A DNA stretch of 64,000 bases from an uncultured Bacteroidota bacterium (GTDB lineage: Bacteria; Bacteroidota; Bacteroidia; Bacteroidales; GCA-2748055): NCBI GenBank assembly GCA_963716765.1, contig CAVQUO010000021.1:141995-205994 (forward strand). The letters are read 5' to 3'. The translations under genes were made by a program, and so were the position numbers. Below the pieces are notes generated by a model. The model was not told where the DNA came from and made no database searches. It saw only the letters and a list, made by a program, of their open reading frames with translations. Positions 1 to 64,000 of the stretch are shown here, piece by piece. Every line of letters starts with the position of its first letter. Position 1 is the first letter of the stretch.

Positions 1-483
1 ATTGTAAAATTGCAATTACATCCTCCTGAATATTAACCTCTTGACCCAATTTCAGAATTTTCCTTTCGCATCCGCCTGCAAACGGTTCGGGCAATATGGG
101 CCTGTGAAACGGCCGGGTGTCCTCCGGGAATTAAAAAGGAAGTGAGGGGCTCCAGGGAAGCATCCATTTCGTCAATTCTGCTCCTCCAGAAAGCTGACCT
201 GCTCCTCTCCCGACGACCGGAAAATCCATCGGGACAATCATCCACATCGGCAGCCAGGACCGATGCAGTGGCCATCTGAATATCCAGAATGGTCAGCAGA
301 TCTTCCCTGATCTGCTGCATCCTCCAGCAGGTCACGTAACATGGAGGTATGGGCCATCAGCTCATCCACCGTACCATAGGCTTCAATCCGGGAATGATAT
401 TTAGGCACCCTTCTGCCTCCGATCAGGGAGGTTTTACCCTTATCTCCACCTTTGGTATATATTCCTGATTTCTCTGCTACCAT
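1..483 (-). CDS. ATP:cob(I)alamin adenosyltransferase, PduO type (frameshifted, runs off window start)
   Basis: N-terminal [13 protein letters not shown]...[18 protein letters not shown] motif; downstream frame FLIPGG...[10 protein letters not shown]. Confidence 0.9.
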
Positions 484-1195
484 TCATTTTGACCTATTAT
501 GTCGGGATTCTTATTGATCTCGATCTTATCAATCTCCCCGTCAAGCAAACGTATGATCCGGTGAGCATACCGGGCGATGGACTCTTCATGGGTCACCAGG
601 ATAATGGTGTTCCCTCGTTGGTGAATCTGACCGAACAAGCTTCATGATATCCACGGATGTTTTGGAATCCAGGTTACCGGTGGGCTCATCGGCAAGGATA
701 ATGGATGGATTGTTCACCAGGGCACGGGCCACGGCCACCCGCTGCCGCTGTCCACCCGACAACTCATTGGGCTTGTGGTCCATCCGGTCGGCCAGTCCCA
801 CCTCAGTCAGGGTTTTTTTAGCCTGTTCAACCCTCTCAGTTTTTCCGATTCCCGCATAGATCAGGGGCAGGGTTACATTTTCAAGGGCCGTATACCGTGG
901 AAGCAGGTTGAAGGTCTGGAAGATAAAACCGATCTCCCTGTTCCGTATTTCGGCCAGCCGGTTGTCGTCCATCTTACTTACGTCGGTACCATTCAGAATA
1001 TAGGAACCGCTGGTGGGTGTATCCAGGGCGCCCACCAGGTTCATCAGGGTCGATTTTCCCGATCCTGATGGCCCCATGATGGCCACATACTCATTTGTTT
1101 TGATCTCAATATCCACTGAACGCAAGCGCCTCCACGGTGATGGAGCCGATGTAGTAGTTCTTGACAATCTTATCCAGACTGATAATCGTTTCCAT
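477..1195 (-). CDS. ABC transporter ATP-binding protein, LolD/MacB-like (frameshifted)
   Basis: Walker [10 protein letters not shown], signature [15 protein letters not shown], Walker [16 protein letters not shown] at 1195 and tail in other frames. Confidence 0.9.
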
Positions 1196-1279
1196 AATCT
1201 GTATTAATTGTACACGAAAGTAAGCAATCTCGTGAAGAATCAATCTAAAAAAATTTAAAACTTAATTTTAAAATCTGCT

Positions 1280-2054
1280 TTATGCAGGTCTCTTCGTAAC
1301 AACAAGGATTCCCATTTGAAAGAGGTCGATACTCACCCGCACCCCGGGCCATGAAATTATCTCCTTCCAGGCCGCGTACATCTCCTTTGACCAGTAGATA
1401 TCATCCATGATAATCAGAGCCTCCTCCCTGCTGCTGCCCCGCGTCTCAATCAGTTTCCTCGCATAAGCCAGACGTTGGCTCATAACGGTGGTTTCCATCC
1501 ATAAAGGCTACAAAGCGTCCCTTGCATCTGAGGGATCAAAACATCCAGTTCCTCCTCCATCTCCCCATTGATGAACAGAACCCAGTCAAAATCATTCTCA
1601 ATAAGCAGGCGCCTGGCAAAGGCGGCCCGATGGGATTTCCCTCAATGGAGTGCAAGCAGTACCTCCGGACTCGCCGAGGCCAGGTAGAGTGTACTGATAC
1701 CCAGACCCGATCCCAAGTTCAATGATCATCTCAGGTTTAAACCAGTGTGCGATTCTGAACAACAGGGCCCCATACTTCTCAGTTACCGAGGAGTGTCGTA
1801 CAAAGGAAGCCACTGAACGCTCACCCGAGGGATCCACCTGGGAGGCGGCCCCAAGCTTCATATCCGGAGTTTTTCGTCTTGTCCCTTTTCAACTCCCTGT
1901 GAGTCCTGAGTATTTCCGTCGGCACTTCAACCTTTGCCCCATTAAACAGCACCTTGTTCACAAACTCAAACAGATAGGGGGAGTGGATTCCAAGACCCTT
2001 TCTGTGACTCAGGTAAAAGAGGTGCTGCATGTATTTCCGGATTCTCCAGGTCAT
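1280..2054 (-). CDS. class I SAM-dependent (O-)methyltransferase (frameshifted)
   Basis: Pieces GIHSPYLFEFV, KYGALLFRIAHWFKPEMIIELG, IMDDIYWSKEM..AW...VSIDLFQMGI typical of a Bacteroidota methyltransferase family. Confidence 0.75.
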
Positions 2055-2102
2055 GAGAAGGATTTCGTCTAAAATGCTAATTTTACATAAATTGCTCCAC
2101 GC

Positions 2103-4212
2103 ATGCAACAATATTTAAGCAGGATATCAAGTTTCTGCCAGGAGTGGGGCCCAAACGGGCCGAACTGCTGCAGGAGGAGCTGAACATCAAGACCTTTGAG
2201 GACCTGCTGACCCACTACCCTTACCGTTATGTGGACCGCAGCAGGTTCTACAAAATTTCGGAGGTGACTTCAGATATGCCTTTCATCCAGATCCGGGGAA
2301 GAATCGATGGATATGCCTCTGTGGGAAAGGGAAGAGGAAAAAGACTGGTGGCCGATTTCAGGGATGAAAGCGGGCAGGATCGAACTGGTCTGGTTCAAGG
2401 GAGCCAAATGGATCCCTGAAAACTATCCGGTGGGAAAAGAGCTGGTGGTATTCGGCAGACCCTCGGTATATCAACCGGAAACTCAACCTGGTTCACCCCG
2501 AACTGGAGGATCCGGATAAGAAACATGCTGTCAGCTCCAACCTGCAGGCAGTCTACTCCACCACCGAAAAACTGAAGGATCACTACCTTACTTCCAAGGC
2601 CATCAGCAAACTGATGGCCAACCTGATCAAGGGTCTGCCCTCCAGGTTTGAAGAGACCCTTCCGGCCTGGCTGCTCCAAACACTGAACCTGGTGAACCTG
2701 GATACCGCCATGCGGCAGATCCATTTTCCCGACAACACTGCTCAGTACAAAAAGGCCGAACTGCGACTTAAATTCGAAGAGCTCTTCTACATCCAGCTGA
2801 ACATCCTGCAGGGAAAGACCGATCGAAACAAGCGGTTCAGGGGAAATGTATTCGAGACGGTGGGAGAAACCTTCAATACCTTTTACAGGGATCACCTTCC
2901 CTTTGAACTGACCGGTGCCCAGAAAAAAGTAATGAAGGAGATCCGGCGGGATATGGGCTCGGGCCGTCAGATGAACCGCTTGCTGCAGGGTGATGTGGGC
3001 AGCGGGAAAACCCTGGTGGCACTTATGTCCATGCTGATCGCCATGGACAATGGTTTCCAGAGCCTGCATCATGGCACCCACCGAGATCCTGGCCCAGCAG
3101 CACTTTAACAGCATTTCAAGCATTCCTGGATGGAATGGATGTCCGGGTGGAACTGCTGACCGGATCTGTAAAAAAGGCCGACCGGAAACCCATACATGAG
3201 GGATTGCTGGATGGATCGCTCAACATCCTCATCGGTACCCATGCCCTGATTGAGGATGTGGTCCAGTTTCAAGAACCTGGGACTGGTGGTGATCGATGAA
3301 CAGCACCGCTTTGGCGTGGCCCAGCGGGCAAGGCTCTGGAAAAAAGCGGATGTCCTGCCCCATGTGCTGGTGATGACTGCCACACCCATCCCCCGCACCC
3401 TGGCCATGACCCTTTACGGGGACCTGGATGTATCGGTGATCGATGAACTGCCTCCGGGCCGCAAAGCCCATCATTACCCGTCACTCCTACGATTCAAAAC
3501 GACTTGCAGGTCTTTGGTTTTCTGAAAAAACAGCTGGACCAGGGCAGGCAGGCCTATATTGTCTACCCCCTTATTAAGGAGTCGGAAACCATGGATTACA
3601 AGGACCTGGACGATGGACTTGAAAGCATCTCACGGGCCTTTCCCCCGCCCCATTACCAGGTGAGTGTGGTTCATGGACAAATGAAATCCGAGGAGAAGGA
3701 GGTCTCCATGAAACATTTTGTGGCAGGCCGCACCCACATCATGGTGGCCACCACGGTCATCGAAGTGGGTGTGGATGTCCCCAATGCCACCGTCATGATC
3801 ATCGAAAGTGCCGAGCGTTTCGGCCTCTCCCAGCTGCACCAGCTCCGGGGACGGGTGGGCCGCGGGGCCGATCAGTCCTACTGCATCCTCATGTCGGGTT
3901 ACAAACTGTCGGACGAGGGCCGAAAACGAATCGAAACCATGGTAGCCACCAATGATGGATTTGAGATTGCCGAGGTGGACCTGAAACTACGCGGACCCGG
4001 CGACATCGAAGGCACCCAGCAGAGCGGTGTTCCCTTCAACCTGAAAATTGCCCACCTGGGGAGGGACTGGCCAGATCCTGCAGCTGGCCCGGGATACCGC
4101 CGAAATCATTATGAATGAGGACCCCGACCTCACCCTGGAAAAAAACTGGCTCTTCGCCAAACATGTGAAAAAAGGCAATCCCGGCCGGATCGACTGGGGG
4201 AGTATCAGTTAA
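2103..4212 (+). CDS. recG: ATP-dependent DNA helicase RecG (multiple frameshifts)
   Basis: GVGPKRA N-terminus, [68 protein letters not shown]; ends RIDWGSIS*. Confidence 0.97.
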
Positions 4213-4532
4213 ATTTTTTTGCTGGCTGTATCAAAGGAAAACAGAAGTAAGATTAGGAGCCTAATGAGAAAACGGGATACTCAGGAAAACCCTGGTCCCA
4301 CCAGTACCCTGATCCTGATCCTCCACATCCTCGATACGGAAGACAATGTGCACTTTCTCCAGTTTTTCAAATATATCCAGGGATTTCTGCACCATGAGCA
4401 AACCATTCCCGGTTCCTGTGCTACCAATCTCAGCCGCCTGCTTTCGTCCAACTCCATTGTCTTCAATCACAATCTCCTCACAGTCTTGCTTTTGCCAGGA
4501 ATAGCCGCATCGATTGGGGGAGTATCAGTTGA
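4184..4532 (+). repeat. 29-bp direct repeat of the recG 3' end (4184-4212 and 4504-4532)
   Basis: GCCGGATCGACTGGGGGAGTATCAGTTAA vs GCCGCATCGATTGGGGGAGTATCAGTTGA, 26/29 identical, differences synonymous in the recG frame. Confidence 0.85.
4261..4502 (-). pseudogene. C-terminal remnant (HATPase_c) of a LytS-type histidine kinase
   Basis: YSWQKQDCEEIVIEDNGVGRKQAAEIGSTGTGNGLLMVQKSLDIFEKLEK...GTRVFLSIP aligns with the C-terminus of the kinase at 22570-24630; no upstream part. Confidence 0.85.
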
Positions 4533-4726
4533 TTTGAGCCCTCCCTCTCAGAAGTCCAGAAAAGATCAATCCACTGATTTTATAGGTGCCATTTTGGGCT
4601 ATTTAGGCATCTGCCAGAGTTAATAACTTGCACAATTCAGTGATTAAGAGTACTTATTATAATCGTATATTCAAAGCGACTTTTGCCCTCATTATCTGAG
4701 ATGAAATTATATATCCTTTCTATCAG

Positions 4727-7700
4727 ATGCGCTGCCAATTCAGGATGAAACTATTTGAACATAAGGCAAGCTTTACGACCCCAAAACTCAGGTGTGCGAT
4801 CCCCTTTTTTTTGTTTTTTTTACTGAACAACCTAAACGGCCAGGTACCTTCCTGGGAATGGTCTTTATCTCAATATACTGGAGCAAGCGAACTAACCAAT
4901 GATGTGGTTGCTGATCCGGCAACAGATCATATTTACATAGTTGGAACCTGGAAAAATGCCCTGAGTGCTTTCTTCCACCGCCGGGGCAAATCCTTCGACT
5001 AATTTTGCTGCACCATATGGCGGTGTTGATGGCTTTGTGGCAAAGTTTGACCAGGATGGGAATTTTTTATGGGCTTTTAAGTTGGGTGGGAATAATGATG
5101 ATAACATTTCCAGCATTGCACTGGATCCCTCAGGAAATATCTATATAGCAGGTACATTTGGAAAGGACAATAATTATTTCTCAGGGACCTCCCCTCTTAC
5201 TCCGGCCTCAACCCTTTTCAACGCTGACAAGGAGGATTTTTTTATCGCCAAGTATAACCCGGATGGAGCATTCCAATGGATTAAAAGATCCGAAACAGAC
5301 GCCGACGATATGGCGGGGCTAAGTGTGTATGCCAATGCTACAGCCGTTTATGCTACCGGTACCTATAAGAGTAATTGTGCATTTGGATCATTGTCCATAT
5401 CAAGGACTTTTGGTGCCGAGGATATGTTTCTTATAAAATACAACAGTGATGGAGATGAGCAATGGTTGATTAATGGAGGAAGCGACAAAAGTGATTATGC
5501 ATATGGTGTTACTGCAGATGAATCCAATGTTTATGTAACTGGCAATTTTTTGGGGAATCAGATGGAATTCCAGAGCACTACTGAAACAAATGTAGCCACA
5601 TCAATCAACTCCAACGATGGTAAAGAAGATGGATTTTTAATCTCTTACGATGAAAATGGGACATTTAATTGGACTACCCAAATAAAAAGCAACGAGGAGG
5701 TAGAGTGTTTTGCTATCACCATGGATAGCGATAGCCTTTATATTACTGGTGGTTTGGAGGGCCCGGCAGGCTTTCAGTTATATACAGGAAATCCGGTAAT
5801 CACTTCAGCCAACCAGGATATATTTTTCTCATCACACTCAAAAGTGAATGGTAACACAGGATGGGTTCATGCAATAGCCTGCAGGGATGGTGGAGCAGAG
5901 TATGGCCGATCTATTACCCTTAATTCTTATGGGGACCTGATAGTTGCAGGATACTTCAAGAACGACCTCTTCTTTCCTGAAGCTGTTACCCTCACTTCAG
6001 CTGGAGCTGAAGATGTATTTGTTTGCAGCTATTCAAACGCAGGTGTATTTAAATGGGCATTAAATCCCGGCTCCAATGGTGCTGATTTTGGGTATGGGGT
6101 TTCTGCAGGCTCAGACGGGTCCTTGTATCTTGGAGGCAGTTATGATAAACAAATGTTTTTTGGCGCATTTGATATTCCCGAGGATGGGGGTGAAAATTCA
6201 TTTCTGGCAAAGCTGCAAGTACCCTGTGAGGATGCTGTAGGAGGAACAGCCGCTGCCACGGAAACAGAAATCTGTGTTGGCCAAACCACGACCTTGTCTC
6301 TTAAAGCTCAATATGGTCAGATCATCTGGCAAAGCTCTCCTGCAGGTATGGATATTTGGTCTGATCTTCCCGGAGAAACATTCAATACAGTAACCGTCTC
6401 TCCAATTATTGATACTGATTACAGAGCTTATCTGAGTTCTATTAATTGTAATCCCGATTCTTCAAACATCTTATCGGTTCAGGTATTTGTTGTTCCCCTG
6501 GCCAATGCAGGCAGCGGTGGCAATGAATGTGACCTGGACTTCCAGCTACAGGCAACTCCGAGTGTGGGAACCGGAACCTGGACATGGACGACAGGCACCG
6601 GAACGGCAAGCTTTGTTCCCAATGCAAATGATCCCAATGCCAGTCAGTTACTGTCTGCTGAGTATCGGGGCCAAAGAGTTTTCCTGGAAAGAGATAAATG
6701 GCACTTGTGTAGATTCTGCAGCCATAACTGTGAACTTTTATGAGCAGCCCCTGGCCAATGCAGGCAGCGGTGGCGATGAATGTGACCTTGATTTTCAGTT
6801 ACAGGCAAATCCGAGTGTGGGAACCGGAACCTGGACCATGACTGTGGGCACAGGAACGGCAAGCTTCGTTCCCAATGCAAATGATCCCAATGCCGCAGCT
6901 ACTGTCACCGAGTATGGAGCAAAAGAGTTTACCTGGACAGAGATAAACGGCACCTGTGCAGATTCTGCAGCCATAACTGTGAACTTCTATGAGCAACCCG
7001 TGGCCAATGCAGGCACGGAGGCGATGAATGTGACCTTGACTTCCAGCTACAGGCAACTCCGAGTGTGGGAACCGGAACCTGGACCATGACTGCGGGAACA
7101 GGGACGGCAAGCTTCGTCCCAAATGCAAATGATCCCAATGCTGCAGCTACTGTCAGCGAGTATGGAACAAAAGAGTTTACCTGGACAGAGATAAACGGTA
7201 CCTGTGTAGATTCTGCAGCCATTACAGTGAACTTTTATGAGCAGCCCGTGGCCAATGCTGGAGCGGAGGCGATGAATGTGACCTTGATTTCCAGCTTCAG
7301 GCAACCCCGAGTGTCGGAACCGGAACCTGGACCATGACGTCAGGGAACAGGAACAGCAAGCTTTGTCCCAAATGCAAATGATCCCAATGCCGCAGTTACT
7401 GTCAGCGATTATGGAGCAAAAGAGTTTTCCTGGAAAGAGGTAAACGGCACTTGTGCTGATGCAGCAGCAATTACGGTGAACTTTTATGAGCAGCCCCTGG
7501 CCAATGCAGGCAGCGGAGGCGATGAATGTGACCTTGACTTCCAGCTGCAGGCAACCCCGAGTGTGGGAACCGGAACCTGGACCATGACATCGGGAACAGG
7601 AACGGCCATCATTTGATCCCCAATGCAAATGATCCCAATGCCGCAGTTACTGTCAGCGAGTATGGAGCAAAAGAGTTTTCCTGGAAAGAAGATAAACGGC

Positions 7701-10700
7701 ACTTGAGTAGATTCTGCAGCCATTACAGTGAACTTTTATGAGCAGCCCGTGGCCAATGCAGGCACGGAGGCGATGAATGCGACCTTGATTTCCAGCTTCA
7801 GGCAACCCCGAGTGTAGGAACCGGAACCTGGACCATGACTTCGGGCACAGGAACGGAAGCCTTGTTCCCCAATGCAAATGATCCCAATGCCTGCAGTTAC
7901 TGTCATCGAGTATCGGAACAAAAGAGTTTTCCTGGACAGAGATAAATGGTACCTGTGTAGATGCGGCAGCGATAACTGTGAACTTTTATGAGCAGCCGGT
8001 GGCCAATGCAGGCAGCGGAGGCGATGAATGTGACCTGGACTTCCAGCTACAGGCAACCCCGAGTGTCGGAACCGGAACCTGGACCATGACGTCAGGCACA
8101 GGAACGGCAAGCTTCGTCCCCAATGCAAATGATCCCAATGCACGTAGCTACTGTCAACTGAGTATGGGGCAAAAGAGTTTACCTGGACAGAGGTAAACGG
8201 CACTTGTGAAGGTTCTGCAGCCATAACTGTGAACTTTTACGAGCAGCCGGTGGCCAATGCAGGCACGGAGGGGATGAATGTGACCTGGACTTCCAGCTAC
8301 AGGCAACCCCGAGTGTCGGAACCGGAACATGGACCATGACTGTGGGCACCGGAACGGCAAGCTTTGTCCCCAGTGCAAATGATCCCAATGCACTGGTTAC
8401 AGTTTCTGAGTTCGGGGCAAAAGAGTTTTCCTGGAAAGAGATAAATGGCACTTGTGCTGATTCTGCAGCCATAACTGTGAACTTTTATGAGCAGCCGCTG
8501 CCCAATGCAGGCAGCGGTGGCGATGAATGTGACCTGGACTTCCAGCTACAGGCAACTCCAGTGTGGGAACCGGAACCTGGACCATGACGACAGGCACAGG
8601 AACGGCAAGCTTCGTCCCCAATGCAAATGATCCCAATGCCGCTGGTTACTGTCAGCTGAGTATGGGGCCAAAGAGTTTACCTGGAAAGAGATAAATGGCA
8701 CTTGTGAAGGTTCTGCAGCCATAACTGTGAACTTTTACGAGCAGCCGCTGGCCAATGCAGGCAGCGGTGGCGATGAATGTGACCTTGACTTCCAGCTACA
8801 GGCAAGCCCGAGTGTGGGAACCGGAACCTGGACCATGACTGCGGGCACCGGAACGGCGAGCTCTGCTCCCAATGCAAATGATCCCAATGCCACCGGTTAC
8901 AGTCTTCGAGTATCGGAGCCAAAGAGTTTACCTGGAAAGAGATAAATGGCACTTGTGGAGATTCGGCAGCCATAACTGTGAACTTTTATGAGACAGCCCC
9001 TGGCCAATGCTGGTAGCGGTGGCGATGAATGTGACCTGGACTTCCAGCTACAGGCAAATCCGAGTGTGGGAACCGGAACCTGGACCATGACGACAGGCAC
9101 AGGAACAGCAAGCTTCGTTCCCAATGCAAATGATCCCAATGCCGCAGTTACTGTCAGCGAGTATGGAGCCAAAGAGTTTACCTGGAAAGAGATAAATGGC
9201 ACTTGTGAAGGCTTCTGCAGCCATAACTGTGAACTTTTAATGGAGCAGCCTCTGCCCAATGCAGGCAGCGGTGGCGATGAGTGTGACCTGGACTTCCAGC
9301 TACAGGCAAGCCCGAGTGTGGGAACCGGAACCTGGACCATGACTGTGGGCACCGGAACGGCAAGCTTTGTCCCCAGTGCAAATGACCCCAACGCACTGGT
9401 TACAGTTTCTGAGTTCGGGGCCAAAGAGTTTTCCTGGAAAGAGATAAATGGCACTTGTGCTGATTCTGCAGCCATAACTGTGAACTTTTATGAGCAGCCC
9501 CTGCCCAATGCAGGCAGCGGTGGCGATGAGTGTGACCTGGACTTCCAGCTACAGGCAAGCCCGAGTGTGGGAACCGGAACCTGGACCATGACATCAGGCA
9601 CAGGAATGGCCACATTTATTCCAAGTGCAAATGATCCGGCAGCTACCGTTAGCGTAAGCGAATTTGGAAGCAAGAAGTTCACCTGGAAAGAAGTGAATGG
9701 GACTTGCAGTTCTGATTCCACTGCCCTTGTAATATTTACTGAGCCTCCAGTATCTGATGCCGGTCCGGATGGGGAGATTTGTATAAGCGACAAAAGCTAT
9801 AATATTTCAGGACCAAGCTTCATCGATGGCTCCATTATCTGGAGCAGTAGTGGTGATGGCACTTTTAATGCAACAGACATTAATAATCCTGCCTACGCTG
9901 TCGGCTCAGAGACGGGCAGTGTATTCCTTATAAAAACAGTGATTAGCTCAAACTCCTGTCCAGATGCGGTCGACTCCATGATCCTTATACTTACTCCTGA
10001 ACCGCTTAGTTATGCAGGTTCTGATGCGGACATATGTGTCAGCACCGGCAGCTACCAATTTAGTGGTTCAAGTTCAGCCAATGGGAACATAAAATGGAGC
10101 AGTAGTGGGGAAGGTCGTTTCGATGATCCATATATTGAGAACCCCAATTATAGCATTGGGGCTGAGACTGGCGAAGTGCACCTATTAAAAACAGTGACCA
10201 GCCCTGGATCCTGTGCCGATGTGTCAGACTCCATGGTCCTAACAATTTACAATGATCCGCGTGCCGATGCAGGCACTGGGGGAGCACAGTGTGGCCTGGA
10301 ATTCCAGTTATTGGCGATTCCAAGCAGAGGAATGGGGACATGGAGGATGGTTTCAGGTCCAGGTAGTGCTTCCTTCAGCCCTTCTGCAAACCAACCGAAT
10401 GCTCTGGTATCAGTCAATCAGTTTGGTATTTATAAGTTTGAATGGACAGAAACAAACGGCATTTGTTCGGATGGGAACTCGGTGGAAATTAACTTTTTTA
10501 ATGAGATCCTTGTGGACGCAGGATCTGACGGAGAAGTTTGCGGTTTGGAATTCGACCTAAAAGCGACAGACATTTCCAGGACAGGCTACTGGGAGGTAAT
10601 TTCCGGGCCGGGCGAGTTTCGTATAGTCCATCTGACACCTCACATATCGTTTCCATATCTGCCGATCTCTTCGGTTCCTATTTATTTCAATGGAACGCAC

Positions 10701-11260
10701 AAATAGGTGATTGTTCAGGAAGTGATCAGGTCGAGGTGATATTTTATGAGCAAGCCGTGGCTGACGCCGGGCCTGACCAGGTTTTGGATTTTGAATTCAC
10801 CACTTACCTGAATGCCACCATGCCAGACTATGGAAGCGGTGTATGGAGAATGGAACAGGGAGGCGGGCTGATACAGGACATGAATGATCCGCTTTCAAAA
10901 GTGACTGAACTTTCTCTGGGCGAAAACGAATTCAGATGGACCATTCAATCAGCAGTTTGTGAGGATGTGTCTGACTATATGGTCATTACAGTAAATGATA
11001 TTGAATCCTCAACAGTGATTACCCCCAATGGAGATGGACTTAACGACTACCTTGTTTTTCCGGGGGTTGATCAATTGCCAGGCAGTGAATTTATGGTTTA
11101 TAACCGATGGGGTACTGAAGTATTCCGTAATGGTAATTATCAGAATGATTGGGATGGAAGGGACCGGGATGGCCGTGAACTAATCCCCGATACTTATTAC
11201 TATATCTTAAAGATTGAGCCAGAACGAATTATAAAAGGATTTGTAGAGATCAGAAGATAG
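4727..11260 (+). CDS. large T9SS-secreted surface adhesin: N-terminal SBBP-like beta-propeller, tandem PKD/Ig-like repeats, type-B CTD (gliding motility-associated C-terminal domain); many frameshifts
   Basis: Repeated D.F.AKY..DG...W blades; 83-aa repeats; C-terminal VITPNGDGLND...VYNRWG.EVF...YQNDWDG...TYYYIL..GFVEIRR. Confidence 0.9.
6496..9740 (+). repeat. 13 tandem ~249-bp (83-aa) near-identical coding repeats
   Basis: Unit PLANAGSGGDECDLDFQLQATPSVGTGTWTMT.GTGTASFVPNANDPNA.VTVSEYGAKEFTWKEINGTC.DSAAITVNFYEQ; CCAATGC anchors near 6500, 6751, 7003, 7251, 7500, 7752, 8001, 8252, 8501, 8751, 9002, 9255, 9503. Confidence 0.92.
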
Positions 11261-11262
11261 CC

Positions 11263-12184
11263 ATGATAAAACGTATCATATATATCATCTTTTTATTGGG
11301 TATGGGGACCTCAGCTTATTCTCAATTATATCCCCTGCTGGATCAATACCATTACAATGGTTTGGCAATTAATCCGGCATTTGCAGGCAGTCAGGAGGCC
11401 CTTAGCATTGGAATATATTCAAGGAACCAATGGGTGGGCTTCGAAGGAGCTCCTAAAACAAATACCCTTTCCTTACACAGTCCTTTGAGGAATAAAAAAA
11501 TTAACCTCGGTCTGATTGTAATGGGTGATAAGTTAGGTTCCAAAAGAGAAACAGGTTTTTTACTGAACTATGCCTACCGAATTGATCTGGGAAAAGGCAA
11601 GTGGTCCCTTGGACTGGCCGCAGGATTGACCAGCATATCCACCGATATAAATTCTTTAAGATACTCCGACACCGGAGACTTGCTTTTGCAAGATCCGGCA
11701 GAAAGATCCCTGCTACCTAGAATTCTCCTGGGGTACATATTATTATACCGAAAGGTTGAGGGTGGGCTTCTCAATGCCTCTGTTCTTAAGTCAAAATACA
11801 AATGATGGAAATGGTGCATACAAATTGGACTTCAATCTTGCCGCCGCAAACTATATGCTTACAGCAGAATATCTATTCACTATATCGGATGTGCTTGATA
11901 TCCTGCCTACTCTTCTTTTAAAATCAAATCCTGCCAACAACACTCAGTTGGATTTGCAATGCAACTTTATAGTAAAAGACAGGATATGGTTAGGTGCCAG
12001 TTTCAGGACAAACGGTAGTATATCTGCCCTACTGCAATTACAAATAAATTCCCAGTTGAGATTGGGGTATTCATATGGCTATGAACTTTCCGAACTCAGT
12101 TTGTACCAGCATGGATCACATGAATTAATGATACAATACAACTTCAAATATTTACTTGAAGTAATTAGTCCCAGAAATTTTTAA
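11263..12184 (+). CDS. type IX secretion system membrane protein, PorP/SprF family (one frameshift)
   Basis: QY.YNGLAINPAFAGS...RNQWVGFEGAPKT and C-terminal LRLGYSY.Y..S.L....GSHE; directly follows a type-B CTD gene. Confidence 0.92.
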
Positions 12185-12194
12185 GACCTGGAAA

Positions 12195-13783
12195 GTGAAT
12201 AAAACCTTGCAAATTCTGTTGCTATTTATCGTCTTCACTCCTTCAAACCTGGTGTGTCAATCTCACTATGAAGTATCGCGAGCAAAATTCTAGCAGTTCA
12301 AATTATGATGAATTTTCACCAACGCTTTATAAGGATCAGATTGTTTTCTGTTCCGACATTGAACATGAACTTTTATTCACCTATCAAGAATAATAAGAAG
12401 AATAGTCTGTTTAGCTCTTTAAAGTGGATTTTAGATTCTGCAGGTGCTACTCACATCTCCCAATTTAGTCCCGACCTTGTAACCCCCTTCAATGATGGTC
12501 CGGCCTCCTTCCATCCGGATAGCAACCTTGTGGTATATTCAAGAAATCTGGACGCTAAGGCAAAGCCGAAGAACATGCTTGACCTAAGTAACAAGCTGGG
12601 ACTTTTTTTTGCAGAGCTGATTGATGGTGAGTGGATTCCCATTGAAGCATTTCCCTTTAACAATGCAGACTACTCCATAACAACGCCATGTTTTAGTACA
12701 CATGGAGATTCTCTTTATTTTGCATCAGATATGCTTGGAGGCTTTGGCGGGACTGATTTATACTTTTCAGTAAAATCTGACAGCGCCTGGAGTATTCCGG
12801 TGAATCTTGGTGAAAAACTGAATACCCCCGGAAATGAGGTTTATCCATTTGTGGCTTTGAATGGCGATCTTTTCTTTGCCTCGGATGGACTTGGCGGTCT
12901 TGGGAAAAAAGATATTTTTCTTACGCGAAAGTCTGGATCAGATTGGATCACCCCTGTTCATCTGGACGCGCCCATCAATTCCCCGGCAGATGATTTTGGC
13001 CTGGTCACAAATAAGGAATTTTCTGAAGGTTATTTCTCCACCAGTAGGGGAACAACAGATGACATCTATCATTTCACAACTGTCATACCACAACTTTTTA
13101 ACTGTGACACACTTCTCGTTAATAATTATTGTTTTGAATTCTGGGATGATGCCTACCTCGGAGTTGACTCCCTACCCGTCACCTATGAATGGGAGTTTAG
13201 TGACGGAACAAAGTTAAGAGGCCTGAGTGTGGAGCATTGTTTACCAGGAGCTGGGCAGCACTGGGCCAAGCTCAATATTATTGACAGCACCACCAGCTCT
13301 GTCTTTTTCACACAAACATCGATGGAGTTTGAACTCGAGGACTATGTTCAACCCTACATCACCTGTAAAGATACGGGAATCATTAACAATACAATGGAAT
13401 TCAGCGGATTACAATCCAATCTTCCAGGCTACTCCATTGAAGAATACATTTGGGACTTTGGAGAAGGGAAGCTTGATACCGGGGCCGTGGTGAAACACCA
13501 ATTTGATAAAGCAGGTGAGTATGCGATCAAGCTTGGTCTGAAGGCATATTCAGAGGGATTGCCTGATAAAGAAATTAGATGTGTAGTAAAACCTATCACC
13601 TTGCTTGAAGACAACCAGGCACTTGCCATGCATCTCTCTGGTATAGATATACTTGTTGCAAAAGAAATAGAATCCTCAAAGCTTAAAGGAATTGGATATG
13701 GCGAATCAAAACCGATTTCCACAAACAGAACTGAGTAGGGCAGAATGATGAATCGCAGGGTTTAGTTTCTCATTCTAAATTAA
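12195..13783 (+). CDS. PorE-like protein: PD40/WD40 propeller + PKD domains, with degraded OmpA-like C-terminus (ORF stops at 13738)
   Basis: LYFASDMLGGFGGTDLY, PVNLGEKLNTPGNEVYPF, INSPADDFG; YEWEFSDG and YIWDFGEG PKD motifs; GYGESKPI..NRTE*GR..NRRV*FLILN*. Confidence 0.8.
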
Positions 13784-13810
13784 AACAAAGTACTAATTGT
13801 TTTTACCATT

Positions 13811-14804
13811 ATGGGATTCTTCAGATATTTATGCTGCCTCATATTTATAATAGTATTACCCACCCTGGAGGTGTTCCCTCAACAGGCCCCTGCTAAGGAT
13901 GAGAATATTTCTTATCTGGTAACCTTTGGTGCCAATGCTGAATCAAGCTGGGGAGATGATGATTTTTGTCAGACCTTATTTTTTATGGTACCCCCTTCTT
14001 ATACCGATCCGTTTTATATAAGGGTGTATGACCCGGATACTGGGGGCGAATTGGATGAGCAAAAAGGAGAATTCAATACAACTGTAAAAATCTCAATTTA
14101 CGGAGGTAAAGATGCCTGGAATAATATAGATGCCAGGCAGGTTGACCCCATTGGGAATTATAAGAGCGGCAATATGCTTGCATCCCGTAGTTTCGGTACA
14201 GATGGATCGATATGACAATGGCTGGTATACCTTTGGTCCTTTTATCCAACAGGAAGGTGAATTTGTTGAAAAACTTGGGGGATATGTCTTTAAAGTTATC
14301 GTTCAGGGCATCGATGGAGATGACGGAAACCTCTACAGATTCTTTATGAGTATGAATAAAGATGAAAACAAAGCCATAGAGGGGGGAAATGTGTTTACCT
14401 ATGAATATACCTTCAGACTCTCAAATAGGCAGGAAGACATTTCTCAAATCTATCCCTTTCTGGATGATAAAGTCACTTCAGTGAAGATTCTTAATTATGA
14501 TTGGGACAATGATGGTTTTATCAGAGTTGTTTCAGTATCCAAAAGGGGGGAATTGTGCACAATATCGAATGATGGTGATTGGAAAGAGAACGAATATCTA
14601 ATCACGAAAGATGAATTAAATACTTCCATGGAGATCCAGTTCATTAAGAACAAAGAAATATTGGTGAAAAATAATAATGTTGTTGTTATTGTTCAGAATC
14701 AGTATGGAGAATCCCTTCCCTTTTATGTGATTCCCATTGGGGAAGACCAGTATATAAATCCCTCTCTGCGGATGAAATCCATCGAAAGAAAACAAACACC
14801 ATGA
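13811..14804 (+). CDS. uncharacterised secreted protein (paralog A of 21413-22444; frameshifted)
   Basis: Signal-peptide-like start, then APAKDENISYLVTFG...WGDDDFCQ...GDDGNLYRFFMS...YEYTFRL; colinear with 21413-22444. Confidence 0.8.
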
Positions 14805-17800
14805 GAACGCGGCTATTTATCCTCTTCGTTTTACTAGCATTTTCTTCAAGGGCAATAGGACAACAATATTTCTTCAGGCAGTACAGCAATACGGAAGCGT
14901 TTGCACCAATCGTTCATATACGATGTTAACCAGGATAGCCTGGGGTATCTCTGGGTCGGTACACCTGAAGGGATATACCGCTTTAATGGATTTGACTTTG
15001 AACACTTTAGTGTGGAAGATGGCCTGGCAAATGATTTCATTACTAAAATTCACGTAGCCAGGGATGGTAAAATCTGGATAGGACATCAAAACGGTGCGGT
15101 TTCGCTTCGATTAAAAAATGGCTTTGTACGATTTAGTGAACAGTCTGATAACCAGGGATCAGTAACTGATCTGAACTGAAGATGAAGAGGGTTTGATTTG
15201 GATCGCAAGCCAAAACCAGGGACTAAGCCTTATTGATAAGGATCTGAAAATTAAATCCCTGAAGTATTCCTGATGAAGTAGAATCCTTATCTCAGATTGA
15301 ATCGATAGGAAACAATCAGTTTCTTTTAGGTTCTCAGGAATCCCTGGTTCTGACAAGATATCGAATTGAAAACTCATCCATGGAAGTCCTGTCTGATTTT
15401 AAGGAATATCCCGGATCTAAAGTGGCCGGAATTTTCCCGGATGCATCTGGTGGATATATTATTGTTAGTCAGAATGATGGCGTTTATCACCTGAACACGA
15501 ATCCTGGGTCCGGGGAATACAAATTCTCGACGATAGATACGCAAAAATAGAGATGGATCACTTGACAATCTGCAGGGCGGCTTACTGGATGGGAATAGCA
15601 ATTTATGGGTCTATTCCAATGGAAACGCTTTGCTTCAGTACAGCTTAGCAGAAGACCACGAGTATATCAGAGTTGCCAGGATATCAATCACAAACGGACT
15701 TGCTTCAGATAATGTACGTTCCATGTTTGAGGACCTCGAAGGAAATCTCATGGATTGGTATGTTCGGGCAAGGTTTGCTACGATATGTAGATAGCAACCT
15801 TAAAATCAACAGATATGAAGAAGAGGAAACCAATGAAATCCATGCCCTGGCAGCCTATGATGGCGATTTTTTGTTTGCATCCGGAAATGATCTTCTGAAA
15901 ATAAACAGTTCTGGTGACTCCATTCTGAATTCCTATCCGCTTCCGGTCAGAAGTTTAGGCGATAAAGTGAACGCTGTTTATGCTGATGATGAGGGAAGAA
16001 TCTGGCTTGGATATGAACAATCAGGCCTTTTTGTTGCAGAATCTTATGGCAAAGCGTTTAAGCCTGGGCAAGATTTCCAAAGACTTACTGGCCAACTCGG
16101 TAAATCATATATGCGGTAAAGGCGAGCATATCTGGATCGGTACCAAAAAGGGAATCTGCAAAATAAACATCAAGGACCCGGCGCTCATCCCTCGCTGGTT
16201 TACGACTAATGAAGGATTACCACATAATAACATCAGGCAACTCCATATTGACACAAAAGGCAGGCTCCTTACATCGCAACTCTGTGTAACAAAATATACT
16301 ACATCCTGGATAATGATGAAATCTGGCTCCTTAGAATTCAGCAATTTGGGGGCCTTAACCTCGATCGCATCTTTCACAGAAGATCAGAATGGGAACCTCT
16401 GGGCCGGAAGTCTTGGCCATGGGGTTTGGATGATCAAGGCGGATAGCCTCAGGAACTACACCAGGACCTCTGGTTTAATTTCAGATTTCTGTTACAGTAT
16501 GGCATTAACAAAAGATGGATTCCCCATTATCGCACATATAGGGGGAATATCACTTATTAACAGCGAAAAAAACATTATTAAAACATTCCAGCCGGTATGA
16601 GGGAGTGAACAGCTCCGTAGAATTTTTTCCAAACGCCATATTAAGCGATCGTTTGGGCGAATGTTTGGTTTGGGACCTCAGAGGGTCTGATTAAATACAG
16701 CTCTGGTATCTCCTTAGGTGGATTGATGGCTCCAAAGTTACAAATCAATAACGTTCTTCTTGATGGAGATACCCTGGACGTAAGAAAATGGTCCCATCAT
16801 TCTTAAACCAGGCCAATATGAACTAAGTGTGGAATATATAGGAATCAGTTTTACTAATCCGGAAAACGGCACTTATTAAAGCACCCTGCTTGAAGGCCAT
16901 AATCAAGCCTGGTCCGCTCCAACCTTCAGTCGCAAAGTAACATTCGAGCGGCTTGAACAAGGAGATTATTCTTTTAAGATCAGGGCTTATAATGAGAATG
17001 ATATCAAAAGTGAAATGATTTCAGCATTTCAATTAAAGATTAAAAAACCAGTTTACATGTCAATCTGGTTTTATGTAGTCATTTTATTGCTTTTGGGAAT
17101 TGCTTTTTATACGACCCTGAGGATCCGGGAGTGAAACTCACATAATGGTCCAGGAACGCTTATTGAAAAATATTGATGATAAAACCAAAGAAATTATTGT
17201 CAAAGAAGAGATTATTAAAGAGCGGAAAAAGGTTGAAAAAGTATTAATTGAGGCAAAGTCCAAGGCTGAATTATCTGAGAAACTCAAAACTTCTTTTCTA
17301 CGAGAATATGTCTCACGAAATCAGGACCCCGATGAATGCTATTGTTGGGTTCTCTCAAATGCTTGACAGGGTAGATCTTCCAGATGAAACCAGGAATGAT
17401 TTTATTAAAAATATATCCATTAATGCTGAATCGCTTTTAAAAATGATTGATGATATTCTGGACCTCTCAAAGCTGGAGACAAATCAATTGGAAATAATAG
17501 AGCAGAACTGTCAGGTGAATGGGCTGATGCAGGATTTAAAATCGGTCTTCGGAAATAAACTAAAATCGGAGGGTAAAGAGGAAATAAATTTTGAAATGAG
17601 CTGCCCGGGAGAAGATGAGCTATCCATTATTACCGACCGGATCCGCCTAAAACAGACTCTTAACAATCTGCTGGATAACGCCTTAAAATTCACTGAATCC
17701 GGAAAAATTTCTCTCTCTCGGCTACTATCTGGATGAAAAAAAAATAACATTTTATGTGGAAGACAGCGGAATAGGGCTTTCAGAAGACAAAAAATCCATT

Positions 17801-17983
17801 GTTTTTGACCTGTTTAGAAAGGTTGAAGATGATCGCTTTAAACTATATCGGGGTACGGGAATGGGGCTCACACTGGCAAAGTATCTGGTGGAAAGAATGG
17901 GCGGTGAAATAAATGTGGATTCAGAAGTAGATATAGGTTCTAAATTCTATTTTCATCTGCCATTAAATCCTCAGGCTAGCTAA
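14801..17983 (+). CDS. two-component regulator propeller + Y_Y_Y sensor histidine kinase (HisKA + HATPase_c); many frameshifts
   Basis: QDSLGYLWVGT.EG..RFNG...DGLANDF blades, TM segment near 17070-17120, NMSHEIRTPMNAIVGF H-box, NLLDNALKFT, DSGIG, GTGMGL. Confidence 0.88.
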
Positions 17984-17997
17984 ATGTGGGAAGGCAG

Positions 17998-18045
17998 GCT
18001 TCACTGCATTTTCCACAAAGTTCTGGATCAGCATCTTCGGGATTT
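17998..18045 (-). pseudogene. 48-bp remnant of LytS-type kinase N-box region (IPKMLIQNFVENAVK)
   Basis: 46/48 identical to 22851-22898; both mismatches are synonymous Asn codons on the minus strand. Confidence 0.85.
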
Positions 18046-18229
18046 TGAATCTCTAATGAAAGAATATCCTGATTTGTTGTTAGAGATTGCAGCCCATACC
18101 TATCATTCGGATACTTTTGAAGCCAACCTGAAAACTTCCAGGAAATGGGCTCAGGAAATAGTAGACTTAATGGCATTGGATAAAGGAAGTATATTGAATT
18201 CCCGGATTGAGGTTCTGATTCTTAACTAA
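18046..18229 (+). pseudogene. remnant of an OmpA-like domain (C-terminus of a PorE-like gene)
   Basis: LMKEYPDLLLEIAAHT...EANLKTS.KWAQ.IVD...NSRIEVLILN* resembles OmpA-like domain motifs and the FLILN* end at 13783. Confidence 0.55.
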
Positions 18230-18231
18230 GT

Positions 18232-21200
18232 TTATATTTCAAAGCCCATAAAAATCACATCATCAATCTGATCAAGCTCTCCCTTCCAGGAATGAAAACG
18301 ATCATTTATAATCTCTGAATGTTTATTGAAGGGCAGGTGCTGAATTTCATTCAGCAGGGTTTTGAGACCGGATGTTTTAAATTTCTTCCCCCGGGGGCCT
18401 CCAAACTGATCAGGATAACCATCTGAGTAAAGATAAAGCTTATCGCCCTTTTGCAGATCAAAGACCTTTGTTTCAAATTCCTTGCTGGGCTCTTCATACC
18501 TTCCGCCGATTGAGAACCTGTTTCCCTGAACATAAGTCTGTTCGCCTTTGCGATAGATTATCAGCGGATTCATGGCCCCTGCCATCCTAAACTGCATCGT
18601 TTTCTTATTATAAAATCCTGCCACCATATCCATCCCATCAACAGAAGAAGAAGTTCCAAGGTTGCGATTCAGCGCAGATTTTATTTCCCTGTCAAGTAAC
18701 TGGAGCAACTGGGATGGAGAATCCAGACTTTCATTGCTGCAGATGTCTTTTATAAGGGTAATTCCTATCATTGACATAAAGGCTCCGGGAACACCATGTC
18801 CTGTACAATCAGCGCAAACTATGGCAAAGGTATCCTCATCGAGGTCATCGAACCAATAAAAATCACCGCTGACAATATCCTTGGGCTGATAAAATACAAA
18901 TGCCCTGCTGAAGGTCTCCTCCAGTTTCCCAACTGGGGGCATAATACTGGTCTGTATTCTCTTGGCATAATTAATACTCTTGGTGATCTCCAAATTGATG
19001 TCCTCAATTTCCTCCTTTTGTTTAATCACCTCACTTGTACTCTCATCCAATTTCTTTTGAAGTAAGGCCTGGAAGCGGATCTGCTTTCTCTCCCGTGCTT
19101 TCAGAATTATGTAAAAGGTCAGCAGGACGAGTAAGAATATGCTAATATAAAACCAGCCTGAAAAATATATTGGTTTTTTGATCTTCAAAACAAACGCAGC
19201 ATCTATCTCCTTTGACAGCCCCTTCTCGTTAAAAGCTCTGATCCTGAACATATATTCCCCATGACCTACCCGATCATATACTACCCTTCTTGCCTCCCGA
19301 TAATCGGACCAGCTTTTGTTATATCCCTCCAGTTTTGTCTGATATAGGACCATCTCAGGATTGGTAAAACTAATCCCGATGTATTCAACTGTGATTTCGT
19401 ACTGACCAGCTGGGAGAACAATTCGCCCCCCACCTATTTCACGCTCTATTCCGTCAACCAGCAGCCGCTTGATGCTTAGCTTTGGTGCAAGCATATTTTT
19501 ACCAGAGTTGCCAGACATGTAACTGACCAGCCCTTCGGAAGTCCCGAACCAGATCTGCCCGCTTGCTTCCTTAGCTACCGCATTGGGATAAAACTCCATG
19601 GAGCTTTTTATGCCCTCCTTGCGACCATAACGTGTAATTCGGTTTGACTCGGGATCAATGACAGAAAAACCGCCCCGGTGACTGACTACAGGATGGCCAT
19701 CCTGGGAAAGAATCAAACTGTAGCAAAAATCTGAGCTTAGGCCGGTAGCAACACTGTAATTCAAATTTTCTCCATCCGAAATCCGCCAGACCCCATTACC
19801 CTGGGTTCCTGTCCACAGACTCCCATCGCTTCCCTCTGCAATCGAAGTTAAGGTTGTAAAAGGTCCCATTTGGCTATTTTCAAGAACTCCCGTTTCTCCG
19901 TCAAAAGTGATATAATGGATTTCGCTGCACAAAGTAGATAGCAAAACCCTTTGCTCCTTGTCTATATAAAGGTGCCTGACGTGATTATGAGGAAGCCCGT
20001 CATCAGTTGTGAACCACTTTTTATCTTTATTTTCAGTAGAATATCGACACACACCCCCTTTGCTTGCGATCCATATTGTTCCTGCCAGCCCGGTAATATG
20101 ATTAATGGAATTTGCAAGGTCATTCTTTGAAATGAATATACGTCTGAAGTCTGATTTATCATGCTCTTTGAGATACAAACCGGATTGTTCAAATCCCAGC
20201 CATAATGAACCATCATCCGCCAGGTAAATACTGTTTACCAGGTCACCGGAAGGAGTATCGGGTAGAGAATACCTGTCTATTACAGAGTCTCCATTGCAGG
20301 CAATTTGCACCAACTCATCCTGGATCACAGTTAGCAAAGTCTCACCCTCTACTAACAGGGCTTGCACCCGATTCATATCTTGTTTGTGGCCAAATTGATA
20401 AAAAAGAAAGGGTGTTTTCTGCGTATTTCAACAGGCCTTCTCCATACATACCCAGCCAGAGGTTCCCTTCACTATCCTTGTACACACATCGAACCAAATT
20501 GGAAACCAAACCTTGCTCCCGGGTGATCACTTCGCGACTTATTATTTCCCCTAGGTCTCCAAATTTGTATTTCAATAAACCATTTCCCATTGAGACGAGC
20601 CACAAGCTTGCCTGATCATCCCAAAGCCCCCCCTGTATGTTGTCAAGTGAACCATCAGAATTGAGATCCATCGATTCCAGTGAATACTCCGAACTGGAGG
20701 GATCAAAACGAAAGTCATAAAACCCGTAATCCTGGCTAATCACATAATGTGATCCATGATCACCGGGAATAATGGCTATCACTTTTGAACCTTCATACCC
20801 TTCGAGAGTTTCAAGAACAGACATCTCACCTCTTGCAGGCTTAAACTCAGCCAGGTAAAGATGCTCTTGAGAACCGAGGAGGAAATGATTATTACCCAGG
20901 GTTGCAATCTGAGATAGCGGTTCATTGGTTAAGGAAAACCGGACAGAGGTATCCACTTCTAATCCAGTGAAAGTTATAATGCCACCATTTTGAATGGTAG
21001 CCCAGATCCTCCCTTTTGCATCCTGGCTAAAACTAGTTAAGGATCCGGAGGAATCGGAACCCTTGTAAACCACATTAAATTCATTTCCGTCATGCACTGT
21101 GACCGACCCATTGCCATGTCCAACCCACAATTTGCCGCTGGAATCTGTAAATACTTTTGCAGCAAAATTGTCTGCTAAACCATCCTGCATGGTGTAGTAA

Positions 21201-21400
21201 TCAAACTCAATCCCGTCAAACCTGTAAAGGCCTTCACCGCTTCCTATCCACAAGTACCCTGAACTGTCCTGAACAATAGAATAAATGAAGGTATGCTTAA
21301 GCCCCTGATCATTGTTATATTGCCTGAAAAAGTATTCCTCGCCATCTGCAAAGGCTGTGATTCCCAAGAGAAGGGAAATTATAAATCGCTGCATCTTCAT
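18232..21400 (-). CDS. two-component regulator propeller + Y_Y_Y sensor with SpoIIE/PP2C phosphatase output (one frameshift near 20390)
   Basis: Propeller blades, Y_Y_Y (YQTKLEGY...GEYMFRIRAFN), TM, coiled coil SINYAKRIQ, KDIVSGDFYW, ADCTGHGVPGAFMS, DGMDM, LYSDGYPDQFGG, QIDD. Confidence 0.92.
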
Positions 21401-21412
21401 TACGGAATACTA

Positions 21413-22444
21413 TTATTTTTGAACGGGTCTCATCTTTAAAGTAGGGTTATAGACAGGGCGACCACCAATGGGAATCACATTAAAAGGAAGAGATTCTCCA
21501 TACTGGTTCTGGACAATAACCACTACATTATTATTTTTTATGGCGACTGATTTATTTTTGATAAACTGTACTTCCATGGAAGTATTTAATTCCTGTTTCG
21601 TAATGGGAAAGGAATTGGTCTGCCAATCATTGTCACTGGAAATATCACAAAGTTCCCCTCTTTTGGCAACAGAGACGAGCCTTATAAAACCATCATTGTC
21701 CCAATCGAAATTAGATATTTTCACAGAGGTCACCTGATCGTCGAGATAAGGATATATCTGCGAAACATTCTCCTGGTTATTCGAGAGTCTGAAAGTATAT
21801 TCGTAGGTGAAAATATTTCCGCCTTCAATGGGCTGGTTCTCATCCCTGTCGGTACTCATGTAAAATTTGTAAAGGTTTCCATCATCCCCGCTTATCCCTT
21901 GTGCGATGATCTTGAACAGATAGCCTCCCAGCTTTTCCGAATACTCACCCTCCAACTGGTTAAAAGGTCCGAAGGCATACCATTTTTGATCGTAGCGAGC
22001 CTCCTGGGCGAAGTTTTTGGAAGCAAGTAAATTCCCACTATCGTAGTTCCCTTCCGGATCCACAGCCTTTGCATCATCATTGGTCCAGACACCCTGTCCT
22101 CCATAAACAGCAAATCGGACTGAGGTGTTAAATGCACCTTTCATCTCGTCAAGTTCACCGAAAATATCCGGATCATATACTTTGATATAGAAAGCTTCTT
22201 TGTAAGCTTCAGGGACTGTAAAGAAAAAGATTTGGCAAAAATCATCATCTCCCCAGGATTTGTCGGCATCTGCACCAAAAGTCACAAGGTATGGTATATT
22301 CTCGTCCGCTGCCGGGGCTGATTGAGAAACTATATCAGTAAAGCGGAAAATGAAAATGATAAGCAACAGATTAAAAAGAAGCATACTTTTCTTCAGAATG
22401 CCCTTTGATATCATCACAAAAATCATTGGGTTCAATATCCTCAT
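21413..22444 (-). CDS. uncharacterised secreted protein (paralog B of 13811-14804)
   Basis: Intact 343-aa ORF with hydrophobic N-terminal segment; strongly similar to 13811-14804 along its length. Confidence 0.88.
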   Translation of the reverse strand: MRILNPMIFVMISKGILKKSMLLFNLLLIIFIFRFTDIVSQSAPAADENIPYLVTFGADADKSWGDDDFCQIFFFTVPEAYKEAFYIKVYDPDIFGELDEMKGAFNTSVRFAVYGGQGVWTNDDAKAVDPEGNYDSGNLLASKNFAQEARYDQKWYAFGPFNQLEGEYSEKLGGYLFKIIAQGISGDDGNLYKFYMSTDRDENQPIEGGNIFTYEYTFRLSNNQENVSQIYPYLDDQVTSVKISNFDWDNDGFIRLVSVAKRGELCDISSDNDWQTNSFPITKQELNTSMEVQFIKNKSVAIKNNNVVVIVQNQYGESLPFNVIPIGGRPVYNPTLKMRPVQK

Positions 22445-22569
22445 ATTTCCTCCAAAATAGAAAAAGTTTTAGTGTACTATGAAAAAGGTTATAAACGACC
22501 AACATTATGGTTCGCAACTTGTCCCAATGAAATCACGGTTTAGTAAGCGCCATATTTTAGAAGCATTCT

Positions 22570-24630
22570 TTAGATTGGAATCCTTACACTTACGATAGTC
22601 CCCTTCGGAAGTCCATCCTCGCCCTTCAGATCTTTAATTTCAAAGTCAATCTTTATTTTTTCGAGTTTCTCAAAAATCTGTAAGGATTTTTCAATCATAT
22701 GAAGTCCACTTCCAGTCCCAAAACTCTGTAGTTCTGCTGCACTTTTCCTGCCTACACCGTTATCCTCAACCACAAGATGAAGATATGTTTCAGCCACTTC
22801 AGAATATATCCTGATCAGTCCCGGTCTGTCAGTCAGATGACGGATGCCATGCTTCACTGCGTTTTCCACAAAATTCTGGATCAGCATCTTCGGGATTTGG
22901 ATCTTTTGCTGCAAAACATCATCAAGTTCAATGCTATAATTCAGCCGATCTCCCATGCGGATCTGCTCCACCGAAAGATAATCCGCTACAAAAGCCATCT
23001 CCTCTTTCAGCGTGATGGTCATCCGTTCAGAGTTTTCCAGTGTGGTTCTCACTAAGCGTGAAACTTTGGCCAGGTAGGATTGGGCATGCTCCTGATCGCC
23101 TTTGTGATAGAAGCTCGAAATATTTGACAGGGCATTAAAAAGAAAATGGGGATCCAGCTGCTGCATCACATTGGTAAGCTGATAATGTAAGATCTGTCTT
23201 TCCGAAGCCAGGCGCTTTTCAATCCTTTTTCTTTGGAGGTTAGTGATGAAGCTAAATATCAGATAGTAAGCACAAAATGAAAATAATAGGATCAGGAAAC
23301 GGAAGGGATAGAAAGGATTCCTGGAATAGGCTAAAAGTATATTCTGATTCCCACGGTAAACGTTTATATAATGGGTATGATCCTTTGTAAATGGACTAAT
23401 TAGCGGGGAAGACTCATTGTAGCCCAAATCCAGCTCAATCCCATGTCTGAAATCAGACTGCAGTATATGGAGCTTGGAAAGATCTGTAATAAAAATATGT
23501 TCTGATAATCCATCTCCATTCACATCCATGGGATAATATATTTCCGGGTAAAAGGATCCCTCCACCGTCAGGCGGCCTTTCTCCTGTAAAGTCTCATCCA
23601 GCCAGATAATTTGATGACCGTCAGCTAAAGCAAATACCCCTTCCCTTTGTTGATCAATTGAAATCAGCTCAACTTGTTGCTCACTCAGCAACTCCTTGCA
23701 AGTGATAACCTGAAGGGAATCGTTCAGCCATTCCCAGACCTCAACCCGGTTAAATATCCCGGTCTGAGTCTTTGTGTGGTAGCAACTTACCAGGAGCTGG
23801 CGCCGGTCTTTTTTCAGAGCCAAGACTTTCAGGTAAGCAGGGCTCCCGGGGTAAGAAACAGGCTCCGACTTAAACTGCAATTTTTGATCATAGATTAAAA
23901 GCCAGGCACAGGTGTCAGAAATTATTGTCTCCTGATTTGCCAGGTTTCCCGGGGCAGATACCTTTCCTGTAATCTCCATGACACCATCCTGATCCAGATC
24001 CAGACAGAGCGGCCACGCCACATTATTGCCCAAAGTCATTTCCTGCACCATCAGCTCTTCCGTCTTCCCGTCCAGCACATAAAGTTTCCGGGGCCTTAAT
24101 GTAAATCCGGCCCGGATGCTAAAAAAGATGTCATCCCAACCATCCCCGTTCAAATCCTGGGGTGTTCCGAAATTTATAAGCCAGTCCTGATGATCATTGT
24201 ACATCTCAACCCTGTCGACCGGAATATGGAGAAAGGTTCCTTTTTTCTGCAAAGGTTCAATGAGATGTAGCCAAATGGAATCCTGAAAATAGGTCAAGGT
24301 TACGATCTCGGTAAAGCCATCATGATCGGTATCAGCAAAGAGGCCCTTGGTCGATTCAATCCAATCCCCATTCAGGTTCCACTGATTAACGATCTCTCCA
24401 TTGGCCCGCTCTAAAGTTATGGCAGGTACCGGATTCCCGTTTTTATAACGAATGATTTCACTTTCGCCATCTCCATCCATGTCCTGAAACGCCCGGGCCA
24501 CAAGCTTGAAATTAACTTTATCTCCCACAAGTTTCAGCCGGTATTTATTTGACTCAATGGGTAGCAGAATATAAAGTATGACCGCAAAGACGGCCGATAC
24601 AAGGGCAATTAAGATTTTTTCCCATTTCAT
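22570..24630 (-). CDS. LytS/YehU-type sensor histidine kinase with periplasmic FG-GAP/VCBS-like repeats
   Basis: QQLDPHFLFNAL H-box, LKEE..FV..YL..EQ.R, IPKMLIQNFVENAVKHG, EDNGVG, GTGSGL; DMDGDG/DLNGDG/DLDQDG/DVNGDG Ca-binding motifs. Confidence 0.92.
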   Translation of the reverse strand: MKWEKILIALVSAVFAVILYILLPIESNKYRLKLVGDKVNFKLVARAFQDMDGDGESEIIRYKNGNPVPAITLERANGEIVNQWNLNGDWIESTKGLFADTDHDGFTEIVTLTYFQDSIWLHLIEPLQKKGTFLHIPVDRVEMYNDHQDWLINFGTPQDLNGDGWDDIFFSIRAGFTLRPRKLYVLDGKTEELMVQEMTLGNNVAWPLCLDLDQDGVMEITGKVSAPGNLANQETIISDTCAWLLIYDQKLQFKSEPVSYPGSPAYLKVLALKKDRRQLLVSCYHTKTQTGIFNRVEVWEWLNDSLQVITCKELLSEQQVELISIDQQREGVFALADGHQIIWLDETLQEKGRLTVEGSFYPEIYYPMDVNGDGLSEHIFITDLSKLHILQSDFRHGIELDLGYNESSPLISPFTKDHTHYINVYRGNQNILLAYSRNPFYPFRFLILLFSFCAYYLIFSFITNLQRKRIEKRLASERQILHYQLTNVMQQLDPHFLFNALSNISSFYHKGDQEHAQSYLAKVSRLVRTTLENSERMTITLKEEMAFVADYLSVEQIRMGDRLNYSIELDDVLQQKIQIPKMLIQNFVENAVKHGIRHLTDRPGLIRIYSEVAETYLHLVVEDNGVGRKSAAELQSFGTGSGLHMIEKSLQIFEKLEKIKIDFEIKDLKGEDGLPKGTIVSVRIPI

Positions 24631-24666
24631 ATATCAGGATCAGGGTTTGAAGATAACAATTATCAT

Positions 24667-24674
24667 TACTTTTG
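24667..24674 (+). promoter_or_regulatory. putative Bacteroidota -7 promoter element TACTTTTG
   Basis: Matches TAnnTTTG ~27 nt upstream of the M28 peptidase ATG. Confidence 0.45.
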
Positions 24675-24700
24675 GGCCTTATTCCAAAACCCTCATCAGA

Positions 24701-26161
24701 ATGCAAAAAAGGTTCATCCTCCTGGCCGTCGTCTTTGTAATGGCAGCAAATCTTTCAGCCCAATTCACCACCTCCTCCGAACAAGTAAAAGAACATGTCT
24801 TTGTCCTTGCCTCCGATTCCTTACTGGGAAGAGGATTCGGCACCCCCCAGGGTCTCAAGGCAGCCCATTATATTGCTGAGCAGTTTGCACTGGCGGGAAT
24901 TGAACCCCTGGATGGAGCATATCTGCATCCATTTAACCACAGGGAAGGCATCCTTAATATTCCCGGTAACAATGTGGTGGGAGTGGTCCGGGGAAACAAG
25001 CCTGAATTGAAAGATGAGTATATCATTCTGGGGGCTCATTACGATCATCTGGGTTGGAAAATCGTAAATGGCGACACCGTGGTATACAACGGGGCCGATG
25101 ACAATGCAAGTGGCTCCTCCTCCATCATAGAAATCGGAAGAAACCTGGTTGAAAGAAAAGAAGAACTGGGTAGAAGTGTAATCCTTGTGGCCTTTGATGG
25201 TGAGGAGAGTGGTCTGATCGGTTCAAAGCATTTCCTGAGCGACTCAACGGTACTGCCACACCAGGTCAGCCTGATGTTCAGCCTGGATATGATTGGAATG
25301 CTTGAGGCGCATAAGGGACTGTATATGAAAGGAGTTACTCTCCTGGATGATTCCGACTATCTTATCGAGGCACTGGCCAAAAAATATAAATTGACCATCA
25401 CCAAAGCCAACAGCAAGATTGAGCAACGCACCGACACAGCACCCTTTGGAGAAATGGGAATTCCGGCCATCGCGCCTAATACAGGGAGTGAATCGCCCTA
25501 TCACAAACCCCAGGACACCTCCGAGAAGCTCGATTACGAGGGAATGGCTCAGGTGGTCAATTACATGAGCGAGGCCACCCTCTTCCTTTCTACCCGGGAG
25601 ACACTTTCCAAAATGCCTCCCCTGGTGGCAGGGGAACCTGTAGCTCATCAGTTAAAGGTATTCCAGGCTGGGGTCAGGCTGAATATGGGATCGGGGAACC
25701 ACCTTTATAAGGACCAGTTTTATCATGGCAAGGATATTTTTGCCATCAGCGCAGGGGTACTGGCAAATATCAGGCTTTCGGGCCATTTCAAGCTCCAGCC
25801 CGAGGTGCTTTACGAAATTACCGGAAGTCAGCACAACAACGGGGTGTTCCGCTCACATTCCATCACCACTCCATTAAGCTTCCAGATGCTCTCAAGCGAA
25901 GACAGTTATGTACGTACCTTCGCCCAGGTGGGCGGATTCTACAGCCATCACTTTGGTGGCAATATATCCGGTACACCCATCGATTTTGACAACAGCTACA
26001 ACAGAAATGAGTTTGGCATTTCTTTCGGAGCCGGGCTGGAAGTGATGAAGATGGTACAACTGGGCATCTATTACCAGAAAGGTCTCACAGATCTGAATCA
26101 GCTTCCAGATAATCGTATGATGCAAGAAACCATCTATTTCCAAATGGGATTCATGTTCTAG
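24701..26161 (+). CDS. M28 family peptidase with C-terminal outer-membrane beta-barrel-like domain
   Basis: Signal peptide, GAHYDHLG, YNGADDNASG, FDGEESGLIGS, YHKPQD; C-terminal LQPEVLY...FGISFGAGL...YQKGLT...FQMGFMF. Confidence 0.88.
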   Translation: MQKRFILLAVVFVMAANLSAQFTTSSEQVKEHVFVLASDSLLGRGFGTPQGLKAAHYIAEQFALAGIEPLDGAYLHPFNHREGILNIPGNNVVGVVRGNKPELKDEYIILGAHYDHLGWKIVNGDTVVYNGADDNASGSSSIIEIGRNLVERKEELGRSVILVAFDGEESGLIGSKHFLSDSTVLPHQVSLMFSLDMIGMLEAHKGLYMKGVTLLDDSDYLIEALAKKYKLTITKANSKIEQRTDTAPFGEMGIPAIAPNTGSESPYHKPQDTSEKLDYEGMAQVVNYMSEATLFLSTRETLSKMPPLVAGEPVAHQLKVFQAGVRLNMGSGNHLYKDQFYHGKDIFAISAGVLANIRLSGHFKLQPEVLYEITGSQHNNGVFRSHSITTPLSFQMLSSEDSYVRTFAQVGGFYSHHFGGNISGTPIDFDNSYNRNEFGISFGAGLEVMKMVQLGIYYQKGLTDLNQLPDNRMMQETIYFQMGFMF

Positions 26162-26246
26162 GGAAAACAATTATTTAAATCCAGAATAAATAGACGAGAA
26201 TTTTCAATAATATGATCTTCAGCAAGTGAGAATCATTCAACATGAA

Positions 26247-26254
26247 TAATTTTG
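26247..26254 (+). promoter_or_regulatory. putative -7 promoter element TAATTTTG for the rseC-rnf operon
   Basis: TAnnTTTG consensus immediately upstream of ATG 26259. Confidence 0.5.
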
Positions 26255-26258
26255 TGCC

Positions 26259-26675
26259 ATGATTGACCACGACGGGATAATAGAACATATTGACGGGGAT
26301 GTGGCACACGTGAAGATCAACAGCCAGTCAGCATGTGCTGCCTGTCATGCAAAGGGTGCCTGCAGTGCGGCCGATCAGGAAGAGAAGATGCTGGATGTAC
26401 CCTTAAATGGCCAATCCTTTTCCGCTGGGGAAGTTGTCAGAGTTCTGGTGGCTCAGCGAATGGGATTCAAGGCAGTGGCACTGGGCTATTTCTACCCCTT
26501 TCTTCTGCTTATGGCCGTCCTGATCATCATGATTGTTGCGGGAGTCGGAGAATTAAAGGCCGGTCTGATTGCCTTGCTCTCTCTGATCCCGTATTACCTG
26601 GGCCTCTATCTGGCCAGGAAACGGATTGAGTCTTCTTTTACATTCAGCATACAGAAAATTTTAACGGTGAAATGA
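26259..26675 (+). CDS. rseC: SoxR-reducing system RseC/MucC family protein
   Basis: IDHDGII...SACAACHAKGAC motif plus two C-terminal TMs; precedes rnfB as in Bacteroidales. Confidence 0.88.
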   Translation: MIDHDGIIEHIDGDVAHVKINSQSACAACHAKGACSAADQEEKMLDVPLNGQSFSAGEVVRVLVAQRMGFKAVALGYFYPFLLLMAVLIIMIVAGVGELKAGLIALLSLIPYYLGLYLARKRIESSFTFSIQKILTVK

Positions 26676-27538
26676 GCCAGATCATTCTATTTACAGTTAT
26701 CACACTGGTCGCCATTGGAGCTGCTGCAGCAATCATCCTTTATTTGGTGGCACAAAAGTTCAAGGTTTTTGAAGACCCCCGCATCGACCAGGTGGAAGAG
26801 GCACTTCCTGCTGCCAACTGTGGCGGATGTGGATTCCCCGGCTGCAGAAACTTTGCTGAAACCCTGGTTAAATCAGAAAGCTGGGATGGCCTTTTCTGCC
26901 CGGTGGGGGGAAATGATGTCATGACAAACGTTGCTTCCATTCTGGGTAAGGAAGCCATCGAACAGGCACCAAAAGTTGCGGTGGTACGCTGTAACGGCAC
27001 ACCCGAACACCGTCCCAGGCTTAATGTATACAACGGAGCGCCCACCTGTGCCATCGTCCACAACCTCTACATGGGCGAGAGCGGATGTCCAAATGGTTGC
27101 CTGGGCTGTGGCGATTGCGTGGCTGTGTGCGATTTTGACGCCATCCATATGAACCCGACCACTGATCTGCCCGTGGTGATCACCGATAAATGTACAGCCT
27201 GCGGTGCCTGCGTGGATGCCTGCCCCAGGGACATCATTGAGCTGCGCAAATTGAACAAGAAGGATAGAAAAATATTTGTGAGCTGCATCAACATTGAAAA
27301 AGGGGCTGTAGCTAAAAAGAATTGCAGTGTGGCATGTATCGGCTGTTCCAAATGCTTTAAGGTTTGCCCCTATGAAGCCATCACCATGGATAAGAACCTT
27401 GCCTTTATCGATGCCGACAAATGCAAGCTCTGCCGAAAATGTGTGCCGGAGTGTCCCACAGGGGCCATCCTTGAGCTAAACTTCCCGCCTCCAAGGACGA
27501 CCGAGATAACAGAACCCGCTGAAGCAGAAACAAAATAG
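26672..27538 (+). CDS. rnfB: Rnf electron transport complex subunit B
   Basis: LPAANCGGCGFPGC, several CxxCxxCxxxCP ferredoxin motifs. Confidence 0.95.
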   Translation: MSQIILFTVITLVAIGAAAAIILYLVAQKFKVFEDPRIDQVEEALPAANCGGCGFPGCRNFAETLVKSESWDGLFCPVGGNDVMTNVASILGKEAIEQAPKVAVVRCNGTPEHRPRLNVYNGAPTCAIVHNLYMGESGCPNGCLGCGDCVAVCDFDAIHMNPTTDLPVVITDKCTACGACVDACPRDIIELRKLNKKDRKIFVSCINIEKGAVAKKNCSVACIGCSKCFKVCPYEAITMDKNLAFIDADKCKLCRKCVPECPTGAILELNFPPPRTTEITEPAEAETK

Positions 27539-27545
27539 CAATACG

Positions 27546-28880
27546 ATGAGTCTTAAAACATTCTCAAGGGGTGGGGTTCATCCTCCGGAAAACAAGTTAT
27601 CATCCGGTAGCGCCATCCAGCAAATCCCTCTTCCGGAAGTGGTTGTAATACCTGTATCCCAGCACCTGGGTGCCCCCTCTAAAGTTCTGGTCGCCAAAGG
27701 CGACGAAGTAAAGGTTGGTCAACTTATCGCACAGGCTGAAGGATTTATCTCCACCAACATACACTCTTCGGTATCCGGCAAGGTCTTAAAAGTGGATCTT
27801 TTCCCCGACAGCTCGGGTTATCGCAGAATGGCCGTCCAGATCCAGGTGGAGGGTGACATCTGGATGGAAGATATTGACCGCTCGGAAGACCTGGTAAAGA
27901 ATACAGTTCTGGATCAGGGCGACATCCGCAAGAAAATGCTTGAGGCGGGGATCGTGGGTCTTGGAGGTGCCACCTTCCCGTCACATGTCAAGCTGATGGT
28001 TCCCAATGGGAAAACCGCCGAATACCTGATTATCAACGGTGTAGAGTGCGAACCCTATCTCACCGCCGATGAAATGCTGATGCTGGAGAACCCCGAGGAA
28101 TTACTTGCAGGCATCAGGTTGCTGATGAGGGGCCTGGGTGTGGAAAAAGCCATCCTGGGGATTGAGAATAACAAGCCCGAAGCCATCAGAAAGATGAAAG
28201 AGGTCACCAGGGGAACAGACGTTCAGGTTCAGGGTCTAAAGGTGATGTATCCACAGGGGGGAGAAAAGCAACTGGTGCAGGCACTACTCAAAAGAGAGGT
28301 TCCCTCGGGTGGACTCCCCATCGATGTTGGAGTGGTTGTTTTTAACGTTGGAACTGCCTATGCTACCTATATGGCTGTAATGAAAAATCGTCCTCTGATC
28401 GAGAGGGTCGTTACGGTAACGGGTAAGTCACTGGAGAAGCCCTCCAACTTCCTTGTCCGGATCGGAACTCCTGTCTCCTACCTGATCGAACAGGCCGGAG
28501 GATTGCCCCAGGATACCGCCAAAGTAATCAATGGAGGTCCTATGATGGGCAAGGCCCTTTCACAACTCGAAGTACCGGTGGTGAAAGGAAGTTCCGGAAT
28601 TGTAATTGTAAGGGAAGAGGAAGCTAGGCGGAAAGAAACCTTACCCTGCATCAGGTGTACCAGATGCGTAGGGGTTTGTCCCATGGGGCTGGAGCCCTAC
28701 CTCCTGATGACCCAATCTGAGAAAGGATTATTTGAGCGGATGGAGAAGGAGAAAGTAATGGACTGCATTGAGTGTGGCAGTTGCTCATATACCTGCCCCT
28801 CAGCAAGGCCTTTACTCGATTACATAAGACTGGGAAAAGCTGAGCTAGGAAAAATCATGCGTGCCAGAAAAGCTGTTTAA
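27546..28880 (+). CDS. rnfC: Rnf complex subunit C
   Basis: GGVHP, AGIVGLGGATFP, NGVECEPYLT, YPQGGEKQL, GGPMMG, two 4Fe-4S motifs. Confidence 0.97.
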   Translation: MSLKTFSRGGVHPPENKLSSGSAIQQIPLPEVVVIPVSQHLGAPSKVLVAKGDEVKVGQLIAQAEGFISTNIHSSVSGKVLKVDLFPDSSGYRRMAVQIQVEGDIWMEDIDRSEDLVKNTVLDQGDIRKKMLEAGIVGLGGATFPSHVKLMVPNGKTAEYLIINGVECEPYLTADEMLMLENPEELLAGIRLLMRGLGVEKAILGIENNKPEAIRKMKEVTRGTDVQVQGLKVMYPQGGEKQLVQALLKREVPSGGLPIDVGVVVFNVGTAYATYMAVMKNRPLIERVVTVTGKSLEKPSNFLVRIGTPVSYLIEQAGGLPQDTAKVINGGPMMGKALSQLEVPVVKGSSGIVIVREEEARRKETLPCIRCTRCVGVCPMGLEPYLLMTQSEKGLFERMEKEKVMDCIECGSCSYTCPSARPLLDYIRLGKAELGKIMRARKAV

Positions 28881-28905
28881 GAAGAATCTTGAAAATTTAT
28901 ATCCA

Positions 28906-29898
28906 ATGAATAAGCTCATTGTATCACCTTCACCCCATGCTGCGACCAGGGAATCGGTCCCATCGCTCATGTACGGGGTGATCATCTCCCTGTTGCCTGC
29001 ACTGGGGGTTTCGGTGTTCTATTTCGGGATCGGGATGGTGATTGTCACCGTCGTATCGGTCATCTCCTGCATCCTCTTCGAATACCTGATTCAGATCTTT
29101 GTGATGAAGGTCAAAGCCACCCACCTGGATGGCTCCGCTCTCCTGACGGGTCTGCTGCTGGCCTTCTGTCTTCCGGCCAACCTTCCCATATGGATTGTGA
29201 TGATCGGGGCACTTGTGGCCATTGGGGTTGGGAAGATGACTTTTGGTGGCCTGGGAAATAATATTTTTAATCCGGCTCTGGTGGGCAGGGTATTCCTCTT
29301 TGTTTCCTTCCCGGTGGCAATGACTTCCTGGCCTCAAACAGGACAGCTGCTGAAATACACCGATGCCCTAACCGGAGCCACTCCCCTGGGAATGATGAAA
29401 GAAGGTCTGGCCACCAAAACCGTGAGTGAAATGATGCCTGAAGTTCCATCCTTTCTGAATCTCTTTCTGGGAAATACCATGGGATCGGCAGGTGAGGTGG
29501 CAGCTTTTGCACTGCTCATCGGGATGATCTACCTGCTCTTTAAAAAGATCATCACCTGGCACATTCCCATATCCATACTGGGTACTGTATTTTTATTCAC
29601 CGGCATTCTCTGGATGGCTAATCCCGACCGTTTTGCCGATCCTTTGTTCCACTTGCTTACCGGTGGGCTAATGCTTGGAGCCATTTATATGGCCACCGAC
29701 TATGTGACCTCGCCCATGACCACCAAAGGAATGCTGATTTACGGAGTGGGAATTGGGGTTGTTACCGTGCTGATCCGTGTTTTTGGAGCTTACCCCGAGG
29801 GAGTTCAGTTTGCCATCCTCATCTTCAATGGATTTGTCCCGCTCTTGAATAAGTACATCAAACCCAAACGATTTGGAAAGGAGGTGAGTCATGGCTAA
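28906..29898 (+). CDS. rnfD: Rnf complex subunit D
   Basis: SPSPH, FGGLGNNIFNPA, DALTGATPL (FMN site), MATDYVTSP. Confidence 0.97.
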   Translation: MNKLIVSPSPHAATRESVPSLMYGVIISLLPALGVSVFYFGIGMVIVTVVSVISCILFEYLIQIFVMKVKATHLDGSALLTGLLLAFCLPANLPIWIVMIGALVAIGVGKMTFGGLGNNIFNPALVGRVFLFVSFPVAMTSWPQTGQLLKYTDALTGATPLGMMKEGLATKTVSEMMPEVPSFLNLFLGNTMGSAGEVAAFALLIGMIYLLFKKIITWHIPISILGTVFLFTGILWMANPDRFADPLFHLLTGGLMLGAIYMATDYVTSPMTTKGMLIYGVGIGVVTVLIRVFGAYPEGVQFAILIFNGFVPLLNKYIKPKRFGKEVSHG

Positions 29899-30466
29899 AA
29901 CAGAATCCACTTTCATTAACATGACCGCCACCCTTGTTGTGATTACCCTGGTTGCAGCAGGACTGCTGGGAACTGTATTTGCCCTCACCAAGGAGCCCAT
30001 CAGGCTTGCCGAGCTGGCAAAGAAAAATGAAGCGATTTCCATCGTTGTACCAGGCTTTGACAATGAACCCTCACAGGAGGTTCAGAGGGTATTCCTGGAT
30101 GGAGACTCCCTCTTTCTTTATACGGCCAGGAAGGGAGATGAGGTATTGGGAACAGCAGTGGAGACTTTCACCAACAAGGGATTCAGCGGGAACTTCAAAC
30201 TGATGGTAGGATTTGATACCACAGGGAGCATTATTGACATAGCAGTGATCAGTCACGCTGAAACTCCGGGACTTGGGAATAAGATGGAACAGGATAAATC
30301 GGATTTTCATGTTCAGTTTATGGGAAAAGATCCCTTAAACTTTAACCTGGCGGTGAAGAAGGACCGGGGCGATGTGGATGCCATCACCGCCTCCACCATT
30401 ACCTCCCGTGCCTATTGTGATGCCGTCGAACGCGCTTACACTGCATTTAAAGGATTGAATCAATGA
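29891..30466 (+). CDS. rnfG: Rnf complex subunit G
   Basis: HAETPGLG, VDAITASTITS FMN-attachment motif. Confidence 0.95.
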   Translation: MAKTESTFINMTATLVVITLVAAGLLGTVFALTKEPIRLAELAKKNEAISIVVPGFDNEPSQEVQRVFLDGDSLFLYTARKGDEVLGTAVETFTNKGFSGNFKLMVGFDTTGSIIDIAVISHAETPGLGNKMEQDKSDFHVQFMGKDPLNFNLAVKKDRGDVDAITASTITSRAYCDAVERAYTAFKGLNQ

Positions 30467-30503
30467 GCTTTCGACTTTACAGACTTTATGACTTTATAGA
30501 CTA
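30467..30503. repeat. short GACTTT-based intergenic repeat array
   Basis: gctttcGACTTTacaGACTTTatGACTTTataGACT between rnfG and rnfE; same core as the 39176-39445 arrays. Confidence 0.6.
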
Positions 30504-30508
30504 AGTAT

Positions 30509-31096
30509 ATGAATCAGTGGAAAAACTTCAGTAAAGGATTAATAAAAGAGAATGCGGTTTTCGTATTGATCCTTGGAATGTGCCCCACTCTTGGGGTCAC
30601 CACCTCGGCCGTTAACGGCCTGGGAATGGGACTGGCCACTACCTTTGTGCTGGTGATGTCAAACCTTGTGGTCTCGCTGGTTAAGAATCTGATCCCGGAT
30701 AAGGTGCGGATTCCTGCCTTTATTGTAATCATTGCGGCCTTTGTAACGGTGGTTGAGCTGGTGATGAAAGGTTATGTGCCATCCCTGTTTGATGCACTGG
30801 GGCTTTTTATCCCACTGATCGTGGTCAACTGTTTGGTTTTAGGAAGGGCCGAAGCATTTGCCTCTAAAAACACAGTATGGTCCTCCATAGTGGACGGAGC
30901 CGGAATGGGCGTGGGATTCACTATGGCACTCACCATCCTGGGAGCTGTCAGGGAACTCCTTGGTAGCGGGGCATTTTTCGGAATGAAGCTGATCAGCGGA
31001 GATGGCCTGCTTCTATTTATACTGCCCCCGGGTGCCTTTCTTGCCCTGGGTTACCTGATTGTTCTTTCTAATATGATAAAAGAAAAAACCACCTGA
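30509..31096 (+). CDS. rnfE: Rnf complex subunit E
   Basis: LGMCPTLGVT, IPLIVVNC, GRAEAFA, LPPGAF. Confidence 0.96.
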   Translation: MNQWKNFSKGLIKENAVFVLILGMCPTLGVTTSAVNGLGMGLATTFVLVMSNLVVSLVKNLIPDKVRIPAFIVIIAAFVTVVELVMKGYVPSLFDALGLFIPLIVVNCLVLGRAEAFASKNTVWSSIVDGAGMGVGFTMALTILGAVRELLGSGAFFGMKLISGDGLLLFILPPGAFLALGYLIVLSNMIKEKTT

Positions 31097-31098
31097 TC

Positions 31099-31671
31099 AT
31101 GGAATACATTCTGATCATCATCGCCGCTGTATTTGTCAGCAACATTGTATTGAACCAGTTCCTGGGTATCTGCCCTTTCATCGGGGTATCCAGCAAAGTG
31201 GAAACTGCCATCGGGATGACCGGCGCAGTGACCTTTGTCATGGTTATTGCGACCCTGGTTACCTACCTGATCTACTACTCGGTACTGGTACCCCTGGATA
31301 TTGTCTATATGCGCACCATCACCTTCATCCTGGTGATTGCCTCCCTGGTACAGCTTGTGGAGATTATCCTGAAAAAAATCTCCCCTCCCCTATACCAGGC
31401 CTTGGGAATCTTCCTGCCGCTGATTACCACAAACTGCGCCGTTTTGGGTGTGGCAGTTCTGGCGGTCCAGAAAGATTTCACCCTCCTGGAAAGCACCGTT
31501 TACGCCATCGGAAACGCCCTGGGCTTTGGACTGGCCCTGATTACCTTCTCAGGAATTCGTGAACAGCTCGACCTGCTCAACATTCCCAAAAAGATGAAGG
31601 GGGTTCCCATTGCCTTCATCGTGGCCGGACTCATGGCCCTGGCCTTCATGGGATTTGCGGGGATTGTTTAG
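31099..31671 (+). CDS. rnfA: Rnf complex subunit A
   Basis: FLGICPFIGVS, LGIFLPLITTNCAVLG. Confidence 0.96.
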   Translation: MEYILIIIAAVFVSNIVLNQFLGICPFIGVSSKVETAIGMTGAVTFVMVIATLVTYLIYYSVLVPLDIVYMRTITFILVIASLVQLVEIILKKISPPLYQALGIFLPLITTNCAVLGVAVLAVQKDFTLLESTVYAIGNALGFGLALITFSGIREQLDLLNIPKKMKGVPIAFIVAGLMALAFMGFAGIV

Positions 31672-31735
31672 CGATTTGTCAAAAAAACGAGGCCCTTTCT
31701 TCGATCTTAATATTGTCAACACATTAATAGAATAA

Positions 31736-32284
31736 ATGTGTCGACTTATGATATCATCCTTCCTGGTTTCCGATGAAATAATCCTGAACACTATTCACCT
31801 TATAAGGGGAAGGCGAATTATGTTCGATTTTGACCTGGCCAACCTTTATGAAGTAGAAACAAAACAACTAAAAAGGGCCGTCAGAAGAAATCAAGTGCGA
31901 TTTCCGGATGATTTTATGTTTGAACTATCAAAGAAAGAGGTGGAAAACTTGAGGTGCCAGATTGGCACCTCAAGCTGGGGTGGGAGCAGATATCCACCCA
32001 TGGCCTTTCCCGAATTTGGAGTAGTTATGTTAGCCAGTGTTTTAAGAAGCAAGAGAGCTATACAAATTAACATACAGATAGTTCGGATCTTTTCAAAAAT
32101 GCGAGATCTGCTAACTTCTGATATGGATGTCATAAAAAAACTTGAGGTATTTAAATCCCAGCTTACAAGGCATGACAAACAAATCCTTGTTATCTTTAAA
32201 TATCTTCAACAGTTGGAAGAGGATAAAAAGATGAGGGAGAGTGAACAAAACAGAGAGCCCATTGGATTCAAAAGAAATCATTGA
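31736..32284 (+). CDS. ORF6N domain-containing DNA-binding protein
   Basis: IRG.RIMFD.DLA.LYEVETKQLKRAVRRN..RFPDDFMFELS..E...LRCQIGTSSWGG.RY.PMAF.E.GV.ML.SVL.S..AI..NIQI.RIF; ends PIGF. Confidence 0.92.
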   Translation: MCRLMISSFLVSDEIILNTIHLIRGRRIMFDFDLANLYEVETKQLKRAVRRNQVRFPDDFMFELSKKEVENLRCQIGTSSWGGSRYPPMAFPEFGVVMLASVLRSKRAIQINIQIVRIFSKMRDLLTSDMDVIKKLEVFKSQLTRHDKQILVIFKYLQQLEEDKKMRESEQNREPIGFKRNH

Positions 32285-32915
32285 AGAGACTGTCTCTTTT
32301 GTAAAGGAGACCCTGGCCGGAGCCGAAGGAGGGCATGACTGGTTCCATATTGAAAGGGTTTGGAAAACGGCAGGCTTTATACATAAGAAAGAGGGCTCAG
32401 GCGACCTGCTGACCGTCGAACTGGCCGCCCTTCTGCACGACATTTCCGATGCCAAGTTCAATGGTGGCGATGAAAAACTGGGTAGCCGAATGGCAGTCGA
32501 TTTCCTGGTAAAACAGAAACTGGATCAGGAAAGAGTGGAGCACATCCAATCCATCATCAGACATGTTTCCTTCAAGGGGGGCTTCCCCCAGGATCAGATA
32601 AAAACCATTGAATTCCAAATCGTTCAGGATGCCGACCGCCTGGATGCCATGGGAGCTATCGGTATTGCCCGCGCTTTTAATTACGGGGGATTTAAAAACA
32701 GGCCCCTTTTCGATCCGGAAATACTTCTTCAGGAGTACAGGGATTCAAAAGCCTATCATCAATCGGATGCCCCAACCATCAATCACTTTTATGAGAAACT
32801 TCTAAAGTTGAAAGATCTGATGAACACAAAGACCGGGAAACTGATGGCCCGGGAGCGACACGAATTTATGCTCGTTTTCCTGGACCACTTCTACAGCGAG
32901 TGGGATCCGAAATAA
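32241..32915 (+). CDS. HD domain phosphohydrolase (YedJ-like)
   Basis: GHDWFHIERV, AALLHDI, VQDADRLDAMGAIGIARAF, HFYEKLLKL. Confidence 0.92.
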   Translation: MNKTESPLDSKEIIEETVSFVKETLAGAEGGHDWFHIERVWKTAGFIHKKEGSGDLLTVELAALLHDISDAKFNGGDEKLGSRMAVDFLVKQKLDQERVEHIQSIIRHVSFKGGFPQDQIKTIEFQIVQDADRLDAMGAIGIARAFNYGGFKNRPLFDPEILLQEYRDSKAYHQSDAPTINHFYEKLLKLKDLMNTKTGKLMARERHEFMLVFLDHFYSEWDPK

Positions 32916-32955
32916 CTTCGCCTCTGGAAAGGAAGCCTGACCCTGATGAGGTGAG

Positions 32956-34342
32956 CTAGAACAGGAAGTTCAGGTTAATGTAAAGTCCGCTGTCACCATC
33001 CTGCTTTTTTGCAGCAAATCCATAATCAACGGCCACAATAAAATTCTCATTGATGGCGATGTGAACCCCTCCTCCAAATCCCATATGAGGAATTTCTTTT
33101 GCGTCAAAGTCGAACAAGCCATCTGGGGGCCTGTCCCCATATTCCGTTCCCGGTTCGCCTGGCAGAGATTCAGGAATTCCAGAGGTATCAAATTTATATT
33201 TCTGGGTTACCATTCCCCCATCGGCAAAGGCCGAAAGGGCAATGTAGTAATTCTGGTTCCACAGGGTGCCTTTCAGCACTTTTGCCCTTAGCTCCACATT
33301 TCCAAAGGCAAATCCATCACCCGCAATGCGGTTTCGTTTAACCCCCCTTACAGTCTTTGCCCCACCCACACCATCGGAAGTGAGTTTTGGAGCTGTGTTG
33401 TACAGATATGGGAGCATATAAAAGGGCATCTCCCCTGAAAGCTTCCCCTGGTAAGAGAGTCTGTAAGCAAAGTTCACCCACTTTGGAATGATGGTGAAAT
33501 ACTGGCGATGGGTGATCACCAGCCTGGTATAGCTATAATCGGTAGAGCTCAGGAAGGAAGGAGCATAATGCAGCTGCATTTCGGCCCATATTCCCTTAGA
33601 AGGATTGGGTTCATTATCCCGGGTATCAAACACCAGTCCACCCTTCAACAGGGTATGGTTTCCTCCTCCAGCCTGGTCGGATTTTATCACCCCCCAATCC
33701 ACAGTAATCCTGATAGAGTGAGTTTTGCGATAACATATCTGACTCATCTTTCCCTTCATTCAGTTTATCCACATCGACGGCTTCAATTCGGCTGCCATAA
33801 TATGCAATTCCTCCCAGCCAGCGGAACTTCTGCCCGACGATTTCTCCCTGGAAATCAGCCTTCAGCCTGAGAAGCTGCCTTGAGTGCCTGTAATACAACC
33901 TGTTGGCATTACCTTCAGCATCTACTCCCGACTGTTCATAGTCAATATCATACAAAGCCTGGTAACCATTAAATCCGTAAAAATCAAGATTTTTCTCAGT
34001 CAGATAAGAGGCCTCGAAAAAGGAGCGAACCCCGGGGATCAGCTTGTCCGTATCATAGGTCATCTGGTTGATACCGTTCCCCTTTGTGGTTCTGGACCAC
34101 TCAAGGTATAAGGAATGATCATACATGGGGTAGCGAAGACTGTCATACCAGTAAAGGTTCACCAGGGCACCGTATTTGAAACCAATATCTGAATCATAGG
34201 CAACCACAGGCACTCCGCCAAGGGAGAATCCATCCTTTGCCTTTCCTTCCTTTTTAGAGTTGATGGAGTCGGCGTCCTGGGCACTCACTGAGAGGGTAAC
34301 TAGTGCCATAAAGCATAGAGATAGCAGTCTTGGGGTGGTCAT
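32956..34342 (-). CDS. Omp85/BamA-like surface-antigen beta-barrel protein (one frameshift near 33720)
   Basis: Signal peptide, PVVAYDSDIGFKYG, FDTRDNEPNPSKG, VRG..RNR..G, GNVELR, terminal YINLNFLF. Confidence 0.82.
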
Positions 34343-34415
34343 AGAAGGTAGATTTAGCCGGAGCAATATAGAAATAATTTCCATTTTTCGTACATTGGTC
34401 TTCAAAGCCAACTTA

Positions 34416-35468
34416 ATGAGAATCTTGCGATCTGTATTATATGTTCTGATGGTACCCGTCGGAGCATTTCTTATTTTTCTTCTTTACGCCACTTTGGATG
34501 ATTACAAACCTGAAGAAAAAATTGAACTCTTCACTGGAGAAAGTCCCAATCCTCTGCCCGACAGCTCCGTCTTAAATCTGCTGATCTGGAATATCGGCTA
34601 TGCCGGCCTGGATGCCTCCATGGATTTTTTCTATGACGGAGGAGAACAAATGAGGCCTTCCCAGGAGGGCGTTGGCCAGAACTTAGAGGGAATCAGAAAA
34701 ACGCTACTACCCTATCATGATTATGACTTCATCCTGCTTCAGGAGGTCGATATCGCTTCCAAACGCAGCTACCATACCAATCAGGTGGAGGCAATCGCTG
34801 AAGATTTTACAGCTTATCAGACTTTTACCGGAATCAACTACAAGGTGTTTTTTGTTCCCATCCCCATTGCCACTCCCATGGGGAAGGTAGAATCAGGTTT
34901 ATTTTCCCTGTGTAAACATACCCCCGCAACAGTCGATCGCTATAACTTTCCCGGAAATTACGCCTGGCCCATGCGTCTCTTTATGCTCGACCGCTGCTTC
35001 CTGGTGCAAAGACACAGGCTAAATAACGGGCATGAGTTATTGATCATTAATACCCACAACTCGGCTTACGACGATGGTTCACTGAGAAAGCAGCAGATGA
35101 GCTACCTGAAGGATTTCTTATTAAATGAATACAGGCTGGGTAACTACATTATTGTGGGCGGTGACTGGAACCAGACTCCCCACGGTTTTAAGCCGGAGCT
35201 CCCCTCCCACCTCTTCGACACCCTAAATCTGGCCTATGTGGAAAAAGATTTCCCGGAGCCTGGCTGGTCTTATGCCTTCGACCCTACCCTGCCCACAAAT
35301 CGCAGGGTAAGCACCCCCTATAACCAGACCACCTCATTAACGACTGTAATCGACTACTTCCTTTTGTCACCAAATATAAGTGCAGAGGAGGTTGAAACCA
35401 TAAATACCAATTTCCAGTTCAGCGATCATCAACCGGTTCGCCTCTTGGCAAGACTTAAACCCCAATAG
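34416..35468 (+). CDS. endonuclease/exonuclease/phosphatase family protein
   Basis: WNIGYAG, LLQEVD, NTHNSAY, GGDWN, IDYFL, SDHQPV. Confidence 0.92.
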   Translation: MRILRSVLYVLMVPVGAFLIFLLYATLDDYKPEEKIELFTGESPNPLPDSSVLNLLIWNIGYAGLDASMDFFYDGGEQMRPSQEGVGQNLEGIRKTLLPYHDYDFILLQEVDIASKRSYHTNQVEAIAEDFTAYQTFTGINYKVFFVPIPIATPMGKVESGLFSLCKHTPATVDRYNFPGNYAWPMRLFMLDRCFLVQRHRLNNGHELLIINTHNSAYDDGSLRKQQMSYLKDFLLNEYRLGNYIIVGGDWNQTPHGFKPELPSHLFDTLNLAYVEKDFPEPGWSYAFDPTLPTNRRVSTPYNQTTSLTTVIDYFLLSPNISAEEVETINTNFQFSDHQPVRLLARLKPQ

Positions 35469-35510
35469 TCAAGAAACCCTCAACCCTCAAACCTCAATCC
35501 CCATACCTTA

Positions 35511-37907
35511 ATGAAACTCCAAAAACGAATCCTTAGCATTTTGGCGGCTCTTATTGTTGTTGCCCTGGCAGGAGGCCTCATTTTTCTAAGCCATCTGAAA
35601 ACAAGAGCTGTTCCTGATTACAACAAGGATGTGGACCTTGAAAATCTTACTGCCAAAGTAACTGTTCACCGAGATTCACTTGGGATCCCCCACATCTATG
35701 CCCAGAATGAGGCTGACCTTTATCGGACTGTAGGCTATGTCATGGCCCAGGACAGACTCTGGCAGATGGATTTGATGCGAAGGATTACAACCGGCCGCCT
35801 ATCTGAGGTCCTTGATCCTTCTCTTGTGGATGCCGATCAGTTATTCCGGGCATTGCAATTTCCTGAAAAATCTGAAAGGGTTATTTCAAAAACGGATCCT
35901 GAAATACTGGCATGTGTGGATGCCTTTGCCGATGGTGTAAACCAGTTCATAAACCAGCATCAGAAAAAACTTCCTTTTGAGTTTACCATGCTTGGATACA
36001 AGCCAGAGCCCTGGAAAAGAGAACATACTTTTAACCTGATTTCCTATATGGCATGGGACCTGGCCTCGGGTTGGGGGACTGAAATCGCACTTTTTAAAAT
36101 GCAAAAGGTGCTTGATGAAGCTCATTTCCAGGAGCTTCTCCCTGATATGGATTACCAGAGCACCTACATATTTCCCGGTCTGACCTGCGCCGGGAAAACC
36201 CTTGAATTACAGTCAGGAATTGATGATGCCGTTCAGATCGTGAAGGATCTTGGTTTGGAAATTTTCGAGGCTTCCAACAACTGGGCAGTATCAGGAACCC
36301 GAAGCAAGACCGGCATGCCATTGATGGCCAATGATATGCATCTTGGCCTGATGGCACCAGGGATCTGGATCCAGATGCATCAGGTGGTGGAGGGATCGCT
36401 CAATGTTACGGGTGTGGTATTGCCAGGTGCTCCCTATGTGATTGACGGCCATAATGATAATATCGCCTGGGGCATGACCAATGTTATTGTGGATGACATT
36501 GATTTCTACCTGGAAACCATTAACCCTTCCGACAGCAATCAGTACAAACTGGATGGCCAGTGGAAGGATATGGAGCTGGTGGAGGAGCAAATTTTCGTGA
36601 AAGGAGAAGAAAAACCTGTAAGCAGGGTAAACAGGTATACACACAGGGGACCAGTGGTAAGTAAATTCAGGGGAGTGGACAATCAGGTTCTGTCAGTTCG
36701 CTGGCAGGGCAGAGAATTCAGCAACGAGCTAAGAACCGTGCATTTGCTAAACCGGGCCGCTAACTGGGAAGACTTCCGCAACGCGGTATCCACCTTTACC
36801 TCCATCAGTCAGAATATCGTTTATGCCGACCGGTCTGGTAACATCGGACTTCAGACCTCGGCAGGTGTTCCCATCCGGAACGAAGGGGGGATCCTGGTTT
36901 ATCCGGGCGATACGACCTGGTCAGATTGGATTGGCCAGGTGCCCTTTGAAGAGCTGCCCTACACTTTCAATCCCGAGTGTGGTTATGTCTCAAGCGCCAA
37001 CAACCGAACTGTTGGAGATGACTATCCCTACTATATAGGAACCTGGTTCACCCTTCCCAATCGCATCGAAAGAATCAGGGAGATGCTGGAGGAGCAGCCT
37101 GAGCATGGCATCGATGATTTCCAAAGAATGTTGAGGGACCAGACCTCCCATTTTGCAAAAAAAATGACACCTCTCTACCTGAAAGTGCTGGAGGGCAATA
37201 CCCAGGGTGTTTACAGATCAGCCCTTGCTCAACTCGAGATATGGGATTACAACATGGAGGCCACATCCTCTGCTGCAATGATTTTCGAGATCATGTGGCT
37301 GGAGCTGAACAGGGTCATCTTCAGTGATGAGCTGGGAGAAGATCTTTACCCCCTGATGCTCAGTAATAACATTATCCCGCAAAACCTCATAGAAAGGCTT
37401 AGAATTACAGGAGAATCTCTGTGGTGCGACGATATTACCACAGAGGGAATCACTGAAACATTCTCTGATAACATTGAGTCTGCCTTCATTTATGCCGTTG
37501 ATACCATTGTCGCCCTTTACGGGGCAGATCCACGGAATTGGGAATGGGGTGACCTGCACAAGGTTTCCCTGATGCATCCCCTGGGGAGTGTTAACATCGT
37601 GGCTAAACTTTTTGGTGTTAACAGGGGCCCCTACCCCATTGGAGGGAGTTCTCATACGGTTTGCCCTTACAGCTATCCATTGGGGAAATCCTTTGTGGCC
37701 AATCATGGCGCCTCGGAAAGGCATATTTTTTCCACCGCCAACTGGGATCACTCACTGACCGTTATCCCAACAGGTATATCAGGAGTACCAGCCTCGCCAC
37801 ATTATCTTGATCAAACCAAATTATACATTAATAACCGCTTTCACAGCGATCCATTCAGCCGGGAAGCAGTTGAGAAAAGCAAGAAATACACAGCGATTTT
37901 TCAATAA
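35511..37907 (+). CDS. penicillin acylase family protein (peptidase S45, Ntn hydrolase)
   Basis: RDSLGIPHIYA, AQDRLWQMD, ASNNWAVSG (N-terminal Ser nucleophile), ANDMHL, SPHYLDQ. Confidence 0.95.
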   Translation: MKLQKRILSILAALIVVALAGGLIFLSHLKTRAVPDYNKDVDLENLTAKVTVHRDSLGIPHIYAQNEADLYRTVGYVMAQDRLWQMDLMRRITTGRLSEVLDPSLVDADQLFRALQFPEKSERVISKTDPEILACVDAFADGVNQFINQHQKKLPFEFTMLGYKPEPWKREHTFNLISYMAWDLASGWGTEIALFKMQKVLDEAHFQELLPDMDYQSTYIFPGLTCAGKTLELQSGIDDAVQIVKDLGLEIFEASNNWAVSGTRSKTGMPLMANDMHLGLMAPGIWIQMHQVVEGSLNVTGVVLPGAPYVIDGHNDNIAWGMTNVIVDDIDFYLETINPSDSNQYKLDGQWKDMELVEEQIFVKGEEKPVSRVNRYTHRGPVVSKFRGVDNQVLSVRWQGREFSNELRTVHLLNRAANWEDFRNAVSTFTSISQNIVYADRSGNIGLQTSAGVPIRNEGGILVYPGDTTWSDWIGQVPFEELPYTFNPECGYVSSANNRTVGDDYPYYIGTWFTLPNRIERIREMLEEQPEHGIDDFQRMLRDQTSHFAKKMTPLYLKVLEGNTQGVYRSALAQLEIWDYNMEATSSAAMIFEIMWLELNRVIFSDELGEDLYPLMLSNNIIPQNLIERLRITGESLWCDDITTEGITETFSDNIESAFIYAVDTIVALYGADPRNWEWGDLHKVSLMHPLGSVNIVAKLFGVNRGPYPIGGSSHTVCPYSYPLGKSFVANHGASERHIFSTANWDHSLTVIPTGISGVPASPHYLDQTKLYINNRFHSDPFSREAVEKSKKYTAIFQ

Positions 37908-38297
37908 TCAGGAAAGAAAACTATCCATTTTATCAAGAAGGACCGTTGCAACAAGGGGCTTTGTCAGGAAGGCATCACAACCAGCTTGCCGGGCTTGCTG
38001 GTGGTCAACCGAAAAAGCATAGGCTGTTTGAGCAATCACTTTCACATTTCTGGCAAAGGTCTTTATTTCGCGACATGCCGAAAAGCCATCCATTTCGGGG
38101 AGAAGCACATCCATCAAAATCAGATCGGTTTCGGGATGCCTTCTCATATAGGCAACAGCAGCTTCTCCATCAGTGCTGTAATTTACAGTTGCACCAGTCT
38201 CTCTGAGAATTTCACCCAGAAGAAATGCACTGGATTCGTCGTCCTCCACTACAAGAATATGCTTTTTGTCCCAATGATAATTTGAAGAATTGTCCAT
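37908..38297 (-). CDS. stand-alone response regulator receiver protein
   Basis: ILVVEDD, LILMDVLLPEMDG, IAQTAYA, FLTKP. Confidence 0.92.
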   Translation of the reverse strand: MDNSSNYHWDKKHILVVEDDESSAFLLGEILRETGATVNYSTDGEAAVAYMRRHPETDLILMDVLLPEMDGFSACREIKTFARNVKVIAQTAYAFSVDHQQARQAGCDAFLTKPLVATVLLDKMDSFLS

Positions 38298-38415
38298 TTA
38301 GCTGATAATAGAATTATTGCTTGCTTATTCCAAGTTAAGACAATTTTTAATCGAAAAAAAATTAAATTAGCTCTGTTTAAATTAAATCACTACGTACTTA
38401 AGCGAAAAAAAAAAC

Positions 38416-39177
38416 ATGAAATTGAAAAAAATCCTGGGCATCGATATTGGAGGATCGGGGGTAAAGGGTGCCATTGTAAATACAAAAAAAGGCAAACTGA
38501 TCACAAAAAGATACCGCATCCCCACACCCCAACCTGCAACGCCCGAGGCTGTGGCCCAGGTCATCAAGGAAATTGCTGATCATTTTAAATGGAACGGACC
38601 CATTGGGGCCGGTTTTCCGGGGGTCATCCAACAGGGGGTTGCCAGAACAGCAGCCAACCTGGACAATACCTGGATCGACAAGGATCTGAATAAACTCTTC
38701 TCCGAAGCCACAGGATGTATAGTCCATGTGGTGAATGATGCAGACGCAGCAGGCATGGCAGAAGTGAAATTCGGCATCGGGAAAGGTAAAAAAGGAACCT
38801 TAATGCTGATCACTGTGGGTACCGGACTGGGAACCGTCATATTTACGGATGGAAAGCTGGTTCCCAACCTGGAGTTTGGCCATCTTCTGCTTCATGGCGC
38901 GGATGCAGAATTGTATGCATCAGATGCAGCCCGAAGCAATAATAAGCTGGAATGGGACATCTGGGCCCAACGTTTTAATGAATACCTGCTTCGCATTGAA
39001 GAACTGGTCTGGCCCGACCTGATCATCATCGGTGGAGGTGCCAGCAAGTACGAAGAAAAATTCTTCCCTTACCTTACCACAAAAGCTCCCGTGGTTTCCG
39101 CCAAGCTGATGAACGAAGCAGGAATCGTTGGAGCTGCCATGGTCAGTAAATACTACAATAAATTGGATAAGCCCTAA
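38416..39177 (+). CDS. ppgK: ROK family kinase, polyphosphate glucokinase-like
   Basis: [45 protein letters not shown]. Confidence 0.85.
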
Positions 39178-39237
39178 AGTCCGTAAAGTCGTAAAGTCGT
39201 AAAGTCTAAAGTCTATAAAGTCTATAAAGTCGTAAAG
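39176..39237. repeat. AAAGTC-based short repeat array (7-9 bp units)
   Basis: aaagtccgt aaagtcgt aaagtcgt aaagtct aaagtctat aaagtctat aaagtcgt aaag. Confidence 0.8.
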
Positions 39238-39241
39238 AATA

Positions 39242-39276
39242 AAGAGGAGCTGGTCACAATTGCACCAGCTCCTCTT
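39242..39276. terminator. bidirectional hairpin terminator between convergent ppgK and VWA genes
   Basis: AAGAGGAGCTGGT / ACCAGCTCCTCTT perfect 13-bp stem. Confidence 0.85.
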
Positions 39277-39298
39277 CCTTTATAAGCTTTAAGCTTTT

Positions 39299-39424
39299 GA
39301 CTTTTCGCTTTCGACTTTTCGCTTTTGACTTTTCGCTTTCGACTTTTCGCTTTTGACTTTTCGCTTTCGACTTTTCGCTTTTGACTTTTCGCTTTTGACT
39401 TTTCGCTTTCGACTTTTCGCTTTC
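39299..39424. repeat. 9 tandem copies of 14-bp unit GACTTTTCGCTTT(C/T)
   Basis: Read directly; followed by degenerate gactttata gactttc gac. Confidence 0.92.
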
Positions 39425-39442
39425 GACTTTATAGACTTTCGA

Positions 39443-41338
39443 CTATTTGGTGGCGGTCCATTCCTTTAAGGAGTCGGCCAGTTTTACCATGGTGATAAAC
39501 TCGGACCTGTACCCTTCTTCATCCACACCCTTTGCGCCTTTTGCCAGGGCGATCACCTGTTCCATGGAAGCATCCTCAAGATATTCAGAGTTCCTGAGAA
39601 TCAATCCAAACTCAGCAACAGAAGCTGAGAAGCGAAAATTCTTTGAAGTCTGATCCAGATCCAGCACCCTTCCTTTAACGGGTATCTCAACCTTGGTACT
39701 GGTGGTGCCGTCGGGCTGCTTGTATCGAAGCTTTACGGTCATCAGCTCAGCATTGGGATCGGCCTTAATTTCCTTTTGTGCTTTTGTCTCTTCACCATAG
39801 GCCTGGTATTTCAAGGCATCTATACTCTTCAGAGATTCATCAGAGCCAGCAGGAATCAGTTCATAAAGCGCAGTAACCGTATGTCCGGCACCCATTTCGC
39901 CTGCATCTTTCTTGTCGTCATTAAAATCCTCATCGTTCAGCAAGCGGTTTTCATACCCAACCAGTCGATAGCCCTTTACCCGGGCAGGATTAAATTCCAT
40001 CTGGAACTTCACATCCTTGGCTATGGTGAAAAGTGTTCCGCCAAATTCTGTGATCAGGACCTTGCGGGCCTCCTGGATATTGTCAATGTAGGCATAGTTA
40101 CCATTACCCTTGTCGGCAATGATCTCCATCTTATCATCTTTGTAATTCCCCATTCCAAATCCCAGAACGGTCATAAACACACCATCTTCTCTTTTCTTTT
40201 CGATCAGTCGTTCCATTTCTGCATTGCTGGAGGAACCCACATTAAAATCACCGTCGGTAGCCAGGATGATGCGGTTATTGCCCTCTTCGATGAAATGATC
40301 CTGGGCAATCTTGTAGGCCAGCTTCAATCCGGCTCCACCGGCTGTCGAGCCACCTGACTGCAAGAGATCCAGTGCAGCAAGGATTTCCTTTTTTTCTGAG
40401 CCTTCGGTAGATTCCAGTACCAGTCCAGCAGCTCCGGCATAAACCACAATGGCCACCCGGTCCTCGGGCCTCAGTTCATTCACCAGCATCCTGAAAGCCT
40501 GTTTAAGCAGGGGAAGCTTATTGGGATCGCCCATGGAACCAGAAACATCAATCAGGAATACCAGGTTGGAGGCGGGCAATTCAGTTTTGTCTATGCTCTT
40601 CCCCTTTAATCCCACGTGCAGAAGCTGGTGAGAAGGATTCCAGGGACACACAGATAATTCGGTATACACAGAAAAAGGATGTTTTCCTTCTGGCTCGGGA
40701 TATTCATAGTTAAAATAGTTGATCATCTCCTCGATCCTGACGGCATCCACCGGGGGAAGTTGACCCATGTTCAGGAAGCGCCTCACATTGGAGTAGGATG
40801 CCTTGTCCACATCAATGCTGAAAGTGGAAAGCGGATTATGCAGCACATCCTTGAATCCATTCTCATGGATGGCCGAGTAGCCTTCGGTGTTATGCTGAAC
40901 ATAGGCTTGTTCGGGGGCATATCCGCCCTGGGAATGGGCTCTTTTAGCATAGCCCCTGGTCATGATCACCGGACTACCAGCCAATGATTTCGCTTCGTAA
41001 TCCATGGTGGCTCCAGGTACGACAATCTCCTCCAACTCCATCATAGAGGGTTTAAGCTGTACATTAAGCTGATTGGTTTTTCCAATTTTAATCCTTGCAG
41101 TTTCATATCCAATAAAAGAGAATACCAGTCGCGTAGCTTCGGGGGCCACATAAATCTGGTAGTTACCATTCATATCTGTTATGGTTCCATTTGGGGAACC
41201 TTCCTCCACCACACTCACACCCACCAGTGGAGTTCCGGACTCATCATTAACCTGTCCATTGATCAATCGGTGTTGTTGAGGTGCCAAAGTGGCTGCGCTG
41301 AGTATCAGCACTGCGAAAATTGAGATTATTGCTTTCAT
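39443..41338 (-). CDS. YfbK-type VWA domain protein with N-terminal carboxypeptidase-regulatory-like (SusC-N-like) domain
   Basis: STFSIDVDKASYSNVRRF, VRIEEMINYF, MIDAS DVSGSM, ATDGDFNVG, IAKDVK.Q.EFNP, DAGEMGAGH.VTALYE. Confidence 0.93.
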   Translation of the reverse strand: MKAIISIFAVLILSAATLAPQQHRLINGQVNDESGTPLVGVSVVEEGSPNGTITDMNGNYQIYVAPEATRLVFSFIGYETARIKIGKTNQLNVQLKPSMMELEEIVVPGATMDYEAKSLAGSPVIMTRGYAKRAHSQGGYAPEQAYVQHNTEGYSAIHENGFKDVLHNPLSTFSIDVDKASYSNVRRFLNMGQLPPVDAVRIEEMINYFNYEYPEPEGKHPFSVYTELSVCPWNPSHQLLHVGLKGKSIDKTELPASNLVFLIDVSGSMGDPNKLPLLKQAFRMLVNELRPEDRVAIVVYAGAAGLVLESTEGSEKKEILAALDLLQSGGSTAGGAGLKLAYKIAQDHFIEEGNNRIILATDGDFNVGSSSNAEMERLIEKKREDGVFMTVLGFGMGNYKDDKMEIIADKGNGNYAYIDNIQEARKVLITEFGGTLFTIAKDVKFQMEFNPARVKGYRLVGYENRLLNDEDFNDDKKDAGEMGAGHTVTALYELIPAGSDESLKSIDALKYQAYGEETKAQKEIKADPNAELMTVKLRYKQPDGTTSTKVEIPVKGRVLDLDQTSKNFRFSASVAEFGLILRNSEYLEDASMEQVIALAKGAKGVDEEGYRSEFITMVKLADSLKEWTATK

Positions 41339-41439
41339 GAGTTTACATTTTTAGTTTGACTTCAACCATAGGATGCAGGCTTTCCACAGATTCCATAAAA
41401 ATATTTTGCTTTTTTTCTTACTTTAGTCTATTCCACACC

Positions 41440-42027
41440 ATGCACATGCTTACCCTAGGCGCAAAAAATCCTGAAAAAACCGACGAGGACTTACTCCGAC
41501 TCTTCTTGGATTCAGGGAACCTGGACCTCCTGGGAGAGCTCTATGGCAGGCATATGCACCTTGTATATGGTGTGTCCCTGAAATACCTGGGCGATCCCGA
41601 TGATGCCAAGGATGCCACCATGCAAATCTTTGAAAAACTAATCACTGAACTTCCCGGACATGAAATACGTCTATTCAAAAGCTGGCTCTATGTCCTTAGT
41701 AAAAATTTCTGCCTGATGCAGATTCGCGCAAAAAAAAGTGGCGATAAAAGGCTGGAAGGACTAAAAAATGAAGTGGACTTTATGGAATCGGAGCAGGAAA
41801 TGCATCCTATTGACAGAGATGATCAATCCATTGAAAAAGCTTTGAGGGAGTGTATCGAAAAACTCAAAGCAGAACAAAAGCAGTGCATTGAGCTCTTCTA
41901 TTATAATAAGATGTGCTACAGGGAGATCTCCGACTCCCTGGTTTTGACAGAAAAGAAGGTGAAAAGCTTATTGCAGAACGGAAAACGGAATTTGAAAATA
42001 TGCCTGGAAAATAAAAATGTGCGCTAA
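41440..42027 (+). CDS. ECF RNA polymerase sigma-70 factor
   Basis: LY.RH..LVYG..LKYL, D.KDA.MQIF, FKSWLY, QKQCIELFY..K.CY.EIS...VKS.LQNGKRNLK. Confidence 0.93.
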   Translation: MHMLTLGAKNPEKTDEDLLRLFLDSGNLDLLGELYGRHMHLVYGVSLKYLGDPDDAKDATMQIFEKLITELPGHEIRLFKSWLYVLSKNFCLMQIRAKKSGDKRLEGLKNEVDFMESEQEMHPIDRDDQSIEKALRECIEKLKAEQKQCIELFYYNKMCYREISDSLVLTEKKVKSLLQNGKRNLKICLENKNVR

Positions 42028-43312
42028 AAAGAGACATACCGACAGCAAGGATTTCCTCCACTATTTGAAAGATGAACTTTCAAACCAGGAGCGACACGCG
42101 CTTGAGCAGGGACTGGAGTCCGATCCTTTTGAAAAGGAGGCCATGGAGGGCCTTGAAAGTATCTCTCCCGGAAAAGCTGAAGAGGACATTTTATCCCTCC
42201 ATGCCTCTCTGAATAAACGTTTGGGCAGGAGAAGGAGGAGAACCTGGTACGGCATTGCAGCCACCGCCGCCTCCATCCTGCTCGTGGGCACCATCTTCCT
42301 AAATATTTACGACCTTAATCCCAATGATAAGGATAGTGAAGTCCTTACCGAAGAATCTTTCAGGGATCTGAACCCCGAAAGGGAGCTTCCTGCAGCACCC
42401 ACATCAAAAGAACCTGCAGAGGAATTGGAGACCGAAACACCTGTATACTCTGAAGAAAAAGCCAGGGCAGAGGAGCCTGCAAGTAAAGGTGAGAAAAAAG
42501 CGGCTCAGAAAAAGGCTGAGGCCCAGGCAGAAGTGGTGGCCCAGGCAGAAGTGGTGGCCCAGGCAGAAGTGGTGGCCCCTGATGAAGATGTGGTCCATGA
42601 TGAAATTGCCATAGATGTGGCACTGGAAGAGGATGCAGAAATTGTCGCTGTGGAAGCTGTACCAAAAAGAAGTAAAAGGTCTGCCACCAAAGAGCAGATG
42701 ACGGCGCCGGCCGGTCAGACTGCTACAGCACGCCAGGTCAGTGGCATTGTGGTTTCATCGGATGATAAAGAACCTCTTCCCGGGGTAAGTCTTGTGGTCA
42801 GAGGTTCAAATACAGCCACCGTAACAGATATGGAGGGTCGTTTTACCCTTCCTGCTGAAGACTCCCAGGCTACGGTGATTGCCAGCTTTATAGGGATGGA
42901 AACCGAAGAGTACCAGCTCAACAGAGAAAGCGAAAACCAACTGATAATGCTGCCCGATCCGGTCACTTTGGATGAGGTGGTGGTGCTTGCCACTGGGAAT
43001 GAAGAGGAAACAGCTCCCTCCTATTCCTCAGCGGAACCCATTGGGGGATATAAAATGCTCCATGATTTTGTGGAGGAAAACATGGTGTTTCCTGAAGAAT
43101 ATACCCTGGGAGAACGTGAAATTGTGATCCTCCGATTTATTGTAAACTCAAACGGTTCAATAAGCAATATTGAAACGCTCCGCACTCCCGGAGAATCCTT
43201 CACTCGTGAAGCCACCCGTTTACTTCAGCAAGGGCCCGGATGGTCCTCGGCCAGGCTTAACGGAGAGCCCACCGATGAGCAGGTCCGAATAAGAATCGTA
43301 TTTAAGAGATAA
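42017..43312 (+). CDS. putative anti-sigma factor with TM, acidic linker, carboxypeptidase-regulatory-like domain and TonB C-terminal-like domain
   Basis: N-terminal YLKDELS..ERH.LE..LE.DPF..EA.EG; TM WYGIAATAASILL; VSG.V...DDKEPLPGVS..V.G...TDMEGRF; C-terminal LRFIVNSNGSI...EATRLL..GP.W. Confidence 0.75.
   Translation: MCAKKRHTDSKDFLHYLKDELSNQERHALEQGLESDPFEKEAMEGLESISPGKAEEDILSLHASLNKRLGRRRRRTWYGIAATAASILLVGTIFLNIYDLNPNDKDSEVLTEESFRDLNPERELPAAPTSKEPAEELETETPVYSEEKARAEEPASKGEKKAAQKKAEAQAEVVAQAEVVAQAEVVAPDEDVVHDEIAIDVALEEDAEIVAVEAVPKRSKRSATKEQMTAPAGQTATARQVSGIVVSSDDKEPLPGVSLVVRGSNTATVTDMEGRFTLPAEDSQATVIASFIGMETEEYQLNRESENQLIMLPDPVTLDEVVVLATGNEEETAPSYSSAEPIGGYKMLHDFVEENMVFPEEYTLGEREIVILRFIVNSNGSISNIETLRTPGESFTREATRLLQQGPGWSSARLNGEPTDEQVRIRIVFKR
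42521..42574 (+). repeat. 3 x 18-bp in-frame tandem repeat (AQAEVV)
   Basis: GCCCAGGCAGAAGTGGTG x3. Confidence 0.9.
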
Positions 43313-43338
43313 TTGGTTATTATTAAAAATAGAATAAC

Positions 43339-44046
43339 ATGAGATATATACTGAGCATATTGATTAGTGTCCTGGCAATGAATAGTTTTTCACAGTTGGG
43401 ATCAAAAAATTTCATCGATCAAAATTACATTGAAGTAAGTGGGAAGGCTGAAAAGGAGATTACACCGGACCAGATTTATTTAAAAGTGGTGGTGAATGAG
43501 GAGGACTCCAAAGGGAAACAGACTTTGGAAGAGCTGGAAAGAGGAATGATCAGAAAACTTACTGAGATCGGAATCGATGTAAAGGAAGACCTGGTCATCG
43601 TTGATATGGCCAGTAATTTTAAAAACTACTGGCTGAAAAATAAGGATATATACTCCATGAAAGAGTACCAGGTGACTTGTAAGGATGCCCTGACAGCCGG
43701 ACTGGTTTTCCAGGCCTTGGAATCCATAGGCATTTCCAACATAAACATTGAACGTATCGATCACAGTGAAATGGATAAATTTCGTCAGGAAGTTAAGGTG
43801 GCAGCCATTAAGGCAGCAAAGGAGAAAGCAGAAGCCCTGGCAGGAGCGATCGATCAGAGTATCGGAAAGGCGATCCACATTCTGGAACAGGAACACCAGA
43901 TGTACAGGGCACAAACAAGCAATGTACAAATGTCTGCTATTCAAATCAGAGGAACAGCAGGCGACGAATTCCTACCTCAAGCTACAATTGAATTCGAGAA
44001 AATAAAGCTCGAATACACCATACGCGTAAGTTTTGAACTAAAATAA
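43339..44046 (+). CDS. SIMPL domain (DUF541) protein
   Basis: IEVSG.AE.EI.PD.I, AAIKAAKEKAEALA..I...IGKA.I.E, V.FEL end. Confidence 0.88.
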   Translation: MRYILSILISVLAMNSFSQLGSKNFIDQNYIEVSGKAEKEITPDQIYLKVVVNEEDSKGKQTLEELERGMIRKLTEIGIDVKEDLVIVDMASNFKNYWLKNKDIYSMKEYQVTCKDALTAGLVFQALESIGISNINIERIDHSEMDKFRQEVKVAAIKAAKEKAEALAGAIDQSIGKAIHILEQEHQMYRAQTSNVQMSAIQIRGTAGDEFLPQATIEFEKIKLEYTIRVSFELK

Positions 44047-44065
44047 CTAACTAAAAATTACTGAG

Positions 44066-44821
44066 ATGAAGAAGATCTGTTTAACGTATTTCGCGGGCCT
44101 CATTATGTTGTTATCTACCGGTAATTGCTTTGCCCAGGACAAAAGCATTTATGAAGAAATGGGCTTTAAAAGTCTGTTTAACGGAAAGGACCTGACGGGT
44201 TGGAAGGTCCCCGATGGCGACAATGGTCACTGGTCGGTCATCGACGGAGTGATCGATTACGATGCCCGCTCAGAATCCAGCGGAGATAAAAATCTGTGGT
44301 CAGAAACAAAATACCAGGACTTCGTATTACATGTGGAATGGCGCTTCAAGGGATATGGTGACCACCTCTTCCCCCTGCCCACCATCTTACCCGATGGAAG
44401 CTATGTGAAAAATGCAGATGGAAGCATCTTCGAACCCCTGGGACCCAATTCCGATTCAGGAATCCTGCTAAAGGGAGTGGGACAAACCAATCTCTGGTGC
44501 TGGTCGGTGGGTTCAGGTGAACTGTGGAGCGTTCGGAACGACCAGGATCTAACGGCTGAAGCCAGAGCAGCAGCAGTTCCCGCTGAGAATGCTGACAGAC
44601 CCGTAGGCCAGTGGAATGCCTTCGACGTAGTAGTAAAGGGTGATCGCATTACCGTCGTAAATAATGGCATTATCGTCATTAACAACGCCCTGTTCCCGGG
44701 TCTTGACATAAGCGGTCCCATTGGCTTTCAGCACCATGGCGGAATCAACACGGAAACAGGTAAATTACAGGGTGCCTCCAGCCTGGTTCAGTTCAGAAAC
44801 ATCTGGATACAGGAGCTTTAA
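44066..44821 (+). CDS. DUF1080 / 3-keto-disaccharide hydrolase family protein
   Basis: SLFNGKDLTGW, W.V.DG.I, DF.LH.EWR, NSDSG, GQWN, GPIGFQHHG, FRNIWI.EL. Confidence 0.9.
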   Translation: MKKICLTYFAGLIMLLSTGNCFAQDKSIYEEMGFKSLFNGKDLTGWKVPDGDNGHWSVIDGVIDYDARSESSGDKNLWSETKYQDFVLHVEWRFKGYGDHLFPLPTILPDGSYVKNADGSIFEPLGPNSDSGILLKGVGQTNLWCWSVGSGELWSVRNDQDLTAEARAAAVPAENADRPVGQWNAFDVVVKGDRITVVNNGIIVINNALFPGLDISGPIGFQHHGGINTETGKLQGASSLVQFRNIWIQEL

Positions 44822-44850
44822 TCCAGGAGCTGTAATACATAGAATAAATT

Positions 44851-46245
44851 ATGTCAAAAATCAATTCTCGATTTGTTGTGGGAATAGCTCTTATCGGAGC
44901 ACTGGGTGGATTCCTTTTTGGTTATGACTGGGTCGTCATTGGAGGTGCCAAGCCATTTTATGAAAGGTTCTTTTTTATCAATGGAATCCCAAAAATGCAA
45001 GGATGGGTGATGAGTAGCGCCCTGCTCGGGTGCATCATCGGCGCAATGAGTTCTGGGGTGATTAGTGACAGGTTCGGACGTAAAAAGGCCCTCTTTTTAG
45101 CTGCCGCTCTGTTCACATCATCAGCCATCGGAACAGGGGCTTCAAATACGATTGGTCTATTTGTGATTTTCCGGATCTGGGGAGGACTTGGCATTGGTCT
45201 TGCTTCATCAGTATCACCCATATATATTTCAGAAATCTCCCCTGCGAAAATGAGGGGACGCTTAGTTTCCCTCAACCAGCTAACAATCGTTGTGGGAGTA
45301 TTACTGGCTCAGATTATCAATTGGCTTATTGCCAGGCCCGTTCCTGACGGTGCCAGCGATCAGATTATTCTGGAATCCTGGAACGGACAGATGGGATGGC
45401 GATGGATGTTCTGGGCAGAAACAATACCTGCATTGCTCTTTTTTATCCTCCTGTTTACAGTGCCGGAAAGTCCGAGATGGCTGGTTAAGGCCAAACAAGC
45501 AGCTAAGGCATTGGTGATATTTAAAAAAATAGGAGGCCCGGCTTATGCTGAAGAAAGAATTGGTGAAATAAACGAAAGCTTTAAAGAGACATCCACCAGG
45601 AATGATTTTAGGTCCATGATTTCTAAAACAATTTTTCCCATCATGTTGCTTGGAATGGTACTTGCGTTCTTCCAGCAGTGGTGTGGGATAAATGTTGTTT
45701 TCAACTATGCCGAAGAGATATTTTCCTCCGCAGGGTTTGGGGTTAGCGAAACGCTCTTAAATATAGTAATCACAGGTATCGTAAACCTGGTATTCACCTT
45801 TGTGGCTATCAGGACCGTGGATAATTGGGGAAGGCGGACTTTAATGATCTTCGGTTCACTCGGTCTTTCAGTGATCTATATCCTGGTAGGATCGAGCTAC
45901 TATTTTAACTTCAGTGGTTTGATGGTACTGCTCTCCATCCTGGCAGGGATTTCAGTATATGCCATGACACTGGCCCCTGTCACCTGGGTGGTGCTTTCTG
46001 AAATCTTCCCAAACCGGATTCGGGGTGCAGCAATGTCTGTAGCCACCTCAACCCTCTGGATCGGTAGTTTTCTGCTTGTAATCTTATTTCCTGTTCTGAA
46101 TGATGCACTGGGTGCGCACGGCACTTTCTGGGTTTTTGCAGGTATCTGTTTCCTCGGATTCTTGTTTATCCTGAGAAAGTTACCGGAAACAAAAGGTAAA
46201 ACCCTTGAAGAGCTGGAGAAGATCTTAACTCATAAAAATAAATAA
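44851..46245 (+). CDS. sugar porter family MFS transporter (XylE-like)
   Basis: GGFLFGYD, DRFGRK, YISEISP...RG.L, PESPRWL, QQWCGIN, D.WGRR, SEIFP..IRG, PETKGKTLEE. Confidence 0.95.
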   Translation: MSKINSRFVVGIALIGALGGFLFGYDWVVIGGAKPFYERFFFINGIPKMQGWVMSSALLGCIIGAMSSGVISDRFGRKKALFLAAALFTSSAIGTGASNTIGLFVIFRIWGGLGIGLASSVSPIYISEISPAKMRGRLVSLNQLTIVVGVLLAQIINWLIARPVPDGASDQIILESWNGQMGWRWMFWAETIPALLFFILLFTVPESPRWLVKAKQAAKALVIFKKIGGPAYAEERIGEINESFKETSTRNDFRSMISKTIFPIMLLGMVLAFFQQWCGINVVFNYAEEIFSSAGFGVSETLLNIVITGIVNLVFTFVAIRTVDNWGRRTLMIFGSLGLSVIYILVGSSYYFNFSGLMVLLSILAGISVYAMTLAPVTWVVLSEIFPNRIRGAAMSVATSTLWIGSFLLVILFPVLNDALGAHGTFWVFAGICFLGFLFILRKLPETKGKTLEELEKILTHKNK

Positions 46246-46345
46246 AAGGAGAACCTGTCACTTCCGCTTACAGGAGTTATTATAGTTGCCGGGGCTTTAG
46301 TCCTTTTAAAACTCATGTATTCGGATGTTGGCAAAACTACTTTTT

Positions 46346-47152
46346 TTATCCTTTGAAGCAGTGATATTTATCTTCATCCACGAGGGTAAAGAAATCTTTA
46401 ATATGATCAAGCTCCGGATTGGGTTCGTAAAGTTCCCACTTTCCGCTTGCACGCATCCAATAAACCTTCCAGCAGTTCTTACTTTTATTAAATTTTGTCC
46501 TGGCAAAGCTGGAATGGATGATTTTGTCTTTCAATTCAAAATGGGGTCTTATTTCGAATATCTCAAGTGTGAATTTTTCATACTTATATCCGATGTCCAA
46601 TTGATTTCTTATTTCTTTCGGTGGGCGCATATCCTCAACAAAATTTTTGATCTGCGAATGGATAAAATCAATTGTTTTAACATCATGCGTTTTTGATTCC
46701 CCTTTGTCACCCACAATTTCTTCCACTTCAAACTCTTCAGCCTCAAACTCTTCAGCCTCAATTATTGCTTTAACATATTCCTCATATTTCGTTTGTTTGA
46801 AATCAAACCACTTTTGCCTGTAGGGGGAAGTTTCAACTTCCGCTTTGAAATTCGCAAATGGACTTTTTCGGTTTAGGATCCTGACCAGTCCCTCACAAAA
46901 TCGCTCATCCTCCACTTCACCAATAAAATATTCCATCACTTTATAAGCTTCCCTCGATTCCATCTTGGTAAACTCCATGAAATTGTTCCACTTCTTGTCA
47001 ATTTCATCCAGATCTTCCTCCCAGGGGTCAATTTCCATATCATCCCAATCAGGAACAGATTTTATCTCCAGGTTATCCTTATTGAGAAAAACCTTCATCC
47101 CAGCTTCTAATTCCTGGGCGATCTCATGTATAAGTTCTGATGGGATCTTCAT
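46346..47152 (-). CDS. UPF0158 + DUF3024 fusion protein
   Basis: N-half IAQELEAG...MESREAYKVM..F...L.RKSPFANFK..V....RQKWF.FK; C-half RPPKEIR.QLDIGY...EIFEIRP...WKVYWMRASGKW..Y.P...D.D.YHCF.G. Confidence 0.75.
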   Translation of the reverse strand: MKIPSELIHEIAQELEAGMKVFLNKDNLEIKSVPDWDDMEIDPWEEDLDEIDKKWNNFMEFTKMESREAYKVMEYFIGEVEDERFCEGLVRILNRKSPFANFKAEVETSPYRQKWFDFKQTKYEEYVKAIIEAEEFEAEEFEVEEIVGDKGESKTHDVKTIDFIHSQIKNFVEDMRPPKEIRNQLDIGYKYEKFTLEIFEIRPHFELKDKIIHSSFARTKFNKSKNCWKVYWMRASGKWELYEPNPELDHIKDFFTLVDEDKYHCFKG

Positions 47153-47417
47153 CCTGATTTATTCCTTATTCGTTTGCCTAAACATTAGTAAATGTAGCAA
47201 TGTAGATTGTTTTTTGAAATAGTTATTGCTGTTAAACTCTACAGAGCTAAGCCCTTAGTTATACCAGGGCGAATCTGCTTGGATCAATTAAGGATCAATC
47301 AAAACCTTCATGGAATGGGACTTATGCTTCGCTTTGGAAGACAAACTGAACATTCTAAATTCCAAATTGTTATACCTATATAATTTCATAAATATAAGCT
47401 TAAAAAAAAATCACACC

Positions 47418-48218
47418 ATGAAAAAACTTTACACCCTGCTCTTATTATCATTTTTTGCACTGGGACTGCAAGCACAGGTTTCAATCCCCTTCACTTTCGA
47501 AGAAGGTATGGGAGATACAACATGGATCTCCTTTGCTAATGGACCCGATACCCTGGTCAAAACCCTTTCTGTTGTTCCAAATCCTTATCCAATTGAGCCC
47601 AATATGTCTGACAGTGTTTTACAATTTATTGTAAAAGATGAATCGAATACCTGGGTGGGTATGTATACAGATCATGTAGAGGAAATGGCATTTACTGAGG
47701 ATGCTCATTCCATTTCGATGATGGTGATGAAAGAGGTCACCAGTCCGCTCAGGATAAAAGTTGAATTGAGTACCACAGGTGGAGAAGATTTTTCGGTCAC
47801 CGTAGAAAACACCTATGTGGATGATTGGGAATTATTAACTTTTGATATGAGTGGAGCAATTCCGCATTATTACAAGAGGCTAACCATTTTCCCCGATTTC
47901 CCGGAAGCAAGAGATGGCGGATCAACCGCTTATATTGACAACATCGGCTCTACAGTGGACAACACTTCTATTTTTGAACAAAATTCAGGGCATCTTCTTG
48001 AAATCTATCCGAATCCTGTCCAGAACAGAATGTCGGTTAAATATCCTGAAATGACTGGCATCTCTGTATTGGATATACAGGGAAAAACGCTCAAATCATT
48101 TAAATTCCAGGTCACGGACAACAAGATCATTGAACTGAGTGATTTGCCGACAGGAGCTTACATTGTGACTGCTGAAACCAGCGAAGGTAGCTATTCAGGA
48201 TCCTTTATCAAGAAATAA
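47418..48218 (+). CDS. T9SS type-A sorting domain protein (probable carbohydrate-binding domain)
   Basis: Signal MKKLYTLLLL...AQ; C-terminal IYPNPV...V.DIQGK...I.LS.LPTG.Y.V....SFIKK. Confidence 0.88.
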   Translation: MKKLYTLLLLSFFALGLQAQVSIPFTFEEGMGDTTWISFANGPDTLVKTLSVVPNPYPIEPNMSDSVLQFIVKDESNTWVGMYTDHVEEMAFTEDAHSISMMVMKEVTSPLRIKVELSTTGGEDFSVTVENTYVDDWELLTFDMSGAIPHYYKRLTIFPDFPEARDGGSTAYIDNIGSTVDNTSIFEQNSGHLLEIYPNPVQNRMSVKYPEMTGISVLDIQGKTLKSFKFQVTDNKIIELSDLPTGAYIVTAETSEGSYSGSFIKK

Positions 48219-48255
48219 GGGTGCCCACGTAAAAAAGTTTTCGTCGGAATCCGCC

Positions 48256-48299
48256 AAACAAAAATCCCCACGCCTTCGCGTGAGGATTTTTTTTGTTTT
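48256..48299. terminator. hairpin terminator between convergent T9SS gene and tRNA-Ser
   Basis: aaacaaaaatcc-ccacg...cgtga-ggattttttttgttt inverted repeat with T/A tracts. Confidence 0.7.
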
Positions 48300-48370
48300 G
48301 CGGAGAGAAAGGGATTACTCGAAACCTCAGTTTCTCGTGAGCTCGCCATCCTGGCTCGGTTCGAACCCTC
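48299..48370 (-). repeat. tRNA-linked repeat: copy of the tRNA-Ser 3' end with an insertion in the T arm
   Basis: TGCGGAGAGAAAGGGATT at 48299 matches 48415-48432; ~43 nt later TTCGAACCC resumes the match. Confidence 0.75.
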
Positions 48371-48416
48371 CATTCCATCCATTAATACATGTTGTTCTTA
48401 TAAAATAAGAACCTTG

Positions 48417-48503
48417 CGGAGAGAAAGGGATTCGAACCCCCGGTGCCCGTAAGAGCACAACGGTTTTCGAGACCGCCCCGTTCGACCACTCCGGCATCTC
48501 TCC
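48417..48503 (-). tRNA. tRNA-Ser (anticodon CGA)
   Basis: GGAGAGA/TCTCTCC acceptor stem, GCGGT-CTCGAAA-ACCGT anticodon arm, long variable arm, GGTTCGAATCC T arm, discriminator G. Confidence 0.96.
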
Positions 48504-48512
48504 GTTCTTGTG

Positions 48513-48520
48513 CAAAAGTA
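48513..48520 (-). promoter_or_regulatory. putative -7 promoter element TACTTTTG of tRNA-Ser
   Basis: TAnnTTTG ~10 nt upstream of tRNA 5' end. Confidence 0.6.
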
Positions 48521-48559
48521 TAATTTTTTAGCGATATTTGGCAATTCATAAAACCGTCT

Positions 48560-49471
48560 TTGTCATGCGAGCAACCCATCGCTTTTCTAGTATTTAGCAC
48601 ACTCACTAGTCTCATGCCCGGATGCAACACATCTACACCTGTTATCGAGGATGAGATGGCTTATGCTCAGGAGATTAAAGAATGGCAAGAGTCGAGATTG
48701 GAAAGGCTAAAGGGCAAAAATGGCTGGCTGAACCTGGCAGGATTGCTATGGCTTGAAGAGGGAGAGAACAGTTTTGGATCCGATCCCGGCAATGACATTG
48801 TGTTCCCGGAAAAGGCATATGCATTTTGTGGTTCACTTACACTGACAGATGGGAAGGTTACACTGGAAGTAAAAAATGGGGTGGAGATTCGCGAAGGTGA
48901 GACCCTGGTGACAAGCCTGGTGCTAAACGATGATCAGAGCAAATCAACCACTTACCTGCAACAGGGAGATCTTGCCTGGTATATTATCAAGAGGGGAGAA
49001 AAATATGGAATCAGGCTCAGGGACTACAAGCATCCACGACTGGCTGAACTGGACCACATCCCCACCTACCCCATCTCCTTGGAATATGTGGTGGAGGCTC
49101 AGCTTCACCCCTTTGACGAACCCATGGAATTTACAGTGGCCACACCCCTGGAAGGATTTACCGAAACCTACCAGTGCCCTGGTGAGCTTCATTTCAGAAT
49201 CAAAGAAGACGAACTGGTTCTCTTCCCTTTTTCTTCAGGCAAGGGATATTTCCTGGTGATTGCCGATGAAACCACAGGGCTTGACACCTATGGTGCCGGG
49301 CGTTTCATGTATTGCATGCCCGATTCAACAGGACGGATCATTCTTGATTTCAATAAAGCTTATAATCCACCCTGTGCCTTCAGTCCCTATGCCACCTGTC
49401 CCATGCCACCCAGGGAAAATTTCCTGCCGGTGGCCATCGAAGCAGGAGAAAAATCAGTTCACCTGGACTAA
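48560..49471 (+). CDS. DUF1684 domain protein (probable lipoprotein; start uncertain)
   Basis: GWLNLAGL.WL, D.TTG..TYGAGRF, LDFNKAYNPPCAFSPYATCP.PP.EN.L...IEAGEK. Confidence 0.9.
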   Translation: MSCEQPIAFLVFSTLTSLMPGCNTSTPVIEDEMAYAQEIKEWQESRLERLKGKNGWLNLAGLLWLEEGENSFGSDPGNDIVFPEKAYAFCGSLTLTDGKVTLEVKNGVEIREGETLVTSLVLNDDQSKSTTYLQQGDLAWYIIKRGEKYGIRLRDYKHPRLAELDHIPTYPISLEYVVEAQLHPFDEPMEFTVATPLEGFTETYQCPGELHFRIKEDELVLFPFSSGKGYFLVIADETTGLDTYGAGRFMYCMPDSTGRIILDFNKAYNPPCAFSPYATCPMPPRENFLPVAIEAGEKSVHLD

Positions 49472-49481
49472 TACCTTTCAC

Positions 49482-50377
49482 ATGAGGATTTACTCCTGAT
49501 TTTTCTGTATGCTGCCATCGTACTCTCAAGCTGCCTCACTAAAAGCAATTGTCAGGAGCCTCCCAGCCGAAGGCTCCAGGCAAGCTCCGGGATGATTTAT
49601 CAGGAAGGAGATATTGATATCCTTGAAGAAGCATCTTTATGAGTTTGGAGAATACCGGGATCCCACAGCCGAATTAATGCTCATGCTTGGTAACTTCTTT
49701 GAGGATAGTCCCTATGCGGAGCACAGCCTGGAACATGAGCCCGAAGCCCTGGTGGTAAACCTGAGGGAGTTTGACTGCACCACCTTTGTGGAGAGCTGCC
49801 TGGCCATTTCCCGGACCATTCGTTCCGGAGAAACTCAATTTCCAGGCAATTTTCTTCAGAATTGAAAGACATCAGGTACCGCGAGGGGATCGTGGAAGGC
49901 TATAGCCTCCAGAATACACTATTTCAGCGATTGGATCTATCTCAATAATCAAAAGCAAACTTGTCAGGGATATTTCAAAGGAGATCGGGGGCATACCCCT
50001 TCTAAGGAGATATATTTTATGAGTACCCACCCCGATGCTTACCGTCAACTCAGTGAAGGACACAAGACTTGTTGAGATTATTGCCAGCACAGGAGCAGGA
50101 ACTTTCCCAACGGGACATGTATTATGTTCCCAAAGATCGCCTGGGGGAGGTGGAAGCCAGCCTGAGGGAATGGGGATATTGTAGGCATCACAACAAGTAT
50201 CAGCGGCCTGGATGTGACTCACGTGGGAGTGCTGGTGAGGAAGTCTCGGGGCGCATCCATCTTTTGCACGCCTCCTCCAGATTTAAGAAGGTAATTATTT
50301 CAGAAGAGACACTGGAGGACTACCTGGCCAAAAACAAATCAGCCACCGGAATAATGCTCGTCCGGCCTCTTTGGTAA
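49482..50377 (+). CDS. DUF1460 N-acetylmuramoyl-L-alanine amidase-like protein (frameshifted)
   Basis: PY....LE...E.LVVNL.EFDCTTFVE..LA, R.HYFSDW, GLDVTHVG, LLHASS, GI...RP. Confidence 0.8.
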
Positions 50378-50625
50378 GCCTCGTGTTTTAGACACTCTTG
50401 TCCAGGAGATTCTTCAAAGTGATATTTAATATCTGTTTGTTATACTATTTTAGACATTAACGGATATTAAAAATTATTGGGAGATATTTATTATCCGTCT
50501 ATATACCGCATATAGTTAATAAATGGATATCAAATATCTATTTTCGAATTTTATTCGTCCTTTGTATGGACAAAGTCCCAGACCATGCCCCAGCCGACAT
50601 CCGGGATGATGATCGGCTGTCGCCC

Positions 50626-52120
50626 CTAGCCCATGGCAAATCCCAGAATGAGATAGATGACAGTGGTCAGAACACCTATGAGCAGGGCATAGGGTAATTG
50701 GGTTCGCACATGATCGATGTGATCCGAGGCCGACGCCATGGATGAGATGATGGTGGTATCGGAGATGGGTGAACAGTGATCTCCGAAAACGCCCCCTCCC
50801 ATGGTGGCAGCCACCACAAGGTAAGAGATTTGCATCATGCATCTGCGGCCATGGGCAGGGCAATGGAGATCATAATGGCAAAGGTGCCCCAGGAAGTTCC
50901 GGTGGAAAATGCAATAAAGGAGGAGAGAACAAATACAATGGCAGGAAGCAATTGCGGGCGAAAGCCATCCTTCGGTGATACCTGCCACATATATCTCCGG
51001 TACCCAGGGTGTTGCACACATGACTGATGGAAAAGGCAAGCATCATCAGGAGTGCCAGCGGCATCAGTTCACTGATGCCTTTCAGGATCAGGCTCAACCA
51101 TTTTTCTGATCTTCATAATTCCCTGGGCCCGGTATAAGAACCATGGCCACCAGGATGGAGCTGGTCACCGCATACAGTACAGCCGAAGAACCCGATCCCC
51201 GTCCCATGGCCTGGCTAAAATGATCCAGGAATCCCAGCTGGCACTCCTCCACCTCTCCCCAGCCTGTATAGGCCAGGCATAAGATCATCATCACCATCAT
51301 GGTCAGCAGGGGAATGATCATATTCATGGCCCTGGGCCTGATACCCTCCTTCATTTCACAGGAGGTAATCTCATCCGAAACCATGGGCCTGGCTCCGTCA
51401 TTCAGCAGCTTGCCTGTCTCCCTGGTTCGTTTCTCTGCCCGGGCCATGGGACCAAAATCCTTGCGGCTGAGAATCACCAGGAAAACCATCAGAATGGTGA
51501 GCATGGGATAAAAGTTATAGACCATGGCCGAGATCATGGTTCTGAAGGGAGCCTCAATGCCCTGGGTCAGCAAAAGACCCATGATAAAAGCCCCCCAGGC
51601 ATTAAAGGGGATCAGGATGGAACTGGGGGCCGAACTGGAATCGGCAATATAGGCCAGCTTTTCCCTGGGAATTTTCAAGCGGTCAAATACCGGACGGATA
51701 GAGGGTTCCAACCGTCAGGGAACTGATACTGGTTTCGATAAAAAGCAGGATCCCGATTAGCAAGGGCCAGCAGCTCCACCACCACCCTGCTTTTCCCGGC
51801 CTTCTTCTTCTCCAGGGTGATTGAGCAGCTTATCTATCCCGATAATAAATCCCTGTACACCACCCGAATACTGGATAAAAATAAGCAGGGCCCCCACCAG
51901 GGCACTGAACATAATGGTACGGGTATTTCCCGGATTCTGAAATACCTCCACAAAACCCTCCAGGGTTGCCAGGGTTCCCTGCACGGGATTCCAGTCGCTT
52001 ATGATCAGCCAGCCCAGCCAGATTCCAAGAACCAGGGAGATATAGACCTGCCTGGTCCGTAAGTGCCAGGATAATGGCCAGCAGGGGCGGTAATACAGAA
52101 AGAACCCCAAAATCATTCAT
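50626..52120 (-). CDS. NhaC family Na+/H+ antiporter-like transporter (frameshifted)
   Basis: SVLPPLLAI.LAL, REKLAYIADSS, AFSTGTSWGTFAIM, GGVFGDHCSPISDTT, DHIDHVRTQLPYA. Confidence 0.88.
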
Positions 52121-52151
52121 TGTCACTAAGATAGTGAATCATGTGGGAAAC

Positions 52152-53207
52152 TTATACTACCGCCGCTTCCAGCAGTGCGAAACTGTTTTTGTCTGCATCC
52201 ATGGCTGCCCTGATCCCGATGGGAATGGTCACCATTCGTTTGATATGGCCAAAGGCACAGTCCGTAGGAGACCGGGATTCCCAGTGGAAGTAAGCAGATC
52301 GTCCAGGGCCTCCTTTAGGGAAAGGGTAGGTGCATCATTGATATTGCATTCTCCAAAGACCCCCATTACAATTCCTGCTGCCTTTTTCAGATTGGTACCC
52401 GACAGCAGGTGGAAAAGCATTTTATCCACCCGGTAGGTCTTCTCCCCGATCTCTTCCAGGTAGACAATCTTGTTCTCAAAATCGGGTTCAAAGCGGGTCC
52501 CGATGATGGAGTCCAGGACACTGATATTGCCCCCGATCAGGATGCTCCCTCAGCCCTTCCCCCGGTGATGGTATAACGGTCGATATTCAGGATTATCCCT
52601 GGTTCCTTTCTCTCGTTTATAGGGATATTTATAATTCCTGCGGCATCCATCAGCACCTTTTTCATGGATTTCACACTGAAGCGGTTAAAATCTGAGGTTC
52701 CCACCGGACCATGAAAGGTTACCAGTCCGGTCTCCTGGTATATGGCTGTAAGCAGTGCGGTAATATCGCTGTATCCAATAAAGACCTTTGGATTCTTTCG
52801 AATCAGATCATAATCCAGCAGATCCAGGATCCTGATGGAGCCATAACCGCCACGTACACACCAGATGCCATCCACATCCTCCCGGGTGAACATCTCCATC
52901 AGTTCATCGGCCCTCTCCGGGTCCTTTCCGGCAAAATAACCATATTCCGAGAGTACCGAATCCTTGTAGGTGGTTCGGAATCCCATCTCCTCCAGTTTGG
53001 CAGATACAGTCGTTTAGCTGCTCTTCAGTCACAGGACTTCCGGGTGTAACCAGTCCGATCAGATCTCCCTTCTTCAGCCGTCGGGAAGAATCCTCCCGGG
53101 CATGTTCAGCCTTCGAGGTAAATTCCTGCCTTAATCCCGAAGCTGAAGCCAGGGCCAGTGGCTGCCAGTGCAGCCGATTTCTTCAGAAATGATCTTCTGT
53201 CTGTCAT
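52152..53207 (-). CDS. LD-carboxypeptidase (peptidase S66) with Tat-like signal (frameshifted)
   Basis: MTDRRSFLKK start; ERADELM.MF, RGGYGS.RIL, FIGYSDITAL, TFHGP, YLEEIGE..YRVDKML. Confidence 0.88.
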
Positions 53208-53220
53208 ACAGCCCTATTGG

Positions 53221-54379
53221 TTAAGCTGCTAATTTTCTGATCCCGATTCCAGGCAGGTCATTCAGTGTAACCTTCCCATCCACCACCTTTACTCCTTCGT
53301 AGAGATCATTGCTGATTAGCAGGTTTCCATCCAGGTCGGCCCAGTCCACCAGGGGAGACAACTGCGAGGCTGCCGACACGGCACAGGAGGTCTCGGTCAT
53401 GCAGCCGATCATCACTTTCATATCCAGGGCCCTGGCCACGGTGATCATTTTGTGGGCCTCCCGCAAACCGGTGCTCTTCATTAACTTGATATTGATCCCC
53501 GAGTAGACCCCCTTAAATGCCGCCACATCGCCCAGGCGCTGAAAGGCCTCATCGGCAATAATGGGCAGGGGACTGTGTTGCTGTGAGCCAGGCCATATCA
53601 TCTACGGCTGTCTTTCGGGAGGGGCTGCTCCACAAACTCAATGCCCTGTTCCGCCAGCCAGTGGACCATCTCCAGGGCCTTCTGCTTATCATTCCATCCC
53701 TGGTTCACATCCACATAGATGGGAACATCGGTCACCGAACGCACCGTTTCGATCATCTCCCGGTCATTGCCTCCCCCCAGTTTTACCTTCAATACCCTGA
53801 AGCGTGCGGCTTCTTCGGTTTTAAGCTCTTACCACTTCTGGGGTATCGATGCCAATGGTAAAGGAGGTCATGGGAGTATTGTCGGGATTGATCCCCCAGA
53901 GCCTGTAAAGAGGTTTATCCACCAGCTTCCCGATCAGGTCATGCAGGGCAATATCCACACAGGCCTTGGCAGCACGGTTACCCTCATCCAGATGAATCCA
54001 CATAGGCCAGGATATCATCCAGCATAAAGGGATCCTTAAACTGTTCCAGGTCCACCTTGTTCAGGAATTTGATCACCGTCTCCTGCGATTCGCCCAGGTA
54101 GGGCGGCATGGAAGCTTCACCATAGCCGGTTATACCCTCATATTCAATCTCAGTTAGTACCACCGGAGTGGTATTCCTGGAAGTCCCTGCCACGGTAAAT
54201 GTGTGTCTCAACTGCAGCTCATAGGGCCTGAAACTCAATTTCATCCTCCCGTTTCCAATAACAGCCGGAGCGACTTCCCGAGGAGTGCCTTGAGTGAGGT
54301 ACAGGCAGCCTAGGGGCAGGGTGGTGGCCAGGGAAGCTGCTCCCACGCTTTTCAGAAAAGTTCTTCTTCCTTTTTTCAT
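53221..54379 (-). CDS. L-Ala-D/L-Glu dipeptide epimerase (enolase superfamily) with Tat-like signal (frameshifted)
   Basis: MKKGRRTFLKS; GYGEASMPPYLGES; AKACVDIALHDL; KVKLG; VD.NQGW; VEQP; ADE; NIKLMKSTG; GCMTETS; DLDG. Confidence 0.92.
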
Positions 54380-54405
54380 CCCTGCGATTCTGATTTATAA
54401 TCTCT

Positions 54406-55626
54406 TTATAAAATACATTTTCCGGGATATGGGCTGGAAACCCTTGCATAGTCCTCTCCGATGATCCGGATTGCCCTGCACAAAAATCTCCGGGTAGCTT
54501 TCAATGTAATTTCCCTGGTGCTGTCCATGCTGTTAATGCTTACCCGATCCCGGAATACCGGCTGCAGAATAAATGTCTCCCATCCCCCATATACATGGCC
54601 ACATGGCTTACTCTTTCCTTCTCTTCGCTTCGTGGCCTTTCTTCCAAAAAACAGAAGGTCTCCCGCTTCAAGGGTCCGAGGCCTCAAACTCAGTGGTAAT
54701 TTCCCGCCCGCATAGGGCCTGCATATCAGCATCCCTGGGCATTTGAATCCCGTTCATGAAGAAAACATTGGAAACAAATCCGCTGCAATCAAGGTTTTTG
54801 GAAGAGGCCCCTCCCCAGAGGTAGGGAATCCCATGGAAAGCCAGGGCAGTCTGAACCAGCTCCTCCTTAAAGGGCTTCTTATGGAATACTTCAGCAGCCG
54901 GGATCACCTCTGCCTTTTTCACCCAGGCCAGACGTCCGTCGGGATATTCCGTTTCATAAAATGCCTCCTTTTCTGAGAGCATCGGCAGACATGCATCCAA
55001 TCACCAGGTCGGCCACCGGCAAGGAGTTTTCATCGGGCTCAGAATAGGCAAAACCATACTGGGCAGTCAAAACTATTTTCTTCCTGCTTTTATAAGTCTC
55101 AAGTTCTTCCGGTTCCATCAAATGAACCTCATTGACATTCACCCATCCCATGTAAGCCATCAGGCACCTGGATAAGACATATCCCATCTTCCTCTTTCAG
55201 AATCCTGACAGGTGTACCCAGAAGGGCCTGGCTCACAAGCTCCGTTTTACTGCTGGGTGCTTTGCGCAAATGAGCCACAGAGTTATTTACCAGTGCATTC
55301 ACCAGCCTCCCGGGATTATCTTCAGGAAGCAGTTTTACCCGGTTTTCCACCCCGGGAAATTGTGTTCAGCTGACTGAGGAAGATATCGCATCATAGGCTT
55401 GCCCTGCTGGCCACTTCCCCTTCCAGGCTAAGGATCCTGTCTGTCTTGTTGAGCGGACAGCGTGCCACAGTTCCACCCGACCATCGGGAGCAAACTGGAG
55501 TTCCAGAGAATCCAGGAGAGTTGGTCCATGGCAACAATGGTCCGGTCTGCCTTTGAAGTGCAGGCCGCAAATAAGCAAGGTGAAAACAAGAAGGTTCAAG
55601 GGCTCCTTTTACTCAGTATTTTTCAT
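54406..55626 (-). CDS. NlpC/P60 (C40) gamma-D-Glu-mDAP endopeptidase with SH3b domains, YkfC-like (frameshifted)
   Basis: SVAHLR..PS...ELVSQALLGTP; PDGR.AWV; GIPYLWGG.S.K..DCSGF; PRDA..Q; GDLLFFG. Confidence 0.88.
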
Positions 55627-55807
55627 AGTTTGATCCTAGCTGCTCAATGATATGAAAATGCTTCGAATGGAATCAAAAATAACCAATTTATGCGGATAGC
55701 GTATTTAGTTTGATTCTCAATAGCGGAAATCCTAATTTCATTTGTCTCTAAACAAGCAGACGGTTGGCTATATTCGTATCTTAAAATGACACTTCAAACT
55801 AGCATAT

Positions 55808-56714
55808 ATGGAAAGTAAATCCAGAAGAAATTTCATGAAAACACTGGGGGCATCCATGGGTGCTGCAGGTGTTCTGGGAGGCAGCTCCATCTTAAGTTCC
55901 TGCAACCAGGTGGAAGCGTTTCGGGCGATAAAATCACACTGCTTACCTCCAGCGGCGAACTGGTTGAGGTGGACAAGAGCCAGTTAAAACCTGCCGAGAT
56001 GCCATCTCTTTCCGAAAACCAAAAAAGGGGAAGGAAAGGAATGCCCGGAAGAAGCTGGGTAATGGTCATTGATCTTTCCAAGTGCCGGAATGCCCGGGAG
56101 TGTATGAAAGCCTGCCAGAGCCACCATCAGCTACGTCCCGAACAGCACCATATCAATGTCTTGCAGATGCAGGATTCGGAAGCATACTGCACCCTATTAC
56201 ATGCCAAAACCCTGTCAGCATTGCGACAATCCTCCCTGCACAAAGGTATGCCCGGTAAATGCCACTTTTAAACGGGAAGACGGCATTGTGCTGATTGACA
56301 ATGAACGTTGCATCGGCTGCCGTTTCTGCATAGCTGCCTGTCCCTATTCGGCCAGGGTATTTAACTGGTTTGAACCCAGGGATGCAGAAAAATACGAAGG
56401 GGTTACTTATAATATTGAGGCCAATGTTCCCCAGAAAAAAGGGACCATTTCCAAATGCCTTTTCAGTGCCGACCGCCTGAGGGACGGACAAGCTTCCCTC
56501 CTGCGTTTCGGCCTGTCCAAACGGGGTTTACTGGTTTGGCGACCGCAATGAAGATGCCGTAACCAACGGAACCACCAAGGAAACCGTATCCTTCAGCAAA
56601 CTATTGAAGAAGGATGCCGCCTATACCCTTATGAAGGAACTGGGAACCAAACCCCGGGTCTATTATCTGCCGCCCAAAGACCGGGCATTTCCATTCCAGG
56701 GCGACCAAAGCTAA
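55808..56714 (+). CDS. Tat-exported 4Fe-4S dicluster protein, NrfC/DmsB/PsrB-like (frameshifted)
   Basis: [80 protein letters not shown]. Confidence 0.88.
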
Positions 56715-56736
56715 CAGCATTTAAAAATCAGTACAG

Positions 56737-58101
56737 ATGAATAAAATTGAATCTCCTGAAGAATCAAGGAAAGTACTGGATAAGATTGTTTCCGACCTGA
56801 CCCGTTCCATTACCAAAAAGGATGAACTGACCAGGTTCTGGTTTTTCATCCTGATCATGTTTGCGGGCGTCGGAATCTGGGGCTGGATTATCCAGATTAA
56901 AAACGGACTGGGAGTTACAGGGATGGGTGATTATGTTTCCTGGGGACTGTACATGGCCAATTTTGTCTTTTTCGTGGCAGTCAGCCTGGTGGGTCTGCTG
57001 ATCAGCTTCTGTTCTGCAATTGCTGAAATATCAGCTGGGCCAAACCCATCTCCCGGGCAGCTGAACAAATTGCCATTGCCGCAGTGGCACTTGCGGGAAT
57101 TATTATTGTAATGGATATGGGACGGCCCGACAGGCTGCTCAATGTCTTTTTCCATGGAAGGTTTGCCTCCCCCATTGTGTGGGACCTTACCGTGGTTTCA
57201 ACCTACCTGGCCATTTCGGTCTTGCTTTTCTACCTGCCGTTGATTCCCGACCTGGCCCTGCTGCGCGACAGGCCGGCTCCAGGCATTCCACAAGTGGAAA
57301 CTTAAAGCTGTACAAAATACTTGCCCTGGGATGGAAGGGAAATGAGCAACAGTACAAGACAGTGTCACCATGCCCTCCGGGTACTGATGATCCTGATTAT
57401 CCCGGTTGGTTTGTCCATCCATACGGTAACTTCCTGGCTGTTTGCAGCCACACTTCGCCCGGGTTGGGACAGCACCATTTTCGGCCCCTACTTTGTGGTT
57501 GGCGCCTTTGTGGCCGGAACTGCAGCCCTGATCATCCTGATGTATGTTTATCGACTGCGGTATGGATTGAAAGACTATTTCGAAGATCTTCATTTCGACA
57601 AGATGGGAAAACTTCTGGTTCTGGTTTGCCTGGTTTACCTCTACTTCAATATCAATGAATTCCTGGTACCGGTATATAAGATGAAGCTGGCCGAAGGGAT
57701 TCATCTGAAAACTCTTTTCACCGGGAGGTATGCCTTTCTTTTCTGGTTTGTCCAGATTGCGGGACTGGTACTTCCCATCATGCTGATCGTGTTGAAATTT
57801 TTCCGGAAACCACTTCCACTGGCCATAATTTCGGTGGTGGTCCTGGTATCTGCCTGGTTCAAAAGGTATCTGATTGTTATCCCCACCCTGGAGCATCCCT
57901 TTCTGCCCGTGCAGAATGTGCCTGAACATTTTCACCATTATCACGCCCACCAGTACCGAGATGATGATCATGCTCTTTTCATTTTTTGCATCCCTCCTGA
58001 TTATTTCGATTCTGGCCAAACTCTTCCCGGTCATTACCATTTGGGAATATGCAGAAGAAAAGGGGATTGACAAAAAATACCTGAGTGAAAAAACCCAATA
58101 A
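56737..58101 (+). CDS. NrfD/PsrC/ActC family quinol-interacting membrane protein (frameshifted)
   Basis: GLGVTGM...SWGLY.ANFVFF; DMGRPDR; SP.VWD; HTVTSW.F....RPGW.S.IFGPYFV.GA; W.KRY.IV.P. Confidence 0.88.
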
Positions 58102-58110
58102 GAAATAGCC

Positions 58111-59003
58111 ATGAAAAGAACGACAATATATATTTCGGGGCTCCTGCTCTTATTTGCTGCACCACAGCTCATGGGTCAGGATTGGCTGGTTCCTGCGAGG
58201 AAGCTGCCAGAAAATAATCCATCAGCCTATACCCTTGAAAATGTAAAAAACGGGAGAGGCGATCTATACCACGCAACTGTAAATCGTGCCATGGCGATCC
58301 GGGCAAAAACAATCCCCTGGCCCTGGTCCCGCTGCCGGTTGATATTGCTTCTGAGAGGATGCAGGACAATACCGAAGGAGCTCTGTTTTACAAAATTACC
58401 AATGGCAAGGGGGTCATGCCTCCCTTCCATTCGACCATTTCGGAAGATGACCGCTGGATGCTGGTGAATTTTATCAAGAACTACAGTCCCGACCGGGAAG
58501 CACTGCTGGATCGACGCACCTCCCATCAAGGCCAAACTTCTGGCTTCGGTAAACCAGGAGACAGGATTCCGTTGAGATTCTTGCTGAATACGAGGGTGAA
58601 AATGCCGAGTACCTGAGCCTTACCGGAGTGCCCGGTTAGTATAAGTTCCAAGCAAAGCATTTGGCAATATCCCACATTGGACAGGCCATCACCAATGACA
58701 TTGGAAGGGCTGAATTCATCATCCCGGAAGATGTGATCGGCGATGAAGAGGGATATATCAGTATTGTGGTATCTCTGGATGAGAATTACGAAGCTCAGGA
58801 AGTGGCGCTTGAAAAGGCACTGGTAGGGAAACCCAAGGAAGTTCCCAGACTGATCCAGCCGGAAGTGCTCTGGTCCACCAATGAAAACGTCTCAACTATG
58901 GTTGCTCCTTTCATACATTCTGGCAGCCGGTGGAGCATGGTTGGTCATCGGATATGTCATATTTCAGATTATTAAAATTAAACGGTACAGCAAATCATCA
59001 TAG
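58111..59003 (+). CDS. monoheme cytochrome c with Ig-like extension and C-terminal TM (frameshifted)
   Basis: aac tgt aaa tcg tgc cat = NCKSCH near 58275; G.LFYKITNGKG.MPPF....EDDRW.LV.FI; C-terminal hydrophobic helix. Confidence 0.7.
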
Positions 59004-59012
59004 ATACATCAA

Positions 59013-59199
59013 ATGAATATTTTTTACCTGTTAATCGGAGTCAGTTTATTTGCCGCACTTATTTTTTTAGGGTGCATTTATCTGGGCTGTTCGAAACGGA
59101 CAGTTCGATGATAATGAGACTCCGGCAAGACGCATTCTTTTTGATGATGATGTCATTGAAGCAGAGGAAAATGATACCGGAACCGAACAAACGAATTAA
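59013..59199 (+). CDS. ccoS: cbb3-type oxidase maturation protein CcoS (frameshifted; not in ORF track)
   Basis: [42 protein letters not shown]. Confidence 0.85.
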
Positions 59200-59210
59200 G
59201 AACAGAATCT

Positions 59211-61382
59211 ATGGAAAATCAGAAATTCTATTACGATAATAAAATTGTAAAGCTCTTTATCCTGGCCACCATCATCTGGGGTGTGGTGGCTGTCCTGGTC
59301 GGTGTGCTGATTGCCTGTCAGCTGGCCTTTCCGGCATTTAATTTCGGACTGGAATACACATCCTTTGGCAGGATGAGGCCCCTGCATACCAATGCTGTGA
59401 TTTTTGCCTTTGTGGGTAATGCCATTTTTGCAGGAGTTTACTATTCCATGCAAAAGCTTCTGAAAGCACGCATGTTCAGTGATGTGCTCAGTAAAATCCA
59501 TTTCTGGGGATGGCAGCTCATCATCGTGCTTGCAGCTGTGACCTTTGCCCTGGGAATCACCACCTCAAAAGAATATGCAGAACTGGAATGGCCCATCGAT
59601 ATTCTGGTGGCTGTGGTCTGGGTGATTTTCGGATGGAACATGATCGGAACCATTGTCAAACGCAGGGTGCAACATATTTATGCAGCCATCTGGTGGTACC
59701 TGGCTACCTTCCTGGGGGTAGCCATTCTGCATGTGGTCAATTCCTTTGAACTTCCCATATCGCTTTTTAAAAGTTACTCCATTTATGCCGGAGCACAGGA
59801 TGCCGTGGTTCAGTGGTGGTACGGTCACAATGCAGTGGCTTTTTTCCTGACCACCCCCTTTCTGGGTTTGATGTACTATTATCTTCCCAAGGCAGCCAAC
59901 CGTCCCATTTATTCCTACCGGCTATCCATTATTCATTTCTGGTCGCTGATCTTCCTTTACATGTGGGCCGGACCCCACCACCTGCTTTACCAGGCCCTGC
60001 CCGATTGGGTACAGGCACTGGGGGTCACCTTTTCCATCATGCTGATCGCCCCTTCCTGGGGAGGAATGATCAATGGCCTGCTCACCCTGCAGGGGAGCAT
60101 GGGACAAGGTACGCGACAGTGCGGCCCTGAAGTTTTTGGTGGTGGCAGTGACTGCCTATGGAATGTCCACCTTTGAAGGTCCCATGATGTCGCTGAAAAA
60201 TGTGAACCAGATTACCCACTTTACCGACTGGACCATTGCCCATACCCATATTGCAGGGATGGCCTGGAACGGTGGTATTGTATTCGGAATGCTTTACTGG
60301 CTCGTTCCCAAGACTATTCAGGACAAAATTATATTCGGAAAAACTGGCAAATGCCCACTTCTGGATCGCCACCCTGTCCATTCTTGTGTATGCCATCCCG
60401 CTTTACTGGTCGGCCGTTACCCAGTGGTTAATGCTGAGGGAATATACACCTGAAGGATTCCTGGCCTATCCAAATTTCCTGGAAACCCTGACCCAGATTC
60501 TTCCCATGTATACCCTCAGGATTATCAGCGGTGTGATGTTCCTCACCGGTTTCCTGCTCATGGTCTACAACCTCTTTAAAACCATGGCTGCCGGATCGGT
60601 GGAAGACAATGAAGCTGCTGAGGCTCCGGCCCTGGTATAGGCGGGTGCCACGAAATCCCGTGAAGGAAACGGTTCACCGCTGGATGGAAAGAAAGGCTGT
60701 TCGTTTTTCCATCTGGGTTTTTATCGCCCTTTTCATTGGAGGTGCGGTTCAGATCATCCCCATGATTTTCATCAAATCAAACATTCCCACCATTGATGCG
60801 GTCACACCCTACACTCCCCTGGAACTGGAGGGACGCGATATTTACATCAAAGAAGGGTGTTACACCTGTCACTCACAGCAAATCAGTCCATTCCGCTGGG
60901 AGACCGACCGCTATGGAGATTATTCCAAAATCGGAGAATTTGTCTACGATCATCCCTTTCTGTGGGGATCACGCAGAACAGGACCCGATCTGGCGCGGGC
61001 AGGTTATGTGAACGGACCCATGTATAAAAATGCAGCCTGGCATTACAACCATTTTATGGATCCTCAGAAAATGAATGAGCAATCCATCATGCCACAGCTA
61101 CGACTGGTTTGCAAAAGAAGATATCAACCTGGATATGACTCCCGACAAAGATCAGGGCCATGCAAACCCTGGGGGTACCCTACCCTGAAGGATATGATGA
61201 GGATGGCAGTGGATGAACTGCTGTGGCAGGCAGAACAGATTGTGGCGGAACTTAAAGCCTCCGGAATCGACATTGAACCAACCAAACAAATGGTGGCCAT
61301 GATTGCCTACCTGCATAAGCTGGGCGGGGATATAGAGCCCAATATGAACCCAAAACCTGAAAGCCATGAAGCTGGTGAGTAA
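59211..61382 (+). CDS. ccoN: cbb3-type cytochrome c oxidase subunits I+II, probably fused CcoNO (frameshifted)
   Basis: [74 protein letters not shown]; no separate ccoO start evident. Confidence 0.93.
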
Positions 61383-61560
61383 TTTGTTGGAAAGCATGAC
61401 GGGCATTCACATTTTTTATGTGATGGGCCTTCTTATTTTCCTGACTCTCTTTATCATCATTGTCATCCGGACCATGCGAAGACCCGCAGCAGAGATGAAT
61501 GAGTATAAAGAATCCATTTTTAATGATAATGATCTCGGAAGAGTCCATGATATCTTAAAT
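61366..61560 (+). CDS. ccoQ: cbb3 oxidase small subunit CcoQ-like
   Basis: Single TM protein (LESMTGIHIFYV.GL.IF..LFI.IV) between ccoO and ccoP; 3' end uncertain. Confidence 0.7.
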
Positions 61561-61568
61561 ATAAGGGT

Positions 61569-62160
61569 ATGGAAGAGAATACTCAAAATGAGCAGAAACG
61601 AAGCACCCAGGAGGTGGATGAGCATTTGACGGAACATAATTACGATGGAATCCAGGAACTGGACAATCCGCCACCCAGGTGGATCATGATGATATTCTAT
61701 CTTACCATCGGTTTCTCCATCATCTATGCAGCCTATTTCTTCTGGCTGGATGTGGGCGACCACCAGGATGCCCGGTATGTCAAAAAATCGGAGATGCACG
61801 AAGCCAGGTACCAGTTGGCCAGTCGAGTCCGGCGACGAGATGATGGCCCTGACCGATGCAGCAGATCTCGAGGAAGGCAAGAAGATCTACAAGGAAATGA
61901 GCTGCTTTGCCTGTCACGGAATGAGTGGGAGAAGGAAATGCCATTGGTCCCAATCTTACCGATGATACCTGGATCAATGGATGTGATTTCCAGAGTCGTT
62001 TTCAATATTATTAAGAACGGGAATCCGGCCAAAGGAATGACCGCCTTTAAAACCCAGCTCAGCGATACCAGGATCCAGAAGGTCGCCAGTTATGTGGTGA
62101 GCCTGAAGGGAAGCAATCCTCCCAATGCCAAAGGCCCCACAGGGGGAAGCATGTGAATAA
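61569..62160 (+). CDS. ccoP: cbb3 oxidase subunit III CcoP, single heme (frameshifted)
   Basis: HNYDGIQELDNPPPRW, CFACHG, IGPNLTD..W, IKNG.PAKGM. Confidence 0.9.
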
Positions 62161-63526
62161 GGAGGAACTTTCATTCCGGGACCGGCCCATCAACCTGGAC
62201 GAACAGCGGGAGCCGGAAGTGGGTATATGCAAAAAAGCCCAAAGGGAAATGGTACACCCGCCGAACCATCTTCAGCTGGTTTGTACTCCTGTTCTTCATT
62301 GCAGTACCCTTTATCAGGATCAATGGAAATCCTTTTATCCTGCTGGATATTGCCAGCCGGAAATTCATCCTTTTCGGAGCCATTTTCTGGGCCCAGGACA
62401 CCCTGATCCTGGCCCTGCTGATGCTTTCCTTCATCCTGTTCATCATCCTGTTTACAGTAACCTTCGGAAGACTATGGTGCGGCTGGGCCTGTCCGCAGAC
62501 CATTTTCCTGGAAATGGTATTCCGGAAAGATTGAATACCTGATTGAAGGAGATTACCGAAAGCGACATGGCACTGGACAAGGGGCCCTGGACAGGTGAAA
62601 AAATATTTAAAAAAGCCGTCAAAGCATTCCATCTTCATCCTGATCTCCGTGGCCATGACCAATACCTTCCTGCTCTGGTTCATTGGAAGCTGAAAAGTGG
62701 TTTGAACTGATTTCTGAACCCATTTCAGCCAATCTTTCCGGCTTTCTGATCATGTTGCTTGTCTCGGCTTTCTTTTACTGGGTATACTCCTGGTTCCGGG
62801 AGCAGATCTGCACCATGGTTTGTCCCTACGGACGCATGCAGGGAGTTCTGCTCGATTCCAGATCCAGTTGTGGTCTCCTACGATTACAAACGGGGAGAAC
62901 CCAGGGGGGCAAAAAGTGAAGGAGATTGCATTGATTGCAGGCAGTGCATTTCGGTGTGCCCCACAGCCATCGATATCCGAAACGGCACCCAGCTGGAGTG
63001 CATCAACTGCACCGCCTGCATCGACCAGTGCAACCAGGTCATGAAAGCCACAAAAAAAGATCCGGGCCTGATTCGTTTTGATTCGGAAATGGGAATCAGG
63101 GAAGGACATACAATCGATCTGGAATGCCAGGAACAGGGCTTATTCGGTGGTATTGCTGATCCTTTTTTCTTTTTTCATCTACACCCTGGTCTCACGGCCC
63201 AGTCATCGAAACCACCATCCTCCGGACCCCGGGCTTGCTTTACCAGGAAAATCCCGACCAGACCATTTCCAATGTGTACAACATCAAGATTGTCAACAAA
63301 ACACATGACATACTACCCCTGGAACTCCGACTGATTTCCCATGAAGGAGAGATTAAAATGGCAGGAGGCAAAATGGAAATTAATGACCAGTCCATGTTTG
63401 AATCCACCTTTATTCTTTATCTTCACAGGGACCAAATAACAGTCCGACCGGATGAAAGTGGAATTCGGCATTTACAGTAATAACGAGCTCATTGAGACCT
63501 GTAAAGTTTCTTTTATAGGTCCCTGA
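62153..63526 (+). CDS. ccoG: cbb3 oxidase accessory Fe-S protein CcoG (frameshifted)
   Basis: GRLWCGWACPQT.F, REQICT.VCPYGR.Q, CIDC.QC..VCPT.IDIR.G.QLECINCTACID.C. Confidence 0.92.
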
Positions 63527-63539
63527 AAAAAACAGAGTT

Positions 63540-63986
63540 ATGAAGTTTCACTGGGGAACAGGCATCCTCATATTCCTTATTCTGTTCCTGCTTGCAGCAG
63601 GATTTTTCATTGCCTTTGCCATGAGACAGGAGCGTGACCTGGTTCATGAGGATTATTATGAAAGGGGGGTTGACCACAGCGATCACAGATGGAAGTGCAG
63701 AAACGCTCAGCACCCTACCAGGATGCTCTATACAAGGCAGGATTCGAGTTGAGCGCTTTGCAGATGAGTGTTGAGCAGACACCTGGCCGCAAGATGGATT
63801 CGGCCAGACTACTGCTTTACCGGCCTTCGAACAAAACCTGGACATGAACATTCCCTTCGATGCCGTCAAGAGGAGAGCTGGTGATCCCCATGGAGAGGCT
63901 CGAATCCGGGAAGGTACATTCTGAAAATTAGCTGGTCCTTCGAAGGATTCAAATACGAGATTGAACACACGGTAGTTATCAATTAA
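63540..63986 (+). CDS. ccoH: FixH/CcoH family protein (frameshifted)
   Basis: MKFHWGTGI..F..LF...DLV.EDYYE.G; LYRPS; position after ccoG. Confidence 0.82.
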
Positions 63987-64000
63987 ACTTGCAAGATCGC

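Follow-up and report, generated by a model that had tools for sequence, protein, structure and literature searches.

Gene organization of the locus

The window analyzed here is a stretch of 64,000 nucleotides from an uncultured Bacteroidota bacterium (Bacteroidales; GCA-2748055; assembly GCA_963716765.1, contig CAVQUO010000021.1, positions 141,995-205,994 of the forward strand). It contains two convergent modules, A and B, each consisting of a gene for an acidic protein of about 330 amino acids, referred to here as the partner, and a gene for a membrane sensor with a β-propeller ectodomain (Table 1). Partner and sensor genes are tightly coupled, as an earlier sequence-only reading of this DNA had noted, through an ATGA overlap in module A (14801-14804) and a 12-bp gap in module B (21401-21412). 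The paralogy and the swapped outputs that it described are also borne out. The same partner protein is encoded at both positions (58% of the initial 123 aligned residues and 72% of the final 194 are identical; 69% at the DNA level over 881 bp), and the ectodomains are colinear homologs with about 50% identity in the 518 columns that can be read. The output of sensor A is HisKA/HATPase_c with H-box, N-box and G-boxes, the chain stopping after the HATPase with neither REC nor HTH, and sensor B ends in a SpoIIE/PP2C domain in which the metal-binding motifs are kept. Two points need amendment: partner B alone is an intact open reading frame, partner A and both sensors being interrupted by single-base insertions, and the genome holds three modules rather than two, the third (C30:35103-39289) being of the PP2C type.

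Table 1. Features of the two modules and of the upstream cassette in the window.
Feature	Position	Strand	Description
Type-B T9SS cargo, adhesin-like	4745..11260	+	SBBP propeller, CHU_C/TIGR04131 CTD; frameshifted; start inferred
PorP/SprF-family outer-membrane barrel	11263..12184	+	TIGR03519 133.5 bits (cut-off 90.55); one frameshift near 11718-11733
PorE-like protein	12195..13738	+	PD40 propeller and two PKD domains; frameshifted near start; start read from sequence
Partner A	13811..14804	+	About 330 aa, one frameshift near 14206; predicted periplasmic two-β-sandwich protein; intact ortholog in locus L102
Sensor A	14801..17983	+	Two Reg_prop propellers, Y_Y_Y, one TM helix, HisKA, HATPase_c; about a dozen frameshifts
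OmpA_C N-terminal-half remnant	18035..18175	+	Between the convergent sensors; tblastn E 1.4e-4 with L020 PorE-like protein
Sensor B	18232..21400	-	Two Reg_prop propellers, Y_Y_Y, one TM helix, coiled coil, SpoIIE/PP2C; one frameshift near 20400
Partner B	21413..22444	-	Intact 343 aa; predicted signal peptide end before Gln41; AlphaFold2 pLDDT 92.6

The frameshifts in partner A (at ~14200-14206) and in both sensors are likely assembly errors, since rpoB of the same assembly is broken into 11 pieces and module A is intact in the same-genus genome G523 (334-aa partner and 1061-aa kinase; 73% DNA identity over 4102 bp). ORFs in 25 random 20-kb chunks have a median length of 177 aa, versus 342 aa in five same-genus loci, most indels are +1, and the extra base at 20400 is missing from related-strain contigs (runs X2 and X4), as is that at 14898 from X2. 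The sensor A ortholog in locus L102 has 1061 aa and is 64% identical over the ectodomain.

Upstream of module A, and absent from module B, is a run of three genes in which the order of cargo and PorP/SprF, together with a T9SS translocon in the genome (SprA, 1896 bits), matches a type-B CTD cargo/PorP-like cassette. The cargo contains about 14 Ig-like units of about 83 aa and a CTD that scores 47.9 bits with TIGR04131/CHU_C (cut-off 35), and the PorP pieces are 77% and 67% identical to an intact ortholog. The adhesin-PorP-PorE cassette previously proposed beside module A is thus present, with the qualification that its third member is PorE-like only; a true PorE was rejected (NF052230, 133.8 bits against a cut-off of 600), and the TPR-WD40-CRD-OmpA_C architecture of PorE is not reproduced. 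PorE-like proteins combine PD40 and PKD domains (L102, L020) and have no TPR match and no lipobox-like pattern (0/59, by regular expression only); among those tested, OmpA is confined to the long forms (L020, L126), and 28 of the 59 are too short for OmpA_C, having 520 aa or less. At the end of the PorE-like gene in the window, the C-terminal half of OmpA_C survives as a remnant (13604-13780).

The partner protein and its distant homologs

Partner B has no match in Pfam or NCBIfam at E<=0.01, in agreement with the earlier failure to recognize a domain, and its acidity is equally clear (45 D+E versus 31 K+R; computed pI about 4.4). The protein had been called secreted; a periplasmic location is the better prediction, and no match to a T9SS CTD was found. 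Structure prediction yields two β-sandwiches, whose best match among solved structures has a Z of 7.3. The top rows are jelly rolls, all with Z under 8 (9ues, rmsd 2.7 over 98 aligned residues; 8xmz, rmsd 3.1 over 102), tied with GOLD and SIDT2. The modelled fold resembles CBM/PPC/GOLD jelly rolls, at Z <8 a common arrangement that identifies no ligand. An Atlas score of 0.90-0.91 was the only pointer to LipL32, a candidate that was rejected (PF12103 matched by 0/128 members; hhalign probability about 0.1% against one LipL32-family sequence).

In distant homologs, the partner domain precedes as many as 15 PKD domains in a fusion, PKD being the domain type that also ends short PorE-like proteins. 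It caps PKD stalks adjacent to Cache sensors whose output is a kinase or a cyclase, occurs at the tip of PKD, TIG, Big_1 or Pro/Thr stalks, and is found fused behind a BlaR1-type M56 peptidase. Stalk tips and M56 peptidase fusions are typical sites of ligand-binding domains. Residues D26, D51, D59, D148 and N150 are 97-100% conserved in the sensor-linked set and in 63 distant fusions alike, whereas P44, P120, N122 and E125 (99, 100, 91 and 94% in the linked set) reach at most 33% in those fusions.

Linkage of partner, sensor and cassette across genomes

Forward linkage was scored in the 80 best hits out of at least 563 in GTDB, which gave 78 loci with downstream DNA. In this sample a propeller gene follows the partner gene in 75/78 loci, and the gap is 50 bp or less in 69/74 (median 6.5 bp). 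The output of these 75 sensors is PP2C in 48 and a kinase in 16, and is not visible in 11. In the reverse direction, for which three candidates per genome were scored in 301 Bacteroidales genomes, all 49 ectodomain matches of 600 bits or more directly follow a partner gene and the next full-length match scores 489 bits; the 600-bit band is partly circular because the profile was built from linked sensors. Intact modules occur in named isolates (Thermophagus xiamenensis, Labilibacter sediminis and two Labilibaculum species). A PorP or PorE-like gene is found upstream in 70/78 loci of the best 80 of at least 563 hits, being the direct upstream neighbour in 67 (PorE-like in 56); of the eight loci without an upstream cassette, two have under 700 bp of upstream DNA. 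Linkage is conserved both to propeller sensors with varying outputs and to the cassette, and the two-way linkage, together with the complex model described below, supports the view of the partner as dedicated to its sensor.

Several observations temper this picture. Partners without an adjacent propeller sensor (L056, L085, L098, L107 and L108, in the last of which a TPR-PP2C comes next) count against a co-receptor function, and genome G696 contains partner and cassette and lacks the sensor subfamily (best match 417 bits; completeness not given). Module B and the eight cassette-free loci likewise count against a relay from the anchor. Partner, sensor and PorE-like protein show much the same correlation of pairwise identities with one another (Spearman 0.65-0.67), with partial correlations of 0.37 for partner-sensor and 0.44 for partner-PorE-like; judged by sequence co-divergence, the sensor is not favoured over the PorE-like protein as the partner's mate. 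Moreover, the partner is far more conserved than the ectodomain (mean identity 59% versus 32%), which would also fit a fixed chemical ligand and counts against the explanation preferred below.

Switching of the cytoplasmic output

The earlier proposal that the output is modular is substantiated by the ectodomain tree, according to which the output changed repeatedly between PP2C and kinase, at least four times (4 forced changes with 84 rows, 5 with 41 rows including those of the window). Monophyly of the kinases is rejected (AU p 2e-36), the kinase linkers are of two distinct types, and in Labilibaculum (L041, L050) a kinase sensor and a PP2C sensor both come after one partner. HTCS proteins carry HisKA, HATPase, REC and an AraC HTH in one chain. 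This full chain was not found in the sensors inspected: sensor A and L102 are without REC, L022 and L058 have REC and no HTH, and sensor B is a PP2C protein.

As for the phosphatase versions, SiaC is present in 43/43 partner-positive genomes versus 132/301 overall, which is weak support because SiaC is widespread and related genomes are not independent. In sister sensors SiaC comes next, together with DUF6272. SiaC directly follows the sensor in L129, the only such locus identified in a survey in which downstream genes were not scanned systematically. In genome G000 the SiaC loci lie elsewhere, and module B of the window is followed by the convergent sensor A. siaB, siaC and siaD are not part of the module, and sensor B was rejected as SiaA (NF038263, 158 bits over the phosphatase region of the 714-aa C-terminal piece, against a cut-off of 700).

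Predicted partner-sensor complex

The complex was modelled with the intact same-genus pair from L102, using the two propellers only and leaving out Y_Y_Y, the membrane and the likely dimer. The partner docks on propeller 1 with ipSAE values of 0.66, 0.67 and 0.54 (median 0.66), and the best of three controls reaches 0.00. The model thus passes the score mark, which is reached by 116/157 solved and 2/215 mismatched pairs and is rough here because own alignments were used. The runs share at least 86% of contacts, with a partner pLDDT of at least 78. Propeller faces are common docking sites, a caveat for this model. In the 80 linked sensors, the predicted interface columns are F/Y18 (95%), F59 (81%), Y/F299 (93%) and G300 (96%), and in 20 unlinked sister sensors the same four columns hold K (50%), G (65%), N (45%) and E (65%), so that they appear typical of the partner-linked subfamily. 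F18, F59, N77, Q117, Y/F299 and G300 are kept in both window sensors. Interface conservation is only slightly above average (0.74 versus 0.70 in the partner, 0.51 versus 0.43 in the sensor). Propeller 2 has a cluster of its own, H451 (94%), C539 (85%), Y540 (95%) and H554 (100%), which is absent from unlinked sensors.

Proposed mechanism and alternatives

Predicted docking on the outer face of the sensor, combined with the gene linkage, makes it likely that the partner passes a cell-envelope cue inward. In the reading we prefer, with a probability of roughly 45%, the partner is a periplasmic co-receptor that caps propeller 1 and would transmit the condition of the adhesin-PorP-PorE-like anchor to a cytoplasmic phosphatase or kinase. 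The first two steps are observed: partner and one ectodomain subfamily co-occur both ways at a median gap of 6.5 bp, and the output joined to this ectodomain is mostly PP2C, in other loci a histidine kinase (some with REC, some not; DNA-binding domain not seen), with at least four changes. Domain 1 of the partner (P44, G76, G97-L99, K/R103 and the G119-P120-x-N122-x-x-E125 loop) would then contact the aromatic ring round the propeller-1 shaft (F/Y18, F59, F/M251, Y/F299), probably on the entry face as suggested by sequence periodicity, the face at which the homolog BT4663 binds its sugar ligand. The acidic surface (D26, D28, D51, D53, D59, D148, N150, D207, N265) is conserved in distant homologs as well and may bind Ca2+ or a further protein, for which the PKD tail of the PorE-like protein is a plausible candidate. 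PorP would hold the type-B adhesin on the outside and the PorE-like protein on the inside, as happens in Porphyromonas gingivalis; adhesin-anchor status would be the likely cue. PP2C versions would finally dephosphorylate SiaC-type proteins encoded elsewhere, and kinase versions would feed REC proteins.

A less probable but serious competitor is a co-receptor whose acidic site binds a cue diffusing in the periplasm (Ca2+, glycan or wall fragment) and which shows it to the sensor without contacting the anchor, the cassette being linked as a regulated target or through a shared transcript. Partner-sensor linkage and the complex model fit equally well with it, and the near-invariance of the acidic motifs over distant homologs, the stalk-tip and M56 peptidase fusions and the existence of cassette-free modules all point in its direction. 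The jelly-roll likeness does so as well (best Z 7.3, rmsd 2.7-3.1, about 100 aligned residues), although Z under 8 denotes a common arrangement and identifies no ligand. It leaves unexplained, however, why PorE-like or PorP is the direct upstream neighbour in 67/78 loci (best 80 of at least 563 GTDB hits) and why some partners keep the cassette after loss of the adjacent sensor (L056, L085, L098). Considerably weaker is the case for a permanent cap, needed for folding, protecting or silencing the sensor until titrated or degraded, in a CpxP-like logic, with the real stimulus at propeller 2 or envelope stress; docking is predicted where propeller 1 presumably binds its ligand, and propeller 2 has its subfamily-specific cluster (H451, C539, Y540, H554), but the separate, more widely conserved acidic surface and the stalk-tip fusions would have no role. 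Weaker still, the partner might belong to the type-B cargo/PorP/PorE-like anchor, as a structural component or in its assembly, and be simply co-transcribed with a sensor on which it does not act: the three loci with partner and cassette and no sensor, genome G696 and the partner-PorE-like partial correlation of 0.44 would suit this, yet all 49 subfamily sensors adjoin a partner, the complex model passes, and cassette-free partner-sensor pairs exist, including module B. Least credible is that module A is a decaying pseudogene and the two-output contrast within the window non-functional, for although sensor A has a dozen or so frameshifts where sensor B has one, and displaced OmpA_C remnants lie on both sides of the module, rpoB is equally broken, indels are mostly +1, the G523 ortholog is intact, the extra base at 14898 does not recur in a related contig, and the family-level result is independent of this copy.

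The anchor-relaying co-receptor could be extended, with less confidence, to a trans-envelope chain in which type-B adhesin, PorP and PKD-tailed PorE-like protein act on the partner as protein ligand of an HTCS-type propeller, and thereby on a Ser/Thr phosphatase (SiaC partner switch) or His kinase. The partner domain, which also tips giant PKD stalks serving dCache-HAMP kinases and adenylate cyclases in other phyla, might then be a general sensor-engaging module reused over receptor folds and outputs.

Significance and comparison with known systems

No description of the partner-sensor module was found in the literature searched. Reg_prop/Y_Y_Y ectodomains are known to sense sugars directly. 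For the subfamily described here, a dedicated protein is predicted to take that face instead, and the subfamily's output switches between two phosphorylation chemistries. If the link with the cassette is physical, T9SS type-B anchors would be signal inputs beyond tethers, Bacteroidota would have a surface-sensing route comparable to NlpE-OmpA-Cpx, and many SiaC-type proteins of environmental Bacteroidales would gain a first input. The complex model supplies specific residues as mutation targets.

The sensors resemble Bacteroides HTCS of the BT4663 type in their two seven-bladed propellers, Y_Y_Y and one TM helix, and module A also in HisKA/HATPase. BT4663 is dimeric and binds disaccharides on the propeller entry faces (PMC5121618). 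In contrast, a dedicated protein is predicted on the propeller-1 face here, no AraC-type HTH is fused, PP2C is the commonest output and the context is a T9SS cassette. The cassette itself recalls the PorE-PorP-PG1035 complex that anchors type-B CTD cargo in P. gingivalis (PMC9143113), with cargo, PorP-family barrel and PD40-propeller protein in one run, but the PorE-like protein has two PKD domains, no lipobox (0/59) and no TPR match. That paper makes no mention of a sensor ("sensor" and "signal transduction", 0 occurrences). On the output side, the membrane PP2C is related to SiaA of the Pseudomonas aeruginosa SiaABCD system, which dephosphorylates SiaC at T68 (10.1101/674879), and SiaC homologs occur in 43/43 partner-positive genomes; sensor B differs in its propeller ectodomain and scores far under the cut-off of 700.

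Exported accessory proteins that join the outer envelope to an inner-membrane sensor include NlpE, which with OmpA signals surface adhesion (NlpE-OmpA-CpxA; 10.1101/2022.10.18.512811), and QseG, which binds and activates QseE (PMC12691602). Homology is not claimed. Both are lipoproteins acting on kinases, whereas the partner is predicted to be soluble, has no family match and serves kinase and PP2C outputs. In gene arrangement a parallel is VtrA/VtrC, a periplasmic co-component and a single-pass membrane transducer encoded by overlapping or abutting genes (10.1101/2022.04.08.487670), as are partner and sensor (69/74 gaps of 50 bp or less, median 6.5, among the best 80 of at least 563 GTDB hits). 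VtrA/VtrC, however, has a lipocalin-like, fast-evolving partner and a DNA-binding output, and the module described here joins a slowly evolving, predicted double β-sandwich to an enzyme output.

Two convergent modules and the state of their genes

Modules A and B, each a partner gene followed directly by a sensor gene with a Reg_prop/Y_Y_Y ectodomain, lie convergently where the sequence-only reading had placed them, with the ATGA overlap and the short gap it had described (Table). Kinase (A) and phosphatase (PP2C; B) versions thereby occur side by side in the window; the ectodomains of the two sensors are homologous, as proposed, at about 50% identity, and the two partners share 58–72%. A third module on another contig of this genome (C30) is PP2C-type and has its own PorP/PorE-like pieces. 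The paired open reading frames reported earlier held for partner B (343 aa) only, as partner A and sensor B each carry one frameshift and sensor A about a dozen. These frameshifts are likely assembly errors, because rpoB of this genome is broken into 11 pieces, ORFs are short genome-wide (median 177 aa in random chunks vs 342 aa in same-genus loci), the same-genus genome G523 holds an intact module A locus (L102: cargo, PorP, 474-aa PorE-like protein, 334-aa partner and 1061-aa kinase; 73% DNA identity to module A), and extra bases at two positions are absent from related-strain contigs, which are short. Seven DNA sequencing runs carry small shares of the sequence, and no RNA run is listed as carrying it. 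The window corresponds to positions 141995-205994 of contig C21 in an assembly that measures 4.36 Mb and is rated 65% complete. Promoter (41 vs 33.4 ± 5.3) and terminator (11 vs 13.1 ± 3.4) scans stayed at chance level.

The OmpA_C domain of the PorE-like gene in the window seems split and displaced, and both remnants are absent from L102. A LytS-type histidine kinase with FG-GAP repeats adjoins partner B; in related loci, no such kinase was found immediately ahead of the partner.

Coordinates of the features discussed (window positions unless a locus is named)
Feature	Position	Strand	Remark
ATGA overlap, module A	14801
Gap, module B	21401-21412		12 bp
Frameshift, partner A	near 14206
Frameshift, sensor B	near 20400
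Extra bases absent from related-strain contigs	20400 and 14898
OmpA_C, C-terminal half	13604-13780		closes PorE-like ORF
OmpA_C, N-terminal half	18035-18175		4.3 kb downstream, past the kinase
Identical short contigs, sequencing run X1	13665-13853 and 18137-18323		cover these stretches
Related contig	13353 to 18049		positions directly connected
LytS-type/FG-GAP kinase	22570-24630	-	125 bp upstream of partner B, same strand
Labilibaculum double-sensor loci	L041:5379-12785; L050:9088-16491		two species
Sensor with His/Cys/Tyr/His cluster	L102:7777-9948	-	alignment (A4) positions 451, 539, 540, 554
FecR/Ig, PKD stalk and dCache-HAMP locus	L131:9433-18579
Gene preceding a sister sensor	L148:1638-3983

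Coupling of partner, sensor and cassette

Linkage was scored in the best 80 of at least 563 GTDB loci, 78 of which have downstream DNA. In agreement with the predicted conserved linkage to sensors of varying output, a propeller gene comes next in 75 of these 78 (L056, L085 and L098 have no adjoining one downstream), with 69 of the 74 measured gaps no longer than 50 bp; the outputs are PP2C in 48 loci, kinase in 16 and cut off or split in 11. The coupling is exclusive to one sensor subfamily. A profile built from the 80 linked ectodomains and run on the same 301 Bacteroidales genomes as the partner search returned 49 matches of at least 600 bits, all directly after a partner; below that mark lie a contig-edge fragment (527) and the top unlinked full-length sensor (489). 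At least 51 of 60 partner matches outside the source genome are linked, among tabulated sensors with three candidates scored per genome. Of two unlinked partners read directly in genome G490, one has no sensor (L107) and one lies ahead of a TPR-PP2C gene (L108); two Saccharicrinis genomes with a sensor-less partner also hold a second, linked copy, and G696 has no subfamily sensor.

The suggested link to PorP/PorE-like cassettes is likewise conserved, with PorP or a PorE-like gene upstream in 70 of 78 loci and cargo, PorP and PorE-like gene all present in 50 of 78 (L086 and L098 were scored by hand, and upstream counts are therefore out of 78); module B has no upstream cassette. Loci without a sensor above 1000 aa were left out of trees and identities, as were L100, L111, L112 and L114 (taken as duplicates) and the broken copy L118. 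Partner sequences are on average 59% identical (81 rows), a value inflated by the choice of most loci by similarity to the partner; the corresponding means are 32% (ectodomain), 36% (PorE-like protein, 59 rows), 44% (PP2C) and 49% (kinase region). In a mirror-type correlation, sensor and PorE-like protein could not be distinguished as the partner's mate.

In one cassette subgroup (L075, L076, L078, L081, L092, L110, L117), a protein of about 1100 aa with a HATPase match is encoded just upstream of the cargo gene; HisKA and HATPase were confirmed in the L110 copy. It is possibly a cognate or a regulator.

Swapping of the sensor output

The output proved modular, as had been proposed. An ectodomain-only FastTree tree of 84 sensors requires four output changes, all forced by well-supported branches, and a 41-row tree including both window sensors, a subset hand-picked after inspection of the larger tree, requires five; both trees are unrooted, so that gains and losses of an output look alike. 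Sensor B clusters with six kinases including sensor A (SH-aLRT 99; 41-row tree), and monophyly of the kinases, a group defined by domain content, is rejected (AU p 2.4e-36). Kinases have two different post-membrane linkers and some a fused REC domain (L022, L058); no DNA-binding domain was found in any kinase sensor tested. Both Labilibaculum loci have a single partner gene with two sensor genes after it, first a kinase and then a phosphatase, and the two ectodomains pair as sisters in the tree; these loci are a good test system.

For the phosphatase, a SiaC-type protein would be the substrate. The PP2C domain of sensor B scores 158 bits against SiaA (cut-off 700), which acts on SiaC in P. aeruginosa according to the part of the source consulted (10.1101/674879). 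SiaC occurs at four places in the source genome and in all 43 partner-positive genomes, vs 132 of 301 Bacteroidales overall; in L129 a SiaC gene comes after the sensor, and sister sensors in L135 and L145 have DUF6272-SiaC behind them. In these 132 genomes the family, though characterised in Pseudomonas, often reaches 10 to 14 or more matches per genome.

The partner and its distant relatives

The partner had been described as lacking a recognised domain, and indeed it has no Pfam or NCBIfam match; across 128 homologs only stray weak matches appeared. It has 2536 homologs of similar length, its profile retrieves 664 clusters at 50% identity, and it was found in 43 of the 301 Bacteroidales genomes and in 12 of 401 across the phylum. 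It had been described as secreted; 80 of 81 partners have a hydrophobic leader followed by a Gln-x-x-Pro pattern. No T9SS CTD was detected, and from these features together the protein is predicted to be periplasmic instead. The AlphaFold2 model is confident and all-beta (pLDDT 92.6), and can be read as two sandwiches. Its closest structures are jelly rolls (Tk-SP C-domain, porphyran CBM, GOLD, SIDT2) at Z ≤7.3, which at model level point to no family; VIA-align gave nothing at Z ≥8, and Foldseek matched the whole model 20 times at E ≤0.001, never above TM 0.24, and domain 1 alone not at all at that threshold. PDB searches yielded no credible hit with a single sequence (E 0.17) and, with the profile, designed TPR proteins judged compositional; LipL32 was tested as a relative and found unsupported.

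In distant homologs the partner domain is found at the N-terminus of chains with as many as 15 PKD domains, after a BlaR1-type M56 peptidase, or at the C-terminus of membrane-anchored chains that have TIG or Big_1 domains or a long Pro/Thr linker (P0162, P0167, P0176, P0181, P0184, P0187, P0201). In Skermanella the PKD form has a FecR-domain gene on one side and a HAMP adenylate cyclase on the other. Among 26 metagenome loci with the domain (of 71 returned), 11 of which have a common record prefix and do not count as independent, 19 carry the FecR/Ig gene, and 12 have a complete or partial related sensor, with a kinase in 8, a cyclase in 2 and the ectodomain alone in 2; dCache-HAMP was confirmed in L160 and L165. 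The PKD forms L122-L124 have no detected FecR/Ig or dCache-type neighbours. In Skermanella and other genomes (L131, L119, L152-L215), a FecR/Ig protein accompanies a PKD stalk tipped with the partner domain and a dCache-HAMP kinase or cyclase; as these dCache neighbours carry either output, the partner domain also goes with another receptor family in which the output is swapped.

Predicted docking on the sensor

A complex of the L102 partner with both propellers of its sensor was modelled on 616 residues, using 80-row alignments from which L019 was left out because its intact sensor is upstream of the partner. The ipSAE values were 0.66, 0.67 and 0.54, vs 0.00 in all three controls, passing a mark reached by 116 of the 157 solved pairs and by 2 of the 215 mismatched ones, counts that are approximate with our own alignments; runs shared at least 86% of contacts, with partner pLDDT of at least 78. 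The complex check suggested earlier thus came out in favour of binding, and the model supports it. Partner domain 1 is predicted to contact two loops per blade of propeller 1, probably on its entry face, since these loops precede the first strand and form the following hairpin of each blade; in BT4663 a disaccharide is bound at this face, according to the portion of PMC5121618 consulted. At the contact positions, linked sensors have aromatic residues or Gly, and the 20 unlinked sister sensors have other residues. The 63 distant fusions have the acidic motifs of the partner in common with the linked set, but the docking residues of the partner are conserved in the linked set only; the excess of interface conservation is small on average and the fusions are more divergent overall.

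A His/Cys/Tyr/His cluster in propeller 2 (94, 85, 95 and 100%) is present in linked sensors and missing from unlinked ones; it may form a metal or small-molecule pocket and a second input. In the nearest unlinked propeller/PP2C subfamily (L132-L151), 14 of 20 loci have a gene of 779-807 aa just before the sensor; the four scanned all have TPRs, two of them a caspase-like C14 domain. This appears to be a sister system served by another dedicated partner.

Signal input and comparison with known systems

Binding of the partner to the sensor, probable in our judgement, is common to readings of the partner as an anchor relay, a ligand presenter or a constitutive cap. We favour, at a probability of roughly 0.45, that the partner would relay the status of the adhesin anchor to the sensor, because in P. 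gingivalis PorP holds type-B cargo and is bound by PorE (PMC9143113, in the part consulted), the PorE-like gene is the partner's usual direct neighbour, short-form PorE-like proteins (28 of 59 are ≤520 aa) end in PKD domains, and fusions of the partner domain to PKD arrays occur elsewhere. A ligand-presenting co-receptor without anchor contact, which suits cassette-free modules such as B equally well, is a rather doubtful alternative to this anchor relay.

Targeted literature searches, with most subscription journals and supplements outside their scope and mentions in tables liable to escape, found no description of the module, no paper joining Y_Y_Y, Reg_prop and SpoIIE and none joining the PKD domain, FecR and periplasmic adenylate cyclase system. 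Tests placed the module in none of HTCS, SiaA, PorE, VtrA/VtrC or LipL32. In the logic of sensing through an accessory protein, as far as the consulted parts of the sources go, the partner–sensor module resembles NlpE-OmpA-CpxA (10.1101/2022.10.18.512811), QseG-QseE (PMC12691602) and VtrA/VtrC (10.1101/2022.04.08.487670).
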